From: Candidatus Buchananbacteria bacterium | GTDB lineage: Bacteria; Patescibacteriota; Patescibacteriia; 2-01-FULL-39-33 | Reading direction: 5' to 3' | NCBI GenBank assembly: GCA_041666945.1 | Contig: JBAYFY010000002.1 | Location: 64,701-128,700 of the forward strand | Length of the DNA stretch: 64,000 bases | Part shown: piece by piece, positions 1 through 64,000 of the stretch | Position numbering within the stretch: position 1 is the first letter of the stretch | Layout of the letters: every line of letters starts with the position of its first letter | Program-made: the position numbers and the translations under genes | The notes under the pieces: generated by a model | Told to the model about the DNA's origin: nothing | What the model saw: the letters and a program-made list of their open reading frames with translations, nothing else | Database searches by the model: none

Positions 1-1
1 T

Positions 2-1810
2 AAATATCAGCCGGCGGGCGATCAGCCGCAGGCGATAAAAAAAATCACAGCCGGCCTGAAGAAGGGCCAGGATTTTCAGACGCTTCTGGGCATTACCGGT
101 TCGGGCAAAACCTTTACCATGGCTAATGTTATCGCCCGGCAAGACAAGCCGGTACTGGTGATGGCCCCGAACAAGGCCTTGGCGGCCCAGCTTTATCGCG
201 AGTACAAAAATTATTTCCCGCATAATTCGGTGAATTTTTTTGTTTCTTATTACGATTATTACCAGCCGGAGGCCTATTTGCCGAATACCGACACTTATAT
301 TGAGAAGGAGGCGATGATCAACCAAGAGATAGACCGTTTGCGCCATCAGGCCACTTCGGCTTTATTGTCGCGACGGGATGTGATTATCGTGGCCTCGGTT
401 TCCTGCATTTATAATTTGGGCGTACCTGTCAGTTATCTGGAATCAGCTTTGCATTTGGCCGTCGGCCAACATTTGGTGCGCGCCGATTTTATCCGTCAGT
501 TGGTACGCATGCATTTTGAGCGCGGCCAGGGAGAATTGAAACGCGGATTATTCCGCGTCCGAGGCGACGTGTTTGAAATCATGGCCGCTTCGGAGAACGT
601 CATTTATCGCATAGAATTGGAGGATCAGCAAATCAAAGAAATCCATTTGGTTAATCCTTTGACGCGAAAAATAACCGAAGAACTTAAGGATATTGTAGTT
701 TTTCCGCCCAAACATTTCGTGTCTACCGAGCCCCAGATAGACGCGGCCATTAAGGATATCAAGTTGGAACTCAAGGATCGTTTGAAATATTTTAATAAAA
801 AGAATTTATATCTGGAGGCGGAGCGTCTGGAACGCCGTACGCGTTACGACATGGAGATGCTCAAGTCAGTCGGGTATTGCCACGGCATTGAAAATTATTC
901 CCGCCATCTGGCCGGCAAGTTGCCGGGCGAGGCGCCGGATACTTTGCTGGCTTATTTTCCGCTCAAAGACGGCCGGCCGGATTATTTATTGATTATGGAT
1001 GAATCGCACATTGGCTTGCCTCAAACGAGGGGGATGTATGAGGGCGATCGGGCGCGCAAAAATACTTTGGTGGAATTCGGCTGGCGCTTGCCCTCGGCTC
1101 TGGATAATCGGCCGCTTAAATTTGATGAATTTTTGAAGCGCATCGGCCAGACCGTTTTTACTTCGGCCACCCCTGGCGACTGGGAAATCAAGCATTCCAA
1201 ACAGTTGATTGAACAGGTCATCCGTCCGACCGGTTTGGTGGACCCGCCGATTGAAATCCGCCCGGTGTTTGACCGGAATAAAAATTACAGCCAGATTGAC
1301 GACGTGATCGCCGAATCAGTCAAAATAACGGCCAAGGGGGAGAGAAGCATCATTAATACTTTAACCAAAAAACAAGCTGAAGACCTGAACACTTTTCTTG
1401 TTCAGCGGGGGATCAGATCCAATTATCTGCATAGCGATATTAAGACCGTGGCGCGGACGGAGATTTTAACCGCCTTTCGCCGCGGCGAATTTGATGTCTT
1501 AATCGGCGTTAACTTGTTGCGCGAGGGGTTGGATTTGCCGGAAGTGTCTTTTGTAGCCGTTTTAGATGCCGACCGCGAGGGCTTTCTAAGATCCGAAACC
1601 TCTTTGATTCAGACCATGGGACGCGCCGCCCGAAACGTATCAGGCAAAGTCATTCTTTACGCCGATAACATCACCGGCTCAATCAAGCGCGCCGTAAGCG
1701 AAGTGGAACGCCGGCGCATTAAACAACTGGCGTATAATAAAAAGCACGGCATCATTGCTGAAACCGTGCGAAAGGACATTGAAGAATTTTTGGATTTAGT
1801 AGAGGGCTAA
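2..1810 (+). CDS. uvrB: Excinuclease ABC subunit B (UvrB), 5'-truncated by the window edge
   Basis: The ORF reads in frame from position 2; the GITGSGKTFTMAN Walker A precedes the listed start. The C-terminal part matches the UvrB helicase domains and the UvrB/UvrC interaction tail. Confidence 0.93.
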   Translation, partial: KYQPAGDQPQAIKKITAGLKKGQDFQTLLGITGSGKTFTMANVIARQDKPVLVMAPNKALAAQLYREYKNYFPHNSVNFFVSYYDYYQPEAYLPNTDTYIEKEAMINQEIDRLRHQATSALLSRRDVIIVASVSCIYNLGVPVSYLESALHLAVGQHLVRADFIRQLVRMHFERGQGELKRGLFRVRGDVFEIMAASENVIYRIELEDQQIKEIHLVNPLTRKITEELKDIVVFPPKHFVSTEPQIDAAIKDIKLELKDRLKYFNKKNLYLEAERLERRTRYDMEMLKSVGYCHGIENYSRHLAGKLPGEAPDTLLAYFPLKDGRPDYLLIMDESHIGLPQTRGMYEGDRARKNTLVEFGWRLPSALDNRPLKFDEFLKRIGQTVFTSATPGDWEIKHSKQLIEQVIRPTGLVDPPIEIRPVFDRNKNYSQIDDVIAESVKITAKGERSIINTLTKKQAEDLNTFLVQRGIRSNYLHSDIKTVARTEILTAFRRGEFDVLIGVNLLREGLDLPEVSFVAVLDADREGFLRSETSLIQTMGRAARNVSGKVILYADNITGSIKRAVSEVERRRIKQLAYNKKHGIIAETVRKDIEEFLDLVEG

Positions 1811-2025
1811 GTTGCCTTTTCAGTATTATTGGCAGCGATTTTTGCGCCTTTGTAAGATTGATAGTGACGCCAGTCCCCATTATTAACTCTCAAATGAAAA
1901 GGGAAGTCACCAGTCCTTAGATCCCAAAAAATACTGTAGGAATTCTTACGGCCATTGGCCGTATAGCATTTACAACCGCATTCACAGTACTCAAAAACCA
2001 GTCGTTTTCTTTTTGACTTAGCCAT
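1807..2025 (-). CDS. Hypothetical small Cys-rich protein (72 aa)
   Basis: An AAGGAG Shine-Dalgarno sits 8 nt upstream of the ATG. It carries a CECGCKC motif. It is tail-to-tail with uvrB, overlapping it by 4 bp. Confidence 0.5.
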   Translation of the reverse strand: MAKSKRKRLVFEYCECGCKCYTANGRKNSYSIFWDLRTGDFPFHLRVNNGDWRHYQSYKGAKIAANNTEKAT

Positions 2026-2077
2026 GGTTGTGCTCCTTTTGTTAAAATGGGATACCGAAATGATTTCAGCTGATGGC

Positions 2078-2305
2078 TTATATTGTGACTATCGACAGAT
2101 GATAGATGACTACACGGTCAGTGCCGCCGCGGGACTTGCCCATGCAGGCGGATATCAGTCCTTGATGCTCTTTTTCGTAGGATTCGTTTATCCTTGTCTG
2201 AATATCGTTTGGTTCGCATCCAGAGATGAAAATAGTTTTTTGAACTACTGCCATTTTATTGCCGTTTTTCCAGCTTTCAGCCACCCAAGTCAATAAGAAG
2301 TTCAT
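2078..2305 (-). CDS. Hypothetical small protein (75 aa)
   Basis: A strong AGGAAGGAG Shine-Dalgarno sits 7 nt upstream. It is co-oriented with the 1807..2025 gene. The overlapping + strand ORF 2024..2296 has no such signal. Confidence 0.5.
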   Translation of the reverse strand: MNFLLTWVAESWKNGNKMAVVQKTIFISGCEPNDIQTRINESYEKEHQGLISACMGKSRGGTDRVVIYHLSIVTI

Positions 2306-2440
2306 TGTCGCTCCTTCCTTTTGTTAGAAATCCAAATCCATATTTTCCGTTGTTTGCATGACTGCCGTCTCCGTTGTTTAGGCCAAGATTAGTTATTAAG
2401 GTACTTCGTCATCAACACATTCTACTATAAGAAAACCATA

Positions 2441-3427
2441 ATGTCAAATAAGAACAAAAATAATTTCTGGCAGAAACTGGCGCAAAAACGCCGGCCGATT
2501 TTAGTTTTGGCGCCTATGGCCGGCGTAACCGACTCGGCTTTTCGGCAGATTTGCCGTCAGCAGGGAGCGGACGCGGTTTATACGGAAATGGTTTCGGCCG
2601 ACGGTTTGTATTATGATTCCAAGAAAACCCTGGCTCTGCTTAAATTTTCCAAGCGGGAAAAGCCGGTCGTTGCGCAATTATTCGGCAAACACCCCGAAAG
2701 GTTCACTAAGGCCGCCCAAGCGGCCCAGGCCGCCGGATTTGACGGCATTGATATTAATTTCGGTTGTCCGGCCAAAAAGGTTGCCGGCCATGGCGGGGGA
2801 GTAACGCTGATGCGCGACTTGGCCAAATGCCGGCGGATTATTGAAAACGTATTAGCCGGCACGACTTTGCCCGTATCGGTAAAACTAAGATCATCAATTA
2901 GGCAAGACGGCGGGGAAGTGACAGCGGAAGATTTTTTGCGCGCCATGAAAGATTTGCCTTTGGCCGCCGTTATGATTCATGGCCGGCCGTATGAGAATCC
3001 TTTTGCCTCTGATATTGATTATGGAATGATAAAAAAATGCGTCCAATTTTTTAAAAAACAAAATCCGTCCGGTATCGTGCTGGCTAACGGCGGGATTAAT
3101 CGGCCCGAAGACGCCAAGCGGATGCTGGAACTGACCGGCGCCGACGGCGTGGGCTTAGCGCGCGGTTTGTACGGCCGGCCCTGGCTGTTTAAGCAGATTG
3201 GACAGTATTTAAAAACAGGCAAATATTCGGAATTGAATCTTAAGCAGATTGACAAAATAATTCATCAACACGCCCGTTTGGCCTTTAAAGCCAAGGAACG
3301 GCAAGGAGTAATAGAGTTAAGGAAACATTTGGCCTGGTACGTATCCGGGCGGAATCAGGCCAAAGAATTACGAGCCCGATTAGTCAGAGTAGAGGATTTG
3401 AAGCAATTGAAACAAATATTAAAGTAA
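2441..3427 (+). CDS. dusB: tRNA-dihydrouridine synthase (DusB-like)
   Basis: LAPMAGVTDSAFRQ, the FMN-binding TIM-barrel motifs, and a C-terminal helical domain. Confidence 0.88.
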   Translation: MSNKNKNNFWQKLAQKRRPILVLAPMAGVTDSAFRQICRQQGADAVYTEMVSADGLYYDSKKTLALLKFSKREKPVVAQLFGKHPERFTKAAQAAQAAGFDGIDINFGCPAKKVAGHGGGVTLMRDLAKCRRIIENVLAGTTLPVSVKLRSSIRQDGGEVTAEDFLRAMKDLPLAAVMIHGRPYENPFASDIDYGMIKKCVQFFKKQNPSGIVLANGGINRPEDAKRMLELTGADGVGLARGLYGRPWLFKQIGQYLKTGKYSELNLKQIDKIIHQHARLAFKAKERQGVIELRKHLAWYVSGRNQAKELRARLVRVEDLKQLKQILK

Positions 3428-3477
3428 GTCATCGAAGGGTTTGATTCATGTTTTAAACAAAAATTAAATCAAAACAA

Positions 3478-3510
3478 AAGACGCTTCATCCGGAGCGTCT
3501 TAATTTTACG
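3478..3510 (+). terminator. Hairpin with a T-rich tail downstream of dus
   Basis: aagacgcttc-atcc-ggagcgtctt followed by aatttta. Confidence 0.4.
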
Positions 3511-3534
3511 ATATTTTACAATTTTTTACGATTT

Positions 3535-3753
3535 TTATTTTTTTGGCCGAATCGTTTTTGGCCGATTTGCTCGTTTTTTCTTTTTTTTCGGCGTTGCCTC
3601 TTCCTTAATAGTAATGCCCCAATCTTTGGCGAAACTACGAAAAGACGATTCGGGTAAGCCGGTTTTTGTTCCCTTAATGACCAGACACTGTTCTCGCCGC
3701 AGATTATTCCATTCCGGAGTAACCCGTTCCATTTCGTAACGGCCTGCCGACAA
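3535..3753 (-). CDS. Hypothetical basic protein with a possible TTG start
   Basis: Only a six-frame ORF with a Lys-rich C-terminus. The start codon in the sequence is TTG and there is no clear RBS. Confidence 0.3.
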   Translation of the reverse strand: MSAGRYEMERVTPEWNNLRREQCLVIKGTKTGLPESSFRSFAKDWGITIKEEATPKKKKKRANRPKTIRPKK

Positions 3754-3978
3754 ATTTATTCTGGAATCCCAGGAACTCGCTCGGCCGCCGCGCCTGTGAA
3801 AACAACTCTCAAAATGCCTCCCGGGAGTAACTCACGACAGTAATCGGTTTTGAACAGATCAAAAAAATTCTCTTTCTCTTTCTCGGCATGACTGCATCTC
3901 CCTGGTTTTAGTTTAATCGTTGGTTGTTGATAAGGTGCTTTTGTTGACTGTTTATTGTAGCAAATTATTATTATTTTG

Positions 3979-4920
3979 TCAAATCCAGCGTTTTTTCTTG
4001 AAATAAAAGAAAAGACAAACGGCCCCGATTGCCATGATAAAAATTATTATCCAGAAACCGTTGGGGCTGTCTATAAACGGCATGCCGCCGACCGCATTCA
4101 TGCCAAAGATCGCCGCCAGCAAAGTTAAAGGGAAAACAATGACGGAAAATACGGTCAGAGTCCGCATAATATCGTTCAATTTGAAAGAAATCAGCGAAGT
4201 GTTGGTGTCTTCCAGGGCCTCAATCATTTCTTTTTGCTCATTAAGAATGTCCCAGATATTTTTGGTGTGTTCAATCAAATCGCCATAAAACGTTTTCATT
4301 TCGTTGGAGTCAAGATACCAAACGCCGGAACGGCCTAATTTTTGGATAACGCCCTTGTGCGCCTCCATGATTTTGCGGAAATTCAGGATGTTTCTTTTGG
4401 TCAGTAGGATTTCCCGCACCATTTCCCGTTCTCGGCCTTCAAAGATGTTTTTTTCAATGCCCTGGATGTCTATGCTCATGTGATCCATGATCGGGTAGCA
4501 ATATTCTTGCAGGCGGACGATGATTTCATACAAGAGCATCATATTATTGCCTGATAAATATTGTTCACGATAAAATTTGTCGCTGAAACAGAGATTGGAC
4601 AGTTCCACCAGGGGAGGCAAGTTATTTTTGTGGCAAGTGATGACAAAATGGTCGCCAATGAAAAAATCCACCTCTTCGGCGTCAACTGTGCGGGTTTTTC
4701 TGTTATAAACAGGAAATTGAAGGATGAGGAAGCAATAATTATTGCGGACGTAAAATTTCGGCCGCTGCGCGAGATTTTTGGAATGGGAATCACGCAAGTC
4801 CAATTCGTTGAACTTGTATTTTTTGCGCAAGTATTCTATCTCCTCCTTTTGGGCATTGATGATGTTGGTCCAATTGAATGCCCCCGTGTTTGATTTTAAA
4901 GTATTGATGTTTGATGTCAT
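3979..4920 (-). CDS. corA: Magnesium/cobalt transporter CorA
   Basis: Two C-terminal transmembrane helices with the GMN signature (IFGMNAVGGMPF). A CorA-like cytoplasmic domain is present. Confidence 0.85.
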   Translation of the reverse strand: MTSNINTLKSNTGAFNWTNIINAQKEEIEYLRKKYKFNELDLRDSHSKNLAQRPKFYVRNNYCFLILQFPVYNRKTRTVDAEEVDFFIGDHFVITCHKNNLPPLVELSNLCFSDKFYREQYLSGNNMMLLYEIIVRLQEYCYPIMDHMSIDIQGIEKNIFEGREREMVREILLTKRNILNFRKIMEAHKGVIQKLGRSGVWYLDSNEMKTFYGDLIEHTKNIWDILNEQKEMIEALEDTNTSLISFKLNDIMRTLTVFSVIVFPLTLLAAIFGMNAVGGMPFIDSPNGFWIIIFIMAIGAVCLFFYFKKKRWI

Positions 4921-5020
4921 ATGCTTAGGTTCAATTTAATTATAGCATGAATTTATAAATTAGTGTATAATAATGGTATAATATGGACGCGGAAAACAGT
5001 TAATTATTATCCTCCGAGTT

Positions 5021-5542
5021 ATGCCTTTAGACCAAAATGAATTGCCGGTTCTCGGCCCAGAAAAAAAAGATGCCGCTCCGGGCGCTGCGGCGGAGAGCGG
5101 ATTGGAATTCAAGCCGACACCGGAAATAACGCCGTTGGAAACCGGCGGGGAAAAAGAACGAAGCGGGTTAAAAGAAAGAAGTGAAACCAAAGCCGGAGGA
5201 GAAATACCCTCGGCGCCCGTTATGACTTCCGCTAACGCCCGGGCCTTGGAGACCTACAAGCAAATTGAGAACATCCTGGAAGAGGATCTGGGCGAGGTTT
5301 ATAATAATCTGTCGGCTCAGGATCAGCAGGTGTTTAAAGTCAAAGGTGAAGAGGCGGCGCGTTCTATTTTCAAAATCGTTTATCATCAAACCAAGGTTAA
5401 AGTCAAAAAAATCATTCATTTGATTAAGCGCTGGTTGAAAATGATCCCCGGCATTAATCGTTATTTTTTAGAACAGGAGGCAAAAATCAAAGCCGATAAG
5501 ATCATAGCTTTGGCGAAGAATGACAAAAAGATAGAGTTTTAG
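5021..5542 (+). CDS. Hypothetical protein (Pro/Glu-rich N-terminus)
   Basis: Clean 173 aa ORF immediately upstream of the VirD4-like gene. No recognisable domain. Confidence 0.55.
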   Translation: MPLDQNELPVLGPEKKDAAPGAAAESGLEFKPTPEITPLETGGEKERSGLKERSETKAGGEIPSAPVMTSANARALETYKQIENILEEDLGEVYNNLSAQDQQVFKVKGEEAARSIFKIVYHQTKVKVKKIIHLIKRWLKMIPGINRYFLEQEAKIKADKIIALAKNDKKIEF

Positions 5543-5547
5543 GATTT

Positions 5548-5664
5548 TAAGTAACATGTAACAAGTAACATGTAACAAGTAATTAAATTAATAACAGTTT
5601 ACTTATTACGTATTACTTATTGCTTATTACTTATTACTTATTGCTTATTACTTATTACGTATTT
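5548..5664. repeat. Inverted array of GTAACA(T/A)GTAACAAG and TTACTTATT(G/A)C repeats abutting the ATG of the next gene
   Basis: Direct visual repeats. The forward units are followed by their approximate reverse complements, giving long hairpin potential. The first 15 codons of the listed ORF 5620 are just translation of this repeat. Confidence 0.7.
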
Positions 5665-8244
5665 ATGCCTTTGGAAGAAATGCAAAATCCCTATCAATTT
5701 GATTGGCTCGCTTTATTTTCCGGTATACCCGAGGCGGCGGTTTATGCCGTTAGCGGCGTAGTTATTTTTTTGTTGCTTTGTTTTATCGCATTGCTGGTTG
5801 CGCGCGCCGTTTTCCGGTCGCAGAAACGCTACCCCAAGGTATTCCAGCAGCATATTTTTTTGGTGACTGTGCCGCAACGAACCAAAGAAGAGGGGATGGA
5901 AAAAAAACAATTATCGGAAACGATCTCGGAAATTGAAGGATTGTACTCAAATTTGGGCGGTTTGCGTTCGCCTCGGGGTTTTAAAACCTGGCTGTTTGGC
6001 CGGTTTGATCATTGGTCGTTTGAGATTGTCTTGGGTTTGGACGGCCTGATTTCTTTTTATATCGCCGTGCCCGAATATTTGGTGGAATACGTTAAACAGC
6101 AGATTTTTTCCAAGTATCCTTACGCGCAGATTGAAGAGACCGGCGACTATAATATTTTCAACCAGCAAGGGTTTGTCGCCATTGGTTATTTCAAGCTGCT
6201 TAAGCAGAACATGTTTCCGCTTTTGACCTACAAGCAGATGAATAATGTGGATCCGCTTGTGTCCATTATCAGCGTGTTGTCAAAATTTGGCGATAAGCAG
6301 ACCGCGGCCATTCAATTGGTAATGCGTTCAGCCGCGCCCGGTTGGCGCAAGAAGGGCGTCAAAGTGGCGTCGGAAATGCAACAGGGCAAGGATATCAAAA
6401 AAGCCATGGCCGCCGCTAATCCCGGATTTTTTTCCGGCCTGGAAAGAGTTTTCGGCACGCCAGCGGATTGGTTTTTTTCTTCCAAGCCCAAAGATCCGGC
6501 CAAGCCCGAACAGCAATATCGTTTGTCGCCCATGGAAGAGCAGGCCGTCAAAGCGATTGAAGAAAAAGCTTCCAAGGCCGGCCTGGACGTTAACGTCCGC
6601 GTAGTGGCTTTTGCGCCGCTGGAATCCCAAGCCAACGAAAATCTTCGGCGCTTGATTGATTCTTTCGCCCAATATTCCAGCTACCAGTACGCTAACGGCT
6701 TTAAGGGCGTGGTCAAAGGCGAGGGCCGGCAATTGATCCATGATTTTATTTACCGCAATTTTGATGAGAAGGCGGGCATGGTGCTTAACACCGAAGAAAT
6801 GACTTCATTATGGCATCTGCCTTTGCCTAACACCGAAGTGCCGCGCATTAATTGGCTGACAGCTCGGCGTTTGCCCCCGCCTTTGAATATCCCGACCGAA
6901 GGCGTGATGATCGGTGAAAATGTTTATCGCGGGCAGAAAACGATAGTCAGGATGAAAGACGTTGATCGCCGCCGCCACATGTATATTATCGGTATGACCG
7001 GCACCGGTAAATCCACGACCATGGCCACGATGGCGGCGCAGGATATCCGCGACGGCAGGGGCGTTTGCGTGGTGGATCCGCACGGCGAGTTGGTGGAAAA
7101 CATCTTAAAGCATATCCCCAAGGAACGCGCGGAGGATGTTATTTTGTTTGACCCGTCCGACCTGGAGCGGCCGATCGGCTTGAATATGCTGGAAGCCACC
7201 AGTCCCTACGAGATGGATATGGCGGCGCAGGAAATGATTAATATTTTTTACAAACTTCTGCCCGATCCGGCCATGGCCGGACCGATGTTTGAGCATTATA
7301 TGAGAAACGCGCTATTGGCGCTCATGGCCGACCGCGAAGATCCGGGGACGCTGGTGGAACTGGCGCGCATTTTTACCGATGACGCTTTCCGCAAGAAAAA
7401 ATTGGAGCACGTGACCGATATCTTGGTTAAGGATTTTTGGGAAAGGGAATACGCCATGTCACAGAAGGGCTCGACCGGCGCCGATATGCTGTCTTATGTC
7501 ATTTCTAAAACCGGCCGGTTTGTGGAAAACGAATTGATGCGCAATATCATCGGTCAGTCGCATTCGGGCATTAATTTCCGCGAGGCCATGGATTCGGGCA
7601 AAATCCTGTTATTGAATTTATGCAAAGGCAAAATCGGCGAAACCAACAGCAGCTTGTTGGGTTTAATTGCCGTGGCTAAATTGCAAATGGCGGCTTTGTC
7701 CCGCGCCGATATGCCCGAAGAACAGCGCCAAGATTTTTTCCTGTATATTGACGAATTCCAGAATTTCATCACCGATTCTATCTCTATTATTCTGTCTGAA
7801 GCGCGCAAATACAAATTAAATCTGTGCTTGGGGCATCAGTTTATCGCGCAATTAGTGCAGAATAACGATACGCGGGTGCGCGACGCGGTTTTTGGCAACG
7901 TGGGCAACTTGCTGGTTTATCGCATCGGTGTGGATGATTCGGAAATTATCGCCAAGCAGTTGTCGCCGGTGGTGAATGAATACGACGTGATGAATATTGA
8001 AAAATACAACGCTTATTTCCGCATCATGATTGACAATACGGCCATGCCGGCATTCAATCTGAAATGTTATCAACCGTCTCAAGTGGTTCCGGCCAGCCCC
8101 GAAATCGTGGCGCCGCTGAAGGAATTATCCCGGCTCAAACACGGCCGCGACCGCCAACTGGTGGTGCGCGATATTGCCGAACGCAGCCGCATCGGCCAGC
8201 TGGGCGGGGTCAAGAAAGAGACCTTGGGTGAATTCGGGTTCTAA
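5665..8244 (+). CDS. Membrane-anchored VirD4/TraG-like (DUF87-type) P-loop ATPase, orphan type IV coupling-protein homolog
   Basis: N-terminal transmembrane helix. Walker A GMTGTGKST is followed by DPHGE. A Walker B-like YIDEFQNF and a TraG-D_C-like C-terminus (ARKYKLNLCLGHQF) are present. The start is moved to the ATG at 5665, downstream of the repeat-derived codons. Confidence 0.78.
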   Translation: MPLEEMQNPYQFDWLALFSGIPEAAVYAVSGVVIFLLLCFIALLVARAVFRSQKRYPKVFQQHIFLVTVPQRTKEEGMEKKQLSETISEIEGLYSNLGGLRSPRGFKTWLFGRFDHWSFEIVLGLDGLISFYIAVPEYLVEYVKQQIFSKYPYAQIEETGDYNIFNQQGFVAIGYFKLLKQNMFPLLTYKQMNNVDPLVSIISVLSKFGDKQTAAIQLVMRSAAPGWRKKGVKVASEMQQGKDIKKAMAAANPGFFSGLERVFGTPADWFFSSKPKDPAKPEQQYRLSPMEEQAVKAIEEKASKAGLDVNVRVVAFAPLESQANENLRRLIDSFAQYSSYQYANGFKGVVKGEGRQLIHDFIYRNFDEKAGMVLNTEEMTSLWHLPLPNTEVPRINWLTARRLPPPLNIPTEGVMIGENVYRGQKTIVRMKDVDRRRHMYIIGMTGTGKSTTMATMAAQDIRDGRGVCVVDPHGELVENILKHIPKERAEDVILFDPSDLERPIGLNMLEATSPYEMDMAAQEMINIFYKLLPDPAMAGPMFEHYMRNALLALMADREDPGTLVELARIFTDDAFRKKKLEHVTDILVKDFWEREYAMSQKGSTGADMLSYVISKTGRFVENELMRNIIGQSHSGINFREAMDSGKILLLNLCKGKIGETNSSLLGLIAVAKLQMAALSRADMPEEQRQDFFLYIDEFQNFITDSISIILSEARKYKLNLCLGHQFIAQLVQNNDTRVRDAVFGNVGNLLVYRIGVDDSEIIAKQLSPVVNEYDVMNIEKYNAYFRIMIDNTAMPAFNLKCYQPSQVVPASPEIVAPLKELSRLKHGRDRQLVVRDIAERSRIGQLGGVKKETLGEFGF

Positions 8245-8247
8245 AGC

Positions 8248-8335
8248 AAAAGTAATACGTAATAAGTAATAAGTAAAATAGCAATAAAATAATAATTGCA
8301 TAAATTACCTGTTACATATTACGTAATTAACGTGA
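8248..8335. repeat. GTAATA(C/A)GTAATAAGTAA repeats and their inverse downstream of the VirD4-like gene
   Basis: gtaatacgtaataagtaataagtaa ... ttacctgttacatattacgtaat. It mirrors the array upstream of the gene. Confidence 0.6.
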
Positions 8336-8405
8336 TTTAATAAATTGACTTCGCAGTCATTTTTTTGTTATATTAAACCCATAATTAATTAGCCATTACC
8401 ACATC

Positions 8406-10136
8406 ATGGGCAGCGCTTTATACCGCAAATACCGGCCGCAGACCTTTGCGCAAATGATCGGCCAAAACCATATCAAAATCACCCTGCAGCATCAGCTGGA
8501 AAGGGGAGAATCGGCGCACGCTTACTTGTTTTGCGGTCCGCGCGGTTTGGGCAAAACCACCAGCGCCAGGTTGTTCGCCAAATCCATTAATTGCGAGAAG
8601 CGCGTAAACGGCGAAAGCGAACCCTGCAATGCTTGCCCGTCTTGCTTGGATATCATGGCCGGCCGCAGCGTGGATATCATTGAGATTGACGCCGCCAGCA
8701 ATACGGGTGTGGATAATGTCCGCGAAAATATTATTGAGAACTCACGCTTCACGCCGGTTAAGAGCAAGTATAAGGTGTTTATTATTGATGAGGCGCACAT
8801 GTTATCTAACGCCTCGTTTAACGCCTTGCTTAAGATTATGGAGGAGCCGCCGGCGCACGTGCTGTTTATTCTATGTACGACGGAAATCCACAAACTGCCG
8901 CTGACCATTATTTCCCGCTGCCAGCGTTTTGATTTCAAGAAAGTTACAGCCGAACAATTATTGAAACGTCTGCAGCTGATTGTTGAGGGCGAGAACAAAA
9001 AGGTTGAAGAAGAAGTGCTCAAGCGCATCGTAGTGGTTTCTGAAGGATGCGTGCGCGATGCGGAAAGTTTGCTGGCCAAGATTCTGTCCTTGGGCGATGA
9101 TATCACCCTGGAACAAGCCGAGATCGTTTTGCCGCGCAGCGATTTTCAGATCATTCTTGATTTTGTGGAATACCTGGCGGAAAAAAACGCCGCCGCCGCC
9201 GTGGAGCATCTCAATCGCTTAATGGAAGAAGGCGTGGATTTGTCGGTATTTACGGAAAACCTGTTGGAATTTTTACGGCAGATGATGCTGGTTAAAGTCA
9301 ACGGCCGCTTGGCGGTTTTCGGTTTGGAATTCAATGACGATTTGGCGGAAAATATCAAGGATTTAGCTGATAAATTCAGTTTTGCCGAAATCGTGGAGAT
9401 GGTGGAGATTTTTTCCGATAAAGCCAAAGAAATCAAACAAGCGCCAATCATGCAATTTCCTTTGGAAATCGCCGTGATCAGATTAGTGGAGCGCGTCTCC
9501 TGCGCCAAGCCGGATAAAATAATTTTCGCCGCCGCATCAGCGCCGGCGGTTGCCGCCGCTCCTACTGTTCCTGCGGCCGGCAAACCGGCTGCCGTCGCCC
9601 CGAGCGTCGCCATAAAAAAAGATACGTCAACCGCTCATGATAAAACTGAAACGGCGACAGTACCGGCCAGCCGCCGGCCAGCTGCTAGTCAGCCGACCAT
9701 TGCCGCCGCTGCCAGTCAGCCGACTTTGGATCAAAATGTGTCTTTGGCCGATATCGCCGCCAACTGGGGCCAGCTTATCAATCGTCTAATCAAGACGAAT
9801 TTTTCCCTGGGATCGCTCTTGCGCATCAGTCAGCCGCTGTCTTGCGACAAAGGAGTGTTGCAGGTCGCTGTTACCAGTTTATTCTATAAGAACCGTCTGG
9901 AGACCCAAGATAACCAGAAAGTGGTAGAAGACACTTTATTGGAAGTGGCGGGGATTAATATCAGAGTCAAAGGAGTGGTGTCGCAAACCGTGGTGCCGCT
10001 GGAGGTAGCGATTGACTATGGCGAGGATTTGGCTGTGCCGTCCAATGATTTTTCACCGCCGCCGGTTCCGCCGGCTCCTGAAACCGTTCCGCCTATTCGG
10101 CTGGATCCGACAGAGGATGTGTTAGGTATGCTATAA
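8406..10136 (+). CDS. dnaX: DNA polymerase III subunit gamma/tau
   Basis: N-terminal clamp-loader AAA+ motifs (GPRGLGKTT, the zinc module CNACPSC, the SRC motif) and a Pro/Ala-rich linker. Confidence 0.9.
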   Translation: MGSALYRKYRPQTFAQMIGQNHIKITLQHQLERGESAHAYLFCGPRGLGKTTSARLFAKSINCEKRVNGESEPCNACPSCLDIMAGRSVDIIEIDAASNTGVDNVRENIIENSRFTPVKSKYKVFIIDEAHMLSNASFNALLKIMEEPPAHVLFILCTTEIHKLPLTIISRCQRFDFKKVTAEQLLKRLQLIVEGENKKVEEEVLKRIVVVSEGCVRDAESLLAKILSLGDDITLEQAEIVLPRSDFQIILDFVEYLAEKNAAAAVEHLNRLMEEGVDLSVFTENLLEFLRQMMLVKVNGRLAVFGLEFNDDLAENIKDLADKFSFAEIVEMVEIFSDKAKEIKQAPIMQFPLEIAVIRLVERVSCAKPDKIIFAAASAPAVAAAPTVPAAGKPAAVAPSVAIKKDTSTAHDKTETATVPASRRPAASQPTIAAAASQPTLDQNVSLADIAANWGQLINRLIKTNFSLGSLLRISQPLSCDKGVLQVAVTSLFYKNRLETQDNQKVVEDTLLEVAGINIRVKGVVSQTVVPLEVAIDYGEDLAVPSNDFSPPPVPPAPETVPPIRLDPTEDVLGML

Positions 10137-10144
10137 TTATAGTA

Positions 10145-10357
10145 TCGTCATTTCCGCAATTATAACATCGTCATTCCCGTAATTATAGTATCGTCATTCC
10201 CGTAACTATAATATCGTCATTCCCGTAATTATAGTATCGTCATTCCCGTAACTATAATATCGTCATTCCCGTAACTATAATATCGTCATTCCCGTAACTA
10301 TAATATCGTCATTCCCGTAACTATAATATCGTCATTCCCGCGCAGGCGGGAATCCAG
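10145..10357. repeat. Tandem array of about 8 copies of a 23-bp unit TCGTCATTCCCGTAACTATAATA, ending in a TCGTCATTCCCGCGCAGGCGGGAATCCAG palindrome
   Basis: Perfect and near-perfect direct repeats start at the dnaX stop codon. There are no unique spacers, so this is not a CRISPR array. Confidence 0.85.
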
Positions 10358-10365
10358 ATATTATT

Positions 10366-10490
10366 TGATCCCCGGACATTTTTTAGTTCACTATACTCGC
10401 TGGGATCTCCGGATAAATCCTCCCGCTTACGCTTACGGATTTTCCGAACCTGCCTGCCGGTAGACAGGGATGACATTAGAGGATATTGGC
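10366..10490. repeat. About 90-bp interspersed element (copy A) containing CTGCCGG(T/C)AG(A/G)CAGGGATGAC
   Basis: Aligns with 41745..41835; the shared core is GGATC(T/C)CCGGA(T/C)AAATCCTCCCGCTTACGCTTACGGATTTTCC. Confidence 0.6.
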
Positions 10491-10546
10491 CATTTTTGAA
10501 TTCCGAGGGTGACGTATAAGGAGATATTCTAATAGTAAATAGTAAT

Positions 10547-11950
10547 ATGAAACGATCAGAAATTATTATTTCCGCCGGTTTAGTGCCAATTGACTATTTA
10601 ATGGTGGTTTTAGCCGGCATCGCCGGTTATTATTTCCGTTTTTGGGAGCCGATCAGCTCTTATCGCCCGGTGATTTTTAATCTGCCGTTCCCGTATTTTT
10701 TGAGCTGGTTGTGGCTGATGGCGGTGATTTGGATTGTCACCTTCGCTTTGGCCGGCCTGTATAACATGCGCGGCACTTCGCGGGCGATTGATGAAGTGTC
10801 CAAAATCATCCTGGCTTCCACCGCGGCCGTGGCCATTTTGATGTTCTTGTTTTTCTTTTCCCGTTCGCTTTTTGATTCCCGTTTCATTATTTTGGCGGCC
10901 TGGGTTTTTTCTATTGTCTGCGTGATGTTCGGCCGCGGCCTGATGCGCTTCTTGCAGCGTCGTTTGTACGGCTGGGGCGTGGGCACTCATCGGGTGATTA
11001 TTATCGGCGAAGGCAACGCGGCCGATGAGGTGGTCAGGGAATTCACGGCTAATCCGCGCGCCGGCTATCGCGTTGTTGACCAATTCAAGAATTTTGATGC
11101 GACGACTGAAAAAGCGCTGCTGGAATTGAAATTGACGGACAAGTTTGACGAGATTCTGGTGGCGCGCGCCGATTTGTCAACCGAAATCTCGGAAAAGCTC
11201 CATGATTTTTCTTATGTCAATCACGTGGAGCTCAAGTATATCGCCGATATTTTTGATTTTCCCATTAATAATTTCGTCATTGATAATATTGCCGGCTTGC
11301 CCGTAGTGGAACTGAAGAAAACCAAACTGGACGGCTGGGGCCGAATCGGCAAGCGTTTGTTTGATTTAATAGGTTCAACTCTGCTGATAATTGTCGCGTC
11401 GCCGCTGTTATTGATTGTCGCTTTGGCGGTTAAATTCAGTTCGCCCGGGCCGGTATTTTTTGCTTACCAGCGCATCGGCGAGCATGGCAAGCCCTTTACT
11501 TATTTTAAATTCCGCTCCATGATCAAGGATGCGCATCAGCTTAGGTTTGACCCGAAATTCGTCAAGCAACAGGAGGATCTGCGCGAAGGCGGCCCCATGA
11601 TGAAATTCAAAAATGATCCGCGAGTAACGCCGATCGGCCGTTTGATCCGCCGTTTTTCCATTGATGAATTGCCGGAGCTGTTTAACGTGTTTTTCGGCAA
11701 GATGTCTTTAGTCGGTCCGCGGCCGCATGAAGTGGAAGAAGTGGCCAAGTATGAGAATTTCCATAAGCGCGTGTTGTCTATCAAGCCGGGCATGACCGGC
11801 ATGGCGCAAGTGTCCGGCCGCAGTGATTTGGATTTTGACGAGGAAGTCAGGTTGGACGTTTGGTATATGGAAAATTGGTCAATGAAACTGGATTTTATGA
11901 TTTTATTCAAGACGCCTTGGGCGGTGTTGAAAAAGAGGAAGGCGGCATAA
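10547..11950 (+). CDS. Undecaprenyl-phosphate sugar phosphotransferase (WbaP/WcaJ-like bacterial sugar transferase)
   Basis: N-terminal transmembrane helices. The C-terminal bacterial sugar transferase domain carries KRLFDLIGS, DELPELFNV and SLVGPRP. Confidence 0.85.
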   Translation: MKRSEIIISAGLVPIDYLMVVLAGIAGYYFRFWEPISSYRPVIFNLPFPYFLSWLWLMAVIWIVTFALAGLYNMRGTSRAIDEVSKIILASTAAVAILMFLFFFSRSLFDSRFIILAAWVFSIVCVMFGRGLMRFLQRRLYGWGVGTHRVIIIGEGNAADEVVREFTANPRAGYRVVDQFKNFDATTEKALLELKLTDKFDEILVARADLSTEISEKLHDFSYVNHVELKYIADIFDFPINNFVIDNIAGLPVVELKKTKLDGWGRIGKRLFDLIGSTLLIIVASPLLLIVALAVKFSSPGPVFFAYQRIGEHGKPFTYFKFRSMIKDAHQLRFDPKFVKQQEDLREGGPMMKFKNDPRVTPIGRLIRRFSIDELPELFNVFFGKMSLVGPRPHEVEEVAKYENFHKRVLSIKPGMTGMAQVSGRSDLDFDEEVRLDVWYMENWSMKLDFMILFKTPWAVLKKRKAA

Positions 11951-11974
11951 CCAGCTTAATTAACTTAAAAAAAT

Positions 11975-12178
11975 ATGACAAAAGTCAAACTGCAATTCGT
12001 TAAGAATCTGGTTTGGGGCCTTGTGTCCGAGGGTGTCATCGCCATTTTGTTCGGCATTTTGATTATGGTTTATCCGGAATTATTGAGCATTCTGGTGGGC
12101 CTGGCCTTGATTGTTACCGGCGTGGTTTCATTGTCGCTGGCGATTAGAGCCAACAAGTATTCCTCAATTGAGTTCTAA
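11975..12178 (+). CDS. Small 2-TM membrane protein (HdeD/DUF308-like)
   Basis: 67 aa with two hydrophobic helices. No Shine-Dalgarno is visible. Confidence 0.55.
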   Translation: MTKVKLQFVKNLVWGLVSEGVIAILFGILIMVYPELLSILVGLALIVTGVVSLSLAIRANKYSSIEF

Positions 12179-12210
12179 AAAAGAACAAGAAAAATCCCGA
12201 CCAATTGGCC

Positions 12211-12640
12211 GGGATTTTTTAGTTGTCATTCCCGCATCCCTTTCGTCATTCCCGCACTCCCTTCGTCATTCCCGCACTCCCTTCGTCATTCCCGCGTACC
12301 TTGTCTGCCGGCAGGCAGGGGCGGGAATCCAGGTTATAATTTTTTTTACGATACCCCTTCGTCATTCTCACTTTCGTCATTCCCGCACTTCCTTCGTCAT
12401 TCCCGCGAAGGCGGGAATCCAGATTTCTTGTCATTCCCGCGTACCTTTCGTCATTCCCGCACTCCCTTCGTCATTCCCGCGAAGGCGGGAATCCATGCTA
12501 TCATTTTTTATGATACCTTTCTTTAGGAGAAAGGTATCACCAAAGAGTCGCGAGCGAAGCATAAATCATGGCTGGATTTTATGCTCCACCTGCCTGCCGG
12601 CAGGCAGGATTACAAAACTTTTCTGGTCACTCTCGCATAA
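12211..12640. repeat. Dense non-coding repeat field with the GTCATTCCCGC half-site and GCGGGAATCC palindromes
   Basis: Three clusters of 20-bp GTCATTCCCGC half-site repeats, each ending in a GCGGGAATCC palindrome. It also holds a perfect 12-bp-stem hairpin tgatacctttct/agaaaggtatca and CTGCCGGCAGGCAGG palindromes. The listed 195 aa ORF 12111..12698 is just translation of these repeats. Confidence 0.8.
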
Positions 12641-12694
12641 AGTCGCACAAGATTTTGTTATGCTCGCATTTTGGAATACAAATAAAGAAATAAA

Positions 12695-12727
12695 ATAAAT
12701 GCCTCGCCACATAATGCGGCGAGGCAG
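12695..12727 (-). terminator. Rho-independent terminator for the minus-strand small-gene pair
   Basis: The gcctcgcc/ggcgaggc stem is followed on the minus strand by a T-rich run. Confidence 0.5.
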
Positions 12728-12741
12728 GGAAATCAAAAGAA

Positions 12742-13038
12742 CTACGGTCTTGTGGTTGGTGCTACTATCAATACATTGAGAACTCCCGATACAGGCGGAA
12801 TGTCTTTAATCAACAGATCCGATGTCGGGTTGGTTAACCGTATAACGTGAGTTACCAACCAGTAGCGGTTATCTCTGTCTATTGGATGTAGATTGGCCAA
12901 CTTCAGTGCTCCCTCATCAAGAAAGATGATGTCGCCTTTATGGATCGGCTCTGGCCAATCCAGAAGTATCGGAAGTATCGGCGACGTACCACGACCTGTC
13001 CCTCCAAATTCTACCTGGTAAGTGTGTTTTTCTCCCAT
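12742..13038 (-). CDS. Hypothetical protein (98 aa)
   Basis: An AAAGGAG Shine-Dalgarno sits 8 nt upstream of the ATG. No recognisable domain. Confidence 0.55.
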   Translation of the reverse strand: MGEKHTYQVEFGGTGRGTSPILPILLDWPEPIHKGDIIFLDEGALKLANLHPIDRDNRYWLVTHVIRLTNPTSDLLIKDIPPVSGVLNVLIVAPTTRP

Positions 13039-13097
13039 TTTTTTTCTCCTTTCATTTAGTCGCAGAAATTACTGCGACGAGGCATTGAAGGCGCGTT

Positions 13098-13268
13098 TTA
13101 TCTTGTGACTTCCAGCGCTACCAAAATAAATTCCTTGCCGTCCCGATGGAAGGTGGTCATAGCGGTAATTCGTTTTCCCTTTCCAGGGAACATATCTGCC
13201 CATAATCCTATTTGTGAATCTAAGGTTATTGTCACTTCAAATTCTTTAACATAGATGCTTGTTTCCAT
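13098..13268 (-). CDS. Hypothetical small protein (56 aa, start METSIY)
   Basis: An AAAGGAAG Shine-Dalgarno precedes the internal ATG. It sits upstream of, and is co-oriented with, the 12742..13038 gene. Confidence 0.45.
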   Translation of the reverse strand: METSIYVKEFEVTITLDSQIGLWADMFPGKGKRITAMTTFHRDGKEFILVALEVTR

Positions 13269-13492
13269 ATTCTTCCTTTCTCTTTCTGTGTCATTAGTTT
13301 TTTTCGGCAATATGGCGCAAGCCACTGACCGTTTTTAACGTACTACATATCATCATATAATAGTATACATTAATAATTTTGTCAAGTAGTTTATCCACAA
13401 TTAAGATATTTTGTTTAATTTTAGGTATTTTTTTAAGGAAAAATCATTCCATTTTTTTATTTGTCGGAATTTTGTTATTATTAAAGAAGCTT

Positions 13493-15706
13493 ATGGTCAA
13501 ATATGTTTTACGCGCCGCTCCAATGGCCAAGGATTTTAAAATTGATTATGCCAAGGAGTTAAACGAAGATCAATACAAGGTCGTAACCGAGGGCTACGGG
13601 CCTTGTTTAGTTTTGGCCGGCGCCGGCTCGGGCAAGACGCGGACTCTGGTGTACCGCGTGGTGTATTTGTTGGAGCAAGGCGTGCCCGCTTCCAGCATAA
13701 TGCTCGTGACTTTCACCAACAAAGCGGCCAAGGAAATGTTGGAGCGCATTGAAGTGCTGCTTCACGGCGAGGCCAAGGGGTTGTGGGGTGGGACTTTCCA
13801 TCACTTGGGCAATCGGCTGTTGCGCATGTATGGCGAGCGCATTAATATCGCTAATAACTTTACGATTTTAGATGAAGAGGATTCTTTGACTTTACTCAAG
13901 AATTGTTTGAGCCGCAGTAATCCTCCGGAAGACAAATATTTTCCCAAGGCCAAAGTCATCCGCTCCATAATTTCTCTGTCGCAGAATCTGTGTCAGCCCA
14001 TCCGCGAAGTTATTGCCGCGCGTTACGATTATCTTAAAGACAGCTACTTGCCGTGTATCTTGGAAGCTGCTGATCTATACAAAGAACGCAAAACGCAAAT
14101 CAACGCGTTGGATTTTGACGACCTCCTGATCAAGTGGAACGAACTGCTGGAACAAGCGCCGGAAATAAAAAAGCGTTTGGGTGAGAAGTTCGCCTACATT
14201 TTAATTGATGAATTCCAAGACACCAACGCTTTGCAATCCAAAATCATCGCCAATCTGGCCGCGCCCCAGCGCAATATCCTGGCGGTGGGAGATGACGCCC
14301 AAAGCATCTATGGTTTTCGTGGCGCCGATGTCAACCATATTTTGGATTTTCCCAAGCAGTTCCCCGATGCTAAGATTTTACGGCTGGAGATCAACTATCG
14401 TTCCACTCCCGAGATTCTGGCTTTGGCCGATACTTCCATTAACCATAATGACGCCAAGTTTGAAAAGCATTTGAAAGCGATTCGGGCCAAGGGTGCTAAG
14501 CCGGCCGTGGCGGCTTTGACTGATAATTATCAGCAAGCGGAATTCGTCTGCCAACGGATTCTGGATTTGCAACGCGAAGATGGTTTGCCGCTTAACAGCA
14601 TGGCCGTATTATTTAGATCGCACTTCCAATGTCTGGAATTGGAAATGGAACTCAACAAGCGCAATATTCCATATCAGATGCGTGGGGGACTGCGGTTTTT
14701 TGAACAGGCGCACTTAAAAGATATCCTGGCTTACTTAAAAATCTTAGCCAACTTCCGTGACGAGGTTTCTTGGTTGCGGTTACTTAGTATGCAAGGCGGG
14801 ATTGGCGAGATGACGGCGGAAAAGATCTGGCAATGGTTAAGGCAATTTGATGGCGTTTCTTCAATTTTTTCTACATCTTCTTCCGTCATTCACGACCCCT
14901 CTTCCGTCATTCACGACCCCTCTTCCGTCATTCACGACCCCTCTTCCGTCATTCCCGCGCAGGCGGGAATCCAGCATAATAATTCAACCTGGATTCCTGA
15001 TCAAACCAGGAATGACATTTCCTTGGGCGCTAAGGCCGCCAGTGGCTGGTCGGCTTTAAAGCGCACGCTGGAAAAGATTGCGCGAATAGATAAAAATGAT
15101 TTACCGGCGCTTGTTACCGCTATTATTGATTCGGGTTATGAAAAATATTTGCAGGCCAATTATGAGAATTTTCAGGATCGGTTGGATGATTTGACGCAGT
15201 TGACAGAATTCGTCAAGTCCTATGACAGTTTGGAAAGATTTTTGGCCGATACCGCGTTGTCGGAAAACTTTCAGGGCCAATCGCGCGCGCCGCGGCCGGA
15301 GAATGGCAATGAACAAATAATCTTGTCCACCATTCATCAGGCCAAGGGCCTGGAGTGGCCGGCAGTGTTTGTGATCGGTTTGGCGGAGGGCATGTTCCCG
15401 CACGCCAAGGTTTATGACAAACCGGAGGAACTGGAGGAGGAACGCCGGTTGTTTTACGTGGCTTGCACCCGCGCCAAAGACCAGCTGTATTTGAGTTATC
15501 CATTGTTCGGCCGCGACAGCATGCTGCATCCGTCGCAATTTATTAAGGAACTGCCGAGCAAATTGTATGATCGCTGGGATGTGGAGGCGGGCGAAGACGA
15601 GGTGATTTACGTGGATGAAGAAGGGGAACGCGCGTCAGGTCCGGGCAAACGGAAGGGCATTTTGGATTTTGATCCGGAACTGGAGATTGAGGAATCGGAT
15701 TATTAA
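13493..15706 (+). CDS. UvrD/PcrA/Rep-family ATP-dependent DNA helicase (the start is uncertain: 13493 or 13523)
   Basis: Walker A AGAGSGKTRTLV, the DEFQDTN motif, and the VTRAK-like motif VACTRAKDQLYLSY. The N-terminal codons of the listed ORF overlap an AT-rich promoter region that carries a TTATCCACA box. Confidence 0.85.
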   Translation: MVKYVLRAAPMAKDFKIDYAKELNEDQYKVVTEGYGPCLVLAGAGSGKTRTLVYRVVYLLEQGVPASSIMLVTFTNKAAKEMLERIEVLLHGEAKGLWGGTFHHLGNRLLRMYGERINIANNFTILDEEDSLTLLKNCLSRSNPPEDKYFPKAKVIRSIISLSQNLCQPIREVIAARYDYLKDSYLPCILEAADLYKERKTQINALDFDDLLIKWNELLEQAPEIKKRLGEKFAYILIDEFQDTNALQSKIIANLAAPQRNILAVGDDAQSIYGFRGADVNHILDFPKQFPDAKILRLEINYRSTPEILALADTSINHNDAKFEKHLKAIRAKGAKPAVAALTDNYQQAEFVCQRILDLQREDGLPLNSMAVLFRSHFQCLELEMELNKRNIPYQMRGGLRFFEQAHLKDILAYLKILANFRDEVSWLRLLSMQGGIGEMTAEKIWQWLRQFDGVSSIFSTSSSVIHDPSSVIHDPSSVIHDPSSVIPAQAGIQHNNSTWIPDQTRNDISLGAKAASGWSALKRTLEKIARIDKNDLPALVTAIIDSGYEKYLQANYENFQDRLDDLTQLTEFVKSYDSLERFLADTALSENFQGQSRAPRPENGNEQIILSTIHQAKGLEWPAVFVIGLAEGMFPHAKVYDKPEELEEERRLFYVACTRAKDQLYLSYPLFGRDSMLHPSQFIKELPSKLYDRWDVEAGEDEVIYVDEEGERASGPGKRKGILDFDPELEIEESDY
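14872..14975 (+). repeat. In-frame MITE insertion inside the helicase coding sequence
   Basis: Three copies of the 21-bp unit cttccgtcattcacgacccct are followed by cttccgtcattcccgcgcaggcgggaatccag. It translates in frame as SSVIHDP repeated three times, then SSVIPAQAGIQ. The same palindrome family occurs in intergenic DNA. Confidence 0.8.
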
Positions 15707-15822
15707 TCCCGTCGGTTATTGACAAAATACCCCATGTTTCTTATTATATTTATATTTGCATAATGCAAATAGTATTAATAGCAACCTTGAAAAACTATCA
15801 ACTGAAATGAAAGGAGATCAAA

Positions 15823-16203
15823 ATGTCTGTTTCCAAGGGCGGCGGAAAGCGTCAGAAAAAAAAGGCCGAATGCGCGGAGATAAATTTCAGCACCGGCCGG
15901 GAAATGAGTGATTCAAAATATACGATGCGTATTTATGCGGATAAAGGTAAAAAAGACGTTCCTTTTTTTGGTTTAATTAAAACAGCCGTTGAAAATCTTT
16001 ATGATGGTCTTTTTTATGAAGGTTTTAACAATGACCCGATACGGATTGACGCTTCAAAGGTTGAAGCGATCAAAAAAATAAGAGTTACGCTTTATGCTCG
16101 TAACCCGTATGACGGCAATTGCGATTTCTATTATTTGGTTCCTTGTTTTGATCCCGCAGCTGGACGTAGCAACAAAGTCATGTTTTGTTATCGTCGGCGA
16201 TAA
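15823..16203 (+). CDS. Hypothetical protein (126 aa)
   Basis: An AAAGGAG Shine-Dalgarno sits 7 nt upstream of the ATG. Confidence 0.6.
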   Translation: MSVSKGGGKRQKKKAECAEINFSTGREMSDSKYTMRIYADKGKKDVPFFGLIKTAVENLYDGLFYEGFNNDPIRIDASKVEAIKKIRVTLYARNPYDGNCDFYYLVPCFDPAAGRSNKVMFCYRRR

Positions 16204-16262
16204 TTTCGGGCGGATCGTCTGCCGCCAGTTCGTCCAATCAGTTGTTTTGTAACCGTTCCAAT

Positions 16263-16292
16263 CCCGCGACACGATAGTTGCGGGTTTTTTGT
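16263..16292 (+). terminator. Weak hairpin with a T-run
   Basis: cccgc...gcggg followed by tttttt. Confidence 0.3.
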
Positions 16293-16311
16293 TTGCTCAA
16301 AAATAAATAAA

Positions 16312-16878
16312 ATGGTAAAATGCAGGCGTATGCTAATGCTGATTGCCGTAACTTTTTATCTGCTTTTGCCCGCTTACCTGGCCAATATGGCTCCGCCGAT
16401 ATTCGGCCGTCTGGGGTTGCTTAAGCCGCTGGCCAAGCCAATTGACGGCGGCCGCAAATGGCGGGGAGAGTATATTTTCGGTTCAGGCAAAACCTGGCGC
16501 GGGGTTGTCGCCGCTGTGGTTTTTGGCATTCTTGTCGCCGGTTTGCAGGCCTGGCTTTTCACTTATCCGGCGTTTGAAGGAATTTCCCTGGTTGATTATC
16601 CGACGGTTTGGCCGGTGTTCGGTTTTCTGGCCGGGTTAGGCGCAATCTTGGGTGACTTGGCCAAAAGCTTTTTTAAGCGGCGAGTCGGCATCGCTTCCGG
16701 CGGCGCCTGGCCGGTGTTTGACCAGTTGGATTTTATCGCGGGATTTTTTTTATTCACTTGGGGACTATCCGCTTTGTCTTGGCAAGTTGTCGCGGCCGCT
16801 TGTCTGCTTACCTTGGTGCTTCATCCCTTGACTAACGTCATCGCTTATTTATTAAAATTAAAAAAAGTTTGGTGGTAG
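16312..16878 (+). CDS. CDP-alcohol/CTP-transferase family membrane protein (CarS/DUF46-like)
   Basis: A polytopic membrane protein with GDLAKSFFKRRVGI and PVFDQLDF motifs, reminiscent of CDP-archaeol synthase-like proteins. Confidence 0.45.
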   Translation: MVKCRRMLMLIAVTFYLLLPAYLANMAPPIFGRLGLLKPLAKPIDGGRKWRGEYIFGSGKTWRGVVAAVVFGILVAGLQAWLFTYPAFEGISLVDYPTVWPVFGFLAGLGAILGDLAKSFFKRRVGIASGGAWPVFDQLDFIAGFFLFTWGLSALSWQVVAAACLLTLVLHPLTNVIAYLLKLKKVWW

Positions 16879-16906
16879 CTGTCATAAAGCCCGGACATCC
16901 GGAGAT

Positions 16907-16936
16907 AAACCGCTATGATTATGGCGGTTTTTTTGT
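16907..16936 (+). terminator. Rho-independent terminator
   Basis: aaaccgc-tatgattat-ggcggttt followed by ttttg. Confidence 0.5.
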
Positions 16937-16976
16937 TTAAATTTGGCTATTTATTATTATATTAACCATAAGTAAT

Positions 16977-17026
16977 TTATTTGTGGATAAAAAGCTCTTG
17001 ACAAAATACTTATGATTTGATATAAT
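16977..17026 (+). promoter_or_regulatory. Consensus sigma70 promoter with an upstream DnaA-box-like TGTGGATAA
   Basis: TTGACA at 16998-17003, a 17-nt spacer, TGaTATAAT at 17018-17026, and TGTGGATAA at 16983-16991. An approximately 107-nt 5' UTR runs to the DGR target gene. Confidence 0.6.
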
Positions 17027-17140
17027 AATGTATTAGCAAAAGTCCTGTCGACTTATCTAATTCGTACCTGATAATGGTCGGTTTGGGGCTGGGGCGTGGT
17101 GTCCAGGCAATGAGCTGACCAAAAATAGGAGAGATAGAAC

Positions 17141-17857
17141 ATGGCAAGAAAGAGAACCAGAAAAGTGGAAGCGGTTATTTCGGCAATGGGCGCCTTGTTG
17201 GCGATTGTTGTTGATCTTGTTACCGCTATCCGTGAGCTCGGCGGTAATGTAGGCGAATGCCTGTACCGCCTATCCCAGCCCGAAGGTAAGGGAACTCTGC
17301 AGGCGATAGCTCGGCTGCTGGTAGAAACCAGTCAGCCGGTAACCGCGACCGCGACGATCGCGAAAGAAGCCGTCAGTCAGTATCTGACGACAGCCCATAA
17401 TGTAATTGTGGACTTCAGTCAGAACCTCGAGCAGATGATCGTGGCCGGTTGCTATAACTGGAAAAACGACAACATTACAGCCAACCATTTTCCCATCATG
17501 GGATCGGGCAAACAATCGGTTTTGATTGAGTTGTTGTGGTTCAATCAGTATTTTAAAGATGGCGACGAGGTGATTGCCAAGCTGGCCGAAGTAAATGCGT
17601 GGCTGACCGAGCAAAAAGCCGGCTACAAGTATCGCTGGGCAACCATAGCTGAACTCTTGGCCCTGGGTATTGCCTTCCCTGATCTCCAGCGTCAGTTCCC
17701 TATTGGTGCTTTGGGCTCGATTTGGCACCCGACCGGCCGCCGCCTTTTCGCCTGCCTCGGCAGGAGTGGCGCTGGGCGCTACCTGCGCCTGTGCTCTCTC
17801 GAGCTTGGTTTCGACGACTTTTGGCGCTTTGCCGTTGTCCGCGAGCAATCTTGTTGA
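17141..17857 (+). CDS. DGR target (variable) protein with a C-terminal variable region
   Basis: The last ~127 nt (17722..17848) align with the template repeat at 18126..18253, and mismatches fall almost only at template adenines. An AGGAGAG RBS is present. Confidence 0.8.
   Translation: MARKRTRKVEAVISAMGALLAIVVDLVTAIRELGGNVGECLYRLSQPEGKGTLQAIARLLVETSQPVTATATIAKEAVSQYLTTAHNVIVDFSQNLEQMIVAGCYNWKNDNITANHFPIMGSGKQSVLIELLWFNQYFKDGDEVIAKLAEVNAWLTEQKAGYKYRWATIAELLALGIAFPDLQRQFPIGALGSIWHPTGRRLFACLGRSGAGRYLRLCSLELGFDDFWRFAVVREQSC
17722..17848 (+). other. DGR variable region (VR) at the 3' end of the target gene
   Basis: About 127 bp aligns to the TR with about 24 substitutions at TR adenines and about 2 elsewhere. 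The conserved 3' end ggcgctttgccgttgtccgc is IMH-like. Confidence 0.8.
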
Positions 17858-17898
17858 ACCCTTGATCCCTTTTGTACCTTGACCCCCTTGAAATTTGT

Positions 17899-17940
17899 CC
17901 TCGCAATAACTTAGTTATTGCGAGGATGTTTTATTTTTAC
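17899..17940 (+). terminator. Perfect 12-bp stem-loop just downstream of the VR
   Basis: cctcgcaataac-tta-gttattgcgagg followed by atgttttattttt. It is positioned like the hairpin found 3' of VRs in known DGRs. Confidence 0.6.
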
Positions 17941-18125
17941 GAATTTTTTCTTATACTTATAACAAGGGTTAATATTTCCGCGGTTACGGCTTCGGGATAC
18001 CCGAATAAAAAACAAGATTGCTTGGCGTCTGATGCTGGCGGGCTTTAAAGCCCCGAGTAAAATACAGCTGGAAGATACTGTTTTTACAGTTCGATCGGCA
18101 GTGTCATTGACGGCAGCAGACGAAT

Positions 18126-18253
18126 TTTGGCACCACACCGGCAACCGCAATTTCGCCTACCTCAACAGGAATGACGCTAAGCGCAACCTGAACCTGAACT
18201 ATCTCGAGAATGATTTCAACGACAATTGGCGCTTTGCCGTTGTCCGCCAGCAG
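18126..18253 (+). other. DGR template repeat (TR)
   Basis: Non-coding. It is A-rich relative to the VR. Its 3' end gttgtccgccagcag differs from the VR IMH-like gttgtccgcgagcaa. Confidence 0.8.
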
Positions 18254-18254
18254 T

Positions 18255-18614
18255 TTACTTTTCCATCCTCGCCGTTGGCGGGGATGTTTTTTCCAACCTT
18301 GTTTTCCATGACCAACAGAGCCGGCCGATTTCCTCTGTTTTAAGCGCCAAATTTTTAAATTTACTGTCGTCCAGCAGTTTCATTTCCCAGCACAGGCGTA
18401 GATAAAATTTCAATAGATCATTTTTGCCAATAGCCGCCTGGGCCAAGCCGAGTTTTTTGTCTTTGGGCGAATAATTGGCAACAGCCAATAATTCCAGCAA
18501 TTCCAAAAACAACTGATCCAGCCGCGCGCCCAAAGTGAAGCGCGAAGATTTGGGAAAGTTTTTCAACCAGTCGTGCCAGAGCTTGTAAGCAGTCGTGGCT
18601 TTATGCAAGACCAT
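18255..18614 (-). CDS. avd: DGR accessory variability determinant (Avd, four-helix-bundle protein)
   Basis: The FPKSSRFTLGARLDQLFLELLELLAVAN ... EEIGRLCWSWK pattern matches the four-helix-bundle/bAvd family. It is encoded on the strand opposite the TR and RT and abuts the TR. The likely start is the internal Met MVLHK. Confidence 0.72.
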   Translation of the reverse strand: MVLHKATTAYKLWHDWLKNFPKSSRFTLGARLDQLFLELLELLAVANYSPKDKKLGLAQAAIGKNDLLKFYLRLCWEMKLLDDSKFKNLALKTEEIGRLCWSWKTRLEKTSPPTARMEK

Positions 18615-18650
18615 AAAATTTTCGTCGGGAGGGGGGTTAAATGAAATATT

Positions 18651-19631
18651 ATGCGAGTTGTCAGACAATTGAACCATAGTTTTGAAGAGATAATTTGTTT
18701 AGATAACTTACTGGCGGCCTGGCGTGAATTCGCGCGCGGCAAGAGAGGCAAAAAGGATGTCCAGGAGTTTGAGTGGTCTTTGATGGATAATATTATCGCG
18801 CTTCAGGATGATTTGGCAAGCGGCAATTACCGCCATGGCGACTATAAAGATTTTCATATCGACGATCCCAAACCGCGTCATATCCACAAGGCCGGCGTGC
18901 GCGACCGTTTGGTGCATCATGCGGTATACCGCATTCTGTACCCGTATTTTGATAAAAAATTTATCGCCGATTCGTATTCTTGCCGATTAGACAAAGGAAC
19001 GTGTAAGGCCTTAAACCGATTCCGGCAATTCGCTTATCAAGTCGGTCGCAATAATACTCGCGCTTGCTGGATATTGAAAGGCGATATCAGGAAATTTTTT
19101 GCCAGCATTGATCAGAGGATTTTGAAAATTATTTTAGCCGAGTATATTGGCGATAAAAAAATTTTGGATTTGTTAGATAAAATAATTAATAGTTTCGGCA
19201 TTACTAGCAGAGGTTTACCGCTTGGCAATCTTACTTCGCAATTATTGGTTAATATTTATATGAATAAGTTCGATCAATTCGTTAAGAATCAATTAAAAGC
19301 CAAATATTATATCCGCTATGCCGATGATTTTATAATATTTTCAGAAAATAAAAATTATTTGGACGCTTTAATCCCGCAGTTGGATTATTATTTGACGGAC
19401 AAATTAAAATTGAAACTCCATCCGAATAAAATTTTTATAAAAACCCTGGGTTCCGGAGTGGATTTTTTGGGTTGGGTCAATTTTCCACATCATCGAGTTT
19501 TAAGAACTGTGACTAAAAGAAGGATGTTAAAAAGAATAGGAATTAATCCAAGCCGGGAGACGCTGGCATCTTATCTGGGGTTGTTAAGTCATGGTAATAC
19601 CTATAAATTGCTGGTAAAATTGCCAATATAG
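18651..19631 (+). CDS. DGR reverse transcriptase
   Basis: FEEIICLDNLLAAWREFARGKRGKKDV, HIDDPKPRHIHKAGVRDRLVHHAV and the YIRYADDFIIF (YxDD) box. The domain organisation is typical of DGR RTs. Confidence 0.9.
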   Translation: MRVVRQLNHSFEEIICLDNLLAAWREFARGKRGKKDVQEFEWSLMDNIIALQDDLASGNYRHGDYKDFHIDDPKPRHIHKAGVRDRLVHHAVYRILYPYFDKKFIADSYSCRLDKGTCKALNRFRQFAYQVGRNNTRACWILKGDIRKFFASIDQRILKIILAEYIGDKKILDLLDKIINSFGITSRGLPLGNLTSQLLVNIYMNKFDQFVKNQLKAKYYIRYADDFIIFSENKNYLDALIPQLDYYLTDKLKLKLHPNKIFIKTLGSGVDFLGWVNFPHHRVLRTVTKRRMLKRIGINPSRETLASYLGLLSHGNTYKLLVKLPI

Positions 19632-19714
19632 GTGATTTTTGTTAAGATAAATAAGAAATAAATAACGAAGATCCTGGATATTTTCTTGCCAGAAAATTCC
19701 GGGATGACAAAATT

Positions 19715-20803
19715 ATGTCTATAACCATAGTTTTACTCGCTTTAATAATTATTCTAATCGCCGCGGTAATCGGTTTGTTTGTTTTTTTCAACAGCAAGTT
19801 GTCGCAATTGGCCGCGCCCAATGATGATAAGACGGCGCTACTGCTTTTTGAACGCATTAAGGAATTGAATCAGACCATGGACAGCAGCATTCGCGGGCTG
19901 AATCAGACCATGGACAGCAAACTGACGGAATCATCGCGCCAAATGCAGACGCAATTCGGCCAGAGCATTAATATTATCAAGGGCGTAACGGAAAAAGTCA
20001 CCCAGTTGCAGGAAACCAACAAACAGGTCATGGGTTTTTCTTAACAGTTGAAGAATCTGGAAAAGGTTTTGACCAGCCAGAAACAGCGCGGCAATTTGGG
20101 CGAAGCCGGTTTGCATTTGGTGTTGGATAATATCCTGCCGCCGACCGCTTTTAAGATCCAATACCAGTTTGACGACGGCGACATCGTGGACGCCGCGATT
20201 TTTACCAAAGACGGCATTATTCCCGTGGACGCCAAATTTTCCCTGGATAACTATAATCGTGTCGTGAACGAGGACAACGAAGAAAAGCGCGCGGTTTATG
20301 AAAAAGAATTCAAGAATGATTTAAAAAAACGCATTGATGAAACATCTAAATACATCAAGCCCGACAAAGGGACGATGGATTTTGCTTTTATGTTTATTCC
20401 GGCCGAAGCGATTTATTATGATTTACTGGTCAACGAAGTCGGCGCGATTAAGATCAATACCCGCTCGCTGATTGATTACGCCTTTAAGGAGAAAAAAGTC
20501 ATCATTGTGTCGCCGACGACTTTTGCCGCTTATCTGCAGACGGTGTTGCAGGGCTTGCGCGCTTTAAAAATAGAGGAGCAAACCAAGGATATTATCAAGC
20601 GGGTGGAGATGTTGCAGAAGCATATTGTGGCCTATGACGATTATTTCAAGAAAATCGGCAGCAGTTTGGCCACCACGGTTAATGCCTACAATACCGCCGA
20701 CAAAGAGCTGAAAAAAATAGACAAAGACGTGGTCAAGATTACCGGCGCCGAAAGCGGCATAGATTTGTTGCAGATAGAAGGGCCGAAAAAGATTGATGAA
20801 TAA
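19715..20803 (+). pseudogene. rmuC: DNA recombination protein RmuC interrupted by a single in-frame TAA (20042..20044)
   Basis: ORFs 19715..20044 and 20048..20803 share one frame. The N-part has a transmembrane helix and a coiled coil. The C-part has QKQRGNLGEAGL and the RmuC core. The N-part also contains a 33-bp in-frame tandem duplication (LNQTMDS). Confidence 0.7.
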
Positions 20804-20821
20804 TCATTAATAATAAAATTT

Positions 20822-21127
20822 ATGGGAAGCATTGAATCCAATGAACCCAAAAAACCATTTGAAATTTCCAGCAGTAAGGGTATAACGCTTAGAGATGGGG
20901 AGAGAAAGTTTTTGATTATACCGAATAAATTAGTTGATAATTTGGTTGTGGGCAGAAAACGCGGCAGAGATGCGATTAACTCGTTGCATGAACAAGTATA
21001 TGATGGTTCTCGCTATATGTGGGGGAATCAAGATGGTACGCATTTCATGATTGAACTCGGTTCTTCGTATCCCATAGAAAAAGCCCAGGAGTTAGTTGAT
21101 AAGATAGAAGCCGCTAATAATCAATAG
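20822..21127 (+). CDS. Hypothetical protein (101 aa)
   Basis: Six-frame ORF with protein-like composition. Confidence 0.5.
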   Translation: MGSIESNEPKKPFEISSSKGITLRDGERKFLIIPNKLVDNLVVGRKRGRDAINSLHEQVYDGSRYMWGNQDGTHFMIELGSSYPIEKAQELVDKIEAANNQ

Positions 21128-21132
21128 CTTAT

Positions 21133-21870
21133 ATGCCAAAAATCGCCATTATCGGCGGGTCGGGATTGGATGATCCGCAAATACTGCAGAATGCTACGGA
21201 AAAAAATATAGAGAATAAATACGGCCGACTGGCCTCGCCTTTAACTATTGGGCAAATTGCCGGCGTTGATGTGATGATTTTGGCGCGCCACGGCAAGACG
21301 CATAATGTTATGCCCACCAAGATTAATTTCATGGCCAATATTCAGGCGCTGAAGGATGAGGGTTGTACGCATATTCTGGCTACGACTGCCGTGGGGTCGC
21401 TAAGAGAAGAAATCAAACCGGGCAATCTGGTTTTTCCCGATCAATTCATTGATTTCACCCGTCACCGCAACTTGACTTACTTTACTGATCAAGTGGAACA
21501 CAAGCCCATGGCCGATCCTTATGATCCGTTGTTACGTAGCTTGCTACGTAACACTTGCGATGAGTTGGGATTTGAATATAATTGCGACAAAACGGTGATT
21601 ACGATTGAGGGCCCCAGATTCTCCACCCGCGCCGAAAGCCACATGTTCCGCCAATGGGGGGCGGATATCATTAATATGTCCACTTGTCCGGAAGTGATTC
21701 TGGCCAACGAACTGAGCTTGCCTTACCAGACCATCGCCATGTCCACGGATTATGATTGCTGGAAGACGGACGAGGCGCCGGTAACTTTTGAAATGGTGAT
21801 GAAACGCATGGCCGAGAACGCGGAAAAGGTTAAGCAGTTATTGATTAAAGTTATTCCGAAAATACAGTAA
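21133..21870 (+). CDS. mtnP: S-methyl-5'-thioadenosine phosphorylase / purine nucleoside phosphorylase (PNP/MTAP family)
   Basis: IAIIGGSGL, ARHG, and the characteristic PNP-UDP fold motifs. Confidence 0.85.
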   Translation: MPKIAIIGGSGLDDPQILQNATEKNIENKYGRLASPLTIGQIAGVDVMILARHGKTHNVMPTKINFMANIQALKDEGCTHILATTAVGSLREEIKPGNLVFPDQFIDFTRHRNLTYFTDQVEHKPMADPYDPLLRSLLRNTCDELGFEYNCDKTVITIEGPRFSTRAESHMFRQWGADIINMSTCPEVILANELSLPYQTIAMSTDYDCWKTDEAPVTFEMVMKRMAENAEKVKQLLIKVIPKIQ

Positions 21871-21913
21871 TTTTCTAATACAAATTAAATTCGTAATTCG
21901 TAATTGAATCCAT

Positions 21914-22441
21914 ATGCCTATCAAATCACGCATTCGCACCGTCCCGGACTGGCCCAAGAAGGGCGTAATGTTCCGTGATATCACCACTTTGATCAAAGAC
22001 CCGGTCGGGTTGAAATTGTGCTTGGATGATTTTGTGGAGAGATACAAAGACAAGGAGATTGACGTTATTGTCGGCATTGACAGCCGAGGTTTTATTTTGG
22101 GCGGCGCCTTGGCTTATTTATTGGGCAAGGGGTTTGTGCCGGTGCGCAAAAAAGGCAAATTGCCGGCGGAAACGGAAAGCGAGTCGTATGATTTGGAGTA
22201 CGGCACGGACACGATAGAAATCCATAAAGATGCCATCACCTCCGGGCAAAAAGTGGTGATCATTGATGATTTAATAGCCACCGGCGGCACGGCTCTGGCC
22301 GCTTCCAAATTAGTAAAAAAATTGGGCGGAGAAATAAACGAATTGGCGTTTATCGTGGATTTGCCGGATTTGGGCGGCGGCAAAAAACTGACTGACGCCG
22401 GGCTTAAATATTACGCCCAAACCGTGTTTGCCGGTGAATAG
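21914..22441 (+). CDS. apt: Adenine phosphoribosyltransferase
   Basis: [13 protein letters not shown], and [13 protein letters not shown] in the PRPP-binding loop. Confidence 0.9.
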
Positions 22442-22503
22442 TGCAAATCGTTTATATATTTTGGGACAACGACTTGACCGCTAAAGCGGCTAAGTTTATT
22501 AAG

Positions 22504-22532
22504 TTGACAATTTTATCCGTTTGCCGTATTAT
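22504..22532 (+). promoter_or_regulatory. Sigma70-like promoter
   Basis: TTGACA, a 17-nt spacer, then TATTAT, upstream of the 22625 gene. Confidence 0.5.
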
Positions 22533-22624
22533 ATGATAAATCTTAGTTCTTTAATAATGTTGTCAAATAATATCAATCAAATCAGCGCAGCAAAGCCCAA
22601 CACAACAATAGAGGAGGATTTTCC

Positions 22625-23158
22625 ATGGAAGCAGACAATGAGGATAATAGTAAAAGATTAAGCGATGCCTTGATGGACTTAGCCAGCGGTTTATCCCAAG
22701 AAGAACAGGCAACAGAAATGATTAAGGCAATTAGTAGCCGGATTGAGTCCCTCTCAAAAACGAAAAACAGCGATGCCTGTGATCTTGTTAATATTTTAAC
22801 CGTTGCGGTATTGCGTATCACTGAGAAAAACCCCGAACTATTTTTAATGGCCGTAGCCGAAAATTTTACCGAGGCAGAAGTGTTAGCGCTGGTCTTCCCG
22901 GACCGCGCCGCGGAAATAGCCGCACTCGCTATGCATCGAGCGGGTTTGGTCGCCTTGCTTGTGCCGGAAAAAATTGCTGAAATTTGTAAGATTTTAGCGC
23001 CCACGGAAGAGAGGGTAAGCCGCATTATCGGTACGATTCTTAATAATCCCAAAGTAATCGGCTGGCATAGATTGGCTGATACGGAAGAATTCAAAAAATA
23101 TTTTCCCGATGCTGCCAAGCGTTTTGGCAGATCCGCCAAAATTACGAAGAAGGATTAA
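22625..23158 (+). CDS. Hypothetical protein (177 aa)
   Basis: An AGGAGGA Shine-Dalgarno sits 8-9 nt upstream. The antisense ORF 22582..23139 is judged a shadow. Confidence 0.6.
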   Translation: MEADNEDNSKRLSDALMDLASGLSQEEQATEMIKAISSRIESLSKTKNSDACDLVNILTVAVLRITEKNPELFLMAVAENFTEAEVLALVFPDRAAEIAALAMHRAGLVALLVPEKIAEICKILAPTEERVSRIIGTILNNPKVIGWHRLADTEEFKKYFPDAAKRFGRSAKITKKD

Positions 23159-23162
23159 TGTT

Positions 23163-23354
23163 ATGGCGCTTTGCATAAATTGCAGCGGTACCATTTTAAA
23201 ACCCGGATCGCCGGCCGGCAGTTGCGCCGTAACGGGCTGTAATAATTTGGCTACGCACAAGGACTACGAGTATTGCCCGCACTGCGCTGAGGAATTGGGC
23301 CGTTGCGAATGTTGCGGGAAAAGGCAAGAGAAACAGCATCAAATAGAAATTTAG
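23163..23354 (+). CDS. Small Cys-rich zinc-ribbon-like protein (64 aa)
   Basis: CINC ... CAVTGC ... CPHC ... CECCGK. It lies immediately upstream of the hydrogenase genes. The start is the internal Met MALCINC. Confidence 0.5.
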   Translation: MALCINCSGTILKPGSPAGSCAVTGCNNLATHKDYEYCPHCAEELGRCECCGKRQEKQHQIEI

Positions 23355-23423
23355 AACGCTATTAGCGGACACAAGTTGTCCGCTTTTGTTTTTGCTTTGG
23401 TTTGTGTTATAATATTATTAATT

Positions 23424-24404
23424 ATGCCAAAGGAAGGTGACAAATTACACCAATTGATTGCCGCGGTTTTTCGCGATTATTTCGTTTATGCTCCGGTCAA
23501 GCGCGCCGGCCGGCTTTTGACGCAAGAAGCCAAAACGCCTGACGAGGTTGATTGGTCGGGCAAGCTGGCCGAGAATTCTTGGAAAGAGCCGTTTTTGCCT
23601 CATCGGGAAAAACTGTTTGAAAGCCGGCGGGGCTTGCTGGAAACTAAAGGCGAACAGCCGCCGGTGGCCTGCCTGGGCATGAATATCCTGGATTTGAAAG
23701 CGCTGACGCTGTTTGATTTGGTTTTTGGCAATGACGTTTATTATCAAAATCGCCGCCAGAAAATTCTTGTCATCGGTTATGGCGCGGATTGGCCCAATAG
23801 TTACAAAAAAAGCAAGGTTTTTTCCCACAATTTCAAGGAGGACGCGCTGGAACACGTGTCTTTTGATATTTTTATCGCCGGCCGCAAAAGCGGCGAGCCG
23901 GTTTTTTATTCCGGTTCCGCCGCCGGCCGCAAGCTGTTGGAGAGTTGCCGCATCAAGAATTTTGAAAATATCAAGTTTGCCGGCGCCGTGGCCGAAAGCG
24001 GACCGGATAAGCGCATGTTGGAAATCAAAGGCAAGTTAGAGCGCTCTGCCGATCATTATTTATGGAATAATCTGGATCAAATTTGTTTGGCTTGCGGCAA
24101 ATGCACCATTGCCTGCCCGACTTGCTTTTGTTTTGATCTGGAAGACAAGGTCAATCCCGATGACCCGCGACGCGATCGCAAATGGGGGAGTTGCTTTTAT
24201 AACGATTTTTCCCTGGTAGCCGGCGGACACAAGGAACTGGACACGGTCAAAAAGAAAATATTTTTTTGGTATTACCATAAATTCGCGCGCATTCCCAAGG
24301 AGTACTCTTATGTCGGTTGTGTTTCTTGCGGCCGCTGTACCCGCACTTGCCCGGTTAATATTGATATTGCCAAAAATATCGCCAAAATTTTGAAAATGAA
24401 ATAA
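23424..24404 (+). CDS. [NiFe] hydrogenase / sulfhydrogenase beta subunit-like 4Fe-4S protein (HydB/AsrA-like)
   Basis: Cys clusters CLACGKCTIACPTCFCF and CVSCGRCTRTCP. The start is moved to 23424 because gtgTTATAAT sits within the first codons of the listed ORF. Confidence 0.72.
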   Translation: MPKEGDKLHQLIAAVFRDYFVYAPVKRAGRLLTQEAKTPDEVDWSGKLAENSWKEPFLPHREKLFESRRGLLETKGEQPPVACLGMNILDLKALTLFDLVFGNDVYYQNRRQKILVIGYGADWPNSYKKSKVFSHNFKEDALEHVSFDIFIAGRKSGEPVFYSGSAAGRKLLESCRIKNFENIKFAGAVAESGPDKRMLEIKGKLERSADHYLWNNLDQICLACGKCTIACPTCFCFDLEDKVNPDDPRRDRKWGSCFYNDFSLVAGGHKELDTVKKKIFFWYYHKFARIPKEYSYVGCVSCGRCTRTCPVNIDIAKNIAKILKMK

Positions 24405-25225
24405 TGAACAATATTTATCAGCCGCAAAAAGCCAGAGTAATTTCCGCCAGCCGCGAATCAATTGACACGGTTCTTTTAAGATTCCAGTTCGCTGACAAGA
24501 CGCTGCAGAAAAAATTCGCGTATCTTTCCGGACAATTCATGCAAATCGGTTTTCCCGGTTGGGGCGAGTGTCCCATTAGCATTTGTTCCTCGCCCAGCGA
24601 CAGCCAAAAGTATTTTGAACTGGCCATCCGCGATGTGGGGCAATTGACGCATAAGATTAATGAATTAAAAAGCGGAGACGAGGCCTGGGTCAGAGGACCG
24701 TTTGGCAACGGCTTTGATACCGATCTTTACGCCGGCAAAGAATTGATTCTAATCGGCGGCGGTTGCGGTTTTGTGCCGCTTAGGCCGATAATTATGGACG
24801 CCTTGGCGGGACGGATTAAAACCAAATCGCTGAAAATATTTTACGGCTGTTTTAATGAAGACACGTTATTATTCAAGAAGCAATACCCGGAATGGAATCG
24901 CGGCGCGGAATTGGGGATTATTTTAGAAAAACCCACCGCTAATTGGCGCGGAGAAAAAGGGCTGATTACCGCCTTAATCCAGAAACGCCGGATTTCTCCG
25001 GCCGCTACAGTCGTAATGGTGGGACCGCCCGTAATGTATCGTTTTGCCATTAAGGAGTTGGAGGCCAAAAAAATCAAGCCGCAGAATATCTGGCTGTCGT
25101 TGGAACGGCGGATGTATTGCGGCGTCGGCATTTGCCAGCACTGCGCTATCGGGCCGTACTATGTCTGCAAAGACGGGCCGGTGTTCAATTATGCCCAGCT
25201 TAAAAATATTTCCCACGCCATATGA
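24404..25225 (+). CDS. Sulfhydrogenase gamma subunit-like FAD/NAD(P)-binding oxidoreductase (HydG/AsrB-like)
   Basis: A ferredoxin-NADP reductase-like fold (RFQF, GPFGNGFD, LILIGGGCGFVP) and a C-terminal 2Fe-2S motif CGVGICQHC. Confidence 0.8.
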   Translation: MNNIYQPQKARVISASRESIDTVLLRFQFADKTLQKKFAYLSGQFMQIGFPGWGECPISICSSPSDSQKYFELAIRDVGQLTHKINELKSGDEAWVRGPFGNGFDTDLYAGKELILIGGGCGFVPLRPIIMDALAGRIKTKSLKIFYGCFNEDTLLFKKQYPEWNRGAELGIILEKPTANWRGEKGLITALIQKRRISPAATVVMVGPPVMYRFAIKELEAKKIKPQNIWLSLERRMYCGVGICQHCAIGPYYVCKDGPVFNYAQLKNISHAI

Positions 25226-25734
25226 CCGTTAATACCCTGGTTTATTTTTTACTTTTTTTGGTGCTGTTGACCGCGGCTTACGGCGCGTATTCGGCTGCGC
25301 CTTGGCTGCCGACCAGGCGTCGAGACGTCAAGCGCATGATGGATTTGGCCGAACTCAAGCCCGGCGACAAGGTGTACGATTTGGGTTGCGGCGACGGCCG
25401 GCTGGTATTTGCCGCGGCCAAGCGCGGCGCCACGGCCACGGGAGTGGAAGTATTTTTCCTGCCCTGGCTGTATGCCAGAGTCAAAAGCTTTTTCATTCCG
25501 CGGTCCAAGATTTTATTCGGCGATTTATTTTTCCAGAATATCGCCGATGCCGACGCGGTTTTTATTTTTTTGCTGGACAAAAGTTACAAACGGCTGAAGG
25601 AAAAATTCAGCCGGGAGCTAAAGCCGGGGACTCGCGTAATCGTCGCCTGCTGGCCGATTGCCGAATGGCAGGATAAACTTGTAAATTCCAGCCAGCCGGC
25701 GGACAATCTGCCGCTATTCGTGTATAAAATATAA
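25222..25734 (+). CDS. Class I SAM-dependent methyltransferase
   Basis: Motif I VYDLGCGDGRLVF, and an N-terminal transmembrane helix. Confidence 0.7.
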   Translation: MTVNTLVYFLLFLVLLTAAYGAYSAAPWLPTRRRDVKRMMDLAELKPGDKVYDLGCGDGRLVFAAAKRGATATGVEVFFLPWLYARVKSFFIPRSKILFGDLFFQNIADADAVFIFLLDKSYKRLKEKFSRELKPGTRVIVACWPIAEWQDKLVNSSQPADNLPLFVYKI

Positions 25735-25757
25735 ATTTAATTATTAATACCAAAAGT

Positions 25758-25913
25758 ATGCAAACCATCAGTTGGGCGGCGATTGCGCTGATTATCATCG
25801 GAGCAATCTTCCTGCTCAAGAATCTCGGCTTGTTGGCCGGCATCAATTGGGACGTAATCTGGCCGATTGTGATTATTATCGTCGGCGTCATCTGGTTGTT
25901 TAAAAAGAAGATG
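25758..25913 (+). CDS. Small 2-TM membrane protein (51 aa), not in the supplied ORF track
   Basis: ATG..TAA ORF encoding MQTISWAAIALIIIGAIFLLKNLGLLAGINWDVIWPIVIIIVGVIWLFKKKM. Confidence 0.4.
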
Positions 25914-25919
25914 TAAATT

Positions 25920-26135
25920 ATGTGCCTGACCGTGCCGGCGCGAGTTATTTCCGCCGCTGACAATTATTTGGAGGTGGAAATCGCCGGCACCAGGCGCCAG
26001 GTTAAGCGCGCCTTTTCCGAAGCGCCCCAATCGGGCGAATGGGTGCTTGTTAACGCTGATTTGGCAGTAGTTAAGATAACGGAAAAAGAAGCCGAAGAAA
26101 TCTCCGGTTATCTGTCGCAAAGAAAAAAGATATGA
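25920..26135 (+). CDS. hypC: Hydrogenase maturation factor HypC/HupF
   Basis: The N-terminal MCL(T)VP signature and its ~70 aa size. Confidence 0.8.
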   Translation: MCLTVPARVISAADNYLEVEIAGTRRQVKRAFSEAPQSGEWVLVNADLAVVKITEKEAEEISGYLSQRKKI

Positions 26136-26890
26136 TCAGGGAAAAACCCGACGGCATGATACTGGCGGCGCGTTACGCGTTTATGCCCAACAAGCTGCGT
26201 TATTGCGGCGGCGACAGGAACTCACAGCTGTTTTCCTATGTCTCCGCCGGTTTCAGCGACGGAGGATTGGGCGAACTGTTGGAAGAATTCGATACCATGT
26301 TTCCTTACGTCAGTTTTATCGCTCACGCCAACAAGATCGCCGATCCTTTTGATTATCGCGTGGTGGAAGCGTATTGGATCGGCAACGATTTGCTTGATCG
26401 GATTGATTTCAACGCTTTTTATCGTTACATGGTGGACATTCAGCGCTTGCCCAAATCCTACAAGCCGGAATTGGCGGAAAAGATCTACGGCAAAATCCCT
26501 TTGGGCGCCAAACCGCACCACTCTTGGCACGTATTCAATATTCCCAAACGCATGGGACCGAACGCGCTGGAATACACTATTGCCACCATGGACGATTGCC
26601 GCATCAGTTGGGCCAAGGTGCTGAAGTCCGATCCGGTCGCTGACGGGCTGCTTAAAAAAATCAAAGTGGAATGCCGGCCTTTGCAATATCTTAACAATCA
26701 ATTGATCCTGGGCGAACCGCAAGAGAAAGAAGTTTGGTTTGAATACGGGAATAAGAGCTTTACCGGGCCGCTTCAAGCCGGAGATCTGATAACTTTGCAT
26801 TGGAACTGGGCGTGCGACCGCATTTCCGAGGAACAAAAGAATAATTTGGAAAAATGGACGCGTCATAATTTAAAACTGGCCAATTTATGA
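26132..26890 (+). CDS. Hypothetical protein embedded in the hydrogenase cluster
   Basis: Translationally coupled to hypC and to the small-subunit gene. No recognisable motif. Confidence 0.6.
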   Translation: MIREKPDGMILAARYAFMPNKLRYCGGDRNSQLFSYVSAGFSDGGLGELLEEFDTMFPYVSFIAHANKIADPFDYRVVEAYWIGNDLLDRIDFNAFYRYMVDIQRLPKSYKPELAEKIYGKIPLGAKPHHSWHVFNIPKRMGPNALEYTIATMDDCRISWAKVLKSDPVADGLLKKIKVECRPLQYLNNQLILGEPQEKEVWFEYGNKSFTGPLQAGDLITLHWNWACDRISEEQKNNLEKWTRHNLKLANL

Positions 26891-27708
26891 AAGCTAAAAA
26901 ACCAAAACTCGCCATTGTCGGCTTAACTTCCTGCGAGGGCTGCCAATTTGTCATCTTGGATCAAGGCAAAAAGTTTTTGGATTTGTTAAAAAAATTCGAA
27001 GTTGAAGAGTTCCGTTTGCTGGAAGACGATCCCATGCCGTCCGGACGATACGATATTTGCCTGGTTGAAGGCAATCCGATTACCAAGGATAATTTTCGTT
27101 TGCTTAGAGAAATGCGCGAGCGTTCCAAGTTTTTGATCGTTTTGGGCAATTGCGCGGCGTTAGGCGGAGTTTGGGAAATCAAGAATTATCAGGATAAGAA
27201 AAAAACCATCAGATACGTTTACAGCCAGTCCGCTAAAGTGGAGAACCCCGATATTAAAGAAGTGGATAATTTTGTCAAAGTGGATTTGACTATTCCCGGA
27301 TGCCCCATAACCGGCGGAGAGATGCTGGAAATGATTTATCAGCTTTTGTCCGGCAAGGTGCCGCGAATTCCGCCAAGCCCCGTGTGTTGGGAGTGCCAGG
27401 TTAATGGTTATGAATGCTTGTTGCAAAAAGGCCTGATCTGCCTGGGGCCGGTTACTCTGGGCGGCTGCGAGGCGGTGTGCCTGAAGAGCAAACAGCCGTG
27501 CTGGGGTTGCCGCGGGCTGTTTGAGGGCGCGCAGGTCAAGAATCATCTTAACCATCTGACAGCCAATTTCCCGCGCCAGCAGGTTTATCGCGTGATGGAG
27601 GTTTTTGGCGCGCGCGATTCAATTTTAAAATCATTAGTTAAAAATAAAACTAAAAAGATTAACAAGACAATTAAGAAAAAAAATTATGACAGTAGAAACC
27701 AGGGATAG
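26887..27708 (+). CDS. [NiFe] hydrogenase small subunit (group 3b delta-like)
   Basis: LAIVGLTSCEGC and GNCAALGG; the NADH-ubiquinone oxidoreductase 20 kDa-like fold with distal Fe-S cysteines. Confidence 0.85.
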   Translation: MKAKKPKLAIVGLTSCEGCQFVILDQGKKFLDLLKKFEVEEFRLLEDDPMPSGRYDICLVEGNPITKDNFRLLREMRERSKFLIVLGNCAALGGVWEIKNYQDKKKTIRYVYSQSAKVENPDIKEVDNFVKVDLTIPGCPITGGEMLEMIYQLLSGKVPRIPPSPVCWECQVNGYECLLQKGLICLGPVTLGGCEAVCLKSKQPCWGCRGLFEGAQVKNHLNHLTANFPRQQVYRVMEVFGARDSILKSLVKNKTKKINKTIKKKNYDSRNQG

Positions 27709-27940
27709 GACGGAGGAGGAACTATCGGCTCGCAATCAGGTGCAGAGGGAGTTATTGGGCAAGTACTTGGAGGAGGGTAAATTGAGCGCCACCGATCCCG
27801 AAGCCATGAGCAAAATTTTCAGACAGATAAGCGACATTTTGGATGGCGCTGATTCGGCTTACGACAGTATTCGCGCTGCTTTTAAGTCAGGCGATCACCA
27901 AGCTACGGTTGACATGCTAAAAACCGTAATTAAAGTGTAA
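27686..27940 (+). CDS. Hypothetical small acidic protein between the hydrogenase subunits
   Basis: 84 aa ORF that overlaps the small-subunit 3' end in another frame. Confidence 0.4.
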   Translation: MTVETRDRTEEELSARNQVQRELLGKYLEEGKLSATDPEAMSKIFRQISDILDGADSAYDSIRAAFKSGDHQATVDMLKTVIKV

Positions 27941-27952
27941 ATATTTTTGTCT

Positions 27953-29251
27953 ATGCAAATAAAAGTCAATCATATCGGCAAGATGGAAGGGCATTCCGAT
28001 TTTGTGGCCGAAATCATCAAAGGCAAAGTGTCTTCAGCCAAATTAATGACTACTGAAGGCGCGCGTTTGATTGAGGGGATTCTGGTCGGCCGGAATTTTG
28101 ACGAGGCGCCGATTATTACCGCCCGCATCTGCGGCATTTGTCCGGTGGTGCACAAGGTTTCCTCGGTCAAATCGCTGGAGAACGCCCTGGGGATTGAGCC
28201 GAGCCGGCAGACGGTCAAATTAAGAAAAGCCATGCTGTGCGCTCAATTGATCCACAGCCATGCTTTGCATTTGTTTTTTTTGTCCTTGCCTGATTTTTTT
28301 GATATCACCAATGACTTGCAATTCATTGGCCAGTACAAAAAAGAAACCGAAAGCGCCATCAGGGTGCGCGATTGGGCGCTAAAGACGATTGAAGTCATCG
28401 GCGGGCGAGCCGTGCATCCGATTGCCTGCGAAGTGGGCGGCTTTAAGGTATTGCCGGAAAAAGCCGAATTAAAAAATCTCGCCGAGCGGTATCAATCCGT
28501 TTTAAAGGATGCTTTGGTTTTGGTTAATATGGTGTTAAAAATCAATCTGCCCAAATTCAGCCGCTCTACGACTTTTGTCGCCTTGACTCACGGCGACGAG
28601 TACGCTTATTATGGGGGCGACTTGAAGGTGTTATATCCTAACGGCAAAACCAAGGTAATTAAAGCCGGGGACTTCACAAAGAATATCAAAGAGATTGAAG
28701 AACCGTATCGCGCCGCCAAGTCGGCCAAACTGGACGGCAAGCCGTTTATGGTCGGCGCTTTGGCGCGCCTTAACATTAACCACGGCAAACTAAACCCCTT
28801 GGCGGCCGGAATATTCAAAAGCTTGAATTGGCGTTTGCCCCAATACAATACTTTCAACAACATCATTTGCCAGGCGGTGGAGATAGTCCATTTTACAGAG
28901 GAGCTGAACCGCTTGCTGAAGGAATTGGCGGCGGAATTAAAGCCGGAAACCAGCCGCGGCCAAGGGCTTGATCTTATCGCTCGCGCCAATCCGCTGGGCC
29001 GCGCCACCTCGGGCGTTGACGCTTGCGAGGCGCCGCGCGGCACGCTGTATCATGCTTACAAACTTGATAAAAACGGTTTGATTACCGATTGTCAGATTAT
29101 TACCCCGACCGTATCTTTTTTGAAAAACTTGGAAGCCGACATTAAGGAATACTTGCCCGGCATCAAGGATATGCCGGAAAAAAAACGCGCCATCAGGATC
29201 CGCGCCCTTATCCGCGCTTATGATCCGTGTATTAGTTGCGCGACTCATTAA
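27953..29251 (+). CDS. [NiFe] hydrogenase large subunit (group 3b alpha-like)
   Basis: The L1 motif RICGICPVVH and the C-terminal L2 motif DPCISCATH. The protein ends at the His with no cleavable extension. The ATG is at 27953; the listed 27947 codon is TTG. Confidence 0.9.
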   Translation: MQIKVNHIGKMEGHSDFVAEIIKGKVSSAKLMTTEGARLIEGILVGRNFDEAPIITARICGICPVVHKVSSVKSLENALGIEPSRQTVKLRKAMLCAQLIHSHALHLFFLSLPDFFDITNDLQFIGQYKKETESAIRVRDWALKTIEVIGGRAVHPIACEVGGFKVLPEKAELKNLAERYQSVLKDALVLVNMVLKINLPKFSRSTTFVALTHGDEYAYYGGDLKVLYPNGKTKVIKAGDFTKNIKEIEEPYRAAKSAKLDGKPFMVGALARLNINHGKLNPLAAGIFKSLNWRLPQYNTFNNIICQAVEIVHFTEELNRLLKELAAELKPETSRGQGLDLIARANPLGRATSGVDACEAPRGTLYHAYKLDKNGLITDCQIITPTVSFLKNLEADIKEYLPGIKDMPEKKRAIRIRALIRAYDPCISCATH

Positions 29252-29271
29252 TTATAAAAACAAAAACATTT

Positions 29272-29526
29272 ATGCATGATTTTCATTTGGCTGACACGAT
29301 ATACAAAGCGATTATTGAGGAAGCCGAAAAAAACAATTTAAAAAAAATCGCCAAAGCGGCGATTGAATTGGGCGTTATCGTTGAACATGGCGAAGAAGTC
29401 CTGCCGGAAAATTTGGATTTTAACATTAAGATGCTGGCCCGGGGCGGCCCGGCCGAGGGGATAGAATTGGCGATCACTAAAGTCGCCGGCGGAAATTGGA
29501 TATTAAAAGAGATTGAGGGGGAATAA
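29272..29526 (+). CDS. HypA-like protein lacking the zinc-finger cysteines
   Basis: Starts MHDFHLADTIYKAIIEEAEK, which resembles the HypA N-terminal Ni-binding MHE motif, but there is no CxxC pair. Confidence 0.4.
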   Translation: MHDFHLADTIYKAIIEEAEKNNLKKIAKAAIELGVIVEHGEEVLPENLDFNIKMLARGGPAEGIELAITKVAGGNWILKEIEGE

Positions 29527-29584
29527 AAAACGGCCGGCGGTAAGTCGCGGGCCGATTGAAGTTCTTATTTCTTTCCCCCCCAGT

Positions 29585-29896
29585 TCAAAATAATGGGGGC
29601 AATAGAGGGGAAAAGAAACTGTCAAGATTTTCCCTCGTACGTTTAATTATTAATCGTCGGAAGTTTTCAGCTTCTTCTTTGGTGGCTGGCCGCAATGTTC
29701 CGTATTTTCTCTCCAATATTTCAAATAACTGACCGGGTTGTTTGAATCGCGAATGAGTCAGCAATTTTCCGTTTCCAGTGAATACGATGGCTGTATTTTC
29801 TTCCCTCCCCACCGAATCAATTTTAATGAAATGTTCTATTCCCCAACCACCACGAGCAATGAGATATTGTCCGGCTCGCAAATTTCCAGCTTTCAT
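29585..29896 (-). CDS. Hypothetical protein (103 aa)
   Basis: An AGGAGGA Shine-Dalgarno sits 7 nt upstream of the ATG. Confidence 0.55.
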   Translation of the reverse strand: MKAGNLRAGQYLIARGGWGIEHFIKIDSVGREENTAIVFTGNGKLLTHSRFKQPGQLFEILERKYGTLRPATKEEAENFRRLIIKRTRENLDSFFSPLLPPLF

Positions 29897-30062
29897 TACA
29901 ATTCCTCCTGTTGTTTGGTTCTTGAAATGGCTAAACGAATATGTTTGCAGTTTGAATTATAATCGTAATTATATTAGGTATTTTTGTTTTTGTCAATGAC
30001 TTTTATTTGTAAGTATAAAAAATATTTAAAATAAGGTAAAATATAGCCATATAAAAACTTCT

Positions 30063-31244
30063 ATGAAAGTTAAATCCATTCGGGAGGTGGAAAATCTAAA
30101 AGGCAAGAGGGTGCTTATGCGCGCTGATTTTAACGTTCCGCTGATTAACGGCAGAGTCGGCCAAAGCGAGGATTTCCGCCTGGTCCGTACGGCGCCGACC
30201 ATTCAGTATCTGATTAAGAAGGGCGCCAAGGTGATTATAATGGCTCATCTCGGCCGTCCCGAAGGCAAGGTCAATTCTAAGTTCAGCTTAAGGCCGGTGG
30301 CTAAAAGATTGTCGCAAATTCTGAAGCAACAGGTAAAACTATCGCCGGAAATCATCGGCGCTAAGACGGATAAGCTGGCGAGCCAGATGAAAAACGGCGA
30401 AGTGTTGCTGTTGGAGAATGTCAGGTTTGATAAGCGCGAGGAAAAAGCGGATAAAAATTTTGCCCGGCAATTAGCCGGATTAGGCGACCTGTATGTCAAT
30501 GACGGCTTTGCCGTTTCTCATCGCGATCAGGCGTCGGTTTCTACAATTCAAGAATTTTTGCCGTCTTACGCGGGGCTTTTAATGGAGGATGAAATAAAAT
30601 ATTTGGGCGGCGTTTTAAAAAATCCCAAGCGGCCGCTCGTAGTGATTGTCGGCGGCGCCAAGATTTCCACCAAGATAAAAGTGATTAATAATTTCACTAA
30701 AGTCGCCAAGCGGATATTGCTGGGAGGCGCTTTGGCTAATACGGTGCTGAAAGTAATGGGTGTGTCAGTGGGCAAGTCAGCGGTTGAGCCGGAGATGTTT
30801 GCGGAAGTTAAAAAATTCAAACTGACGGACAATAAAATCGTGGTGCCGGTGGACGGCGTGATGGCTGACAAGTTTAACGCCAAGAAGGGGAGAATGGACG
30901 CTTTGGCCGACATCAATCCGGAGGAGTTAATTCTGGATATCGGCCCGGATACGGTCAAGCTCTATGAAAATATTTTAAAGTCGGCTAAAATGGTAATGTG
31001 GAACGGGCCGATGGGATTGATAGAAAATCCCGTTTTCGCTTCAGGCACTAAAAATTTGATTAAGATTCTGGCTGCCTCGCGAGCCGAGACCGTTGTCGGC
31101 GGCGGCGAGACCGTGCAGATGATCCGCAAAATGAAACTGGAAAACAAATTCAGTTTTATTTCCACCGGCGGGGGAGCGATGTTGGAATTTCTGGAAGGGA
31201 AGAAATTGCCGGGGCTGAAGAATATAGTAATACGTAACAAGTAA
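30063..31244 (+). CDS. pgk: Phosphoglycerate kinase
   Basis: RADFNVP, MAHLGRP, and full-length PGK motifs. Confidence 0.95.
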   Translation: MKVKSIREVENLKGKRVLMRADFNVPLINGRVGQSEDFRLVRTAPTIQYLIKKGAKVIIMAHLGRPEGKVNSKFSLRPVAKRLSQILKQQVKLSPEIIGAKTDKLASQMKNGEVLLLENVRFDKREEKADKNFARQLAGLGDLYVNDGFAVSHRDQASVSTIQEFLPSYAGLLMEDEIKYLGGVLKNPKRPLVVIVGGAKISTKIKVINNFTKVAKRILLGGALANTVLKVMGVSVGKSAVEPEMFAEVKKFKLTDNKIVVPVDGVMADKFNAKKGRMDALADINPEELILDIGPDTVKLYENILKSAKMVMWNGPMGLIENPVFASGTKNLIKILAASRAETVVGGGETVQMIRKMKLENKFSFISTGGGAMLEFLEGKKLPGLKNIVIRNK

Positions 31245-31340
31245 ATGGAAAAAGAAATATTTTGTTTTTATCAGTTGGATACTTGGAAAAAAGCTCATTT
31301 TACTTATTACCTTTTACATATCACTTATTACTAACCTAAA
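31225..31340. repeat. GTAATACGTAACAAGTAA and TTACTTATTAC/ACTTATTAC motif copies flanking the pgk-SIMPL intergenic region
   Basis: The same motif family appears at 5548..5664. Here it overlaps the pgk stop codon and precedes the next ATG. Confidence 0.55.
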
Positions 31341-31343
31341 AAT

Positions 31344-32144
31344 ATGGAAAATCAAGGAATGTGCTGCACGCCGGAAGGCATGAATAAATGCCGTTGCGCC
31401 AAACATATCATTTTGGCGATTCTGGCGATCGTTTTAATCGTTTATGTGTGTTTTTTGACGCGCAATGCCTGGCGCACTTATGATTATATCGGCAAGTCGC
31501 CTGACATGATCAATCAAATCACCGTTACCGGCACGGCCAAAGTCAGCGCCACGCCCGATATCGCCGTGCTTTATCTGGGTGTCATCAATGAGGGCGCGAC
31601 CGTGAATCTGGCGCAAAAAGGCGTTACCGACAAAATGAATGCGATTATTGACTCGCTAAAAAAAGAATTCAAAATTGATGCCAAAGACATTAAGACGGAA
31701 AATTACAGTGTTAATCCCAAATACGATTGGACTGACGGTAAACAACGCATAATCGGCTACTCGGCCAATCAAAGCGTTACCGTCAAAGTCAGGGATTTTG
31801 ACAAGACCGGCAATATTTTGGCTAAAGCCACCGAGCTTGGCGCCAATACCGTTTCCGGCCCGACTTTTTCCATTGACGATCCGGAAAAAGCTAAAGCCGA
31901 AGCCAGAGAAAAGGCCATCGCCCAAGCCAAAGCCAAGGCCAAATTGCTGGCTGATCAAGTCGGCATAAAATTGGGCCGCATCGTGAATTTCTACGAAGGC
32001 GGTTTGGAAACGCCAAACGCGGTTTATAGCCGCGATGCCATGGCTATGGGCGCAGCCGAAGCCAAAACCGTTTCGGCGCCGACGATTGAACCCGGCAGCC
32101 AGGAAATACAATTGACCGTCAGCATTAGCTACGAAATCAAATAA
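31344..32144 (+). CDS. SIMPL/DUF541 domain periplasmic protein
   Basis: N-terminal transmembrane helix, then the ITVTGTAKVSATPDIA SIMPL fold signature. Confidence 0.75.
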   Translation: MENQGMCCTPEGMNKCRCAKHIILAILAIVLIVYVCFLTRNAWRTYDYIGKSPDMINQITVTGTAKVSATPDIAVLYLGVINEGATVNLAQKGVTDKMNAIIDSLKKEFKIDAKDIKTENYSVNPKYDWTDGKQRIIGYSANQSVTVKVRDFDKTGNILAKATELGANTVSGPTFSIDDPEKAKAEAREKAIAQAKAKAKLLADQVGIKLGRIVNFYEGGLETPNAVYSRDAMAMGAAEAKTVSAPTIEPGSQEIQLTVSISYEIK

Positions 32145-32151
32145 TCATATT

Positions 32152-33411
32152 ATGGCTAAGATAACATCAGTCAAAGCGCGGGAAATTTTGGATTCGCGCG
32201 GCAATCCGACAGTGGAAGTGGAGGTGGTTTTAGACAACGGCAAAAAGGCCTGGGCTGGAGTGCCCTCCGGGGCCTCTACGGGCTCGCGTGAGGCCTTGGA
32301 ACTTCGGGATGGCGATAAACGGCGGTATGGCGGATTGGGTGTGTTAAAAGCCGTCAGTAATGTAAACAAAATCATCGCGCCTAAATTGAAGGGACTGGAC
32401 CCGACCAAACAAAAAGAAATTGATTCGCTCCTGATTAAATTAGATGGTACGGAAAATAAATCCAAGCTCGGCGCCAATGCTTTACTGGGCGTTTCCCTGG
32501 CCGTGGCCCGTGTCGCCGCTCTCACCCGGAAAAAACCGCTGTACGCTTATTTGCATCAAAAATATTGGAACGGCGGTAAAATATCTTTCCCTGTGCCCAT
32601 GATGAATATTATGAACGGTGGCGCGCATGCCGGTTGGTCTATTGATATTCAGGAATTCATGATTATGCCGCAACAAAAAAATATCAAAGAAGCAATCCGT
32701 TGCGGCGCGGAAATTTTTCACGCGCTTAAAAAACTTTTAGCCAAAGCCGGTTATCCAGTAACAGTCGGTGACGAGGGCGGTTATGCGCCTAAGCTCGGCG
32801 GCAATGAAAAAGCCATCGGTCTGATTGTTTCTGCCATTGCCGCGGCGGGATACAAGCCCGGCCGGGATGTAAAAATTTCCATTGATTCTGCCGCCTCGGA
32901 ATTTTTTGACGCTAAGGACAATAACTATGACATGAAAGCCGACAGAAAGACCAGAACCTCGGCGGCAATGATCAAGTTATACGGCGACTGGGTCAAAAAG
33001 TATCCGATTGAGTTGTTGGAAGATGGCTTGGCCGAAGGGGATTGGGACGGCTGGGCCGCGCTCACCAAGGCCTTAGGCAGAAAAATCGTCTTGGTTGGCG
33101 ATGATTTGTTCGTGACCAACCCTAAGATTTTAAAAGAAGGCATTAAGAGAAAAGTGGCTAACGCGATTTTAATCAAGCTCAATCAAATCGGTACGGTAAC
33201 TGAAACGGTGGAAGCAATGAAACTGGCGCAAAAAAACAAATACAAACTGGCGGTCAGCCACAGAAGCGGCGAAACTCCTGATGATTTCATCGCCGATTTG
33301 GCCGTGGCTTCCGGCGCTGAATACATCAAAACCGGCTCGTTAAGCCGCGGTGAACGGATTGCCAAATACAATCGTTTGATGGAAATTTGGGAGGAACTTG
33401 GTCGGAAGTAA
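32152..33411 (+). CDS. eno: Enolase
   Basis: Full-length enolase, including the SHRSGETED-like motif SHRSGETPD. Confidence 0.95.
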   Translation: MAKITSVKAREILDSRGNPTVEVEVVLDNGKKAWAGVPSGASTGSREALELRDGDKRRYGGLGVLKAVSNVNKIIAPKLKGLDPTKQKEIDSLLIKLDGTENKSKLGANALLGVSLAVARVAALTRKKPLYAYLHQKYWNGGKISFPVPMMNIMNGGAHAGWSIDIQEFMIMPQQKNIKEAIRCGAEIFHALKKLLAKAGYPVTVGDEGGYAPKLGGNEKAIGLIVSAIAAAGYKPGRDVKISIDSAASEFFDAKDNNYDMKADRKTRTSAAMIKLYGDWVKKYPIELLEDGLAEGDWDGWAALTKALGRKIVLVGDDLFVTNPKILKEGIKRKVANAILIKLNQIGTVTETVEAMKLAQKNKYKLAVSHRSGETPDDFIADLAVASGAEYIKTGSLSRGERIAKYNRLMEIWEELGRK

Positions 33412-33412
33412 T

Positions 33413-33566
33413 AGGCAATAAGTAACAGGTAACAGGTGAAAAGAAAGGGGATTGCATCCCTTTTCTTTTTTGTAATAATTATGTTATAATATAGGGGTAA
33501 TTATTTTGTCGTTTTTTTAATGTCTTTGCTTGTTACTTTATTACTCATTACTTGTTACTATCAGTA
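33413..33566. repeat. GGCAATAAGTAACAGGTAACAGG and TTACTTTATTACTCATTACTTGTTAC motif copies in the eno-gpmI intergenic region
   Basis: Members of the GTAAYAAGTAA/TTACTTATTAC family in opposite orientations, giving hairpin potential. Confidence 0.55.
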
Positions 33567-33568
33567 AA

Positions 33569-35140
33569 ATGCCAGTAAAATCAAAAAAAACAAACAAGCC
33601 GATTAGCAAGGTTATTCTTCTAATCCTCGATGGTTGGGGAATCGGCAAAAAAGACGGCTCCAACCCTATTTTTTTGGCTAAACCAAAATTCATTGATTCT
33701 TTGTATAAAAAATATCCCTGGACTGAATTGTCCGCCGCCGGCAAATACGTCGGTTTGCCGCCGAATCAAGTGGGCAACTCCGAAGCCGGCCATATGAATT
33801 TGGGCGCCGGACGCATCGCCGACCAAGACGTGGTTAAGATTTCCAAAAACATCAGTACGGGAGAATTTTTCAAAAACCCCGCTTTTTTGTCGGCCGTAAA
33901 TCACGTCAAAAAAAACCGATCCGCTTTGCATCTGATGGGCATGTTAAGCAACGGCCAGAGTCCCCATAGCGATCTTGATCATGTTTTGGCGCTTCTGACC
34001 TTGACTAGAAAATATTCAGTGAAAAAAGTTTATCTGCATCTGTTTACCGACGGCCGCGATTCTCCGCCGCTGTCTTCGCTTAAATTAATCATGGCTTTGG
34101 AGCGGTCGCTTCAGCCCAATGAGATTATAGCCACCGTTATCGGCCGATTTTTTGCCATGGATCGCAAAAAGGTTTGGGCTCGCACTATTAGGGCTTATAA
34201 CGCCATGACCGACGGCCGGCGCATGCATTATGCCGACAGCCCGCAAGACGGCATTAGCCGCGCTTATAATGCCGGAGTATCCGATGAATTCATTGAACCG
34301 ATTGTCATCAGACAGAAAGGCAAGTTGACGCCGCGCGTCAGCGACAATGACGCCATTATTTTTTTTAATTTGCGTAGCGATCGCGCCCGGCAACTGGCCA
34401 AGCCGTTTGTCCAGCATCAGTTTGAAGAAAAAAATCCCGGCTTTGTTAAACGCAAGCAAGTTTTGCAAAACATCGTTTTTGTGGCCATGACCGACTTCGG
34501 GCCGGATTTGGACAGCATCCTGACCGCTTTTCCTTCGGAGGATTTAAAAAACACTTTGCCCATGGTATTGAAAGATAAGAAACAGATTTATATCGCCGAA
34601 AGCGAAAAATACGCTCATGTAACCTTCTTCTTTAACGGCGGTTATGCCGATCCGGTAGCCGGAGAATCCAGGATTAATATCCCTTCGCCCCATGTGGACA
34701 GGTACGATAAGACGCCGGCCATGTCCACCCGGGAGATAACCGAGAAAGTCATCGCTTCGCTCAAAAAATACGACTTCATTTGCGCCAATATTGCTTGTCC
34801 GGATATGGTCGGCCACACCAGCAACATGGAAGCGGCGCAGAAGACGGTCAAGGCCGTTGACAAGTATGTCAAGCGAATCGCGGCGGCGGCGCTTAAGAAT
34901 AAGGCCGTTTTGCTGATTACCGCCGATCATGGTAACATTGAATATAAACTCAACTTGGAAACCAAAGAACGGCTGACCGAGCACACCGTTAATCCCGTGC
35001 CGTTTATCGTGGTGAGCGACAGCTTGGATAAATCATTGAAACTTAAACGGAACGGCGTTTTAGGCAATGTCGCTCCCACCGTTATTAAATTATTCGGTTT
35101 GAACAAACCGAAAGAAATGAGCAAAAACAGCCTTTTGTGA
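33569..35140 (+). CDS. gpmI: 2,3-bisphosphoglycerate-independent phosphoglycerate mutase, copy 1
   Basis: LILDGWG, SEAGHMNLGAG, and ADHGN. The start is the internal Met MPVKSKK, downstream of the repeat. Confidence 0.9.
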   Translation: MPVKSKKTNKPISKVILLILDGWGIGKKDGSNPIFLAKPKFIDSLYKKYPWTELSAAGKYVGLPPNQVGNSEAGHMNLGAGRIADQDVVKISKNISTGEFFKNPAFLSAVNHVKKNRSALHLMGMLSNGQSPHSDLDHVLALLTLTRKYSVKKVYLHLFTDGRDSPPLSSLKLIMALERSLQPNEIIATVIGRFFAMDRKKVWARTIRAYNAMTDGRRMHYADSPQDGISRAYNAGVSDEFIEPIVIRQKGKLTPRVSDNDAIIFFNLRSDRARQLAKPFVQHQFEEKNPGFVKRKQVLQNIVFVAMTDFGPDLDSILTAFPSEDLKNTLPMVLKDKKQIYIAESEKYAHVTFFFNGGYADPVAGESRINIPSPHVDRYDKTPAMSTREITEKVIASLKKYDFICANIACPDMVGHTSNMEAAQKTVKAVDKYVKRIAAAALKNKAVLLITADHGNIEYKLNLETKERLTEHTVNPVPFIVVSDSLDKSLKLKRNGVLGNVAPTVIKLFGLNKPKEMSKNSLL

Positions 35141-35188
35141 TTATCGGCGTTTTTTACACTTTAGTATTGCAATGACTATTATTAATTT

Positions 35189-36781
35189 ATGAGTTCTAAT
35201 AATACAACCAAACCAAAACCGGTCGTACTGATGATTTTAGACGGCTGGGGCGCAGCGCCGCCTTCCCGATCTAACGCCATTACTTTGGCCAAAACGCCGG
35301 GCGTTACCGGACTGATAAAAACTTATCCGGCCATGACTTTGCAGGCCTCGGGCGAAGCCGTGGGTTTGTCTTGGGGAGAAATCGGCAATTCCGAAGTCGG
35401 CCATCTTAACTTGGGTTCCGGCAAGTTGGTGTATCAGAACCTGCCGCGCATCAATAAGTCAATCGCCGACGGCTCGTTTTTTGAGAATGAGAAATTCATT
35501 GACGCTTTAAAACACGCCAAGAAAAATAAAGGCAAAGTCCATTTGTTGGGATTGATTTCTTCCGGCGGCGTGCACAGCTATATTGACCATCTGTTTGCCT
35601 TGCTGGAATTGTGCCAAAAGGAAAAATTCCGCGAAGTGTATATCCACGGCATCTTGGACGGCCGCGACATGCCGTATAATTCCGGCATTGATTTTGTGGA
35701 CAAAATAAAAAGCAAGACCGAAGAGTTGGGCGTGGGCCGAATTGCCACTTTGTCCGGCCGGTTCTACGCCATGGATCGCGACAATCATTGGGAGCGCGTT
35801 GTTTTGGCGTATAATGCCATGGTCAAAGGCGGGGCGGCGGAAAAATTCAGCGATCCGGGCGAAGCAGTCAGGGCCTCTTACGGCAAGAAAATTTATGATG
35901 AAGAATTCGTGCCGGTGGTGATTGAAGACGATGGCCAACCTGTTGCCGTTATCACTCCCGGCGATGCCGTGATATTTTTTAATTTCCGCGCCGATCGCGC
36001 CCGGGAAATCTCCAAAGCGTTTGTTCTGCCCGGTTTTGAAAAATTTGAACGGCAATATTTGAAAAATTTGTATTTCGTGGCCATGACCGAATATGAAAAG
36101 GATGTTCCCATGGAAATCGCTTTTCCGCCGGAAACCATAGAAAAGCCGCTGGCTAAAGTCATTGCCGATGCCGGCTTGACCCAATTGCATATCGCGGAAA
36201 CGGAAAAGTACGCTCACGTTACCTTCTTTTTTAACGGCGGCGCCGAGCAAGAATTTTCAGGCGAAGACAGGATTTTGGTGCCATCGCCGCGCGTCGCTTC
36301 TTACGCGGAAAAGCCGGAGATGTCGGCTAAGGAAGTGGCGCAAAAAACCATTGACGCCATTATGTCCGACAAATACGATTTTATCGTGTTGAATTTCGCC
36401 AACTGCGATATGGTCGGTCATACCGGCGATTTGAAAGCGACTATTAAAGCCGTGGAAACGGTGGATAGCTGTGTCAAAAAAATCACCGAGGTCATCCTGG
36501 CCAAGGGCGGAGTGGCACTGATTACCGCCGATCATGGCAATGCTGAAGAGCTGGTCAATTTGCAATCGGGCGATATTGACAAGGAACACAGCACATACCC
36601 CGTGCCGCTTGTCATTATCGGCAAGGAATGGGAAGGCAAGAACGCCGGTTTTCCGGAAGTGCCGGGCGGGGATTTGTCTTTGGTTCAGCCCGCCGGGCTA
36701 TTGTCCGACGTGGCGCCGACGATTATTGGCATTATGGGACTGAAACAGCCGACGGAAATGACAGGCAAACCGCTCATTTAA
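35189..36781 (+). CDS. gpmI: 2,3-bisphosphoglycerate-independent phosphoglycerate mutase, copy 2 (tandem paralog)
   Basis: MILDGWG, SEVGHLNLGSG, and ADHGN. It diverges from copy 1 (roughly 40-50% identity by eye). Confidence 0.9.
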   Translation: MSSNNTTKPKPVVLMILDGWGAAPPSRSNAITLAKTPGVTGLIKTYPAMTLQASGEAVGLSWGEIGNSEVGHLNLGSGKLVYQNLPRINKSIADGSFFENEKFIDALKHAKKNKGKVHLLGLISSGGVHSYIDHLFALLELCQKEKFREVYIHGILDGRDMPYNSGIDFVDKIKSKTEELGVGRIATLSGRFYAMDRDNHWERVVLAYNAMVKGGAAEKFSDPGEAVRASYGKKIYDEEFVPVVIEDDGQPVAVITPGDAVIFFNFRADRAREISKAFVLPGFEKFERQYLKNLYFVAMTEYEKDVPMEIAFPPETIEKPLAKVIADAGLTQLHIAETEKYAHVTFFFNGGAEQEFSGEDRILVPSPRVASYAEKPEMSAKEVAQKTIDAIMSDKYDFIVLNFANCDMVGHTGDLKATIKAVETVDSCVKKITEVILAKGGVALITADHGNAEELVNLQSGDIDKEHSTYPVPLVIIGKEWEGKNAGFPEVPGGDLSLVQPAGLLSDVAPTIIGIMGLKQPTEMTGKPLI

Positions 36782-36810
36782 TCAAACAAGAAAATAAAAA
36801 ATTAACAAAT

Positions 36811-38463
36811 ATGTTAAAAATTTTTAAGAAAAAACGCTTTTGGATTATTTTAATAATCATTCTGGCAGTGGTCGGATTCGGAATTTATAAATTGGCAAGT
36901 CCAAAACCGGCTGTGGAATATACCACGGAAACAGTTAAGCGCGGCAAATTGACGCAGACGGTTTCCGCCACCGGCCAAGTTGAGTCGGCGCATGAAATCA
37001 CTTTGAATTTTAAAACGCCGGGCAAAATAACTTATTTAGGCGTCAAAGAAGGGGATAATGTCAAGGCCGGCCAGGATTTGGCGCGGATTGACTCCGGTTC
37101 CATTGCCGCTCTGATCAAGCAGTATCAGGCCAATTTGGCCTCAGCTCAAGCCAATCTGGAAAAAGTCAAAGCCGGCGCCTCCGTTGAAGATATTAAGTTG
37201 ACCCAAGAGCAATTAACCAAAACGCAAAATGATTACAATAACTTGGTTCGCGAATCAAAGACGCAGGTTGATATTTTGAAGGATAAAACCATTGACAGTT
37301 TGAATAACGCCGTTTTTACTTCGCAGACGGCGTTAAACACGGTTTATAGGAACTTGATTAACACGGAAACAACCGTCAGCATGATAGTCATGGATATTGA
37401 TTTGCAGAATCAAGTAAAAAGTGATTACGGTATTTTAGTTAATAATCTTGCCGCCTTGCGTGATGAAATAACGGCGGCGCAAAAATCCTATGATCAGCAA
37501 TTAATCGCTCAAGCCAGCGATGACGTGAAGGATTTTTTGAGCCGGCTTAACAGTTACCTGGATTCCAGCTTTAATTTGACGGATATGATAATCGTCAATA
37601 CCACTTATACGCAAACGAAAAAAGATACGATTAAATCCGACATCTCAACGCAGCAAACCTCCAATAACACTTCGCTTACGGCCGTGCAGACCGCTCGTTC
37701 CAATCTCATCAACACCGCCGATTCTTACCAGTCGCAGATTCTGGCGGCGGCCAATGCCGTTTCCATCGCGCAAGCGTCTTTGGATCTGAAGAAGGCCGGC
37801 CCGCGCAGTTTTGAATTGGCTTCGGCCGAAGCCGCGGTGGCGCAAGCCCAGGCCTCGCTGGATAAAACCAGGGCCGATGCCGAGGACTATGTCATTCGCG
37901 CGCCCATTGACGGCAAAATCACCCAAGTCAATTATTCTTTGGGTGAAACCACGGCAGTGGCCGAAGCGGCGATCGCCATGCTTTCCAATGAGCGTTATGA
38001 AATCAAAGTGGATATCCCGGAATCGGATATAATCAAACTGATTGTCGGGGAGAAGGTCACGATTGATTTGGACGCTTTTGGCAGCGACCATCCTTTTTCC
38101 GGCGCCGTAACTTTTATTGATCCGGCGCAGACGATTATCAAGGACGTAACTTATTATAAAACCACGGTTACTTTCAATCAGGATTCTTGGAGCGATCAAA
38201 TCAAACCGGGCATGACCGCCAACATTACGATTATCGCGGCGGAAAAAGACAACGCCCTGTATATTCCGCAACGCGCCGTCAAAGTCAGGGAAACGACTTT
38301 GGGCGAAGCGCCGAAGAAATATGTGGAGGTCTTGGTTAACGGCCAAGCGCAGGAACGCGATGTGGAAATCGGTTTGCGCGGCGACGAGGGACTGGTAGAA
38401 ATAATTTTCGGCTTGAATGAAGGCGAACAAGTCGTAACTTACAAAAAAGACAACACCAAATAA
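36811..38463 (+). CDS. Periplasmic adaptor subunit of a MacAB-like export system (HlyD/MacA family)
   Basis: A transmembrane anchor, a biotinyl/lipoyl-like hairpin, a long coiled coil, and a beta-barrel C-terminus. It is followed by the ABC ATPase and permease genes. Confidence 0.75.
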   Translation: MLKIFKKKRFWIILIIILAVVGFGIYKLASPKPAVEYTTETVKRGKLTQTVSATGQVESAHEITLNFKTPGKITYLGVKEGDNVKAGQDLARIDSGSIAALIKQYQANLASAQANLEKVKAGASVEDIKLTQEQLTKTQNDYNNLVRESKTQVDILKDKTIDSLNNAVFTSQTALNTVYRNLINTETTVSMIVMDIDLQNQVKSDYGILVNNLAALRDEITAAQKSYDQQLIAQASDDVKDFLSRLNSYLDSSFNLTDMIIVNTTYTQTKKDTIKSDISTQQTSNNTSLTAVQTARSNLINTADSYQSQILAAANAVSIAQASLDLKKAGPRSFELASAEAAVAQAQASLDKTRADAEDYVIRAPIDGKITQVNYSLGETTAVAEAAIAMLSNERYEIKVDIPESDIIKLIVGEKVTIDLDAFGSDHPFSGAVTFIDPAQTIIKDVTYYKTTVTFNQDSWSDQIKPGMTANITIIAAEKDNALYIPQRAVKVRETTLGEAPKKYVEVLVNGQAQERDVEIGLRGDEGLVEIIFGLNEGEQVVTYKKDNTK

Positions 38464-38514
38464 CGCGCGACTTGCCGCTTCCGGCGCCCGGCGGACAGAA
38501 GCTAAATTGAAAAT

Positions 38515-39237
38515 ATGACAGAGAAATTAATAGAAGTTAAGGATTTAAAAAAGGATTATGTCAATGACGAAGTGGTAACGTCCGTATTACACGGCGTCAG
38601 TTTTGATATTCATGAAGGCGAATTCGTGGCGATTATGGGGCCGTCCGGTTCGGGCAAATCCACCCTGATGCATATTTTGGGATTTTTGGACAACCTGACT
38701 TACGGCCAATTCTTTTTTAAGGGGCGTGACGTCAGCAATTTGGACGAAGACGAGTTGGCGCGCATCAGAAATGAAGAAGTCGGCTTTGTTTTTCAGGCCT
38801 TTCATTTATTGCCTAAGACCTCCGTTTACAACAACGTCAAGCTGCCGTTATTGTATGATAAAGCCAAAGATGACGATATTAAAGTCAGAAGCGCGATTAA
38901 AGCGGTCGGATTGGAACACCGGATTAATAATTTTTCCAACCAGCTTTCGGGCGGCGAAAAACAAAGAGTAGCCATTGCCCGCGCGCTGGTCAATAAGCCC
39001 TCAATTATTTTTGCCGATGAGCCGACCGGCAATTTGGACAGCAAATCGGGCAATGCCATTATGGAAATTCTGGAGGGCTTGAATGATATGGGCCACACCA
39101 TTATCCTGGTGACCCACGAAACCGATACGGCCAAACACGCCAAACGCATTATTAAAATAGTTGACGGCTTAATCGCCGAGGATTATGAAGTTAATGACCG
39201 CCGCCGCGCCAAAGACGGCAATCAATTGATGAAATAA
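38515..39237 (+). CDS. ABC transporter ATP-binding protein (MacB/LolD family)
   Basis: Walker [10 protein letters not shown], the [15 protein letters not shown] signature, and Walker [13 protein letters not shown]. Confidence 0.9.
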
Positions 39238-40473
39238 ATGCGATTAATTGAAACCGTAAAATTATCTTTTTCCGTTTTGCGCACCAACCGGACGCGCAGT
39301 TTTTTGACTTCGCTCGGGATTATCATCGGCATTGCCGCCGTCATCGTGATTATCTCCGCCGGCGCCGGCGCGCAATCATTGATTGTCAATCAATTCAACG
39401 CTATCGGTACTAACTTAATCGGCATTCTGCCCGGCTCAAGCGATGAAGACGGTCCGCCCGCCTCCGCTTTCGGCATTATTCTGCAAACGCTCAAATACGA
39501 GGACGCCCAGGCCATCGCCCAAAGCGTGCCCCACGTTACCGCCGTTTCTTCTTATAACACCGGCATGGCCACCGCCTCATATCAAAGCGCCAAAACGGAC
39601 GCAACTTATTACGGCGTCATGCCTGAATATTTAGACGTGGAAGACACGGGCGTGGACAAGGGGAGGTTTTTTGACAACGATGAAGACAGGGGCAGCGTTA
39701 AAGTCGCCGTGCTGGGCTGGCAAGTGGCGAGGGATTTGTTTGAGGGGCAGGAACCCGTGGGCAAGAAGGTTAAAATCGGCAAGGAATTTTTTGAAGTTAT
39801 CGGCGTGATGCGCCAGCGCGGCGTTTCCGGCTTTCAGAATAATGATGAAATCATTTTGATTCCGGCGCAAACCGCGCAAAAAATAATGCTGGGCGTGCGC
39901 CATGTCGGCTTTATCCGCGCCAAGGTTGATAAAAAGGAAAACTTGCCGCAGGCGGTGGACGATATCCGCTTGCTGTTGCGCGACCGCCATAATCTGCTGG
40001 AATCAAAAGTTGATGATTTTAATATTCGCAATACGGCCGACGCCATTAAGACCTTGACTTCCATCACTGATGTGTTGAAATTTTTCCTGGCCGCCATCGC
40101 CGGCATTTCCCTGTTAGTCGGCGGCGTAGGCGTTATGAATATCATGCTGGCCTCGGTCAATGAGCGCGTCCGCGAAATCGGCCTGCGCAAAGCCGTCGGC
40201 GCCAAGCCCAATGACATTATGGTGCAGTTTTTGGCCGAGTCGATCACCGTCACTTTGACCGGCGGCGTCGTAGGCATTATCATTGGCTCGTTGATTTCGG
40301 CGTTAGTTGCCATAGTCGCCAGATATTTGGGCTATGATTGGGATTTGGTGGTTTCGCCGCTATCCATATTTATGGGTTTTGGCGTGGCCTTTGTCGTCGG
40401 TTTGATTTTTGGCATTTATCCGGCTCGCCGGGCGGCCAAACTTAACTCCATTGAGGCGTTAAGGTGGGAATAA
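39238..40473 (+). CDS. ABC transporter permease (FtsX/MacB-type)
   Basis: An N-terminal transmembrane helix, a large periplasmic domain, and a C-terminal FtsX 3-TM domain. Translationally coupled to the ATPase gene. Confidence 0.85.
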   Translation: MRLIETVKLSFSVLRTNRTRSFLTSLGIIIGIAAVIVIISAGAGAQSLIVNQFNAIGTNLIGILPGSSDEDGPPASAFGIILQTLKYEDAQAIAQSVPHVTAVSSYNTGMATASYQSAKTDATYYGVMPEYLDVEDTGVDKGRFFDNDEDRGSVKVAVLGWQVARDLFEGQEPVGKKVKIGKEFFEVIGVMRQRGVSGFQNNDEIILIPAQTAQKIMLGVRHVGFIRAKVDKKENLPQAVDDIRLLLRDRHNLLESKVDDFNIRNTADAIKTLTSITDVLKFFLAAIAGISLLVGGVGVMNIMLASVNERVREIGLRKAVGAKPNDIMVQFLAESITVTLTGGVVGIIIGSLISALVAIVARYLGYDWDLVVSPLSIFMGFGVAFVVGLIFGIYPARRAAKLNSIEALRWE

Positions 40474-40506
40474 TAAGTTAAGTTGTTAATCGTCTTTTTA
40501 GCTGGT

Positions 40507-40535
40507 AAATCGCTTATTTCAGGCGATTTTTTTAA
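40507..40535 (+). terminator. Rho-independent terminator after the exporter operon
   Basis: aaatcgc-ttatttcag-gcgattt followed by tttttaat. Confidence 0.5.
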
Positions 40536-40585
40536 TTTTATTTTATCTAATTTTAGCTATAATAAGCTATATCAAGCTATATTAT

Positions 40586-40626
40586 GTGGATAAAACACTT
40601 GACAAAATATTTAAGGTGTGATATAA
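40586..40626 (+). promoter_or_regulatory. Perfect consensus extended -10 sigma70 promoter with an upstream TGTGGATAA
   Basis: TTGACA at 40598-40603, a 17-nt spacer, and TGaTATAAT at 40618-40626. TGTGGATAA sits at 40586-40594. It is almost identical in architecture to the promoter at 16977..17026. Confidence 0.6.
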
Positions 40627-40631
40627 TAGCT

Positions 40632-41320
40632 TATTCAAGATAGCGGTTGTGGATAAGTCGATATATAGACAATAATCATTATCTTGCCAGCAGTTTAAAA
40701 ACTGTTTTAAAAGAGTTCTTCGGGGCTCTTTGTCAGGGCGGCATATGGCTTATGTCATAGATCGCCCTTGACAAAGGTTCCCGAGATAGGGGAGTATTGG
40801 AAAACGGAACATTAAATTAAATAATTTGTTCGCGGCAGCTTGTCGCCGCATTGATATGATTAAGGCGTATGCTTGTCCGCCTAAATCTGTTCCAAAGCCA
40901 AAAGCCGAGGAGCATAGGAGGAGATTAAGCTGAAGAGGGGGCCTGGCTTGAAATTATATATTCGCCAACCGCCTTAATTCACTTCTTCAAGTCTTGATTG
41001 TATCAATGCGGTGATTACTTTGGCCGTCAAAGCAGGCGGGCAAACTTGTCTACTGAAAGGTGGGCACGCCGCAAGCACTTTCTGAAAGAAGAACTTTCCC
41101 GCCGTCGGGCTATTATCCCGCCGGATCGGTAGATCTCCTTTCTCCCGGGGAGGCGTTGTAGCAATACGCGCCTCCCCCACACGCCTCAGACAGTATGGTT
41201 CGAGAGTGTATAATCAAATCCTCACAAAGGAAACTTGGTTTTACGCTCACGGCCGAAATACTGTTTGAGGCGTGTGTTGCAAAATAGCAATTTCATTTAC
41301 GAGCCATCTCGTAAAGGAGG
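40632..41320 (+). other. About 690 nt apparently non-coding transcribed region, a candidate structured RNA or long leader
   Basis: No ORF of 60 aa or more on either strand. Many stable hairpins, for example ctttgtcagggcg...cgcccttgacaaag and ggggaggcg-ttgtagcaatac-gcgcctcccc, and a long-range pairing ttaaggcg/cgccttaa. It lies between a strong promoter and the zinc-ribbon mini-genes. Confidence 0.3.
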
Positions 41321-41324
41321 GCCT

Positions 41325-41525
41325 ATGATAGCTCAATGCTGCGTTTGTCATAAGGTGCGTTTGTCTGGTAATGTTTGGGTGGGTCAATTTATACCCCCGG
41401 GAGAACAGGTCTCCCATGGCTATTGCCCGGAATGCGCCGCACAAGCGCGTGAAGGCATGCAGCGGGAATTGGCCGTTGATCGGCAAAGACGGGAGCCCGC
41501 CAATGGCAATGGCGAGAAAAAATAA
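41325..41525 (+). CDS. Small zinc-ribbon protein A (66 aa)
   Basis: An AAGGAGG Shine-Dalgarno sits 4 nt upstream. The protein carries CCVC...(27 aa)...CPEC. Confidence 0.5.
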   Translation: MIAQCCVCHKVRLSGNVWVGQFIPPGEQVSHGYCPECAAQAREGMQRELAVDRQRREPANGNGEKK

Positions 41526-41691
41526 ATGCCCGGCTTGTATTAAAATCGAAATAACGCCGGGTCAGTGGAAACACGCCGTTTTGCTTGCCGGCGAAGAAAC
41601 AGTGCCGCAATACTGCCCGCATTGCAAGGCAGTAATTGAGGGATATGCTCGAATGGTTACGATCAATTACGGTCGCGACCGAAAAAAATAA
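41503..41691 (+). CDS. Small zinc-ribbon protein B (62 aa), a paralog of A that overlaps it out of frame
   Basis: CPAC...(27 aa)...CPHC with the same spacing as A. The start overlaps the 3' end of A by 23 nt. There is no Shine-Dalgarno, so translational coupling is possible. Confidence 0.42.
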   Translation: MAMARKNKCPACIKIEITPGQWKHAVLLAGEETVPQYCPHCKAVIEGYARMVTINYGRDRKK

Positions 41692-41707
41692 AGTAAGAAC
41701 ATTGTGA

Positions 41708-41741
41708 GGAGGAGGCCGAGCGCTTCCTCCTTTCGCTTTTT
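41708..41741 (+). terminator. Rho-independent terminator after the zinc-ribbon pair
   Basis: ggaggaggc-cgagc-gcttcctcc followed by tttcgcttttt. Confidence 0.5.
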
Positions 41742-41744
41742 AAA

Positions 41745-41835
41745 GATTATGGATCCCCGGACAAATCCTCCCGCTTACGCTTACGGATTTTCCAGGCCTA
41801 TCTGCCGGCAGGCAGGGATGACGATAAAGGATATT
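41745..41835. repeat. About 90-bp interspersed element (copy B)
   Basis: Aligns with 10366..10490 and contains CTGCCGGCAGGCAGGGATGAC. Confidence 0.6.
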
Positions 41836-42242
41836 GGTTAATAATTATTTATCCACAGCCCGACTCTTGACAATTATATTGTTTTTACGAAAATTTGTTA
41901 TATAATTTTATATTAAGGGAGGACATTAAGCGCCAAGCATTTTCAATCGCACTTTCCTAAAATTTTTTTTAGGATCACACTTAAGTGTGATTTCGAGAAT
42001 TCTTATCGCGTCTTCTCCGAGTCCCGCCCCCGTGGCGGGACTTTTAATTGGCTAATGAGCGAGCGAACCAGCGCTTCAAAGCGCTGGATTCCGAGCGAGC
42101 GACGCCAATATAGTCAAATACTGCTCGGCTTGCCGAGCTATTTAGTACGCAAGTTTCATTATCACCCTTATCACCATAGGGCTTGCCCCGAGGACTATAT
42201 TGGTTGATTTTTTTGATTAATGCTATAATTTAATTAAGCACT

Positions 42243-42620
42243 ATGTCGCTTAAGCAATTAATCATTACCATAATCATCGCCACCTTGTTGTGTTGGGCCA
42301 GCTGGCTGCTGGTTATTTTTGAGGTGGATCCGACGACCGCCGGCTTTTACGGCCTGCTGATTTTTTATTCCAGCATGTTTTTGTCTTTGCTGGGCTTGTT
42401 TTTTTTGATCAGTTTCGGTTTTCGCAAAATGTTTAATCGGTTGGAAATGGAATACAAGCTGGTGGGCATGTCTTTTCGCCAATCGTTTTTTTTCTCGTTG
42501 GCGATAGTGGGATTTTTCTTTTTGCAGAGCAAGGATTTATTGACTTGGTGGAATAGTATTCTGCTGGTCTTGGCCTTGGTGATTTTAGAATTTTTCTTTT
42601 TGAGTTATCGGAGAAAATAG
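42243..42620 (+). CDS. Hypothetical 4-TM membrane protein
   Basis: 125 aa with four hydrophobic segments. Confidence 0.6.
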   Translation: MSLKQLIITIIIATLLCWASWLLVIFEVDPTTAGFYGLLIFYSSMFLSLLGLFFLISFGFRKMFNRLEMEYKLVGMSFRQSFFFSLAIVGFFFLQSKDLLTWWNSILLVLALVILEFFFLSYRRK

Positions 42621-42664
42621 AGCAATAGAAGCCGTCCCGTTGCCGGGACGTCTTTTTTGTTATT

Positions 42665-42975
42665 ATTTTCTCTTTTCTTTTTTCTACGTCACCCCCTCCT
42701 GTCATTCCCGCACCCCCTTCGTCATTCCCGCACCCTCTTTGTCATTCCCGCGTAGGCGGGAATCCAAGTTATAATTTTTTTGTCATTCCCGCACCCTTTT
42801 GTCATTCCCGCACCCTCTTTGTCATTCCCGCGAAGGCGGGAATCCAGGTTTAGAAATTTAGATTTCATTTCTGGTACCTTTCTCTATTGTCATTTCGACC
42901 GAAGCCGACGTAAACGTCGGCGCAGTGGAGAAATCGCTTGAATTAAATTAAAGGGATTCCTCCGCTACGGTCGGA
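42665..42975. repeat. Repeat field upstream of pheS with an internally deleted inverted-repeat element
   Basis: Two clusters of GTCATTCCCGC 20-bp half-site repeats, each ending in a GCGGGAATCC palindrome. At 42885..42975 there is an internally deleted element with inverted termini TTGTCATTTCGACCGAAGC...GCTACGGTCGGAATGACAA. The listed pheS ORF start lies inside it. Confidence 0.8.
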
Positions 42976-43020
42976 ATGACAAAAGGTAATTTGACTAAAC
43001 TAAAGCAAAACAGTTATAAT

Positions 43021-44109
43021 ATGAGCAATATGAAAGAAAAACTTAGCCAATTAAAGGCGCAATTCACCGAGGAATCGGCAAAGGTCAAATCAGCCAAGGA
43101 GCTGGATGATTTGGAGAACAGATTTTTGAGTCGCAAGAGCGGACTGCTGACCGGTATCATGAAGGGGATCAAGGACGTGGCCAAGGAAGAGGTGGCCGAA
43201 GTCGGCGCTTTGGCTAATGAAACCAAAGAATATATTGTTGAGGGGCTGGAAACGCTTAAGGGCAACTTGGGCGGCGCCGGCTCTTTTAATTTTGATTTTA
43301 CCGTGCCTGGCCGCAAGCCGGCGGTCGGCCATTTGCATTTGGCCACCATTGCCATTCGCGAGATTGAAAGCATCTTACAGCCGCTGGGGTTTGTCCGAGC
43401 GCGCCATCCGGACGTGGAATGGGATTATTACGCCTTTGAGACCTTGAATATGCCCGGCGATCATCCGGCGCGCGATGATTGGGAGACATTTTTCATTGAC
43501 GAAGCGCCGATTAAGATGAACTTGCCGGAAAATTCTTTAAAACTCGTCAAAGAGGGGAGACGCTTGCTCACGCCGCACACTTCCAGCATTCAGGTGCGCG
43601 AAATGGAGAAGGGTGTCCTGCCTATTCGCATGATGAATATTTCCAAATGCTATCGCCGGCAAATTGACGTGTCGCATGTGCCGATGTTCCATCAGTTTGA
43701 GGGCTTGGTGGTGGACGAGGGGATTAATATCACTCACTTAAAAGGCACGATTGATTATTTCGTCAAGAAATTTTTCGGCGAGGATCGCACGATTCGTTTG
43801 CGCCCGCATCATTTCCAATTCACGGAGCCGAGTTTTGAAGTGGATATTTCCTGCGGTTTGTGCCATGGCACGGGCAAGTTGGAAGACGGCAGTTCTTGTC
43901 GTATGTGCAAAGAGGGCTGGCTGGAACTCGCTGGCGCCGGCATGGTGCACCCCAATGTCCTTAAGGCCGGCGGCATTGATCCCAATAAGTATTCTGGTTT
44001 CGCTTTCGGCTGGGGCGTGGAGCGTTGCTACAGCATGAAGTCGGGTTTAAATATTGATGATTTGCGGTTGATGTATAAGAATGATTTGAGGTTTAATGAG
44101 CAGTTTTAA
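43021..44109 (+). CDS. pheS: Phenylalanine--tRNA ligase alpha subunit
   Basis: Class II aaRS motifs including FQFTEPSFEVD and GWGVERC. The start is set at the first ATG downstream of the repeat. Confidence 0.9.
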   Translation: MSNMKEKLSQLKAQFTEESAKVKSAKELDDLENRFLSRKSGLLTGIMKGIKDVAKEEVAEVGALANETKEYIVEGLETLKGNLGGAGSFNFDFTVPGRKPAVGHLHLATIAIREIESILQPLGFVRARHPDVEWDYYAFETLNMPGDHPARDDWETFFIDEAPIKMNLPENSLKLVKEGRRLLTPHTSSIQVREMEKGVLPIRMMNISKCYRRQIDVSHVPMFHQFEGLVVDEGINITHLKGTIDYFVKKFFGEDRTIRLRPHHFQFTEPSFEVDISCGLCHGTGKLEDGSSCRMCKEGWLELAGAGMVHPNVLKAGGIDPNKYSGFAFGWGVERCYSMKSGLNIDDLRLMYKNDLRFNEQF

Positions 44110-44202
44110 TATTAGCTTGTAGATTTTATAATTTTGCATTAATCACCCATAAAAGGTTTTGCAGATAAAAAGTAGTATAAGATTTATTAATAGTCACATT
44201 AG

Positions 44203-45150
44203 ATGAGATATATGTCTATTCCAAATTTTGAACAAATAATGAGTCCAATGATTAAGGATATCATTGATGGCGAAAATCATTCAATGAATGATATCGTCGA
44301 TCATTTATCGGAATTTTTTAATTTAACTGAAGATGAAAAAAATGTTAGATATCCCACTAGTGGAGCAAAAATTTTTCAAAATAGAGTTAGATTTGCTCGC
44401 TTATATTTAATGAAGGCTGGTTTAATCGAATCACCAATCCGTGGTTTTATAAAACTAACATCAGATGGGTTAATGCTTTTTAAAAAAGAAACCCCAAACA
44501 TTAATTTAGATTATCTTGAAAAATTACCGAAATTTCAAGAATTTCAAAAAATGCAAAAAGAAACACAAAGAAATAAAAAAGATAGTTCTAATAATGAAAG
44601 AATTGTTTTGCATGCAGAAAATAATCTGGAACAAATTCCCGAAGAACAATTAGAAAATGCATTCCAGATAATTAATGATAATTTATCCGTTGAAATATTA
44701 GATACTTTAAAAAAGTGTCAACCATTATTTTTTGAAAAAATAGTAGTTGATCTTGTATTAAAAATGGGCTACGGTGGTTCGTTTAAGGATGCTGGTGAAG
44801 CCATAGGTAAAAGTGGTGATGGTGGAATTGATGGGATAATTAAGGAAGATAGACTTGGTTTAGATTTAATTTATTTACAAGCTAAAAGGTGGGAAAATGT
44901 AGTCCCAGTAAAAGAGATAAGAGATTTTGCTGGATCCTTAATGTCTAAAAAGGCTAAGAAGGGAATTTTTATTACTACATCAAGTTATCCCACGTCAGCT
45001 TTCGAATTTGTAAAATCAGTTGACCATAGAATAATACTAATCGATGGTCAACAATTAGCGAAATTATTAATTGATTTTAATGTTGGAGTTACAACGGAAT
45101 CAGTTTATGAAATTAAAAAAATTGATGGCGATTATTTTATAGAAGAATAA
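44203..45150 (+). CDS. mrr: Mrr-family restriction endonuclease (Mrr_N winged helix plus Mrr_cat)
   Basis: The catalytic region carries GGSFKDAGEAIGKSGDGGIDGII ... YLQAKRW. It is AT-rich relative to its flanks and is inserted between pheS and pheT. Confidence 0.85.
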   Translation: MRYMSIPNFEQIMSPMIKDIIDGENHSMNDIVDHLSEFFNLTEDEKNVRYPTSGAKIFQNRVRFARLYLMKAGLIESPIRGFIKLTSDGLMLFKKETPNINLDYLEKLPKFQEFQKMQKETQRNKKDSSNNERIVLHAENNLEQIPEEQLENAFQIINDNLSVEILDTLKKCQPLFFEKIVVDLVLKMGYGGSFKDAGEAIGKSGDGGIDGIIKEDRLGLDLIYLQAKRWENVVPVKEIRDFAGSLMSKKAKKGIFITTSSYPTSAFEFVKSVDHRIILIDGQQLAKLLIDFNVGVTTESVYEIKKIDGDYFIEE

Positions 45151-45162
45151 TTTATAAACTTA

Positions 45163-45195
45163 AATATCTCGTACAACTGGCTAAAGTCGTAGCCC
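45163..45195 (+). repeat. 33-bp direct duplication of the pheT 5' end
   Basis: ttaaatatctcgtacaactggctaaagtcgtag at 45163 versus ctaaatatctcttacaactggctaaagtcgtat at 46088, the first codons of pheT. Confidence 0.7.
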
Positions 45196-45663
45196 GTTGT
45201 CATTCCGACCGAAGCGTAGCGTAGTGGAGGAATCCCTTTAAAAGCACTTTATGGTTAAATATTACTACTTGTATATTATGGCTTCAGAATCCGGAACTTT
45301 ATATGTCGGGATTACAAATAATCTTGGTCGGCGAGTATGGGAACATAAAAATGAAATTATTGAGGGCTTTACTAAAAAATACGGCTGTAAGAGATTGGTT
45401 TATTATGAATACGGACAAGATGTTAATGGCGCTATCTGTAGAGAAAAACAAATTAAAAATTGGAATAGAAAAAAGAAAGAATTTTTGATAAAAACAATTA
45501 ACCCAAAATGGATTGATTTAAGCAAAGAAATGTTCGGTTTTAAAGAATTTTGAGGGATCCCTCCACTCGGCCTTGAGGCCTCGGTCGGGATGACAAGAAA
45601 AAGAAAGGCCTCGGTCGGGATGACAAGAAAAAGAAAGGCCTCGGTCGGGATGACAAGAAAACA
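45185..45663 (+). mobile_element. MITE-family element carrying a GIY-YIG nuclease gene, a putative autonomous copy, with a triplicated right end
   Basis: The left terminus GTCATTCCGACCGAAGCG...GTGGAGGAATCCC at 45185-45235 and the inverted right terminus GGGATCCCTCCAC...CCTCGGTCGGGATGAC at 45553-45596 bracket the GIY-YIG ORF. Three 30-bp tandem copies of the right terminus follow at 45577-45663. The termini match the empty element at 42885..42975. Confidence 0.5.
45251..45553 (+). CDS. GIY-YIG nuclease superfamily protein (about 100 aa)
   Basis: YYLYIMASESGTLYVGITNNLGRRVWEHK, matching the GIY, YIG, R and E motifs. Confidence 0.8.
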   Translation: MVKYYYLYIMASESGTLYVGITNNLGRRVWEHKNEIIEGFTKKYGCKRLVYYEYGQDVNGAICREKQIKNWNRKKKEFLIKTINPKWIDLSKEMFGFKEF

Positions 45664-45665
45664 AT

Positions 45666-46079
45666 TTGATTAAAAATATGAAAGGTACGGCAGAACAATT
45701 CAAAAAAGATAATATAAAAAAGTATCATAAAGGTGCAATTCTTAAACTAAGAGATATAGCAAGAAAAACAAAGTTGGTTTTTGAGTTTGTTGAGGATCGT
45801 TTCTATTATACTCAAAGCAATTTATCAGAAAAAGTATTCTTTATTGATAAGTTAAAGAAATTAGATGTTGATAAAAGCAAGTTAGCTTATCCCAATGGGT
45901 GGGAAGTCGGAGAAATTGAGTACAGATTTGGTTATTATATTATAAGTCAATATGGGAGAAGAAAAGGACATTGGACTTTTGCCCAATTTTGCCCAATATT
46001 TCCCCTTAATGATCTAAAAAATATTTTACAGAAAATGAAAAATAAAGGCATTATAGGAAAAAATTTTAAAATATTATAA
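45666..46079 (+). CDS. Hypothetical protein (137 aa), part of the pheS/pheT insertion
   Basis: Six-frame ORF. It is AT-rich and lies between the GIY-YIG element and pheT. Confidence 0.5.
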   Translation: MIKNMKGTAEQFKKDNIKKYHKGAILKLRDIARKTKLVFEFVEDRFYYTQSNLSEKVFFIDKLKKLDVDKSKLAYPNGWEVGEIEYRFGYYIISQYGRRKGHWTFAQFCPIFPLNDLKNILQKMKNKGIIGKNFKIL

Positions 46080-46081
46080 AT

Positions 46082-48505
46082 ATGAATCTAAATATCTCTT
46101 ACAACTGGCTAAAGTCGTATGTCAAAACCAGTTTGACGCCGCAGGAATTTGCCAAACGGATTTCGCTTTCCGGACCATCAGTGGATAGAGTTCAGGAAAA
46201 AAGCACTGATTTTGGTAATGTCGTGGTCGGAAAAATGTTGGAAATCAGTAAACACCCCAATGCCGACAAATTGAATGTCGCCAAAGTTGATGTGGGCAAA
46301 AAAGAGCCGATCCAAGTGATTTTTGGACAGATGGCGGTGCTTAAAGTCGGTGACCAATTGCCGGTGGCCATTGCGCCAACAACCCTACCGAGCGGAGTAG
46401 AAATACTGGAGAGAGAGATGCGCGGAGTTAAATCGCAAGGCATGTGCTGTTTGGATAGTGAAATCGGATTATCCGACCAGGATAGAGTGACTTTTTTTCC
46501 GCCAGAAGTAAAGCCGGGAACCCCGATCGCTAAGGCGTTAAAATTAGAGGAAGACGCGATTTTGGATATTGAAATCACTTCCAATCGCCCGGACGCCATG
46601 AGCGTTATCGGTATCGCCCGAGAGGCGGCCGCGATTTTGGACGCTAAGTTTTTATATAAACAACCAAACCCCTCCCTCGCTATCCGCAAATCCGTCATTC
46701 CCGCGCACCCAGAGGCGGGAATCCATAATGCTGGATCCCCAACTAAATTGGGGATGACGAAAAAGGGATTGCCGTTATCAATAAAAATAACCGAGCCCAG
46801 GGTCTGCCCCCGCTATTCCGCGATTGTAATGACTGATGTCAAAGTCGGCGCGTCGCCTCTGTGGATGCAACAGCGTTTGCTCGCTTCGGGTTTGCGGCCG
46901 ATTAATAATTTAGTAGACATCACTAACTATATTCTACTTGAATACGGCCAGCCCATGCACGTATTTGATTACGATAAACTGCTGGGCGGGGAAATCAATG
47001 TCCGCAAAGCCAAGAAGAGTGAAAAGATTTTGGCGTTAGACGGCAAAGAATACGAATTGTCCGTCGATCAACTGGTAATCGCTGACAAGCAAAATCCGGT
47101 CGCCGTGGCCGGCGTGATGGGCGGAGAATTGTCAGCCGCTACCGCCGAGACCAAAACCATCGTGTTTGAATGCGCCAACTTCAATCCCGTTTCCGTCCGC
47201 AAGACCTCGCGCGTTTTGAATTTGCGTTCGGAGAGCTCGGCGCTCTACGAAAAGGGGATTAGTCCGGAAAATGTTACGGCCGCCATGTTGCGCGCCATTG
47301 AATTGGCCCAGCAGTTGTGCGACGCCAAGGTTGCCGGCAAATTGATTGACGAAAAATCATACAAATACAAAGATCGGGAAATAATTTTGGACTTGGAGCG
47401 GGTTGATTCTGCTTTGGGCGTCAAAATCAAACCGGCAGAAATAAAAAATAATCTGGAAGCGTTGGGCTTTAAAGTGATCGCCAAACGCGACAAGTTTAAA
47501 GTAACAATCCCTTGGTGGCGAGAGAACGACATGGAAGGCCAGCATGATTTAATTGAAGAAATCGCTCGGATGCACGGCTATCAGAATCTGCCGACGGAAT
47601 TAATGTCCGGCGCTTTGCCTCAAACCATAGCCACGGTTAATTTCGCGCTGGAGGACAAGATTAAGGACGCTCTGGTCGGTTTCGGTTTGACCGAGGTTTA
47701 CACTTATTCTTTTATTTCCGAAAAGCAAATCCTGGGCGCGGGTTTAAAATCCGCGGATCATATCAAGATCGCCAACCCTTTAAGCGCTGATTTTGAGTAC
47801 ATGCGCACCTCGCTTTTGCCCGGCGTTCTGCAGATTATCGCCGAGAATCAGGGATTTTTCCCGGCCGGCAGATTGTTTGATTTGAGCCAGGTATATTTGC
47901 CTTTGGGCGCGAATGATTTGGCTGATGAGAAATTCAAATTGCTCGCGGTTTGCTATGGCGCTGATGCTGAAGGCATGGCCGCCGATGCCAGAGGCGTTTT
48001 GGATGGCTTAATGCAGCGACTCAATATTGACAATTTGACTTTTAAAAAGAAACCGGCCGGCTCGGAAATATATGTTAATGATGTGAAGCTGGGTGAAATC
48101 AAAGTTATTGATAACAAAATTTTGTCCGCTTTCGGCATCAAGAAAGCCGTAGCCGCGGTGGAGTTGGATTTCGCCGCTGTGGCCGCGCTGGCCAAATCCG
48201 CGCCGACTTATCGGCCGATTCCCAAATTTCCGGCGATTGAGCTGGATTTGTCCATGGAGGTTGATAATGTGATTACTTTTGCCGAAGTGGCCAATGTCGC
48301 CAGCGATGCGGGAGCGCCGTTAGTGGATAAGGTTGATTTCTTGTCTGTCTATCAAGGTGAGAAATTACCGGAAGGCAAGAAAGCATTGGCCATTAGAATG
48401 GTTTATCGCGATTTGAATAAGACCCTGGAACTCGCCGAAGCGCAAATCGCGCATGATAAAGTTGTAGCGGAATTAAAAAAGAGTTATAATATAGTTGTAA
48501 GATAA
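46082..48505 (+). CDS. pheT: Phenylalanine--tRNA ligase beta subunit
   Basis: An N-terminal tRNA-binding (OB) domain, then B3/B4, B5, the class II core-like domain, and a C-terminal FDX-ACB domain. It contains an in-frame repeat insertion. Confidence 0.9.
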   Translation: MNLNISYNWLKSYVKTSLTPQEFAKRISLSGPSVDRVQEKSTDFGNVVVGKMLEISKHPNADKLNVAKVDVGKKEPIQVIFGQMAVLKVGDQLPVAIAPTTLPSGVEILEREMRGVKSQGMCCLDSEIGLSDQDRVTFFPPEVKPGTPIAKALKLEEDAILDIEITSNRPDAMSVIGIAREAAAILDAKFLYKQPNPSLAIRKSVIPAHPEAGIHNAGSPTKLGMTKKGLPLSIKITEPRVCPRYSAIVMTDVKVGASPLWMQQRLLASGLRPINNLVDITNYILLEYGQPMHVFDYDKLLGGEINVRKAKKSEKILALDGKEYELSVDQLVIADKQNPVAVAGVMGGELSAATAETKTIVFECANFNPVSVRKTSRVLNLRSESSALYEKGISPENVTAAMLRAIELAQQLCDAKVAGKLIDEKSYKYKDREIILDLERVDSALGVKIKPAEIKNNLEALGFKVIAKRDKFKVTIPWWRENDMEGQHDLIEEIARMHGYQNLPTELMSGALPQTIATVNFALEDKIKDALVGFGLTEVYTYSFISEKQILGAGLKSADHIKIANPLSADFEYMRTSLLPGVLQIIAENQGFFPAGRLFDLSQVYLPLGANDLADEKFKLLAVCYGADAEGMAADARGVLDGLMQRLNIDNLTFKKKPAGSEIYVNDVKLGEIKVIDNKILSAFGIKKAVAAVELDFAAVAALAKSAPTYRPIPKFPAIELDLSMEVDNVITFAEVANVASDAGAPLVDKVDFLSVYQGEKLPEGKKALAIRMVYRDLNKTLELAEAQIAHDKVVAELKKSYNIVVR
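46672..46765 (+). repeat. In-frame MITE insertion inside the pheT coding sequence
   Basis: ccgtcattcccgcgcacccagaggcgggaatccataatgctggatccccaactaaattggggatgacgaaaaagggat. It translates in frame as SVIPAHPEAGIHNAGSPTKLGMTKKG. Confidence 0.75.
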
Positions 48506-48520
48506 AATAATTACACTCCC

Positions 48521-48829
48521 ATGCTTGTCACATCAAAAGACCTATTTTGGGTCGTGTTATCGTTTGTCATTCTTTTTGGCGGCGTCTGTACCGGCTTTGC
48601 TATTTTTTACTTTGCCATGATCATGCGCGACGGCTGGTACATCACCAAGGCCGTCAGGCGCAAAGTGGAAGCGGTGGAAAAAGTCATGACCGCTTTCAAA
48701 TCCAAAGTGGAAAACACCGCCAGCTTCGTGCCGCCGCTGATTGACGGCGTGTCCAAGCTGATTGAAGCGGTAGCGGAAAAGAAAAAGGCCTCGGCCGCCA
48801 AAGCCGGCAAGAAATCAAGAAGAAAATAA
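48521..48829 (+). CDS. Hypothetical membrane protein (102 aa)
   Basis: N-terminal transmembrane helices and a Lys-rich C-terminus. Confidence 0.55.
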   Translation: MLVTSKDLFWVVLSFVILFGGVCTGFAIFYFAMIMRDGWYITKAVRRKVEAVEKVMTAFKSKVENTASFVPPLIDGVSKLIEAVAEKKKASAAKAGKKSRRK

Positions 48830-48838
48830 CATTACAAT

Positions 48839-49069
48839 ATGCTGTCAGCGATCGCTTTAATGCCGATTTTCGGCTATCCGGCCGTTATGTATGGCGGGAT
48901 TATTACTCTCATCTTATTTTTATTTGTCGCCATTATCGGTTATCGGATTTCTAAGGGTAAATGCAAATTGCCCAATCCGATTAAATGGCATCAGACCTTG
49001 GCGTTTCTGGCGCTTGTCTTGGCTGTAATTCACGGCATCTTAGGATTATCAATCTTGTTGGGATTCTAA
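48839..49069 (+). CDS. Hypothetical 2-TM membrane protein (76 aa)
   Basis: Six-frame ORF with two hydrophobic helices. Confidence 0.5.
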   Translation: MLSAIALMPIFGYPAVMYGGIITLILFLFVAIIGYRISKGKCKLPNPIKWHQTLAFLALVLAVIHGILGLSILLGF

Positions 49070-49194
49070 GGATAAAAATAACCGGGTAAAACCGGTTTTT
49101 TTGTCTTGACTTTTTATTAATTTTTTGATATCATGATTAGTCGCACTTTAAAAATCAACCTCATTCTCAAATAGCTCGGGAAGGAGAGTCAACA

Positions 49195-49734
49195 ATGAAT
49201 ATTGTCAGATGTTATTCCGGCAGCACCAGATTTGTCGTAGTTGTTGGTTTCTTGGCCTTTAAGTTTGCCAAGATTAATCCGTTTATGGCTTTAAAATGCG
49301 AGTTTAAACAATTTGGCAACAGCCCTCAAGCAAGGCAGATAATTAAAAAATACGGCTATACTTGCTCCCTTTCGCCGCTTTATTGGTTATTCCGCGGCAT
49401 CATGGCTAACTGGTTGGAGCGGAAGTATTATCGACGCTCTCGTCTGTTAATTCTCGCCCCGACTTATTTATCTTTTGGTTTAGTGAATATTCAGCTGGCC
49501 GGCGATTGTCTTAAGATGCCTGAAAGATATTTTTTAAACCAAATTAGCGCCATTATCGGCCATGACGAGAATAACGACGAAGATATTCACGCCGACCCGC
49601 ACACTCTCCGCCAGCTGGAGAACTACATTGCTTCCAGCGGCAAGTTGAAAATCATTGACTATGGCTCGCCGAAATCCTGGACGTTTCTGGAGAAATGGGG
49701 AAGAAAAATATTTGACGAGTTTGTTGTTTTATAA
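49195..49734 (+). CDS. Hypothetical protein (179 aa)
   Basis: A GGAAGGAGAG Shine-Dalgarno lies upstream, and a terminator follows. Confidence 0.55.
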   Translation: MNIVRCYSGSTRFVVVVGFLAFKFAKINPFMALKCEFKQFGNSPQARQIIKKYGYTCSLSPLYWLFRGIMANWLERKYYRRSRLLILAPTYLSFGLVNIQLAGDCLKMPERYFLNQISAIIGHDENNDEDIHADPHTLRQLENYIASSGKLKIIDYGSPKSWTFLEKWGRKIFDEFVVL

Positions 49735-49745
49735 ACCAATCACTC

Positions 49746-49772
49746 AAGCCACGTTTAGCCGTGGCTTTTATA
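49746..49772 (+). terminator. Rho-independent terminator
   Basis: aagccacg-tttagc-cgtggctt followed by ttatattt. Confidence 0.6.
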
Positions 49773-49826
49773 TTTGCTATTTTTTGCTGATTTTCGTATA
49801 ATATAAGCATTCTATAGCTTATTTAT

Positions 49827-51320
49827 ATGCCACAAAAACCATCAGAAATCAATCCGTTGGATGAGAAATTAATGCGTCTCAAGCGTTTGGAGGAAATTAG
49901 AAATTCCGGCGTGGATCCTTATCCGGAAAAATTTGACAAGCGGCAGAGTTTGGCCGAAGCCAAAGCCGGCAAGGAGGGGACGAAGGTTCAAACCGCCGGC
50001 CGGATTCTGACCATCAGAAGCATGGGCAAGATCGCTTTCTGCCACTTGACTGATTGGAGCGGCAAATGCCAAGCGGTGTTGAATGTTACGGAAATCGGCG
50101 AAGAAAAATTCAAGTGGTTCAAGGATCACGCGGATATGGGCGACTTTATCGGCGTCTCTGGCGAGATATTCACCACCAAAGCCGGCGAGATCTCCATCCT
50201 TGCCAAAGAATATAAATTTTTGGGCAAGGCCTTGCTGCCTTTGCCGGAAAAGTTCCACGGCCTCAAGGATACGGACACGATTTACCGCCAGAGATATTTG
50301 GATTTGATCGTTAACGACGAAGCCAAGAAGCGCTTCCAATTCCGCAGCGATTTTATCCGCGTCATCCGCGAGTTTTACTGGCAGGAAAAATTTATTGAAG
50401 TGGAAACGCCGACTTTCATGCATCAGGCGACCGGCGCGACGGCTACGCCGTACAAGACGCGCAACAATGCTTTGGATGTGGATTTGTTTTTGCGCATCTC
50501 CCATGAGTTGCCGCTGAAGGAATTGATCGTGGGCGGGATGGAAAAGATTTTTGAGCTGGGCAAGGCCTTTCGTAACGAGGGCGTTGACCCGTCGCATCTG
50601 CCCGAGCACACCCATTTGGAGCATTATTGCGCTTATTGGAATTTTGAAGATAACATCAAATTCACCGAACGGATGTTTGATTATATTTTTGACCAGCTGA
50701 AACTGGACAAAAAAATTGAGATTGAAAACAGGGAAGGGGAGAAGCAGTCGGTTGATTTTTCTACGCCCTGGCCCCGAGTTAATTTTATTGACTTGATCAA
50801 GAAAGACACGGGTTTGGATATTATGGATTATAACGATGCCAAAGAACTGCTGAAAGACATTAAGAAAAAGAAAATTGAATTTGAAGACATGGAGGAGATG
50901 AGCTTAGCCGGATTAGTGGATAACCTCTACAAGAAAGTCAGCCGGCCCAAGATCGTCGGGCCAGTAATTCTTTTCCATTATCCCAAATATTTGCAGCCGC
51001 TGGCGCGTCTTAACGACGATGACAAGAATATCGTGGATCAATTCCAATTGATAGTTAATGGCTGGGAGATTGTCAAGGCCTATTCCGAGTTGGTTGACCC
51101 GGTTGACCAAAAGGAGCGTTTTGAAAGCCAGAAATCCGCCAAAACCAAGGGCGAAGGCGAAGTGATGGAAGGCGATGATGAATTTATCACCGCCCTGGAG
51201 CACGGCGCGCCGCCGATTTCCGGCTGGGGCATGGGTATTGACCGCACCGTGGCCGTTTTAACCGGCCAGAACAATTTGCGCGACGTGGTGCTGTTTCCCT
51301 TATTAAGACCGAAAGAATAA
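49827..51320 (+). CDS. lysS: Lysine--tRNA ligase (class II)
   Basis: An N-terminal OB-fold anticodon-binding domain; motif 2 FRNEG and motif 3 GWGMGIDR. Confidence 0.9.
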   Translation: MPQKPSEINPLDEKLMRLKRLEEIRNSGVDPYPEKFDKRQSLAEAKAGKEGTKVQTAGRILTIRSMGKIAFCHLTDWSGKCQAVLNVTEIGEEKFKWFKDHADMGDFIGVSGEIFTTKAGEISILAKEYKFLGKALLPLPEKFHGLKDTDTIYRQRYLDLIVNDEAKKRFQFRSDFIRVIREFYWQEKFIEVETPTFMHQATGATATPYKTRNNALDVDLFLRISHELPLKELIVGGMEKIFELGKAFRNEGVDPSHLPEHTHLEHYCAYWNFEDNIKFTERMFDYIFDQLKLDKKIEIENREGEKQSVDFSTPWPRVNFIDLIKKDTGLDIMDYNDAKELLKDIKKKKIEFEDMEEMSLAGLVDNLYKKVSRPKIVGPVILFHYPKYLQPLARLNDDDKNIVDQFQLIVNGWEIVKAYSELVDPVDQKERFESQKSAKTKGEGEVMEGDDEFITALEHGAPPISGWGMGIDRTVAVLTGQNNLRDVVLFPLLRPKE

Positions 51321-51323
51321 AAT

Positions 51324-51800
51324 ATGAAAAAAACATTGTTAATTTTACCGGCTTTCGCTTTAATTTTAATTTTATCCGGTTGCGGCCAGGCCAACCAAGG
51401 CAAGGTTACCGCTATTAATGTGGCTAATAATTATAATGCCGCCCAAGAGCTTAACCGGGATATGAATGACCCTAATAAAATATCTTCCGAAGATAACGTG
51501 GAAAACATTTATACGATTATGAATTATCAAGGCGATGAATCCAAGGAAACGGTAAAAGCGGCGATCAGAAAGGGGATAGAAGACGGCAAGGATCAAAGCG
51601 GGTTGGACAAGGAATTAATAAAGGCCTCGGCCGCCAATAATAACGGCTTAGGCACCGGTTACATGTTAGGTTATGTCTTCGGTTGCAAAGCCGTTACCGG
51701 CGATGAAGACAAGTGCAATGACGATATGAGTAAAAAATACCAAGAGATTATGATGGAAGAGATGCAAAAAGAATTCCAGGGCATGACGGCGACCCAATAA
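51324..51800 (+). CDS. Hypothetical lipoprotein
   Basis: A signal peptide with the lipobox LSGC. Confidence 0.65.
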   Translation: MKKTLLILPAFALILILSGCGQANQGKVTAINVANNYNAAQELNRDMNDPNKISSEDNVENIYTIMNYQGDESKETVKAAIRKGIEDGKDQSGLDKELIKASAANNNGLGTGYMLGYVFGCKAVTGDEDKCNDDMSKKYQEIMMEEMQKEFQGMTATQ

Positions 51801-51825
51801 ACATTTAGATTCTTATATTAATTTT

Positions 51826-53076
51826 ATGTTAGACATCAAACAGCTCCGCGAGAATACGGAGAAAATCAAGGAGGGATTATTAAAGAGAATGGATAAAAAG
51901 ATTTTGGATTCGGCTTTGGACAAAATTTTGAAGCTGGATAACGAACGCCGCGAGGTTTTGCAGCAAACCGAGGACTTGAAATCCGAACGCAATAAAGCGT
52001 CCAAAACCAAACCCACGCCGGAAATTATTGAAAAGATGAAGTCGGTGGGGGAGGAGATTAAGGCCCTGGACACTAAGCTGGCGGGAATAGAAGCTGACTT
52101 TCTTGAGGCCATGGCCGAACTGCCCAATGTGCCGGCCGATGATGTCTTGCCCGGCGATAAGGAAAACAACAAGGTCATCAGAACATCCGGCGATAAACCG
52201 AAATTCAAATTTGAACCCAAAGACCATGTGGAATTGGCCACGGAACTGGGATTGATTGATTATGAAAGGGGAGTGAAGATGTCCGGTTCCGGTTTTTGGA
52301 TTTATAAGGGCCAGGGCGCGCTTTTGGAATGGGCGCTGTTGAATTATTTTTTGGATTTTCACACCAAAAACGGCTACACTTTTATTATGCCGCCGTATTT
52401 GCTGACCGAAAAGTCCGCTTACACTTCCGGCCATCTGCCCAAATTCCGCGACGACCTGTTCTGGACACAAGACCAGCTTTGCCTTAACGCCACCTCGGAA
52501 ATGATGTTGGGCAATTATCATCGCGATGAAATTCTGGATGAAAAGGATTTGCCGCTCAAATATTGCGCTTACTCCGCCTGTTTTCGTCGTGAAGCCGGTT
52601 CCTACCGCAAAGAGGAGAGGGGAATGATCCGCGGGCATCAGTTCAATAAGATTGAAATGTTCCAATTCACCAAGCCGGGTGAATCCTGGACGGCTTTTGA
52701 CGAGCTGACCAAAAATGCCGAGGCCCTGGTGCAGGGGTTGGGTTTGCACTTCCAGACCGTTCAATTGTCAGCCGGCGACGCTTCCGCCGCCATGGCCAAG
52801 ACCGTTGATATTGAAGTGTGGATTCCGTCCATGGGCATTTATAAGGAAGTGTCTTCGGCTTCTAACGCGTTGGATTATCAGGCGCGCCGCGGCAATGTGC
52901 GTTACAAAGACGCCGCGGCTGGAAAAAACGAGTATGTCCATACCTTAAACGCCTCCGGATTGGCCACCAGCCGCCTGTTTCCGGCTATTTTGGAGCAGTT
53001 TCAGCAAGCTGACGGCTCGGTTATTATTCCGGAAGCCCTGCGCAAATGGACAGGGTTTGATAAAATTACCAAATAG
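51826..53076 (+). CDS. serS: Serine--tRNA ligase
   Basis: An N-terminal coiled-coil arm and a class II core including FRRE, GLATSR and similar motifs. Confidence 0.95.
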   Translation: MLDIKQLRENTEKIKEGLLKRMDKKILDSALDKILKLDNERREVLQQTEDLKSERNKASKTKPTPEIIEKMKSVGEEIKALDTKLAGIEADFLEAMAELPNVPADDVLPGDKENNKVIRTSGDKPKFKFEPKDHVELATELGLIDYERGVKMSGSGFWIYKGQGALLEWALLNYFLDFHTKNGYTFIMPPYLLTEKSAYTSGHLPKFRDDLFWTQDQLCLNATSEMMLGNYHRDEILDEKDLPLKYCAYSACFRREAGSYRKEERGMIRGHQFNKIEMFQFTKPGESWTAFDELTKNAEALVQGLGLHFQTVQLSAGDASAAMAKTVDIEVWIPSMGIYKEVSSASNALDYQARRGNVRYKDAAAGKNEYVHTLNASGLATSRLFPAILEQFQQADGSVIIPEALRKWTGFDKITK

Positions 53077-53077
53077 T

Positions 53078-53443
53078 ATGTCTTTAAATATTTATTCTTT
53101 ATTACTTTTTTGTAAAAATCTTGATTTGACAGAAAAATTCTATAAAAATTTGGGGTTTAATACTGAAAGATCTGATGATGCATTAAGAATTAAATTTGGA
53201 GACATACGCCTGGCTTTTATGGATGAAAAAGACGCAACAATAAAAGACGATCAAGAATCAAAGAAGGGTGTGGGGATGTATATTTATTTTAAAGTTGATA
53301 ATGTAGATTTATTTTTTCGATCTGTAAAGGAAAAGAATATTATTACATCAAGTGAACCAAGGGATTGGCCGTGGGGTAAAAGAGAGTTCGTTATTAGAGA
53401 TCCAGATGGCTACAAATTAGTCTTCTTTTCAAATATAAACTAA
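53078..53443 (+). CDS. VOC/glyoxalase-bleomycin resistance family protein
   Basis: A single beta-alpha-beta-beta-beta module. The coding sequence is markedly AT-rich compared with its neighbours. Confidence 0.55.
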   Translation: MSLNIYSLLLFCKNLDLTEKFYKNLGFNTERSDDALRIKFGDIRLAFMDEKDATIKDDQESKKGVGMYIYFKVDNVDLFFRSVKEKNIITSSEPRDWPWGKREFVIRDPDGYKLVFFSNIN

Positions 53444-54291
53444 TGATCCGCGATTATTCCTATACCGGCGGGAAATCAGGAGTCAAGAAGGATTATCAGG
53501 TCAAGAACTTCAACAATCCTTATTTTCATCCGGAAAAAAAGAGTTTGACCAAGCACTTCAACACCAAGCTGTATCTGCAGATCCTCTTGGCTCTTTTTTT
53601 ATTGTACGTGATCATTTATAGCGACTTATTCAAGATTACCGCCGTCGGCGTCACCGGCACGGATTTGATTGATCAAAATGAAATCAGAGCCATGACGGAA
53701 AAAGAATTAAGCGGTTGCAAGCTTTTCTTGTTTCCCAAGCGCAACATGATTTTCTTCAATAAAAATAAGCTGGAGCAGGAGATTGGCGGCCGTTATGCTT
53801 TAAATAAATTGGAAATCAAAAAGAGCTGGCATCGTTTGGATATCAACTTAGAAGAAAAAGTGGCTTATCTTATCGCCACCAATAATCAGACGTCGTATTT
53901 TGTGGATATGACCGGCACCATCATCAAGGAGCTGTCGCCGCAAGAGATGATTGATTATTCGCCCCGTTTTCCCAAATTGGTTTTGACCCAAGAAATAAAA
54001 ATCGGCGACCAACCAATCTCAGGAAGATTTGTAAATTATGTTTTGGAATTGGATAAGGATTTGAAAATTCATAATATCAAAGTCAAGGATTATCAGAGCG
54101 GGGGAGTGGACCAGGTGTTTATGAACACCGAGGCGGGCTGGCAGGCCAAATTTTCCATTAACACCAACATCAAGTTCTCTCTCGAGAACCTCTACTTCTT
54201 CTTGGATAAAAAACTCAAAGGCAAGACGTTCCAATACATTGATTTGCGCATCGGGGATCATGTTTACGTTTTTCCGGAGCAGGGAATATGA
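53443..54291 (+). CDS. Cell division protein FtsQ/DivIB-like (transmembrane plus POTRA)
   Basis: A cytoplasmic tail, one transmembrane helix, and a POTRA-like ITAVGVTGTDLIDQNEI...LFLFPKRNMIFFNKNKLEQEI segment. Confidence 0.5.
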   Translation: MIRDYSYTGGKSGVKKDYQVKNFNNPYFHPEKKSLTKHFNTKLYLQILLALFLLYVIIYSDLFKITAVGVTGTDLIDQNEIRAMTEKELSGCKLFLFPKRNMIFFNKNKLEQEIGGRYALNKLEIKKSWHRLDINLEEKVAYLIATNNQTSYFVDMTGTIIKELSPQEMIDYSPRFPKLVLTQEIKIGDQPISGRFVNYVLELDKDLKIHNIKVKDYQSGGVDQVFMNTEAGWQAKFSINTNIKFSLENLYFFLDKKLKGKTFQYIDLRIGDHVYVFPEQGI

Positions 54292-54397
54292 TTTTTGTCG
54301 CGTTTGCCAGGTTTTACGTCTTTATTATATAATATAATTAACTTCGTATAACGCAGGATAACCGATGTAGTATTATAAATAAAGCTGAATAATAATT

Positions 54398-55366
54398 ATG
54401 AAAAAATCCGCAGAACCATTAATCAGGCACATCAATGACTTTTTGGATTATATTGAGGTGGAAAAGGGCCTTTCCCCCGTTTCCGCCAAGAATTACCACA
54501 ATTTCCTTAAAGTGTTTGTCATTTGGCTTAAGGACAATAATCTATCCGGGATTAAGCCCCATGAGCTGGATAGCAAGCATATTTGGGATTTTCGGCTGTA
54601 TTTGTCTCATAAAAAGGACTCCCGGGGGCAATACTTGAAAAAGACCACCCAGAGTTATTATTTGAGGGCGCTTAGGCAACTTTTGAATTATTTCGCCGAA
54701 AAAGACATCAGTTCCCTGCCGGCGGAAAAAATTAAACTGCCGAAACTTACTGATAAGGATCGACAAATAAAATTCTTATCTTACAGCCAGGTAGAACATT
54801 TGCTGTCCATGCCGGATTTAAGCGATATTTCCGGACTGCGCGATCGGGTGATTTTGGAGGTTCTTTTTTCAACCGGCATGCGCGTTTCCGAGTTAACTTC
54901 GCTTAACTTGAAACAATTTGACGCCGCGGGAATTCTTAGCAACAAGATTAAAGATCTGGAATTATCAATCGCCGGCAAGGGCGGCAAGGTTAGGACTATT
55001 TATTTTTCACCGCGCGCCGTTAAGTATTTGGCTTTATATTTGAAAGCGCGGCAAGAAGATATGCTTACTCCCCTTTTTATCAACTATAGCCGTAACACCG
55101 GCGATAAAGGCGAACGGCGTTTAACCAGCAGAGCGATTGAAAATCTGGTAAAAAAATATACGGTTATGGCCGGCTTGCCGGTTGACGCTACGCCGCATAC
55201 CCTAAGGCATAGTTATGCCACTGATTTGTTGGAACAAGGAGCTGATTTGAGGTCGGTTCAGGAATTATTGGGTCATAGCAATGTGGCTACTACGCAAATT
55301 TACACCCATGTTACTAATCCCCGTTTAAGGGATGTGTATAAAAAATTCCACAGTGGCAGTAAATAA
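54398..55366 (+). CDS. Tyrosine recombinase XerC/XerD family
   Basis: The C-terminal catalytic box HTLRHSYATDLLEQGADLRSVQELLGHSNVATTQIYTHV. Confidence 0.85.
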   Translation: MKKSAEPLIRHINDFLDYIEVEKGLSPVSAKNYHNFLKVFVIWLKDNNLSGIKPHELDSKHIWDFRLYLSHKKDSRGQYLKKTTQSYYLRALRQLLNYFAEKDISSLPAEKIKLPKLTDKDRQIKFLSYSQVEHLLSMPDLSDISGLRDRVILEVLFSTGMRVSELTSLNLKQFDAAGILSNKIKDLELSIAGKGGKVRTIYFSPRAVKYLALYLKARQEDMLTPLFINYSRNTGDKGERRLTSRAIENLVKKYTVMAGLPVDATPHTLRHSYATDLLEQGADLRSVQELLGHSNVATTQIYTHVTNPRLRDVYKKFHSGSK

Positions 55367-55395
55367 AAAAAACAACCGGCAGGGCCGGTTGTTTT
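55362..55395. terminator. Bidirectional terminator with a perfect 10-bp stem
   Basis: aacaaccggc-agg-gccggttgtt. An A-run lies 5' and TTG 3', so it serves the minus-strand gene strongly and xerC weakly. Confidence 0.55.
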
Positions 55396-55419
55396 GCTAA
55401 AATTCAGTTCTTATTTCTC

Positions 55420-55638
55420 TTATACTATGTCTTCATCATCATCTGTGTCTTCATCTTCCTCCTCCTCCGTCTCCTCAACGTCTTCTTCTTCATCATCGGA
55501 ATTGGAATCGTCGATCATATTGCTGCAGCCGCAAGCGCAATCAGGGCCGCAAGCGCAGCAATGGAAGCAGAGCGAAGTATCGCAGCTGCATTTACTGTCG
55601 TCACTAATGGGCATACCGCATTTGACGCATGTGTCCAT
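55420..55638 (-). CDS. Metallothionein-like Cys-rich small protein with a poly-acidic tail
   Basis: 14 Cys in the first 40 aa (CVKC...CSCD..CFHCCACGPDCACGC), then a D/E-rich tail. It ends at the bidirectional terminator. The mirror-strand Ser-rich ORF is judged an artefact. No Shine-Dalgarno is visible. Confidence 0.42.
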   Translation of the reverse strand: MDTCVKCGMPISDDSKCSCDTSLCFHCCACGPDCACGCSNMIDDSNSDDEEEDVEETEEEEDEDTDDDEDIV

Positions 55639-55749
55639 ACATTTAAATAGTTATTTTTATTAGGGTTTTTACCCCATTTTCATTATAGCAAAGATAATAA
55701 TGGAAATAAATATGGCTGTCAACCCCAGAATTGTGAAATTAAGATAATC

Positions 55750-56979
55750 TTAGGGCAAATAGTTAAGAGGATCAACCGGAACGCCATTGGCCCTGACTTC
55801 AAAATGCAAATGAGGTCCGGAAGAAAAACCGGTGTTGCCGGATAATCCGATCTGTTGGCCCTTGGTCACATACTCGTCGCCATCAACGCTGATGGAGCTT
55901 AAATGAGCATAAAGCGTGGAAATATTGTTGCCATGGATAATCATGACATAATTGCCGTACCACTTGGTGTTCCGGCCGATAGTCGCCACATAGCCGGTAT
56001 CCGCGGCTTTGACTTGAGTGCCCGTTTTGACGCCGATGTCAATGCCGGAGTGTTCAAATAAATAACGGTACGGGTAGTCGGGATCGTGAAAAATGGAAGT
56101 TAAACGCTGGCTAACGGTCGGCCAGCTTAAAACGGCAGCGCCCAATTGGTTAAAACGCTCGGTTTTGCCCTTCTTGGCCAATTGATCGCGGAGCTTTTTT
56201 TCTAACGCCGCGACTTGAGCGTTGGCTGCGGCTTGCTCTTTTTTCAAATCAGTGATTAATATTTGGAATTTTTTTTCCGACTTTTTTGTTTCCGTAATCA
56301 AATAATTCTTTTCCTGTTTCTTGCTGCTTAAGGTTGATTTTTCATCTTCCAGTTTATTTAGGATGTCAGCCAGCCGTTGTTTGTTTTTATCCAGTTCCTT
56401 CTTCTGATCAGTCAGCTTGTCACCCAGCTCCTGCAGGCGGTTGAGCGTTTTCTGCAGGTCGCTTCGGATATCCTCGGAATATTTTATTTGGTCAAAAAAT
56501 TCTGAAAAGGAGTTATTGCCCAGCAATATGGAAATATAATCTTTGTCGTCATAGCGAGCCATCAGGCGTAAAACATTGGCTAATTGGTCTTTTTCACTTT
56601 CCATCAGCCCCTCGTTTTTTTTGATATTAATATTAGTACGCTCAATCTCCAGTTGCGCCTCTTTGACTTCTTCCTCTTTGATTTGAATGTCCAGGTTGGT
56701 TTTTCCGATTTGATTATTCAGGATATTCAATTGATTTTGCAAGCTGACTTGTTCCAGCCGGTTATTCTTTACATTGGCTTGGTATTCGGTTATTTGCTGC
56801 GTTAATTGGTCTATCTTGGCTTTTTGCGCTTCAATTTGCTTATTAAGTTCATCCGCGGTTGCTTGATCGCTGCCGCTCCCCTGCCCCGTTGCCGCTTGGA
56901 CAATTTGGCACAGGCCAAAAACAGCCAGAACTGCCAGGCCGGAAATAAATATTAGTTTTGTGATTTTTTTGCCTTCCAT
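55750..56979 (-). CDS. M23-family peptidoglycan metalloendopeptidase with an N-terminal coiled coil (EnvC/NlpD-like)
   Basis: A signal anchor, a long coiled coil, and a C-terminal M23 domain with HxxxD and HLHFE. Confidence 0.85.
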   Translation of the reverse strand: MEGKKITKLIFISGLAVLAVFGLCQIVQAATGQGSGSDQATADELNKQIEAQKAKIDQLTQQITEYQANVKNNRLEQVSLQNQLNILNNQIGKTNLDIQIKEEEVKEAQLEIERTNINIKKNEGLMESEKDQLANVLRLMARYDDKDYISILLGNNSFSEFFDQIKYSEDIRSDLQKTLNRLQELGDKLTDQKKELDKNKQRLADILNKLEDEKSTLSSKKQEKNYLITETKKSEKKFQILITDLKKEQAAANAQVAALEKKLRDQLAKKGKTERFNQLGAAVLSWPTVSQRLTSIFHDPDYPYRYLFEHSGIDIGVKTGTQVKAADTGYVATIGRNTKWYGNYVMIIHGNNISTLYAHLSSISVDGDEYVTKGQQIGLSGNTGFSSGPHLHFEVRANGVPVDPLNYLP

Positions 56980-57128
56980 TTTTTTTAATTATAACAGATC
57001 GGTCTTCGTTTGACAAAGTTAATATTTTTGGCTAAAATGTGATGTATCGCATTTAGAACATTCAAATCTCAAGTAAATATTAAGATTAGCAATTAAGATT
57101 AGCAATCCGTAGGAAAGGAGAAATAATT

Positions 57129-57344
57129 ATGCTGATTTTGGAGTCCGGCGGACAAGTGGTCTGCGATGGCGTAAAAGACGGTTACAAATGCGGGCGAGTC
57201 CTTAATGTTTTGGTGCCGCCGCTTTTGAATAACGCTTTTAGTTATTGGGAGAACGTCTTGCAGCAAGCTTTAGACAGCGGATGGACTTATGATCGCGATA
57301 GCGAAAATATTTTTTGCCCTCAATGTTCGAAATCAGCGCAATAG
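57129..57344 (+). CDS. Hypothetical small Cys-containing protein (71 aa)
   Basis: An AAAGGAG Shine-Dalgarno lies upstream. The protein carries CDG..C ... CPQC. Confidence 0.5.
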   Translation: MLILESGGQVVCDGVKDGYKCGRVLNVLVPPLLNNAFSYWENVLQQALDSGWTYDRDSENIFCPQCSKSAQ

Positions 57345-57365
57345 GCATAATAGGAGGGAAAGAAA

Positions 57366-57710
57366 ATGGCTTATAAAAAAGAAAGAAAGAATACTGCGGC
57401 GGATTGGACGCGGATGAGGCAGATGCTCATTAATCATGTCAAGACCTGGCATGATTTGCATTGGTCAGTAACCTTGCGTTGCAGCAACTACCCGCTCTGT
57501 CAGTTTAGTCGGGCTCGGACTATGGACTATCAAAGAAAACCGTCGCAAAAACTGATTAAGTCCGACGCTCGGGAAAAATACCGATTTATTTGTCACCGGA
57601 TTCAAACAGATAAAAAGCGTCATCAAATCAAGGTTGAGGGCAAGTGCCGCATTTGCACATTGGTGAGACAAATATCCGATGCAAATAAAAAGCCGCCGAA
57701 GCGAGCTTAG
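57366..57710 (+). CDS. Hypothetical basic protein (114 aa)
   Basis: A TAGGAGGG Shine-Dalgarno lies upstream. Confidence 0.5.
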   Translation: MAYKKERKNTAADWTRMRQMLINHVKTWHDLHWSVTLRCSNYPLCQFSRARTMDYQRKPSQKLIKSDAREKYRFICHRIQTDKKRHQIKVEGKCRICTLVRQISDANKKPPKRA

Positions 57711-57753
57711 CACAAAATAAAACGGCGATCCTATGGAATCGTCGTTTTTAATT

Positions 57754-59241
57754 TTACTTTAGTTTTTCCAGCGCTCGCTTGATTCTGTCCAAGGTTTTTT
57801 CTTTGCCTAATATCTCGGCGATTTCAAATGGCGTAGGAGATTTTTCCTGGCCGGTTAAAGCGGCGCGCAACGGCCAAAGCACCTCGCCGTTGGTCAGTCC
57901 CGAATTTTTAATCCAGGCGAGCAATGACTTTTCCAGATTCTCCTTGGACCAGTCGGTTGTTTGTTCTAATTCTTCCGCTGCCAAAGACAAGTTTTTTAGA
58001 GCCGCGGCCTTGTCTGATTTTTTCCAAATCAATAATTCCGGCTGATATTTGAGATCGTCGGCGAATAAGAATTTGATCCCCTCCCCCGCCTCGGATAATT
58101 TGCCGATTCTCTCTTGCTCAATCGCTAAGATTTTGTTGGCATCCATGCCCTCCGGCACTTTGCCGATGTTGGCTTCCAAATATGGCAAGGCCAATTGAAC
58201 AAATTTTGTGTTCGGAAGTTTTTTGATGTATTCGCCGTTAAGCCAATCCAATTTTTGCTGGTCAAAGATTGCTCCGGCTTTATGCACCTTGGCCAAAGAG
58301 AATTGCTTGATTAATTCGTTTAAGCTAAAAATCTCTTGCTCGGTGCCCGGATTCCAGCCCAGCAGAGCCACATAGTTTATCAGCGCCTCGGGCAGATAGC
58401 CGGCCTTCATATAATCCTCTACGGCCACGTCGCCCTGGCGTTTGGACAGCTTGGATCTGTCTTTGTTTAGAATCAAGGGCAGATGGGCGTAGGCGGGAGC
58501 GGTCCAGCCGAAATATTCAAATAGGATAATATGTTTAGGCGTTGACGGCAGCCATTCCTCGGCGCGGATGACGTGAGTGGATTTCATTAAATGATCATCA
58601 ACGACGTGAGCTAAATGATAAGTGGGAAAACCGTCGGCTTTAAGCAATACCTGGTCATCCAATTCTTTGGTATTGATTTTGACTTTACCCCTGACCAAAT
58701 CGTTGAATTCTATTTCTCTGTCTTCCGGCATTTTCATTCTGATGACGTGTTTTTCGCCTTTGGCCAAACGCTCTTTGATTTCTTCGGCGGACAGTTTTTT
58801 GCATAAGCCGTCATAACGGGTGGGGCGCTTTGATTCCTCTTGTTCCCGCCTTAGCTTTTCCAACCGTTCGGCCGAGCAGAAACAATAGTAGGCGTGGCCG
58901 GCCTCAACCAGCTCCCGGGCGTATTTTTGGTATAAATCAAGGCGTTTAGATTGCGTGTAGGGGCCAAATTTGCCCTTTTCAGAGGGGTTGCCGGCAGAAT
59001 CCAGTAAAACACCCTCATCCGGCTCAATGCCGGCCCATTTCAGCACTTTTAACAAATTGGCGATCGCCCCCGAGACCTCCCGGCTTTGGTCGGTATCTTC
59101 AATGCGCAAAAAGAAAGCTCCGCCGTTTTGTTTGGCGAACAGGTATTCATACAGGGCGCTGCGCAAAGATCCCAAATGTACGTAACCGGTCGGACTGGGC
59201 GCGAAACGCGTGCGGACTTTGGGTTGGAAAAGATTAAACAT
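57754..59241 (-). CDS. gltX: Glutamate--tRNA ligase
   Basis: RFAPSPTGYVHLG (the HIGH region), KLSKR (the KMSKS region), and a full-length class I GluRS. Confidence 0.95.
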   Translation of the reverse strand: MFNLFQPKVRTRFAPSPTGYVHLGSLRSALYEYLFAKQNGGAFFLRIEDTDQSREVSGAIANLLKVLKWAGIEPDEGVLLDSAGNPSEKGKFGPYTQSKRLDLYQKYARELVEAGHAYYCFCSAERLEKLRREQEESKRPTRYDGLCKKLSAEEIKERLAKGEKHVIRMKMPEDREIEFNDLVRGKVKINTKELDDQVLLKADGFPTYHLAHVVDDHLMKSTHVIRAEEWLPSTPKHIILFEYFGWTAPAYAHLPLILNKDRSKLSKRQGDVAVEDYMKAGYLPEALINYVALLGWNPGTEQEIFSLNELIKQFSLAKVHKAGAIFDQQKLDWLNGEYIKKLPNTKFVQLALPYLEANIGKVPEGMDANKILAIEQERIGKLSEAGEGIKFLFADDLKYQPELLIWKKSDKAAALKNLSLAAEELEQTTDWSKENLEKSLLAWIKNSGLTNGEVLWPLRAALTGQEKSPTPFEIAEILGKEKTLDRIKRALEKLK

Positions 59242-59280
59242 AAATTCGTAATAAGTAACAAGTAATAAGTAATATGTAAT
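59242..59280. repeat. GTAATAAGTAACAAGTAATAAGTAA motif immediately upstream of the gltX start on the minus strand
   Basis: Same family as the motifs at 5548..5664, 31225..31340 and 33413..33566. Confidence 0.55.
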
Positions 59281-60015
59281 TTAAATTATTTTTTTTATTT
59301 TTTCTTTCAGCGCCAGCCAGCTAAACACCGCCGTGGCGCGCCAGATTCGGCCAAATCTTTTTGGCTCTTTGATTAAGCGATACAGCCATTCCAAGCCGAT
59401 GGAGCGCATCCACTCGGGGGCGCGAGGCACGCGGCCAGTTAAAAAATCAAAAGTTCCGCCCACGCCAATGGCAACTTTTATTCCGGGCAACCAGGGCAGA
59501 TTTTCAGCGATCCAGGTTTCTTGTTTGACCTGGCCGAAAGCCACGAGCAAGATATTGGCTCCGGACGAATTTATTCTCGCTATAACCGCTCCGTTGTCTT
59601 CCAGAATTTTGCCGTCGGCGTTGATCTTGCCGCCGTCTTCCGCGCCGACGATCCCATTGAACACAAATTTTGTTCGGATCGCTTCAGCCACGCCCGGCGC
59701 GCCGCCCAGCAAATAAATTTTAGCCGATGGCAGTTTTCCTTTCAGCAGGTTGCCGCTTAAGTCCGCTCCGGTTACGCGGGGTAACCGGCGTCTATGGAAT
59801 AATCTGGCAGCCAAAACCAAGCCAAAGCCGTCGCAAGTGTTTAAGGCGATTCGGTTTAAGAGGTTTTTAAATTCCGAATTGCTTTGCGCGGCAACGACAA
59901 ATTCCGGATTGACCGTAGCAATTTGCCGTTGTCCTTCAGCAGTCAGCCACTCCCCTATCTTCGTCAGGACTTCGACTTCGCTGAGCTCGTCGATTTTTAT
60001 TCCTAAGATGTTCAT
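59281..60015 (-). CDS. WecB/TagA/CpsF-family glycosyltransferase
   Basis: ILGIKID, ATVNPEF, CDGFGL and the family fold. Confidence 0.8.
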   Translation of the reverse strand: MNILGIKIDELSEVEVLTKIGEWLTAEGQRQIATVNPEFVVAAQSNSEFKNLLNRIALNTCDGFGLVLAARLFHRRRLPRVTGADLSGNLLKGKLPSAKIYLLGGAPGVAEAIRTKFVFNGIVGAEDGGKINADGKILEDNGAVIARINSSGANILLVAFGQVKQETWIAENLPWLPGIKVAIGVGGTFDFLTGRVPRAPEWMRSIGLEWLYRLIKEPKRFGRIWRATAVFSWLALKEKIKKII

Positions 60016-60758
60016 TGTTGGTTTAAATAATCCACCGTCATGTTTATTATACTGGAGCCGCCGGAGGAAAAACTGTCAGCCAAAGACATGGCGCCGCTAA
60101 TGTTGTTTTTAAAAAAACTTAAATATATTTCCGTCGGTTGGATTAATTCTTCAACCGTAAATCCTTTTGTCTCCAGTTGTTTTTTGTAGTATTCGTACAA
60201 ATCCTCTTTGGTTTTGTTGACGTTGTCCCAAAATAAAGAGACCGTTTTAATTTCTTTTTTCCCGGCGCCGCTTGTTGGAGTTACATCTTTAATCGTAGGA
60301 TTTTCCGGAACGCTTTCCGGCGTCTTGTTTTGCGCGATGATTTGAGTTTTAAGATCGGGATAAAGACGATCAACTATCAATTGCAATGCCCAATCGGGCA
60401 GAGCTGTTTGCAATTGCTCAATTTTTTTCTTGCTTTCCGGCGATAAAACCTTAATAGTGGCTTGATTGAGCTGATAAATAACCAAGTCCTTGGGGAAATC
60501 GGCAGGCAATTCTTCCACGGTCTTAATGATCGGCCCGGAAATGTAAACAGTCAGAAAAATGGCGCAGGCCAGAACGGCCGCAATCATCAAAAAGAAACAG
60601 CCGAAAAATTTCAGACAGGAATGATGCCGGGGCGGCCGCCGTCGGCGATAATGCCGCGGTTCCTCCGGTTCCACTTCTATGCCCCTGTTTTCCGCTTCAG
60701 TCAAAACATCCTTGGCCGCTTCAATTTCGTCCAGCGTTATGTTTTTGTCGCTTTCCAT
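60012..60758 (-). CDS. Hypothetical membrane-anchored protein (248 aa)
   Basis: An acidic N-terminus, an Arg-rich stretch, one transmembrane helix, and an extracytoplasmic domain. Confidence 0.55.
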   Translation of the reverse strand: MESDKNITLDEIEAAKDVLTEAENRGIEVEPEEPRHYRRRRPPRHHSCLKFFGCFFLMIAAVLACAIFLTVYISGPIIKTVEELPADFPKDLVIYQLNQATIKVLSPESKKKIEQLQTALPDWALQLIVDRLYPDLKTQIIAQNKTPESVPENPTIKDVTPTSGAGKKEIKTVSLFWDNVNKTKEDLYEYYKKQLETKGFTVEELIQPTEIYLSFFKNNISGAMSLADSFSSGGSSIINMTVDYLNQQ

Positions 60759-60867
60759 GTGTATAGAATAACAAAAATGGCTGATTTTTGCAATTAAATT
60801 TAATTTATTGTGCGGTTTGCCGGTTTGTGGTATAATATTTATGAAAGATAAATAACCACTACTAACA

Positions 60868-62286
60868 ATGAAGTTGAAAAAACTTTGTATTTTTACATCT
60901 TGTTTTATCTTAACCGCTCTGCTTGCTGCCGTCGCTCAAGCCGCGGATTTTAGCGCCGGTTCTTTGATTTCCGATGCTGAAATAACCGATTATAATTCCA
61001 TGGATTTAAGCGATATCCAGCGTTTTTTGGAAAAACGCGACGGCACCTTGGAAAATTACATTACTTTTGACAAAGAGGGAAATCCGAAGACGGCAGTGCA
61101 GACATTTTTTGAGACCTCTCGCAATTGGCAGATTAGCCCCAAATACCTGTTGGTTTTGGTGCAAAAAGAGCAAAGCTTATTGGACGATCCCAATCCCTCG
61201 CAAAAACAGTATGACTGGGCGACCGGTTACGGCGTTTGCGACAGTTGTTCCATGGATGATCCCAATATCCAGCGCTTCAAGGGCTTTTATCGCCAAGTGA
61301 ATTCCGCCGCCGCTCAAACCCGTTACTACATGGACAATATCAAGGAATTTTCCTTCCAGCCGGGCAAAACCTATAATATTGACGGCCAAACCGTTGCCAT
61401 AAAAAATACCGCCACCGCCGGTTTGTTCAATTATACTCCACATATCCATGGCAATCAGCTGTTCTGGAATTTGTGGAATAAATATTTCGGCAAATCCTGG
61501 CCGGACGGCAGTTTATTGCAAGTTGAAGACAGCGATCAAATATATTATATTGAAAACGGCGTCAAGCGTTTAATCTCCTCTAAGGCCGTGTTCGCTTCGC
61601 GTTTCAATGATAGCAATATTTTGACGGTCAACCAAAGCGACTTGGATACTTATGATAACGGCGCGCCGATTAAATATCCGAATTTTTCCATTCTGCAAAG
61701 CACGACCACCGGCAATATGTATATGATCATTAATGATGTCAAACGCCGCATTGTCAGCGACGCCGTCTTTAAGAAGCTTGGTTTTAGCGAAGATGACCCG
61801 ATAAAAGTTGAAGAATCGGAATTACAACTTTATAAAGACGGTTCAGATATCACCGAATACACCATTTATCCGACCGGCACCTTGTTGCAGGATAATAAAG
61901 CCAAGACCGCTACCGCCGGAATATATTATGTCATTAGCGGCGAAAAGAAGCCGGTGCTGACCAAAGAAATCCTTACCGCCAATTTCCCCGGCCTGACCGT
62001 TAAAAAAGTTTCCGGCACAGAGCTGGATAATTATATGACCGGCGCCAACGTGACTCTGCCTGACGGCTGGCTGGTAAAATTGAATCCCAAGGCGCTAAAA
62101 GTCAAAACCAAAGCGAATATCGCCGCCGCCAGCACGGTTTATGTTATCTCGCACGGCAAACGTTTGCCAATCGTTTCCGGCGCGGTATTCAAGCAAATGG
62201 GTTATAACAGCAAAAATATTAAGATTGTTTCCGAAGACACCCTAAACGCCCATGAGTTGGGCCCGACTGTCACCGGACAACAATAA
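60868..62286 (+). CDS. Secreted protein with four internal ~50-aa repeats
   Basis: A signal peptide ending AVAQA, then four YYIENGVKRLISSKAVF-type repeats. Confidence 0.65.
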   Translation: MKLKKLCIFTSCFILTALLAAVAQAADFSAGSLISDAEITDYNSMDLSDIQRFLEKRDGTLENYITFDKEGNPKTAVQTFFETSRNWQISPKYLLVLVQKEQSLLDDPNPSQKQYDWATGYGVCDSCSMDDPNIQRFKGFYRQVNSAAAQTRYYMDNIKEFSFQPGKTYNIDGQTVAIKNTATAGLFNYTPHIHGNQLFWNLWNKYFGKSWPDGSLLQVEDSDQIYYIENGVKRLISSKAVFASRFNDSNILTVNQSDLDTYDNGAPIKYPNFSILQSTTTGNMYMIINDVKRRIVSDAVFKKLGFSEDDPIKVEESELQLYKDGSDITEYTIYPTGTLLQDNKAKTATAGIYYVISGEKKPVLTKEILTANFPGLTVKKVSGTELDNYMTGANVTLPDGWLVKLNPKALKVKTKANIAAASTVYVISHGKRLPIVSGAVFKQMGYNSKNIKIVSEDTLNAHELGPTVTGQQ

Positions 62287-62299
62287 TTAATCCAATCAT

Positions 62300-63091
62300 A
62301 TGTCACTCGTATTTGCGGCCATTACGCCGCATCCGCCGATTCTCATACCGGCTATCGGCAAAGACAATATAAAACAGATTGAGAAAACCAAGTTGGCCAT
62401 GGAGAAGCTGGAGGAGGAGCTGTATTCGGCCAAACCCGATATCGTTATAATTATTTCGCCGCATGGCGAAATGAGCGCGGATTCCTTTACGGTCAATTTG
62501 AGCGGCAATTACGAAATCAATTTTGAATCCTTCGGCGATTTTGCCACTAAGCTTCAGCTTAAAGGCGAAACCGTTTTGATGACTCTGGGCAAGGAGAAAA
62601 TCGCCGCCAAGTCGCCTCTGAATATTATTTCCGAACCGGTTCTTGATCACGGCGCCGGTGTCCCCCTGTCTTATTTGATGAGGCATTTAACTCAAGTGCC
62701 GATTATTCCCCTGTCATTTTCCATGTTGGATAATCAAGCGCATGTGGAATTCGGCAAGAGTTTGAAAGAGTTGATTTTAAGCACGGACAAACGAGTGGCC
62801 GTTATCGCTTCCGGCGATTTGTCGCACTGTTTGACTAAGGAAGCCCCCGTACCCTATAACCCGGCGGGCAAGGATTTTGACCAGACATTGATTGAACTGC
62901 TCAAAAAATGCGACACTCAAGGCATAACCAATCTTGATCGCAAATTAGTCAAAGACGCGGCCGAATGCGGCCTGCGTTCCATTCTGATATTGTCCGGCAT
63001 CCTAAGCGATATGAAGTGTCAGCCCGAGGTTTTAAGTTATGAGGGGCCGTTCGGCGTAGGATATCTGGTGGCGGAGATAAAATTTGATTAA
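62300..63091 (+). CDS. LigB/Memo-like class III extradiol dioxygenase family protein
   Basis: AITPHPPILIP at the N-terminus and the DHGAGVPL motif. Confidence 0.5.
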   Translation: MSLVFAAITPHPPILIPAIGKDNIKQIEKTKLAMEKLEEELYSAKPDIVIIISPHGEMSADSFTVNLSGNYEINFESFGDFATKLQLKGETVLMTLGKEKIAAKSPLNIISEPVLDHGAGVPLSYLMRHLTQVPIIPLSFSMLDNQAHVEFGKSLKELILSTDKRVAVIASGDLSHCLTKEAPVPYNPAGKDFDQTLIELLKKCDTQGITNLDRKLVKDAAECGLRSILILSGILSDMKCQPEVLSYEGPFGVGYLVAEIKFD

Positions 63092-63100
63092 ACTTTTTAT

Positions 63101-63131
63101 AAAAACAGCCGGTTAGCCCGGCTTTTTTTTA
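63101..63131. terminator. Bidirectional terminator
   Basis: aaaaacagccgg-ttag-cccggcttttttt. Confidence 0.55.
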
Positions 63132-63391
63132 TTTGCGTTGTCAATCAATTTGAAAAAGTATTGCCATTTGGCTCCGCTTTTGCAGAGTTCTTTGGTTTCG
63201 TTGAGCGCCCGCTCCACCAGCTCTTTGGAATTGTCGCGGCAAACTTTAAAGACCGCGCTTTTTTTGAAAGCCGGCACGTTCAATTCCTGCAAGATACGCA
63301 AAGCCAAATCCTGCCACTGGTAAGCCGGGGCCTTTTTTAGCTGTCTTTTTTGCAACAGCGAACTGATTGATTGCGGTTCGGTTTTAAACAT
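63113..63391 (-). CDS. Hypothetical protein (92 aa)
   Basis: Six-frame ORF whose stop lies inside the terminator loop. Confidence 0.4.
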   Translation of the reverse strand: MFKTEPQSISSLLQKRQLKKAPAYQWQDLALRILQELNVPAFKKSAVFKVCRDNSKELVERALNETKELCKSGAKWQYFFKLIDNANKKKPG

Positions 63392-63552
63392 GGTAGTTAA
63401 TAGGATTATCTGTCACGTGTCATTTCAATTGAAATGACAAGAAATAAAGCAACGGCTGTGATTAATGACATTTTACCAATCTTGAGTCGGTTAGTAAAGG
63501 TTTTTGACAGTTCACTGCAAAAAATGTTATAATTTTTTCATAACTAAAAACA

Positions 63553-64000
63553 ATGCTGAAAATATTAACTTTACCGCATCCCCTGCTAAGGAAAAAGGCC
63601 TTGCCGATTAAGAACCCCTTGGATAAGGAGCTGAAAAAACTCATCCCGCAAATGGTGGAAACCATGCTGGCCAAAGACGGCGTGGGCTTGGCCGCCCCTC
63701 AAGTGGGCCAAGGCATCCGACTGATAACCGTCCGCCACAAAGACGGGAATTTAGTCATGCTCAATCCCCTGATCATTAAGAAGTCGTTGATTAAAGAATG
63801 GGATGAAGAAGGTTGTTTGTCCGTACCCAATACCTACGGCGACGTCAAGCGTTGCAAGAAAATCACAGTCAAATTTATTGACAGCACCGGCAAATTGAGA
63901 AAGTTGACCGGTGAAGGCATGCTTGCTCGGGTTATCCAGCACGAAGTTGACCACCTGGACGGCGTTTTGTTTATTGATAAAGCCAAAAATTTAAGAAAAC
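63553..64000 (+). CDS. def: Peptide deformylase, 3'-truncated by the window edge
   Basis: GVGLAAPQVG, EGCLSVP and HEVDHLDG motifs. The ORF runs off the window end. Confidence 0.9.
   Translation, partial: MLKILTLPHPLLRKKALPIKNPLDKELKKLIPQMVETMLAKDGVGLAAPQVGQGIRLITVRHKDGNLVMLNPLIIKKSLIKEWDEEGCLSVPNTYGDVKRCKKITVKFIDSTGKLRKLTGEGMLARVIQHEVDHLDGVLFIDKAKNLRK

Follow-up and report, generated by a model that had tools for sequence, protein, structure and literature searches.

Few large and intricate classes of RNA are known in bacteria, among them RNase P, group I and group II introns, tmRNA, OLE, GOLLD and ROOL, and the known large bacterial RNAs have proved to be ribozymes, cores of ribonucleoproteins or unusual assemblies. 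The genomes of CPR bacteria are tiny and leave little DNA to spare. In a 64-kb window (the whole stretch of DNA that was analysed) from a Candidatus Buchananbacteria bacterium, a gene-poor region was noted that appeared to hold a promoter, some 690 nt of hairpin-rich non-coding sequence and two overlapping zinc-ribbon mini-genes. Is this region the site of a functional RNA, and if so, does the RNA serve only the genes behind it? Our analysis revealed that it holds a previously undescribed, strongly promoted structured RNA of about 640 nt and not chance hairpins. That a non-coding gene of 0.45-0.7 kb has been kept behind a consensus promoter in such a tiny genome suggests a function that matters.

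Promoter, conservation and covarying structure of the RNA

The region follows an operon whose MacB/FtsX domains were found within 39238-40473, and its features are listed in Table 1. The intrinsic terminators at 40507 and 41706 each consist of a stem followed by a T-run. The TTGACA-17-TATAAT promoter of the original prediction is present, one base away from the 40598..40626 first given; P1 carries both sigma-70 consensus hexamers at 17-nt spacing, with the TG at -15/-14, and transcription from it would start near 40634. In the nearest relative, L002, the segment containing P1 (40585-40632) shows 96% identity, TTGACAAAAT at P1 is invariant across eight aligned homologues, and most other homologues likewise have a P1-type promoter ahead of the RNA. 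Promoter-like sites numbered 10 in the region, compared with 3.7±1.8 in shuffles. The arrangement of a DnaA box before a promoter recurs at two further strong promoters of the window (D19, I2), and TGTGGATAA occurs in 11 of 17 distinct 5' regions. An origin of replication was considered and rejected: the boxes are spread over 1.3 kb, the cumulative GC skew climbs steadily across 40-42 kb and does not turn, and neither dnaA nor dnaN was seen adjoining the locus.

Table 1. Features of the region, in coordinates of the window
Feature	Position	Strand	Basis
Intrinsic terminator closing the upstream HlyD-ABC-MacB operon	40507..40538	+	Terminator scan: 9-bp stem and T-run
DnaA-box-like 9-mer, perfect (TGTGGATAA on +)	40585..40593	-	5 nt upstream of the -35 hexamer
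Promoter P1, TTGACA, 17 nt, TG-n-TATAAT	40599..40627	+	12/12 sigma-70 match
Large structured RNA, ~640 nt	40634..41276	+	Folding z, homologues, covariation
5' hairpins H1 (40636-40686) and H2 (40690-40706)	40636..40706	+	MFE fold
H3, long conserved hairpin (UUCGGGG.CUCUUUGUCAGGGCGG ... CGCCCUUGACAAAGGUUCCCGA)	40720..40784	+	Alignment A11
Variable linker, expansion site	40785..40836	+	Alignments
Core domain, ~25-bp closing helix around a three-way junction	40837..41019	+	CM R1, alignment A6
Lineage-specific spacer with hairpins	41020..41133	+	Alignment to L010/L011
CU-rich anti-Shine-Dalgarno tract (UCUCCUUUCUCCC)	41134..41146	+	Predicted pairing with ORF1 Shine-Dalgarno
D4, GC-rich hairpin GGGGAGGCG...CGCCUCCCC	41147..41177	+	Fold; analogous hairpin in L012
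D5, 100-nt terminal extended hairpin (CACACGCCUCAGACAGUAUGG ... UACUGUUUGAGGCGUGUG)	41178..41276	+	Alignment A12
Shine-Dalgarno AAGGAGGG (41314-41321) and ORF1 (41325-41525), 66-aa zinc-ribbon protein	41314..41525	+	Conserved ORF
ORF2, 64-aa paralogous zinc-ribbon protein (KCPAC...PGQW...YCPHC)	41497..41691	+	Homology
Intrinsic terminator of the RNA/ORF1/ORF2 transcript	41706..41742	+	11-bp stem (41706-41732) and T-run
87-nt dispersed repeat, genome-specific insertion	41751..41837	+	86% identical to 10403-10489 (D9)
DnaA-box-like TTATCCACA (41849-41857), conserved CTCTTGACA, promoter P2	41849..41907	+	Alignment
Second conserved sRNA, ~130 nt, own promoter and terminator	41914..42047	+	Alignment A7
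144-nt hairpin-rich insertion, this genome only	42057..42200	+	Fully gapped in L002
Promoter P3 and gene for 125-aa hydrophobic protein (42243-42620), then pheS	42200..42620	+	Synteny

The hairpin-rich character of the stretch is not an impression. On the plus strand, 40633-41320 folds at -287.9 kcal/mol against -198±7 in shuffles (z = -13.05), while the minus strand reaches -231.6 kcal/mol (z = -6.87). Database comparison revealed 19 syntenic homologues in CPR metagenomes and genomes, every one between macB and a membrane-protein/pheS cluster, and one divergent copy elsewhere. The RNA has been conserved across some 20 related genomes of Candidatus Buchananbacteria (CPR), and its spread is narrow, being confined to a single clade in which MacB identity is 65% or more. 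Relative to L002, the RNA is 78-86% identical, ORF1 70%, ORF2 65% and the upstream macB-operon block 82%. Mismatches in the RNA are distributed over the three codon positions as 23/19/24 and its indels are 1, 18, 2, 2 and 2, revealing no periodicity; the same test on macB gave 46/17/158 and no indels. The statement that no ORF of at least 60 aa exists here was not literally true, as mechanical ORFs of 68-106 aa overlap 40974-41691, but none of them is kept as coding, bar the mini-gene frames, and no protein gene had been missed through a frameshift.

The comparative alignment revealed covariation as well as conservation. Comparison of the window sequence with L002 alone gave 154 pairs, none of them broken, and in three domains the compensatory and G-U-preserving changes suit the plus strand only. 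In H3, 16 of 29 pairs show compensatory changes (RNAalifold, 18-sequence MAFFT alignment), and every homologue sequence reaches this fold separately. In the core, 96% of the cells in the 20-sequence alignment are paired and 20/35 pairs are compensatory, with a covariation of 0.535 against 0.08-0.16 in slid controls (41-51% of cells paired) and 0/500 shuffles. An alignment fitted by a covariance model is biased towards its own structure; MAFFT-only alignments agree nonetheless, giving 19/35 compensatory pairs for the core. The third domain, D5, has 19 of its 35 pairs compensatory among 12 sequences, and in L011 it is 97% identical though both flanks have been replaced. The core model scored 172.7 bits on the plus strand and 18.8 on the minus strand here, within overall ranges of 85-177 and 18-33 bits, respectively. 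There is one core copy in the window and one per locus, except in L037, where the core is tandemly duplicated; GGCGUAUGCUUGUCCGCC is near-invariant, with 18 of 21 copies of the core matching it exactly. Having homologues, compensatory changes and a single favoured strand, the stretch behaves as conserved structured non-coding RNAs do, and this part of the original prediction is strongly supported by the 19+1 homologues, the three covarying domains, the strand asymmetry and the relatives that carry the RNA without ORFs.

H1 contains GGTTGTGGATAA at 40645-40656, and its closing stem, read by eye, varies in a compensatory manner among homologues (CAAGAUA/UAUCUUG, GAAGAUU/AAUCUUC, ACAG/CUGU). The linker after H3 takes up 265 extra alignment columns in L002 and a big insert in L007, and is almost missing in L012. 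In L010 and L011 a 59-aa ORF replaces the spacer, with similarity ending at 41045. The long-range pairing of ttaaggcg (40860-40867) with cgccttaa (40970-40977) exists in this genome but is not kept among relatives, where it shows zero covariation and its cells are paired hardly more often than in shuffles (63% vs 62%); its 5' half is part of another, strongly covarying helix.

Zinc-ribbon genes behind the RNA

Both predicted mini-genes are real, and this, with the wide family of ORF1, supports the suggestion of a small-protein module. They are kept as ORFs in relatives with in-frame indels, ORF1 in L002, L022, L011, L029, L007, L013, L017, L024, L027, L049 and L052, and ORF2, which overlaps the 3' end of ORF1 out of frame, in L002, L011, L022 and L029. 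Their paralogy was borne out by hhalign (ORF2 against the ORF1 family, probability 94.8%, E 5e-8). For ORF2, homology makes a start at 41497 (CAATGGC...) more likely than the 41503 first proposed, which is the second ATG. ORF1 has the pattern CCVC...W...SHGYCPEC followed by a C-terminal helix, and its five cysteines (C5, C6, C8, C34, C37) are invariant in 108 family sequences. In the AF2 model (pLDDT 86.8), four short strands precede the helix, so that the protein would have the two CxxC-type knuckles, invariant cysteines and beta-hairpins of a zinc ribbon; both proteins are predicted to be charged and soluble. A phmmer search (E≤1e-3) placed ORF1 in a wide but unnamed family of ~60-aa proteins with 237 clusters. 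ORF1 matched no Pfam, NCBIfam or PADLOC family, and only 3 of 108 members touch any single Pfam family. The proteins resemble Zn_ribbon_3, Zn_ribbon_8 and HVO_2753-like of Pfam and YnfU of NCBIfam in the CxxC ... CPxC pattern, the invariant cysteines, the ~60-aa length and the predicted beta-hairpin zinc knuckle followed by a helix, but model matches stay far below the cut-offs (14-16 bits vs 27-36; for ORF2, 16.3 vs 27 and 14 vs 36), and neither sequence nor Foldseek searches found relatives in the PDB.

Of the 20 distinct loci, 12 have an ORF1-family gene 3' of the RNA. One of these, L052, has an independent genomic context, with a divergent core (44 bits, E 3e-12) directly upstream of the ORF1-family gene. 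This recurring link makes a widespread, unnamed zinc-ribbon family a candidate protein partner of the RNA and gives the first lead on the function of that family. However, the cargo differs elsewhere: L033 has a hydrophobic peptide of 29 aa, L050 a protein of 107 aa, and L037 several ORFs, including a 47-aa hydrophobic one. Because it varies between lineages, a specific partnership of RNA and zinc ribbon is not obligatory.

Could the whole 690 nt be a purely cis-acting leader, such as a riboswitch, attenuator or thermosensor, that controls the mini-genes only? Part of the evidence points that way. In addition to the association with ORF1-family genes in most loci and, independently, in L052, no terminator-like site was found between P1 and ORF1, and base pairing between the Shine-Dalgarno of ORF1 and a pyrimidine-rich stretch further upstream was predicted for each of the 10 ORF-bearing homologues tested, mostly with a probability of 0.7-1.0, although such complementarity arises readily by chance in CU-rich and GA-rich sequence. 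D5 resembles a terminator of tunable efficiency, and an alternative local UUCG hairpin in H3, read by eye, competes for GGGGCUC in a switch-like manner. The suggestion of a riboregulated leader is therefore partly supported, for this genome.

Nevertheless, four observations argue against the leader as the whole explanation. First, the full RNA is present in L012, L015 and L042, where no ORF separates it from the next promoter, and in L012 and L015, in which the RNA is about 450-550 nt long, D5 and its U-run form a good terminator. Second, conservation is higher in the RNA (86%) than in the ORFs (65-70%). Third, the downstream cargo differs by lineage. Fourth, CU tracts equivalent to 41134-41146 are present in the ORF-bearing L002, L022, L011 and L029 and absent from the ORF-less L012 and L015, which suggests that the tract is an add-on and not part of the core design. 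Riboswitch leaders are also typically far smaller than ~690 nt. We therefore consider a purely cis-acting role unlikely.

Nature and role of the RNA

The reading we favour, with a probability of about 70%, is that the locus is a lineage-specific, multi-domain RNA gene that is here a dual-function RNA with zinc-ribbon mini-genes and a Shine-Dalgarno clamp, and probably has a role in trans. Under this model, the near-perfect sigma-70 promoter would transcribe H1-H3, the expansion site, the core, the spacer, D4 and D5. In the ancestral form, the U-run of D5 would end the transcript, and the RNA would stand alone, as in its simplest relatives. In the present genome the U-run is eroded, and the transcript should therefore continue into the two zinc-ribbon genes; this derived, dual-function RNA would be a read-through transcript of ~1.1 kb that stops at 41706-41742, where the terminator predicted after the mini-genes was borne out and a similar stem sequence occurs in L002. 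The tract at 41134-41146 would pair across D4 and D5 with AAGGAGG and keep ORF1 translation low, and a separate ~130-nt sRNA unit with its own promoter and terminator would follow. Transcript ends, abundance and read-through are what we infer from the DNA. In trans, the RNA would most probably serve as an abundant scaffold or protein-binding RNA, for which the co-encoded zinc-ribbon proteins are the most plausible partners. The locus would thus illustrate how a stand-alone RNA gains coding cargo, by erosion of its terminator and addition of a predicted anti-Shine-Dalgarno clamp. That the RNA is independent of the ORF in L012, L015 and L042 agrees with a dual function.

A bolder version, which we put forward only tentatively, is that the RNA represents a new, CPR-specific class of large functional RNAs, either the scaffold of a ribonucleoprotein with the zinc-ribbon proteins and perhaps the adjoining membrane protein, much as OLE pairs with OapA, or a ribozyme; the GGCGUAUGCUUGUCCGCC junction would be its active or binding site, and the second sRNA would belong to the same system.

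A small-gene cassette or toxin-antitoxin-like module, in which the structured leader keeps possibly toxic peptides untranslated, appears improbable. It would account for the small ORFs that vary behind a constant RNA, including the hydrophobic ones of L033 and L037, and for the predicted long-range sequestration behind a strong promoter. However, ORF1 and ORF2 would be soluble zinc-ribbon proteins and not membrane toxins, PADLOC gave no match, ORF-less versions persist, and the locus, being single-copy and strictly syntenic, is not mobile. Type I toxin mRNAs (hok, tisB) likewise have a ribosome-binding site shut by a distant element, here predicted to be a pyrimidine-rich anti-Shine-Dalgarno acting across hairpins, but the upstream RNA of our locus is conserved without any ORF. 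A type I assignment was rejected, since it calls for a small hydrophobic toxin and the two proteins are charged.

Could the RNA instead be a diverged member of a known family (RNase P, tmRNA, 6S, SRP, OLE, GOLLD, ROOL, HEARO or T-box)? Its size and strong promoter suit an abundant housekeeping RNA, the genomes of CPR bacteria are divergent, and remote family members can escape covariance models. However, no Rfam 15 family reached its gathering score across the window. Neither the families just named nor raiA appeared at E≤10 within 40400-42300 or, in the six homologous loci scanned, at E≤1, and ARAGORN found no tmRNA. In addition, on inspection, the architecture of H3, a three-way junction with a long closing helix and D5 is unlike these RNAs, and the lineage-specific expansions, the core duplication in L037 and an ORF inside the RNA seem unlikely for an essential RNA. 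This origin is thus very improbable. Least credible of all is the absence of any functional RNA, with DNA-level features (REP/MITE, operators, DnaA boxes, an origin) or a decayed gene in its place: REP-like repeats are abundant in the genome, with two here (41751-41837 and, further downstream, 42697-42860), and three perfect DnaA-box 9-mers lie within 1.3 kb, but the compensatory changes in three domains on the plus strand only, the core occurring once per locus apart from L037, the missing codon periodicity with indels that are not multiples of 3, and the DnaA-box-like sites at two unrelated promoters all argue against it.

The RNA was also compared with known systems. RNAIII of S. aureus is likewise ~0.5 kb long and has many hairpins. 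Like S. aureus RNAIII/hld, E. coli SgrS/SgrT and B. subtilis SR1/SR1P, the present RNA is both structured, with a conservation of its own, and coding for small proteins; it differs in having no sequence or structure homology to them, in that its coding part has been added on and is lacking from some relatives, and in encoding two zinc-ribbon proteins of 60-66 aa instead of one short peptide. To our knowledge, OLE does not carry protein-coding cargo. OLE and our RNA are both large (hundreds of nt), multi-domain, strongly conserved and biochemically unexplained, with high expression expected, and the small hydrophobic protein gene at 42243-42620 adjoins the RNA in a manner recalling OapA. However, the RNA has no match to the OLE model and comes from a phylum other than Firmicutes, and the neighbouring protein has no detectable family and is tied to the RNA by synteny only. 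OLE is described as being expressed at exceptionally high levels and kept at the membrane through a protein partner (PMC3413148). GOLLD and ROOL, which were discovered through comparative genomics and whose function is unknown (PMC12286853), are of equal size class and share the ornate multi-helix character. They differ in that no covariance model matched here, the locus is strictly chromosomal and syntenic, and there is no tRNA in the window; the invariant 18-mer of the RNA was not found among viral contigs.

The second small RNA and the downstream flank

About 50 nt of the repeat at 41751..41837 have no equivalent in L002, and alignment of the remainder is poor (37% identity over 41692-41837). 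P2 (TTGTTT 41879-41884, 17 nt, TATAAT 41902-41907) follows a DnaA box in a layout common to L012, L033 and L042. Two adjacent perfect palindromes had been described as operator-like. They are real, at 41956-41973 and 41974-41991, but we rejected operators, as they are inner hairpins of the second sRNA. This sRNA, another uncharacterised conserved RNA, is 89% identical in L002 and has a stem, also named P1, of GGGAGGAC/GUCUUCUC and an intrinsic terminator GUCCCGCC...GGCGGGAC-UUUU (42021-42045). Among ten homologues, 15 of 42 pairs are compensatory and the single-sequence folds agree. It matched no Rfam family (top match 20.6 bits vs a gathering score of 41).

A T-box or riboswitch leader of pheS was also considered and rejected, because there was no Rfam match and the RNA is separated from pheS by two further promoters (P2, P3) as well as two terminators. 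P3 consists of TTGGTT, an 18-nt spacer and TG-c-TATAAT at 42221-42229. The hydrophobic protein behind it had no Pfam, NCBIfam or PDB match, and its gene (125-150 aa) stands beside the RNA in every locus with enough sequence.

Homologous loci and structure of the large RNA

The window is part of a MAG of Candidatus Buchananbacteria (Patescibacteria/CPR), and an ENA contig matched it in all but 1 of 12,378 bases. The two mini-proteins encoded 3' of the large RNA, ORF1 and ORF2, were both present as originally predicted. Because they looked like orphans in a word-indexed protein search, which returned self matches only, the flanking MacB permease was used as a handle to reach homologous loci. A GTDB scan revealed one close relative, L002, with a MacB 89% identical and an intergenic region alignable to the window; identity was 78-86% in the large RNA, 96% in its promoter, 70% in ORF1, 65% in ORF2 and 82% in the upstream macB-operon block. 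MacB homologues from a large protein collection led to further syntenic loci (L007, L010, L011, L012, L013 and L015), and a homologous large RNA was present in all of them. An 18-mer, GGCGTATGCTTGTCCGCC, was invariant across the first five homologues aligned, and scanning metagenome contigs with it gave 36 loci, 13 of them true homologues. Of 21 core copies, 18 carry it exactly; those of L012 and L052, and one of the two in L037, deviate from it. The 18-mer was not found in viral contigs, and a distant blastn search of a phage collection matched the promoter only (41 nt). Among the 13 metagenome homologues, all those with recognisable flanking genes showed the order macB, RNA, membrane protein, pheS; L050 had no flanking match. 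More distant MacB loci (L003-L006, L014, L054 and L055) had another gene order and no RNA within their flanks. The spot between pheS and pheT, occupied by other genes in relatives, holds in the window an inserted low-GC island (27-30% GC vs ~47% in neighbouring sequence) encoding an Mrr-type restriction endonuclease and a GIY-YIG ORF.

The perfect promoter of the original prediction was confirmed, with a 12/12 consensus match and a TG extension. The claimed hairpin richness was also evident: the + strand of 40633-41320 folded at -287.9 kcal/mol, compared with -198+-7 for shuffles (z = -13.05), and the - strand was far less stable (-231.6, z = -6.87), as expected from G-U pairs in a + strand RNA. 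The statement that the region holds no ORF of 60 aa or more was incorrect, as mechanical ORFs of such length overlap it. Mismatches in the large RNA were distributed over codon positions as 23/19/24, showing no periodicity, with indels of 1, 18, 2, 2 and 2, whereas macB showed 46/17/158 and no indels; the ORF1 indels were 3 and 15. Thus, substitution periodicity and indel lengths ruled out a missed or frameshifted protein gene.

The comparative alignment revealed conservation in relatives, with compensatory pairs in hairpin H3, the three-way-junction core and the terminal hairpin D5. In H3, a MAFFT alignment of 18 sequences gave 29 consensus pairs, 16 of which were compensatory, and single-sequence folds had the same shape in every homologue. 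In the core, a long closing helix encloses the junction and arm 1 bears a variable hairpin, a fold reached independently by all homologues; MAFFT and RNAalifold gave 35 pairs, including 19 compensatory ones. The covariance model built from this core alignment found exactly one copy per locus, except for two tandem copies in L037 (5130-5544; 124 and 85 bits), and scored 85-177 bits on the + strand and 18-33 bits on the reverse strand. In the alignment to this model, 96% of cells were paired, and double changes occurred at 20 of the 35 pairs (101 cells). Covariation scored 0.535, compared with 0.08-0.16 for slid partners, and 0 of 500 shuffles reached 0.535. D5 comprises 35 pairs, 19 of them compensatory (12 sequences). 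Between the window and L002 alone, none of 154 predicted pairs was broken. The long-range ttaaggcg/cgccttaa pairing proposed earlier was not conserved and was rejected on comparative counts.

By eye, GGGGCUC in the H3 region (40713-40784) has two alternative partners. The local form, GAGUUC-UUCG-GGGCUC, is a cUUCGg tetraloop hairpin found in the nearer clade and seems to covary too, outside the formal count; the long form, in which GGGGCUC pairs with GGUUCCC within the long H3 hairpin, is found in all homologues and covaries in the formal count. A conformational switch between the two forms is possible.

Rfam 15, applied in gathering mode to the whole window and in E-value mode to the region and six homologous loci, gave no family match. 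The E-value mode returned chance-level matches only; the best, Trp_leader (20.6 bits), was merely the hairpin and terminator of the downstream sRNA. ARAGORN detected no tRNA or tmRNA, and full-text literature searches turned up no description of an RNA of this kind from Patescibacteria. The closest analogue in size, ornate structure and expected abundance is OLE RNA, which likewise lies beside a small membrane protein gene. In transcript design the closest are dual-function RNAs such as RNAIII, and for the predicted long-range Shine-Dalgarno masking, type I toxin mRNAs. The large RNA is outside all three of these families.

Features of the region and related sites in the window
Feature	Position	Remarks
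HlyD/ABC/MacB-FtsX efflux operon	36628-40473	flanks region on one side
Large-RNA promoter	40599-40627	
Large RNA	~40634-41276	+ strand
H3	40720-40784	
Core	40837-41019	
CU-rich anti-Shine-Dalgarno tract UCUCCUUUCUCCC	41134-41146	predicted pairing
D5	41178-41276	
ORF1	41325-41525	
ORF2	41497-41691	
Terminator	41706	
87-nt repeat unit	41751-41837; 10403-10489	same unit
sRNA unit	41838-42056	
sRNA palindromes	41956-41973, 41974-41991	
125-aa hydrophobic protein gene	42243-42620	other flank; then pheS, Mrr endonuclease island, pheT
Low-GC island	44100-45553	
Perfect DnaA-box 9-mers	8708-8716, 13391-13399, 16982-16990, 40585-40593, 40648-40656, 41849-41857	
Box-associated consensus promoters	13356-13399 (minus strand), 16991-17034, 40592-40635	
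REP/MITE-like repeats	10100-10370, 12220-12510, 14860-14975, 42697-42860	

Proposed coding extension and zinc-ribbon proteins

In L012 and L015, no ORF follows the RNA, and a U-run directly 3' of D5 makes a classical terminator; L042 is likewise ORF-less. The L012 RNA, at 451 nt, keeps the same domain order and folds with z = -11.3. This U-run is interrupted in the window, L002, L022, L011 and L029, where GUGUGUUGCAAAA... follows D5. A terminator scan found no terminator-like site in the window between D5 and the one that had been claimed after the second mini-gene and is indeed present; the zinc-ribbon genes come next after the RNA.

An ORF1-family gene lies 3' of the RNA in 12 of 20 distinct loci. 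The most telling case for this association is L052, from a Buchananbacteria genome further removed from the window, in which the macB locus (L054) is without the RNA. There, a related element occupies a different setting, between a helicase gene and feoA; it has the same promoter type, an H3-like hairpin and, directly 5' of an ORF1-family gene, a divergent core (44 bits, E 3e-12), indicating that the link recurs independently. Different small cargo was seen in other lineages: L010 and L011 carry an ORF of 59 aa, L033 a 29-aa hydrophobic peptide and L050 a protein of 107 aa. The Shine-Dalgarno sequence of the first ORF was predicted to pair with an upstream pyrimidine-rich stretch in each of the 10 ORF-bearing homologues tested, with probabilities mostly of 0.7-1.0. 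In the closest relatives of the window, the partner is a CU-rich tract just 5' of D4; no such tract was found in L012 or L015. Our reading is that the ancestral unit was a stand-alone RNA and that the coding extension, together with the predicted translational clamp, was a later add-on, which would make the transcript in the window genome a dual-function RNA.

The orphan status of ORF1 was overturned by exhaustive phmmer searching, which gave 237 clusters at E<=1e-3; Pfam, NCBIfam and PADLOC yielded no match for ORF1, ORF2 or the 125-aa protein. Nearly all family members stand alone and are 50-75 aa long; they come from MAGs of Patescibacteria and Proteobacteria, and those with names are all 'hypothetical', as is ORF1 itself at NCBI ('MAG: hypothetical protein WCT16_01800 [Candidatus Buchananbacteria bacterium]'). 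The consensus is M.VQCCVC.KVR...W...VSHGYCP.CA, with five invariant cysteines. A pattern C..CKK.R...W...SHG.CP.C is also known from the C-terminal ends of many signalling proteins of bacteria. An AlphaFold2 model of ORF1 (108 sequences) consisted of four short strands and then a long helix (pLDDT 86.8), and no PDB relative of the zinc-ribbon proteins was found. ORF2 (KCP.C...PG.W...YCP.C), conserved in L002, L011, L022 and L029, is a paralogue of ORF1. In L024, L027 and L049, the ORF1 zinc-ribbon forms the N-terminal domain of a 149-159-aa protein encoded 3' of the RNA, whose conserved C-terminal part reads ..VPELT.SGF.LKF.NGM.IG..YNRVIDLLLAAPP..; a second zinc-ribbon ORF comes after it in L024 and L027.

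Downstream sRNA unit and DnaA-box-like sites

The sRNA unit, 89% identical to L002, recurs in most homologues and consists of a DnaA-box-like site, promoter P2, an RNA of ~130 nt (41914-42047, + strand) and a terminator. In the RNA, the closing helix is formed by GGGAGGAC/GUCUUCUC, and ten sequences gave 42 pairs, of which 15 are compensatory. Both palindromes described earlier as operator-like are present; they build the inner stems of this covarying RNA and are therefore RNA stems rather than operators. A third promoter, with an extended -10, lies immediately 3' of the unit and serves the membrane-protein gene. The 5' GGGAGGA of the sRNA (41917-41924) is complementary to UUCUCCC (41140-41146) in the anti-Shine-Dalgarno tract (7 bp including one G-U). 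From this complementarity, the sRNA might in principle open the predicted clamp on ORF1; however, this sRNA sequence is also present in ORF-less genomes.

The 64 kb contain six perfect DnaA-box 9-mers (TTATCCACA), compared with ~0.5 expected by chance; with one mismatch allowed, the count was 25 vs 12.9+-3.5 in shuffles. Three perfect boxes lie ~5 nt upstream of near-identical consensus promoters, and one, located at ~+15 within the large RNA, is shared by 11 of 17 homologues. A replication origin was rejected on GC skew and context; because the skew does not turn at the locus, the pattern resembles a regulon of strong promoters more than an origin. In L053, from a proteobacterial MAG, the gene immediately 3' of dnaA encodes an ORF1-family zinc-ribbon protein (2597-4222), and the core model had no significant match at that locus (best 6.8 bits, E 0.48). 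With DnaA-box-like sites around the RNA in Buchananbacteria, this neighbourhood is curious; it may be coincidence.

The window also carries intergenic REP/MITE-like short repeat families, GTCATTCCCGCG..GGCGGGAATCC and an 87-nt unit; the closest relative lacks both the latter and the block 42057-42200, which are insertions. On the minus strand, 12745-13399 holds a second promoter of the large-RNA type, preceded by a DnaA-box-like site and driving two small ORFs (~13266-13090 and 13036-12745) with good Shine-Dalgarno sequences, and is another unit joining a strong promoter to small proteins.

Follow-up and report, generated by a model that had tools for sequence, protein, structure and literature searches.

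Nucleases of the Ssn family consist of a single GIY-YIG domain. On single-stranded DNA (ssDNA) they bind GTCAT-hairpin repeats and cut just upstream of them (PMC11893778). The family and its SRM/NTS repeats have been described by Chenal et al. (2025, Nat Commun 16:2388; PMC11893778). The ssn genes typically have SRM repeats on their flanks, and the demonstrated activity is sequence-specific cutting of ssDNA beside the hairpin, not homing and not transposition. This activity has been shown experimentally only for the Neisseria and Wolbachia homologs, and its sole demonstrated role is the restriction of transforming ssDNA. An insertion-sequence-like nature of the Ssn unit was raised as a hypothesis, by analogy with REP/RAYT elements. 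A text search of the paper finds no mention of Patescibacteria.

The window analysed here is a 64-kb stretch of a contig from Candidatus Buchananbacteria (Patescibacteria), in which a low-GC island lies between pheS and pheT. A gene–repeat unit within the island adds a candidate-phylum example of predicted Ssn nucleases and their hairpin target repeats. A sequence-only reading had described this unit as a GIY-YIG gene in a MITE; it appears to be an already described arrangement, matching the Ssn/SRM system of PMC11893778. The sequence bears out all features on that reading's list, give or take 0–10 nt in the coordinates. The genes of the locus and the parts of the island are as follows.

42991–43020, + strand: promoter-like site of pheS, TTGACT-18-TATAAT, 11/12 match
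43021–44109, + strand: pheS, phenylalanyl-tRNA synthetase alpha chain, 362 aa (Pfam, gene calls)
44110–46081, + strand: low-GC cargo island, the pheS–pheT spacer, 1,972 bp (GC, relatives' junctions)
44203–45150, + strand: gene for an Mrr-type type IV (modification-dependent) restriction endonuclease (Pfam, PADLOC)
45153–45191, + strand: pseudo-copy of the first 38 nt of pheT, with ATG changed to ATA and a junction-made TAG at the end
45197–45238, + strand: left SRM of the ssn unit, TTGTCATTCCGACCGAAGCGTAGCGTAGTGGAGGAATCCC, weak hairpin only
45251–45553, + strand: ssn-type gene, single-domain GIY-YIG nuclease of 100 aa (PF01541, 6.5e-13, Pfam)
45554–45596, − strand: right SRM of the ssn unit, GTCATCCCGACCGAGGCCTCAAGGCCGAGTGGAGGGATCCC in the minus-strand reading
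45576–45665, − strand: tandem array, 30 nt x 2.9, whose unit is the outer (5') half of the right SRM with a spacer; repeat match 100% over 45576–45661
45678–46079, + strand: hypothetical gene, 133 aa, abutting pheT, its stop codon 2 nt ahead of the pheT ATG
46082–48505, + strand: pheT, beta chain, 807 aa (Pfam, gene calls)

The proposed split of pheS and pheT by about 2 kb of low-GC DNA is borne out. The spacer has a GC content of 0.30, as against about 0.49, and the GC3 of its three genes (0.17–0.27) is far below that of pheS (0.62) and pheT (0.55). The empty junction is found in relatives, with a gap of 4–26 nt in L007, L017, L021 and L023. These contrasts in GC and GC3, together with the empty junction, support foreign-looking cargo in the spacer. 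Among relatives the pheS–pheT gap measures anything between 4 nt and 4,179 nt, with unrelated genes inside, so the site, which lies between two essential genes, is a cargo hotspot at which unrelated foreign genes gather. Here it is occupied by a type IV Mrr gene, a GIY-YIG gene within inverted termini and a rare hypothetical gene, along with the pseudo-copy of the pheT start. The Mrr assignment made earlier is confirmed by Mrr_N and Mrr_cat domains (3.6e-33, Pfam) and by mREase_IV (7.9e-74, PADLOC); the best non-self homologs of the protein are only about 55% identical, and the named ones are mostly from Bacteroidota. The hypothetical protein has no match in Pfam, NCBIfam, PADLOC or PHROGs. 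Its family is very rare, with 3 clusters only, and its members (L072, L010, L090, L091) always lie directly upstream of a pheT start or pseudo-start.

We found 190 homologs of the GIY-YIG protein. Across 29 of them the invariant columns include Y18, R28, H32 and E65, and Y8 is nearly invariant. In Neisseria SsnA the residues mutated were Y6, Y17 and E64 (PMC11893778); by residue-number count only, Y8, Y18 and E65 would be their counterparts if the SsnA N-terminus were slightly shorter. Inverted GTCA[TC]…/…[GA]TGAC sequences stand on both sides of the gene in 21 of 29 distinct homolog loci, and the arms match within each locus (11–16 of 16) while varying between loci. In four homologs that are 47–49% identical (L141, L143, L145, L151), both flanks equal the Neisseria NTS consensus GTCATTCCCGCGAAGGCGGGAATCCAG or are at most one base off. 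Homologs that are 76–82% identical occur in unrelated contexts and carry the same GACC variant repeat as our gene. Since the flanking variant (GTCATYYCGACC…) tracks the closest relatives of the protein, nuclease and site appear to co-evolve.

The bracketing of the GIY-YIG reading frame by inverted termini is likewise confirmed. The outer arms, TTGTCATTCCGACCGAAGC, pair 45197–45215 with 45578–45596 (19 nt, 89%), and the inner arms, AGTGGAGGAATCCC, pair 45223–45242 with 45548–45567 (20 nt, 85%). Chance similarity is excluded by the recurrence of the termini without cargo and by the both-sided arms of the homolog loci; the terminal 17-mer has 6 matches in the window where 0.08 are expected. The right terminus, reported as triplicated, is the tandem array listed above, and analogous arrays are present in L086 and L087. 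This SRM pair lies outside the published degenerate SRM pattern (stem CCGACCG versus YYVSBRH) and folds no better than shuffled sequence (z about 0), so recognition of a hairpin by this particular predicted protein is not assured.

The canonical Neisseria NTS motif, sought with the published SRM pattern, matches 5 times in the window where 0.13 are expected, and most SRMs of the window are of this type rather than the gene's own variant. The window holds a single ssn gene. To judge from sequence, the copies of the 'MITE' correspond to single SRMs and inverted SRM doublets, putative sites of the nuclease. Repeat loci outside the island, with a hairpin that borders the group before pheS, are:

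10134–10357, + strand: nine 23-nt half-SRM units, then a full canonical NTS
12225–12496, + strand: three more blocks of half-SRM units, a full SRM closing each
14879–15017, unstranded: 21-nt half-unit array, then an SRM doublet (canonical NTS plus a different inverted SRM)
42633–42650, + strand: terminator-like hairpin belonging to the membrane-protein gene upstream (conserved: L004, L005, L007)
42690–42850, + strand: two canonical NTS-type SRM blocks
42887–42982, unstranded: cargo-less doublet of two inverted SRMs 15 nt apart, ending just 5' of the pheS promoter
46692–46760, unstranded: SRM doublet in frame within a PheT linker, adding about 24 aa (SVIPAHPEAGIHNAGSPTKLGMTK); fold z = -4.25

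Each block at 42690–42850 opens with 2–3 half units, 19–20 nt long and made of GTCATTCCCGC and a spacer, and closes with one full hairpin, GTCATTCCCGCG(T/A)AGGCGGGAATCCA. The copy at 42820–42847 fits the published pattern, and the hairpin fold gives z = -3.85. All seven half-unit arrays extend 5' of a full SRM, which is the side on which Ssn cuts. Six of them, of the NTS type, lie on the + strand; the seventh, at the right end of the ssn unit, lies on the − strand. As GC skew is positive over most of the window, the + strand would be the lagging-strand template. The doublet preceding pheS, the cargo-less copy of the termini that had been noted earlier, has the variant that flanks the ssn gene, GTCATT(T/C)CGACCG. 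In the same spacer, doublets are also present in L004 and L022 and a full ssn element in L020, and there is no doublet in L005 or L007. The same PheT linker carries SRM insertions, of three different variants, in the window, L006 and L012; alignments show no insertion in L004, L007 and L008. Rickettsia palindromic elements are in-frame repeat insertions in genes. They resemble this insertion in being short palindromes carried in frame by coding genes that are kept, here in the PheT linker, and differ from it in sequence family and host. The two may be related, because Rickettsia is listed among the SRM-rich genera in PMC11893778.

The locus shares with the system of PMC11893778 a single-domain GIY-YIG protein of about 100 aa, inverted GTCAT-hairpin-ATCC repeats that flank the gene and scatter through the genome, the canonical NTS CGTCATTCCCGCGMAVGCGGGAATCYRG, and matched pairs of nuclease and repeat variants. 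It differs in its patescibacterial host, in being known from sequence alone, in the longer and weakly folding SRMs of the gene itself, which fall outside the published pattern, in its tandem half-unit SRM arrays, which that paper does not mention, and in having SRMs in frame inside an essential gene.

The duplication of the pheT start is real, although it spans 39 nt rather than the 33 first noted, in intervals that were 3 nt out of mutual register. The direct repeat (45153–45191 and 46081–46119) is identical at 35/39 positions. Its second copy is the first 38 nt of pheT, and three of the four differences between the pseudo-copy and this start are synonymous. In L022 and L091, pheT-start pseudo-copies with the same endpoint flank cassettes that hold no SRM or GIY-YIG gene; the breakpoint at pheT nt 36–38 (Tyr13 codon) is common to these two and the window, and the cassettes are unrelated. 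L084, another Buchananbacteria genome, has a 78%-identical Ssn element within pheS–pheT and no duplication. Over 448 + 530 nt (978 nt compared) L090 and L091 agree at every position, and one NYN-domain cassette distinguishes them; in L091 it sits after pheT nt 38, between the pseudo-start on its upstream side and a new, different start on its downstream side. Seven of the first 12 post-ATG bases differ between these two starts. So many differences between identical flanks mean that the copies did not arise by staggered-cut fill-in. The repeat starts with the start codon of pheT in every case, which fits import of a donor gene start and not a staggered cut.

We consider it probable that a variable-cargo pheS–pheT site with an Ssn-family unit, plus stacking of cassettes at the pheT start, accounts for the locus. 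The island would comprise at least two low-GC modules, acquired separately: the type IV Mrr gene followed by the displaced old pheT start, and the SRM–ssn–SRM unit with the rare hypothetical gene followed by the replacement pheT start. Incoming DNA would bring a fresh pheT start and leave the old one upstream as a pseudo-copy, and the 39-nt repeat would result from cassettes stacked at pheT nt 36–38. Stacking would be independent of Ssn, because the same breakpoint is seen around SRM-less cassettes and the Ssn element of L084 lacks the duplication. The GIY-YIG protein, a predicted member of the Ssn family, would by homology bind its cognate GTCAT…ATCC SRM in ssDNA and cut a few nt 5' of it. 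Its likely role would be to cut incoming or transiently single-stranded DNA, modulating recombination near its sites, as in Neisseria transformation. REP/RAYT-like spreading of the repeats by Ssn is possible, if unproven.

A dedicated capture of cassettes at the pheT start, either site-specific (integron/IMEX-like) or of Campbell type from small circles with a 38-nt pheT-start segment, is a tentative alternative that deserves some weight. It is favoured by the single breakpoint in three genomes with unrelated cassettes and by compact packing: every pheT start or pseudo-start follows the upstream stop at a distance of 2–3 nt, and in L091 and L022 the cassette ATG is 5–6 nt past the breakpoint. 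The mosaic of the two L091 copies fits a crossover within the shared 20 nt. As in integrons and target-end-restoring integrative elements, compact cassettes are stacked, each followed by a copy of the same short sequence, and the last copy is the functional gene start. In contrast to them, the pheT cassettes come with neither an integrase nor an attC-like structure nor a conserved arm, and only three or four pheT-start cases are known. No recombinase gene adjoins the site, the nearest one for a tyrosine recombinase being about 8 kb off; the post-breakpoint sequences are unrelated among the three cases, and the pheT start folds into no significant hairpin (z = -0.44). A pseudo-start is missing from most filled pheS–pheT gaps, and a metagenome-wide pattern scan gave no more clear cases.

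We regard it as rather unlikely that SRM–ssn–SRM is an autonomous mobile element, with SRM singlets and doublets as non-autonomous, MITE- or REPIN-like derivatives mobilised by Ssn via single-stranded intermediates. Of the earlier claim that the short repeats derive from a GIY-YIG element, the link between gene and repeat stands, given the co-varying arms at 21/29 loci; the mobilising role stays hypothetical, as in PMC11893778. In favour of mobility, the gene is enclosed by co-varying inverted arms, cargo-less doublets of the same variant exist, and close homologs occupy unrelated contexts. The varying presence of SRMs in the pre-pheS spacer and of three variants at one PheT linker points the same way, as do the 5' growth and strand bias of the arrays. 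REP/RAYT and REPIN systems (Nunvar 2010; Bertels & Rainey 2011, PMC3116915; Ton-Hoang 2012) likewise have a single-copy small nuclease gene between inverted short hairpin repeats, the same repeat dispersed as singlets and inverted doublets, and ssDNA as proposed substrate. They differ in using an HUH/Y1 transposase, where the GIY-YIG nuclease has no known strand-transfer chemistry, and in GTAG or CGTC heads instead of the 5' GTCAT tag. The ssDNA 'peel and paste' transposons IS200/IS605 also have subterminal hairpins recognised on one strand, and the lone arrays here are orientation-biased. However, TnpA and TnpB are lacking here, and the arms are inverted on opposite strands, unlike the same-strand ends of IS608. 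Against mobility, the alignments yield no readable target-site duplication or defined insertion junction, no near-identical ssn unit was found at two sites (the 64 kb have one ssn gene), and deletion or inter-repeat recombination could also produce the presence/absence pattern. To our knowledge, no strand-transfer or ligation activity belongs to a lone nuclease of about 100 aa. Restriction of transforming ssDNA, the only role demonstrated in PMC11893778, also speaks against mobilisation.

It is very unlikely that the protein is a free-standing, pheT-targeting homing endonuclease (I-TevI or Seg-like) with the duplicated start as its footprint. GIY-YIG homing endonucleases (I-TevI, T4 Seg) do exist, have the catalytic fold in common with our protein and are likewise encoded by small genes of selfish appearance between conserved genes; our protein matches TIGR01453 (group I intron endonuclease) weakly (E = 1.1e-4), its gene adjoins a duplicated target-like sequence, and the L084 homolog is also between pheS and pheT. 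The TIGR01453 score, however, is 22 bits against a 56-bit cutoff and covers the catalytic domain only, the 100-aa protein has no DNA-binding domain or extension, and Ssn relatives show no cleavage of double-stranded DNA. The genomic contexts also differ, close homologs being in unrelated ones, and no homing footprint was found. With the element in L084 free of a duplication and the L022 and L091 duplications free of any GIY-YIG gene, the homing reading is largely refuted.

The 39-nt repeat as a staggered-cut target-site duplication, made when the GIY-YIG element and the hypothetical gene inserted, is extremely unlikely: direct repeats do flank the inserted segment, but the copies differ at 4/39 positions in the window and at 7/12 post-ATG bases in L091, and the repeat always begins at the start codon. 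The suggestion that the duplication was a target-site or homing footprint of the GIY-YIG element is therefore contradicted by L084, by L022 and L091, and by the differing copies of the L090/L091 pair.

The island is probably not an assembly artefact, and a chimeric join at repeats in this metagenome-assembled contig is scarcely credible, because the longest repeats, of 39 nt, and the 30-nt tandem units are far below the k=141 implied by the contig name, and identical Mrr and hypothetical proteins are on record from NCBI and JGI sources, with a link to a contig of 212,810 bp; the same architectures also occur in the independent assemblies L022, L084 and L091.

The terminator-like hairpin at 42633–42650 forms the left boundary of the repeat-filled spacer that precedes pheS.

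pheS and pheT are separated in the window by 1,972 bp with a GC content of 0.30, compared with 0.48–0.50 in the flanking genes. The third-position GC of the three genes in this island (0.17–0.27) is likewise lower than that of pheS (0.62) and pheT (0.55), and by composition the island is evidently foreign. Its architecture, established here from the nucleotide sequence, is listed below.

Features of the pheS–pheT region (window coordinates).
42887–42982, cargo-less inverted doublet with the arms of the ssn unit
43021–44109, pheS (full Pfam domain set and gene calls on ENA ERZ27249449 k141_1624134)
44203–45150, Mrr gene (Mrr_N PF14338, 2.8e-21; Mrr_cat PF04471, 3.6e-33; PADLOC mREase_IV, 7.9e-74, full length)
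45197–45238, + strand, left arm, TTGTCATTCCGACCGAAGC…GGAGGAATCCC
45251–45553, GIY-YIG gene, 100 aa (PF01541, 6.5e-13)
45554–45596, − strand, right arm, complement of the left arm
45678–46079, hypothetical gene
46082–48505, pheT (full Pfam domain set and gene calls on ENA ERZ27249449 k141_1624134)

The Mrr gene encodes both domains of a type IV Mrr enzyme, the Mrr_N winged-helix domain and the Mrr_cat PD-(D/E)xK domain. The window contains six copies of the terminal 17-mer of the arms, where 0.08 are expected, and at the right arm the outermost 30 nt are repeated 2.9 times (45576–45661). The sequence-only reading had described a low-GC island with a GIY-YIG gene inside inverted termini; Pfam matches, gene calls and inverted-repeat matches bear this out, as do the lower GC and third-position GC of the island relative to its backbone and the further copies of the termini, including the cargo-less doublet. 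Look-ups of identical proteins for PheT, PheS, the GIY-YIG protein, the hypothetical protein and the upstream membrane protein matched the source contig alone.

The association of a GIY-YIG gene with hairpin repeats has a published counterpart. Chenal et al. (2025) described the Ssn family (CDD cd10448), GIY-YIG proteins with a single domain and a length of about 94 aa that act as single-strand nucleases on GTCAT-headed repeats, the SRMs. The Neisseria meningitidis enzyme binds its repeat, the NTS (CGTCATTCCCGCGMAVGCGGGAATCYRG), solely as single-stranded DNA, cuts a few nucleotides upstream of it and reduces transformation by NTS-bearing DNA; with the authors' degenerate pattern, SRMs were found near 71% of homolog genes and on both sides of 42% (PMC11893778). 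The central idea is thus not new. From sequence comparison we conclude that the window GIY-YIG gene encodes a putative Ssn-type nuclease and that the copies previously read as a MITE are its SRMs. The protein consists of a single domain (PF01541 over residues 4–76, with no second Pfam family), and its gene is bracketed 5' and 3' by the inverted SRM-type arms. Across 29 homologs, Y18, R28, H32 and E65 are among 18 invariant columns and Y8 is nearly invariant; judged by spacing rather than by alignment to SsnA, Y8, Y18 and E65 are probably the counterparts of Y6, Y17 and E64 in the Neisseria enzyme. The 190 homologs come from Patescibacteria, Babeliales, Holosporales, Nitrospirota and Betaproteobacteria. 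Several have been called with N- or C-terminal extensions, which we read as translated repeat arms; one such end, …DSSLRSE and stop, back-translates to GATTCCTCGCTTCGCTCGGAATGA. A PDB search matched only two distant UPF0213 NMR structures.

The gene-flanking SRMs depart from the described type. They retain the GTCAT head and the ATCC tail, have a longer and different core, and do not match the published pattern HGTCWYN(0-2)YYVSBRHN(0-5)WNVSBRGN(0-2)RNCYNB. They also fold like shuffled sequence (z about 0), compared with z = -3.85 for canonical NTS copies.

Comparison of flanks, with arms sought within 160 nt of the gene, covered 29 distinct homolog loci. In 21 of them GTCA[TC]… stands upstream and …[GA]TGAC downstream. 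The arms of any one locus have 11–16 of 16 positions in common; between loci they vary (TTCCCGCG, TTGCGAG, GGCCGGG, CCCAGCG, CGCGGGG). At four loci, with proteins that share 47–49% identity with that of the window, the flanks carry the NTS consensus or a sequence one base off, and the nearest relatives (76–82% identical; L084/L085, L086, L087/L088) all have the window's GTCATYYCGACC variant. Because arms match within loci, differ between them and are shared by the nearest relatives, nuclease and site evidently change together. On the short contig L086, which holds the closest Ssn homolog (82% identical), conjugation-type genes (PrgI, TraC-like; 811-3416) adjoin that homolog, a hint that conjugative DNA is a vehicle for some ssn units.

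By homology, the window protein would bind its cognate SRM as single-stranded DNA and cut a few nucleotides 5' of GTCAT. With less confidence, we infer that such cuts could influence which incoming DNA recombines near SRMs in a competent, recombination-dependent host. The observations extend the reach of the Ssn/SRM system to the ultra-small Patescibacteria, a phylum that the text of the original description does not mention (PMC11893778). This is of interest because competence is the process modulated by Ssn in Neisseria, and natural competence has been regarded as one of the principal ways in which Patescibacteria acquire genes (PMC12455944). Our literature search found no follow-up to the Ssn paper, and searches linking GIY-YIG to MITE, UPF0213 or REPIN returned nothing relevant.

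A second and commoner repeat family in the window, GTCATTCCCGCG(A/C)AGGCGGGAATCCAG, is the Neisseria NTS itself. Allowing one mismatch, GTCATTCCCGC is present in 27 copies against 1.4 expected, every one on the + strand. The published SRM pattern has five matches in the window against 0.13 expected, none of them at the gene-flanking SRMs. The usual full unit is the doublet, an inverted SRM pair, seen at 14948/15016, 42889/42980 and 46694/46758, and the pair at 45199/45594 encloses the ssn gene. In addition, the 5' half of the SRM and a spacer form seven tandem arrays with a period of 19–30 nt and up to nine copies, each ended by one complete SRM.

Half-unit arrays in the window.
10134-10357, + strand
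12225-12330, + strand
12430-12496, + strand
14879-14974, + strand
42690-42767, + strand
42778-42847, + strand
45576-45665, − strand

Without exception the arrays grow on the 5' side of the SRM, the side cut by Ssn enzymes, and similar arrays lie at the ends of the ssn units of L086 (420-520) and L087 (360-445). The + strand holds all six NTS-type arrays, and most of the window has a positive GC skew. Tandem arrays are not mentioned in the text of PMC11893778. For the repeats as a whole, Rfam returned no family, either in an E-value search of 40–50 kb or in a gathering-threshold search of the entire window, and a search for tRNA and tmRNA genes found none. Two further sites carry SRM-like sequence. 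A region of about 1.7 kb (40473-42243), which has just one small called ORF (66 aa) and yielded neither a tRNA nor an Rfam match, includes on its − strand an SRM variant (about 41750–41822), and a perfect 20-nt palindrome at 63419-63438, GTCATTTCAATTGAAATGAC, presents an SRM head on each strand.

Relatives differ in which SRMs they carry at two positions. Before pheS, between a conserved terminator and the pheS promoter, the window has NTS-type arrays and a GACC-type doublet that stops just short of the promoter. The same spacer holds other SRMs and a GCGAG-type doublet with the same end position in L004, a GACC-type doublet in L022, a complete ssn element in L020 and nothing in L005 and L007. 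Within the PheT linker, an in-frame SRM doublet (46692-46760) adds about 24 aa in the window; L006 has a different doublet at this position, L012 a single reversed SRM as a third variant, and L004, L007, L008, L009 and L022 have no SRM. An in-frame repeat of this kind resembles the Rickettsia palindromic elements. The polymorphism among relatives, in the blocks before pheS and as three variants in one PheT linker, may reflect insertion or loss. Together with the doublets, the arrays and their strand bias, it shows rapid turnover of SRMs and their capacity to reach new sites, which does not imply that Ssn moves them.

The MITE proposal took the short repeats for non-autonomous derivatives of a GIY-YIG-encoding element. 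A homing endonuclease of the GIY-YIG type (I-TevI / Seg) is dismissed by its profile, TIGR01453, which scores 22.3 bits where the cutoff is 56, its match being confined to positions 5–82 of 215. For the MITE reading, the doublet at 42887–42982 has both arms in common with the ssn unit, as expected of shared terminal inverted repeats, and the presence/absence polymorphism is in its favour. Against it, the sole gene inside the ssn-unit arms is the GIY-YIG nuclease, where a MITE partner would encode a transposase. We know of no strand-transfer or joining activity in a lone GIY-YIG nuclease. The window contains a single ssn gene. Target-site duplications are not visible at 42887/42982, 45197/45596 or 46692/46760, and the relatives are too diverged for an exact comparison of empty sites. 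Of the earlier proposal, the association of gene and termini stands; the repeats themselves are better read as Ssn target repeats.

Active mobility driven by the lone single-strand nuclease, with SRM–ssn–SRM units and SRM doublets as its mobile DNA, nevertheless deserves statement, and we regard it as improbable. Cuts 5' of the hairpin would, speculatively, also yield the tandem half-repeat arrays and spread SRMs, and would supply broken ends that seed cassette capture, for example at the pheT start. The arrangement would be analogous to REPIN/RAYT with a different chemistry; for Neisseria, NTS–ssnA–NTS has been likened to an insertion sequence and to REP/RAYT as a hypothesis only (PMC11893778). 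If true, it would add a class to the transposable elements of prokaryotes. The question of how SRMs spread has natural material here in the co-varying arms, the cargo-less doublets, the seven arrays on the cut side and the recurrent SRMs of the PheT linker.

The pheS–pheT junction receives other DNA as well. The spacer measures 4–26 nt in L007, L017, L021 and L023, the empty junction that the earlier reading had anticipated in relatives, and 470–4,179 nt in many others. Filled spacers (L004–L078, Buchananbacteria and relatives) hold unrelated, mostly lower-GC genes, for example for small membrane proteins and four-helix-bundle proteins. Since spacer length and gene content vary this widely, the junction is, on gene order, evidently a general cargo hotspot within an essential operon and not a one-off. 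Relatives of PheS in GTDB genomes assign the contig to Candidatus Buchananbacteria (Patescibacteria), and the nearest of them, at 91% identity, is that of L004. The nearest non-self homologs of Mrr are about 55% identical, and those with names are mostly from Bacteroidota. This fits horizontal acquisition; as a pointer to the donor context, homologs at this identity are uninformative.

The hypothetical protein has three homolog clusters among 5.8 billion proteins, and in every case (L072, L010, L090, L091) its gene immediately precedes a pheT start or a pseudo-start, a stranded second copy of the pheT 5' end. The family is located at 45678-46079 in the window, 7120-7519 in L072, 1278-1692 in L010 and 45-446 in L090. 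Searches of Pfam, NCBIfam, PADLOC and PHROGs gave no match to the protein, and its AlphaFold2 model (pLDDT 38.6) is unusable.

In the window, the repeat of the pheT start spans 39 nt (45153–45191 and 46081–46119), of which 35 are identical. The sequence-only reading had recognized this real repeat with intervals that were slightly short and mutually 3 nt out of register, and had taken it for a target-site duplication or a homing footprint. Of the four differences between the copies, three leave the amino acid unchanged and one turns ATG into ATA, the pattern expected had one of the copies derived from the allele of a related donor.

Neither interpretation of the repeat holds. The same sample contains another Buchananbacteria (L084, also L083 and L085) in which an Ssn unit of 78% identity, with arms TTTTGTCATTTCGACC…GGTCGGAATGACAAAA, sits between pheS and pheT with no duplication. 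Conversely, pseudo-copies are found apart from any GIY-YIG gene: L022 has one between two unrelated inserted genes, and in L011 the inserted gene begins with a diverged copy of the pheT start, both loci having neither SRM nor GIY-YIG gene. The clearest case is provided by L090 (1-560) and L091 (1-1400), contigs from two different sequencing runs that share 978 identical nt, comprising 448 nt of the hypothetical gene region and 530 nt of pheT from nt 39. L091 has in addition a cassette of about 800 nt, encoding an NYN-domain protein, after pheT nt 38. Its old start (ATGACCCTCTCCATCTCCTGCAACTGGCTGAAAGAATA, then A) remains upstream, closed by a TAA made at the junction, and the start that now precedes pheT (ATGAATTTAAAT…) differs from it. 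Because the two copies differ even in this otherwise identical background, fill-in of a staggered cut is excluded as their origin. A target-site duplication is likewise rejected, as the copies are non-identical (35/39 in the window, strongly different in L091) and unrelated cassettes are bracketed in the same way; a homing footprint is contradicted by the unduplicated L084 unit and by the pseudo-copies in L022 and L091, which have no GIY-YIG gene. Judged from these loci, the pheT duplication is evidently independent of Ssn.

The simplest reading is serial cassette import, in which incoming DNA would carry its own pheT start and leave the old one stranded upstream. The order in the window would then be a first segment of Mrr and old start, followed by a second of SRM–ssn–SRM, hypothetical gene and working start. 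L090/L091 and the common breakpoint suggest an undescribed stacking of small genes in an essential operon with the downstream gene kept. Together with the half-unit arrays and the recurrent PheT-linker SRMs, cassette stacking at a fixed point of the pheT start is what we consider modestly new.

The breakpoint in pheT, at nt 36–38, is equal within 2 nt in the window (…AAGTCGTA, then G), L091 (…AAAGAATA, then A) and L022 (…AAGGAA, then AA), and the sequence that follows is unrelated among the three. Three candidate causes failed: a hairpin at pheT nt 40–57 folds no better than shuffles (z = -0.44); the sequence at the breakpoint, TGTCAA or TGTAAA, is unlike an SRM head; and a dif/Xer-like site is, by eye, 8/11 similar to one arm and lacks the second. 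A metagenome-wide scan for pheT pseudo-starts closed by a stop codon (pattern ATHTCNTRYAAYTGGYTNAARNNNTAR) returned 43 stretches, 40 of which look like chance, and no new cassette case; in L123 and L131 a pheT match adjoins the stretch with the cassette arrangement absent, and L117 is too short to judge.

The pseudo-copy in the window stops 7 nt short of the GTCAT in the left SRM, no more than about 3 nt from where Ssn homologs cut. Speculatively, the left end of the imported segment, which lies that close to the position expected from the Neisseria enzyme, may reflect an Ssn cut of the donor DNA. A small hairpin, GGCTA-AAGTCG-TAGCC (45179-45194), which a scan called terminator-like, arises exactly at the junction of pseudo-copy and imported DNA, and may be there by chance.

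Follow-up and report, generated by a model that had tools for sequence, protein, structure and literature searches.

Several kinds of small palindromic repeat described in bacteria resemble the element that we report here. The CGTC-1 family of REP sequences, which includes dRS3 of Neisseria, occurs predominantly as head-to-head dimers, some of its members have variable loops, and CGTC-tagged copies are found in frame within repair and tRNA synthetase genes of Proteobacteria, where they contribute 20–30 aa; of the RPE repeats, RPE-6 has been placed in CGTC-1 and RPE-4 in CGTC-4 (Di Nocera et al. 2013, PMC3733652). The 28-nt NTS, with consensus CGTCATTCCCGCGMAVGCGGGAATCYRG, is known from work on the nuclease SsnA in Neisseria, whose published role is the cutting of incoming single-stranded DNA; the C directly after the palindrome is critical for SsnA binding, extensions at the loop position are tolerated, and genes bracketed by NTS copies show an SsnA-dependent drop in transformation (Chenal et al. 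2025, PMC11893778). A 21-mer, ATTCCCGCGCAGGCGGGAATC, has been identified as the REP master sequence in Neisseria and attributed to a Group 2 RAYT (bioRxiv 10.1101/2021.07.10.451892).

We have analysed a 64-kb stretch of DNA, here called the window, in which a CGTC-tagged dimer lies in frame within pheT. The host gene and the parts of the insert are as follows.

46082..48505, + strand: pheT (phenylalanine–tRNA ligase beta subunit), the intact host gene, 807 aa (Pfam, TIGR00472)
about 46693..46759, + strand: the insert, a head-to-head dimer of CGTC-tagged hairpins with the tags CGTC...GACG outward (sequence, codon table, inverted repeats)
46693..46726, + strand: left arm, a hairpin of NTS/CGTC-1 type, CGTCATTCCCGCG-CACCCAGAG-GCGGGAATCCAT (stem search, comparison with the NTS consensus)
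46733..46759, + strand: right arm, an inverted and diverged hairpin, GGATCCCCAA-CTAAA-TTGGGGATGACG (palindrome search)

In the left arm we recognise the Neisseria NTS/dRS3 motif (CGTCATTCCCGCG..GCGGGAATCC), with its tag, 8-bp stem and CCA tail intact. The unpaired 5' tag CGTC is at 46693..46696 and has its counterpart in the GACG with which the right arm closes (46756..46759). The palindrome, ATTCCCGC-N10-GCGGGAAT, extends over 46697..46722 and contains the 8-bp stem starting AT (ATTCCCGC/GCGGGAAT) exactly, at 46697..46704 and 46715..46722; the CCA tail, with the C right after the palindrome, follows (GGGAAT-CCA, 46717..46725). The right arm contains the palindrome GGATCCCC-N9-GGGGATGAC at 46733..46758. 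Its reverse complement reads CGTCATCCCCAA..TTGGGGATCC, and in other genomes it is arms of this type (GTCATCCCC..GGGGATCC) that usually accompany NTS in inverted orientation. The outer ends of the insert, CGTCATTCCC and GGGGATGACG, are also inverted repeats of one another, and as single-stranded DNA the insert folds into a three-hairpin junction (z = −3.4). Both of the palindromes that the earlier note had seen in pheT are thus present, and the sequence quoted there corresponds to 46692..46769, although the start that it gave, 46672, lies 20 nt upstream of the element.

The tag, the AT-starting 8-bp stem, the CCA tail and the head-to-head arrangement of the window copies are all as in CGTC-1/NTS, as are the intergenic copies lying right behind the 3' ends of genes and the in-frame dimers in a helicase and a tRNA synthetase gene. 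The pheT copy departs from the family in its left-arm loop of 10 nt (GCACCCAGAG), 6 nt above the canonical 4 nt seen in six other copies in the window, and in its diverged right arm. Neither arm matched the published NTS and SRM patterns at 46.7 kb; the left arm misses both regular expressions only because of its loop length, which is 1 nt beyond the allowed limit, and the stem of the right arm is too diverged. The pheT copy may be an old, immobile fossil. The name MITE, used in the earlier note, is imprecise for such an element. It is a CGTC-tagged REP dimer of NTS/SRM type and, unlike a classical MITE, has no target-site duplication visible at its flanks, termini of only 10 nt that are imperfect, and no cognate IS transposase in the window. 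The insert thus falls within a class of selfish DNA that has been described before, that of the CGTC-tagged REPs, Neisseria NTS and Rickettsia RPEs. Its host appears to be new: Patescibacteria (the Candidate Phyla Radiation, CPR) are not among the phyla in PMC3733652 or PMC11893778, and we found no report of CGTC-tagged repeats of this type from this bacterial group in the literature searched.

Translation of the insert gives (S)VIPAHPEAGIHNAGSPTKLGMT, residues 204/205–226 of PheT, within the peptide SVIPAHPEAGIHNAGSPTKLGMTKKG at residues 204–229. Its size of 22–23 aa (66–69 nt) is smaller than the ~30 aa first suggested, its length is a multiple of three, and the frame in use has no stop codon. 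A scan of the insert peptides against NCBIfam gave no family at E values up to 10. The reading frame of 46082..48505 is uninterrupted and, as had been claimed, continues between the tRNA-binding domain (Pfam tRNA_bind, residues 47–147) and the B3/B4 domain (B3_4, residues 242–413). No frameshift is present, all five Pfam domains are found, and the protein scores 710 bits against TIGR00472 (pheT_bact), for which the cutoff is 403. Since the frame is open and the score well above the cutoff, pheT is not a pseudogene. We rejected an intein, an intron and programmed removal as explanations, because none of the corresponding motifs is present, the extra segment amounts to a mere 22 aa, and excision is unsupported.

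The closest PheT orthologs, 77–78% identical outside the linker, lack exactly the insert stretch. In an alignment of 36 orthologs there is a gap at the insert, which recurs in the DNA alignment, with both flanks aligning. The repeat-free relatives P0002, P0004 and P0005 have no equivalent segment, in agreement with the earlier proposal of an insertion, and the two 22-kb orthologous loci of these relatives (L001/L003) contain no copy of the motif GTCATTCCCGC, against 19 exact copies in the window. The spacing between the SNRPD and CxRY motifs is 45–46 aa in 85 of ~109 homologs and 70 aa in the window PheT. The insert is therefore like the Rickettsia RPEs in being a small palindromic repeat, in frame in a housekeeping gene that remains intact, at a tolerated site and missing from orthologs; the same applies to a helicase insert described below. 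Host lineage and lifestyle differ from Rickettsia, and so does size, the window element being 60–66 nt and RPE-1 about 100–150 nt.

An enlarged linker is found in 10 of 117 full-length aligned PheT homologs, and the nearest neighbours of these, up to 84–85% identical, have an empty one. The linker inserts of other Patescibacteria come from at least two hairpin families at positions a few codons apart, and some linkers hold degraded repeat remnants. The same dimer type is present in pheT of the independent assemblies L248 and L250, and another PheT, P0003, has an NTS-type insert; a scan of metagenomes for the exact dimer junction gave two loci only, one of them the pheT of P0064. The PheT linker has thus acquired such repeats more than once, which seems to be new, and a PcrA/UvrD-like helicase in the window follows the same pattern. 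A single ancient insertion common to P0001, P0003 and P0064 is judged less likely, because for each of the three there are closer relatives whose linker is empty, and because their insertion points lie 3–5 codons apart. No empty-site allele was found in the JGI metagenomes, a collection that does not include the window's own contig and hence says nothing either way.

The pheT insert is one of several repeat loci in the window. The palindrome ATTCCCGC-N4-20-GCGGGAAT occurs 7 times (0.00 expected from shuffles) and GTCATTCCCGC with at most one mismatch 27 times (1.36 expected). Given this enrichment and the z-score of the single-stranded fold, the palindromes of the insert are not due to chance. 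The 28-nt NTS consensus is matched exactly at 10330, 12395 and 14947, and SRM additionally at 12469 and 42820. A search of the whole window with Rfam at gathering thresholds and with a tRNA scan gave nothing, so that no curated RNA family accounts for the repeats. The other copies, all from motif searches, are the following.

10147..10475, + strand: intergenic array of eight 23-nt half-site units, then an exact NTS (10330..10357), then a long composite right arm ending GGGATGAC
12225..12496, + strand: three intergenic half-site arrays, each closed by an NTS-type hairpin, one hairpin loop holding a second palindrome
14879..15016, + strand: in-frame insert of 46 aa in a PcrA/UvrD-like helicase, three 21-nt half-site units and a complete NTS head-to-head dimer (also by ortholog comparison)
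42701..42847, + strand: two intergenic arrays of two to three units (GTCATTCCCGC plus a 9-nt pyrimidine-rich spacer), each ending in a complete NTS-type hairpin, directly past the 3' end of an ORF and upstream of pheS
42887..42980, + strand: gene-less head-to-head dimer of a second hairpin family, the right arm of which contains the first ATG of the pheS ORF

The helicase insert is missing from an ortholog that is 84% identical (P0122). Both of the inserts that had been reported in essential genes are thus real; pheT alone is clearly essential, the essentiality of the helicase being assumed. They do reflect something systematic, as the earlier note had argued, since the helicase carries 46 aa of such sequence and the PheT linkers of other Patescibacteria carry inserts too, but this genome is no special case: such repeats are found in many bacterial phyla, and in-frame copies within genes have been published (PMC3733652). 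Tandem arrays of NTS 5' half-sites with a pyrimidine-rich spacer, as in the window, are found in many phyla, from CPR bacteria to Proteobacteria and Chloroflexi; they are unmentioned in the text of PMC3733652 and PMC11893778 and seem to be new. All of the window copies are on the G-rich + strand, GC skew being positive nearly throughout; for five repeat loci on one strand the two-sided p is about 0.06, which is not significant alone.

A candidate nuclease gene, flanked by hairpins, is located 1.1 kb upstream of the pheT insert.

45198..45236, + strand: left flanking hairpin of the GIY-YIG unit, of the second, CGTC/TGTC-tagged family, TGTCATTCCGACCGAAGCGTAGCGTAGTGGAGGAATCCC (weak palindrome, SRM regular expression unmatched)
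45251..45553, + strand: 100-aa single-domain GIY-YIG protein, candidate Ssn-family single-strand DNA nuclease (Pfam GIY-YIG, 6.5e-13)
45554..45654, + strand: right flanking inverted hairpin of the unit (hairpin 45554..45594), GGGATCCCTCC...CGGTCGGGATGAC (motif searches)

The GIY-YIG domain covers residues 4–76 of the product, Pfam gives no second domain, and residues resembling the catalytic GIY, YIG, Arg, Glu and Asn can be made out by eye. Among solved structures, those of UPF0213 GIY-YIG proteins come closest. As in the NTS-ssnA-NTS unit (PMC11893778), a single-domain GIY-YIG protein of 100 aa (about 94–100 aa in the family) lies between inverted tagged hairpins, and the pheT insert resembles a gene-less miniature of that unit, much as the dimer at 42887..42980 is the miniature counterpart of the unit in the window. 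The two units differ in that the hairpins around the window gene are from another family than the NTS type, the SRM pattern failing on them; the right one is followed by two more copies of its outer half-site with a 30-nt period (GGGATGAC at 45587, 45617 and 45647). Because of this difference in family, the proximity of the gene to the pheT insert may be a coincidence.

Other genomes provide a link between such genes and the NTS. One GIY-YIG ORF, in L067, has canonical NTS copies in inverted orientation on either side and is 46% identical to the window product (BLASTP, E = 2e-27); phmmer matched this product to eight ORFs of the NTS-harvested loci with E values of 1e-21 to 1e-29. Six of these ORFs are flanked left and right by SRM/NTS copies in inverted orientation, about 320–400 nt apart, and three lie within directly adjacent pairs; the NTS-bracketed homologs come from unrelated genomes. 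Among 81 adjacent +/− motif pairs, 62 are mini-dimers (0–99 nt) and eight are spaced at 250–350 nt, three of these eight enclosing GIY-YIG genes. In the 240 harvested loci, GIY-YIG is the sole recurrent cargo recognised, by phmmer and by eye, between inverted motif pairs.

We therefore consider it highly probable that the pheT insert is a non-autonomous head-to-head dimer of REP hairpins of the CGTC-1 family (dRS3/NTS of Neisseria, or Ssn-related motif), which landed in the frame of pheT and has persisted as a harmless passenger. Frame analysis lends itself to this reading: whichever strand is read, two of the three frames of the canonical dimer of about 60 nt are open, and therefore many random insertions into coding regions would not break the gene. 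Most likely, the additional 22 aa are translated and neutral in function. The repeat class would spread by a single-stranded-DNA process tied to small GIY-YIG Ssn nucleases, enzymes that recognise the hairpin and cleave the DNA a few nucleotides to its 5' side. Since the hairpins of the Ssn-like gene in the window are of a different family, the NTS-type copies may depend on a different enzyme, encoded elsewhere in the genome. The + strand, if it is the template of the lagging strand, as skew and gene orientation suggest, would expose the hairpins as single strands during replication. A wider proposal, which we regard as rather unlikely, is that Ssn-type nucleases and CGTC-tagged hairpins form a mobile single-stranded-DNA system of undescribed mechanism, that the half-site arrays, growing on the side cut by the nuclease, are its footprint, that it has repeatedly remodelled surface linkers of PheT and PcrA in small CPR genomes, and that some hairpins are kept for a function such as limiting recombination.

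Selfish palindromic DNA read inside essential proteins, known from Rickettsia and some Proteobacteria, is thus also encountered among the bacteria of the Candidate Phyla Radiation, which have very small genomes that are regarded as streamlined. The PheT B1-to-B3 linker and the loop of the PcrA/UvrD-like helicase are recurrent target sites, which helps in annotating otherwise unexplained ‘insertions’. With an Ssn-like nuclease gene and three hairpin families in 64 kb, the window is a compact test bed for whether Ssn enzymes multiply such repeats.

Copying by a RAYT, an IS200/IS605-type tyrosine transposase, as proposed in Neisseria, would make the insert a REPIN, that is, a REP doublet. The inverted-doublet architecture and the many copies are as in the REPIN-RAYT systems of Bertels and Rainey, the 21-mer credited to the Group 2 RAYT is identical here, and the bias to one strand agrees with single-strand transposition. 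The tag is CGTC, however, rather than GTAG, there is no RAYT, Y1_Tnp or other IS transposase among the ~55 ORFs of the window, none of the ORFs enclosed by motif pairs in the 240 harvested loci was recognised as a RAYT by phmmer or by eye, and Di Nocera et al. saw no case of a RAYT with CGTC repeats at its flanks (PMC3733652). We regard this origin as unlikely.

Retention of the hairpin pair for a function, either as an Ssn cut site limiting recombination across the pheS-pheT island or as an RNA structure modulating translation between two PheT domains, is very improbable. The NTS copies at 42.7 and 46.7 kb, in the same orientation, do bracket pheS, an Mrr nuclease gene and the GIY-YIG gene, an arrangement that recalls the reduced transformation of NTS-bracketed genes in Neisseria, and the long loop would be acceptable to SsnA, which tolerates extensions there (PMC11893778). 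Between the window and L248 copies the right-arm stem shows a compensatory change, and inserts recur in one linker. The compensatory pair, however, may just mirror two source subfamilies, and most orthologs, the nearest included, have no insert; moreover, the linkers hold unrelated hairpin families and degraded remnants, so that tolerance fits better than function. That the segment is no insertion at all (a native lineage-specific loop, palindromic by chance, or an assembly artefact or pseudogene) has next to no probability: the source is a metagenome-assembled genome and the exact protein is on one contig only, but the motif is enriched over a chance expectation of zero, orthologs align on both flanks, the intact gene scores above the curated cutoff, and a dimer of this type is found in pheT of independent assemblies as well.

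The dimer lies in a part of PheT that is predicted to be disordered. In the AlphaFold model pLDDT falls below 50 only at residues 205–227 and 507–517 and is ~90 on both sides, so that the model predicts the insert to be a disordered loop in the linker from the N-terminal B1/tRNA-binding part to the B3/B4 domain. Recurrent insert sites of this kind also mark permissive positions for protein engineering. The window PheT is 100% identical to one Candidatus Buchananbacteria MAG protein, and the tryptic peptide expected from the insert is SVIPAHPEAGIHNAGSPTK, between K203 and K222.

The window comes from a metagenome-assembled genome (MAG) of Candidatus Buchananbacteria (Patescibacteria/CPR), and its phenylalanine–tRNA ligase beta subunit, PheT, is 100% identical to a Candidatus Buchananbacteria MAG protein at NCBI. 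An earlier note described an in-frame MITE inserted in the pheT gene; the stretch it quoted lies at 46692..46769.

46082..48505, + strand, pheT, an 807-aa ORF
46693..46759, + strand, core of the pheT insert, sequence CGTCATTCCCGCGCACCCAGAGGCGGGAATCCATAATGCTGGATCCCCAACTAAATTGGGGATGACG

Both of the palindromes claimed are present, the first hairpin being ATTCCCGC-N10-GCGGGAAT and the second GGATCCCC-N9-GGGGATGAC, and the inverted termini of the insert are 10 nt long. The translation, (S)VIPAHPEAGIHNAGSPTKLGMT, occupies PheT residues 204/205–226 and so falls, as the note had it, between the tRNA-binding and B3/B4 domains (Pfam tRNA_bind, 47–147; B3_4, 242–413; also B5, the CLM domain and FDX-ACB). 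The frame continues through it without a stop or frameshift, and the protein scores 710 bits against the TIGR00472 equivalog model (cutoff 403). The palindromes are not of chance origin; ATTCCCGC-N4–20-GCGGGAAT occurs 7 times in the 64 kb against 0 expected, and GTCATTCCCGC, with no more than one mismatch, 27 times against 1.36 expected. Folded as single-stranded DNA, the element is predicted to form a three-hairpin junction (z = −3.4 vs shuffles).

Ortholog alignments show that the segment is an insertion, since it is without a counterpart in the nearest orthologs at both the protein and the DNA level. Among 36 aligned orthologs, those closest to the window protein (P0002, P0004, P0005, P0006 and P0008) have PNLNIK joined directly to DGQKDLKVKV, and the same gap is seen when pheT is aligned with the DNA of the syntenic loci L001 and L003. 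These nearest proteins are 69–73% identical by BLASTP, the closest two 77–78% outside the linker. There is no copy of GTCATTCCCGC in L001 or L003 (22 kb each). The spacing from SNRPD to CxRY is 45–46 aa in 85 of the ~109 scorable proteins among the 120 best homologs, and 70 aa in the window PheT. The insert location is predicted to be disordered: in the AlphaFold2 model (mean pLDDT 85) the score falls below 50 only at residues 205–227 and 507–517, and the insert is a coil between helix 175–185 and strand 233–236, with pLDDT ~90 on both sides.

The repeat belongs to a known kind of element. The 28-nt Neisseria Transformation Sequence (NTS), CGTCATTCCCGCGMAVGCGGGAATCYRG, is matched exactly in the window at 10330, 12395 and 14947. 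SsnA, a GIY-YIG nuclease of 94 aa with a single domain, binds the hairpin in single-stranded form and cleaves a few nt upstream of it; NTS repeats typically flank the ssnA gene (Chenal et al. 2025, PMC11893778). The 21-mer inside the NTS was given by Bertels and Rainey as the master sequence of Neisseria REPs (bioRxiv 10.1101/2021.07.10.451892), and repeats of this type were earlier classed as CGTC-tagged REPs (Di Nocera et al. 2013, PMC3733652). In family CGTC-1, with which dRS3 and Rickettsia RPE-6 were equated, the stem is 8 bp long and begins with AT, the loop is 4 nt, the tail is CCA, and most copies form head-to-head dimers; intragenic in-frame copies were described as "more than 50% dimers... 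20 to 30 amino acids" and are over-represented in genes for UvrD/Rep helicases, other repair functions and tRNA synthetases (PMC3733652). As in CGTC-1, the stem and tail of the pheT insert are intact and its tags face outward, which makes it a head-to-head dimer. Unlike CGTC-1, its left loop is 6 nt longer, in frame and adding 2 aa, and the stem of its right arm has diverged; for these reasons neither arm is matched by the published patterns for NTS or for the broader Ssn-related motif (SRM). The observation of the note is confirmed and its interpretation stands in substance; the proper name of the element is a head-to-head dimer of REP hairpins of CGTC-1/NTS type, inserted in frame.

A linker at least 8 aa above the mode was found in 10 of the 117 full-length PheT homologs aligned, and every one of these has nearest neighbours, up to 84–85% identical, with an empty linker. 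In locus L248 (protein P0064, 49% identical) the dimer in pheT is canonical and 59 nt long, TGTCATTCCCGCGAAAGCGGGAATCCAGGCTGCTGGATCCCCGATCAGGTCGGGGATGAC; it lies five codons before the insert position in the window, and its right arm shows a compensatory stem difference. The linker in L245 (P0009) holds another repeat family, CGTCATCCCGAGCG...GCAATGACG, and those in L247 (P0012) and L249 (P0050) a single inverted arm each. Repeated independent capture at a permissive site, rather than at one precise target, is the likeliest reading. A helicase is a second recurrent insertion site.

13379–15706, PcrA/UvrD-like helicase (P0121, 737 aa), insert at 14879–15016

Its 46 extra residues, (SVIHDPS)x3 followed by SVIPAQAGIQHNNSTWIPDQTRND, are absent from the 84% identical P0122, and in the alignment the helicases P0127 and P0138 have inserts at this place that are repeat-like but differ from it.

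A candidate nuclease gene lies close to pheT, together with a second hairpin family.

45251..45553, + strand, GIY-YIG ORF (Pfam GIY-YIG), 100 aa, Ssn-like candidate, 530 nt before the pheT start
45198..45236 and 45554..45594, inverted TGTC-tagged hairpins of the second family, bracketing the GIY-YIG ORF
42887..42980, gene-less dimer of the second (TGTC-tagged) family

The right hairpin of this unit is followed by two extra outer half-site copies with a period of 30 nt. The GIY-YIG neighbour is probably cognate to the second family and not to the NTS-type copies. The lower-GC island between pheS and pheT (44203–46079) contains an Mrr-type restriction endonuclease, the Ssn-like gene with its hairpins and a 137-aa ORF without a family. 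Relatives are without the Mrr/GIY-YIG island and have unrelated genes there (methyltransferase, hypothetical proteins), and the spot is therefore a variable cargo site. The first ATG of the pheS ORF, at 42976, is part of a repeat dimer, within its right arm GGAATGAC; the ORF is 377 aa vs 343–361 aa in six related loci, and translation probably begins further downstream. Where repeats adjoin or provide start codons, annotated N-termini may come out too long.

Among the matches listed, loci gathered by NTS-type patterns alone (2.06 Mb) contain at least 8 ORFs homologous to the window GIY-YIG protein (E-values 1e-21 to 1e-29). Six of the eight (L032, L067, L091, L108, L219, L236) have inverted SRM/NTS on both sides, ~320–400 nt apart, and directly adjacent motif pairs enclose three GIY-YIG ORFs (L067, L108, L219); one NTS-bracketed ORF is 46% identical to the window protein (E = 2e-27). 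Most of the 81 adjacent +/− pairs in the listed loci belong to one of two spacing classes: 62 at 0–99 nt, mini-dimers like the pheT insert, and 8 at 250–350 nt, 7 of which hold an ORF of 78–103 aa (3 GIY-YIG; 3 in viral contigs, not GIY-YIG). No RAYT, the transposase proposed for REPs, was recognised among the cargo ORFs of the listed loci, and neither RAYT nor other transposase was found in the window. Exact NTS is very common in IMG/VR (>120 contigs), where viral or prophage loci L038, L039 and L045 have inverted NTS pairs 260–270 nt apart around small non-GIY-YIG genes.

Tandem arrays of the NTS 5' half only are present in the window (10147–10357, 12225–12496, 42701–42847, 14879–14947) and in L203 (5553–5900), L125, L193, L150, L168 and L134. 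The unit is GTCATTCCCGC with a spacer of 8–12 nt, nearly always pyrimidine-rich; an array of 2 to 16 units is closed by one complete hairpin, and the units always flank it on the side of the reported SsnA cut. Among the matches listed, these arrays occur in Gammaproteobacteria, Rhodoferax, Dehalococcoidia, Saccharibacteria, Omnitrophica, Neisseria, Rickettsia and others, and the texts of PMC11893778 and PMC3733652 do not mention them. What seems new is the host phylum, Patescibacteria, the recurrent sites in the PheT linker and the helicase, and the half-site arrays across many phyla.

We regard the insertion, its frame, its location in a predicted disordered loop, the repeat family membership, the recurrence and the Ssn-like gene unit as established. 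The repeats may spread through single-stranded DNA, by a process tied to Ssn nucleases. All five repeat loci in the window are on the + strand and GC skew is positive, a bias that could reflect exposure of the hairpins on the lagging-strand template. The canonical dimer is 60 nt including one flanking base, and on either strand two of its three frames are free of stops; on the + strand the pheT copy can be read through only in the frame that it uses. Open frames of this kind would help to explain why the inserts are tolerated. The 22 extra residues of PheT are probably translated and neutral.

A third repeat family, CCGGAYAAATCCTCCCGCTTACGCTTACGGATTTTCC...CTGCCGGCAGGCAGGGATGAC, lies at 10410–10475 and 41753–41822, and also at 12300–12320 and 12589–12610; it contains a palindrome, CCTGCCTGCCGGCAGGCAGG, that is found nested in an NTS loop at 12300 as well. 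The gene-poor 1.7 kb at 40473–42243, with only small Cys-rich ORFs (e.g. 41371–41691) and no Rfam or tRNA match, may contain decayed genes or an RNA not yet recognised. At 33530–35140 and 35189–36781, two paralogous genes for cofactor-independent phosphoglycerate mutase (iPGM) stand in tandem; the syntenic loci of relatives start within a single iPGM gene preceding transporter genes, so the position of the second lies outside them. A 326-aa reverse transcriptase ORF at 18651–19631 reaches 132 bits with the model for group II intron RT/maturases, far short of the cutoff, and weakly matches RTs of retrons and of DRT defence; it is followed shortly, at ~19665–19708, by a repeat right arm (..CCGGGATGAC).
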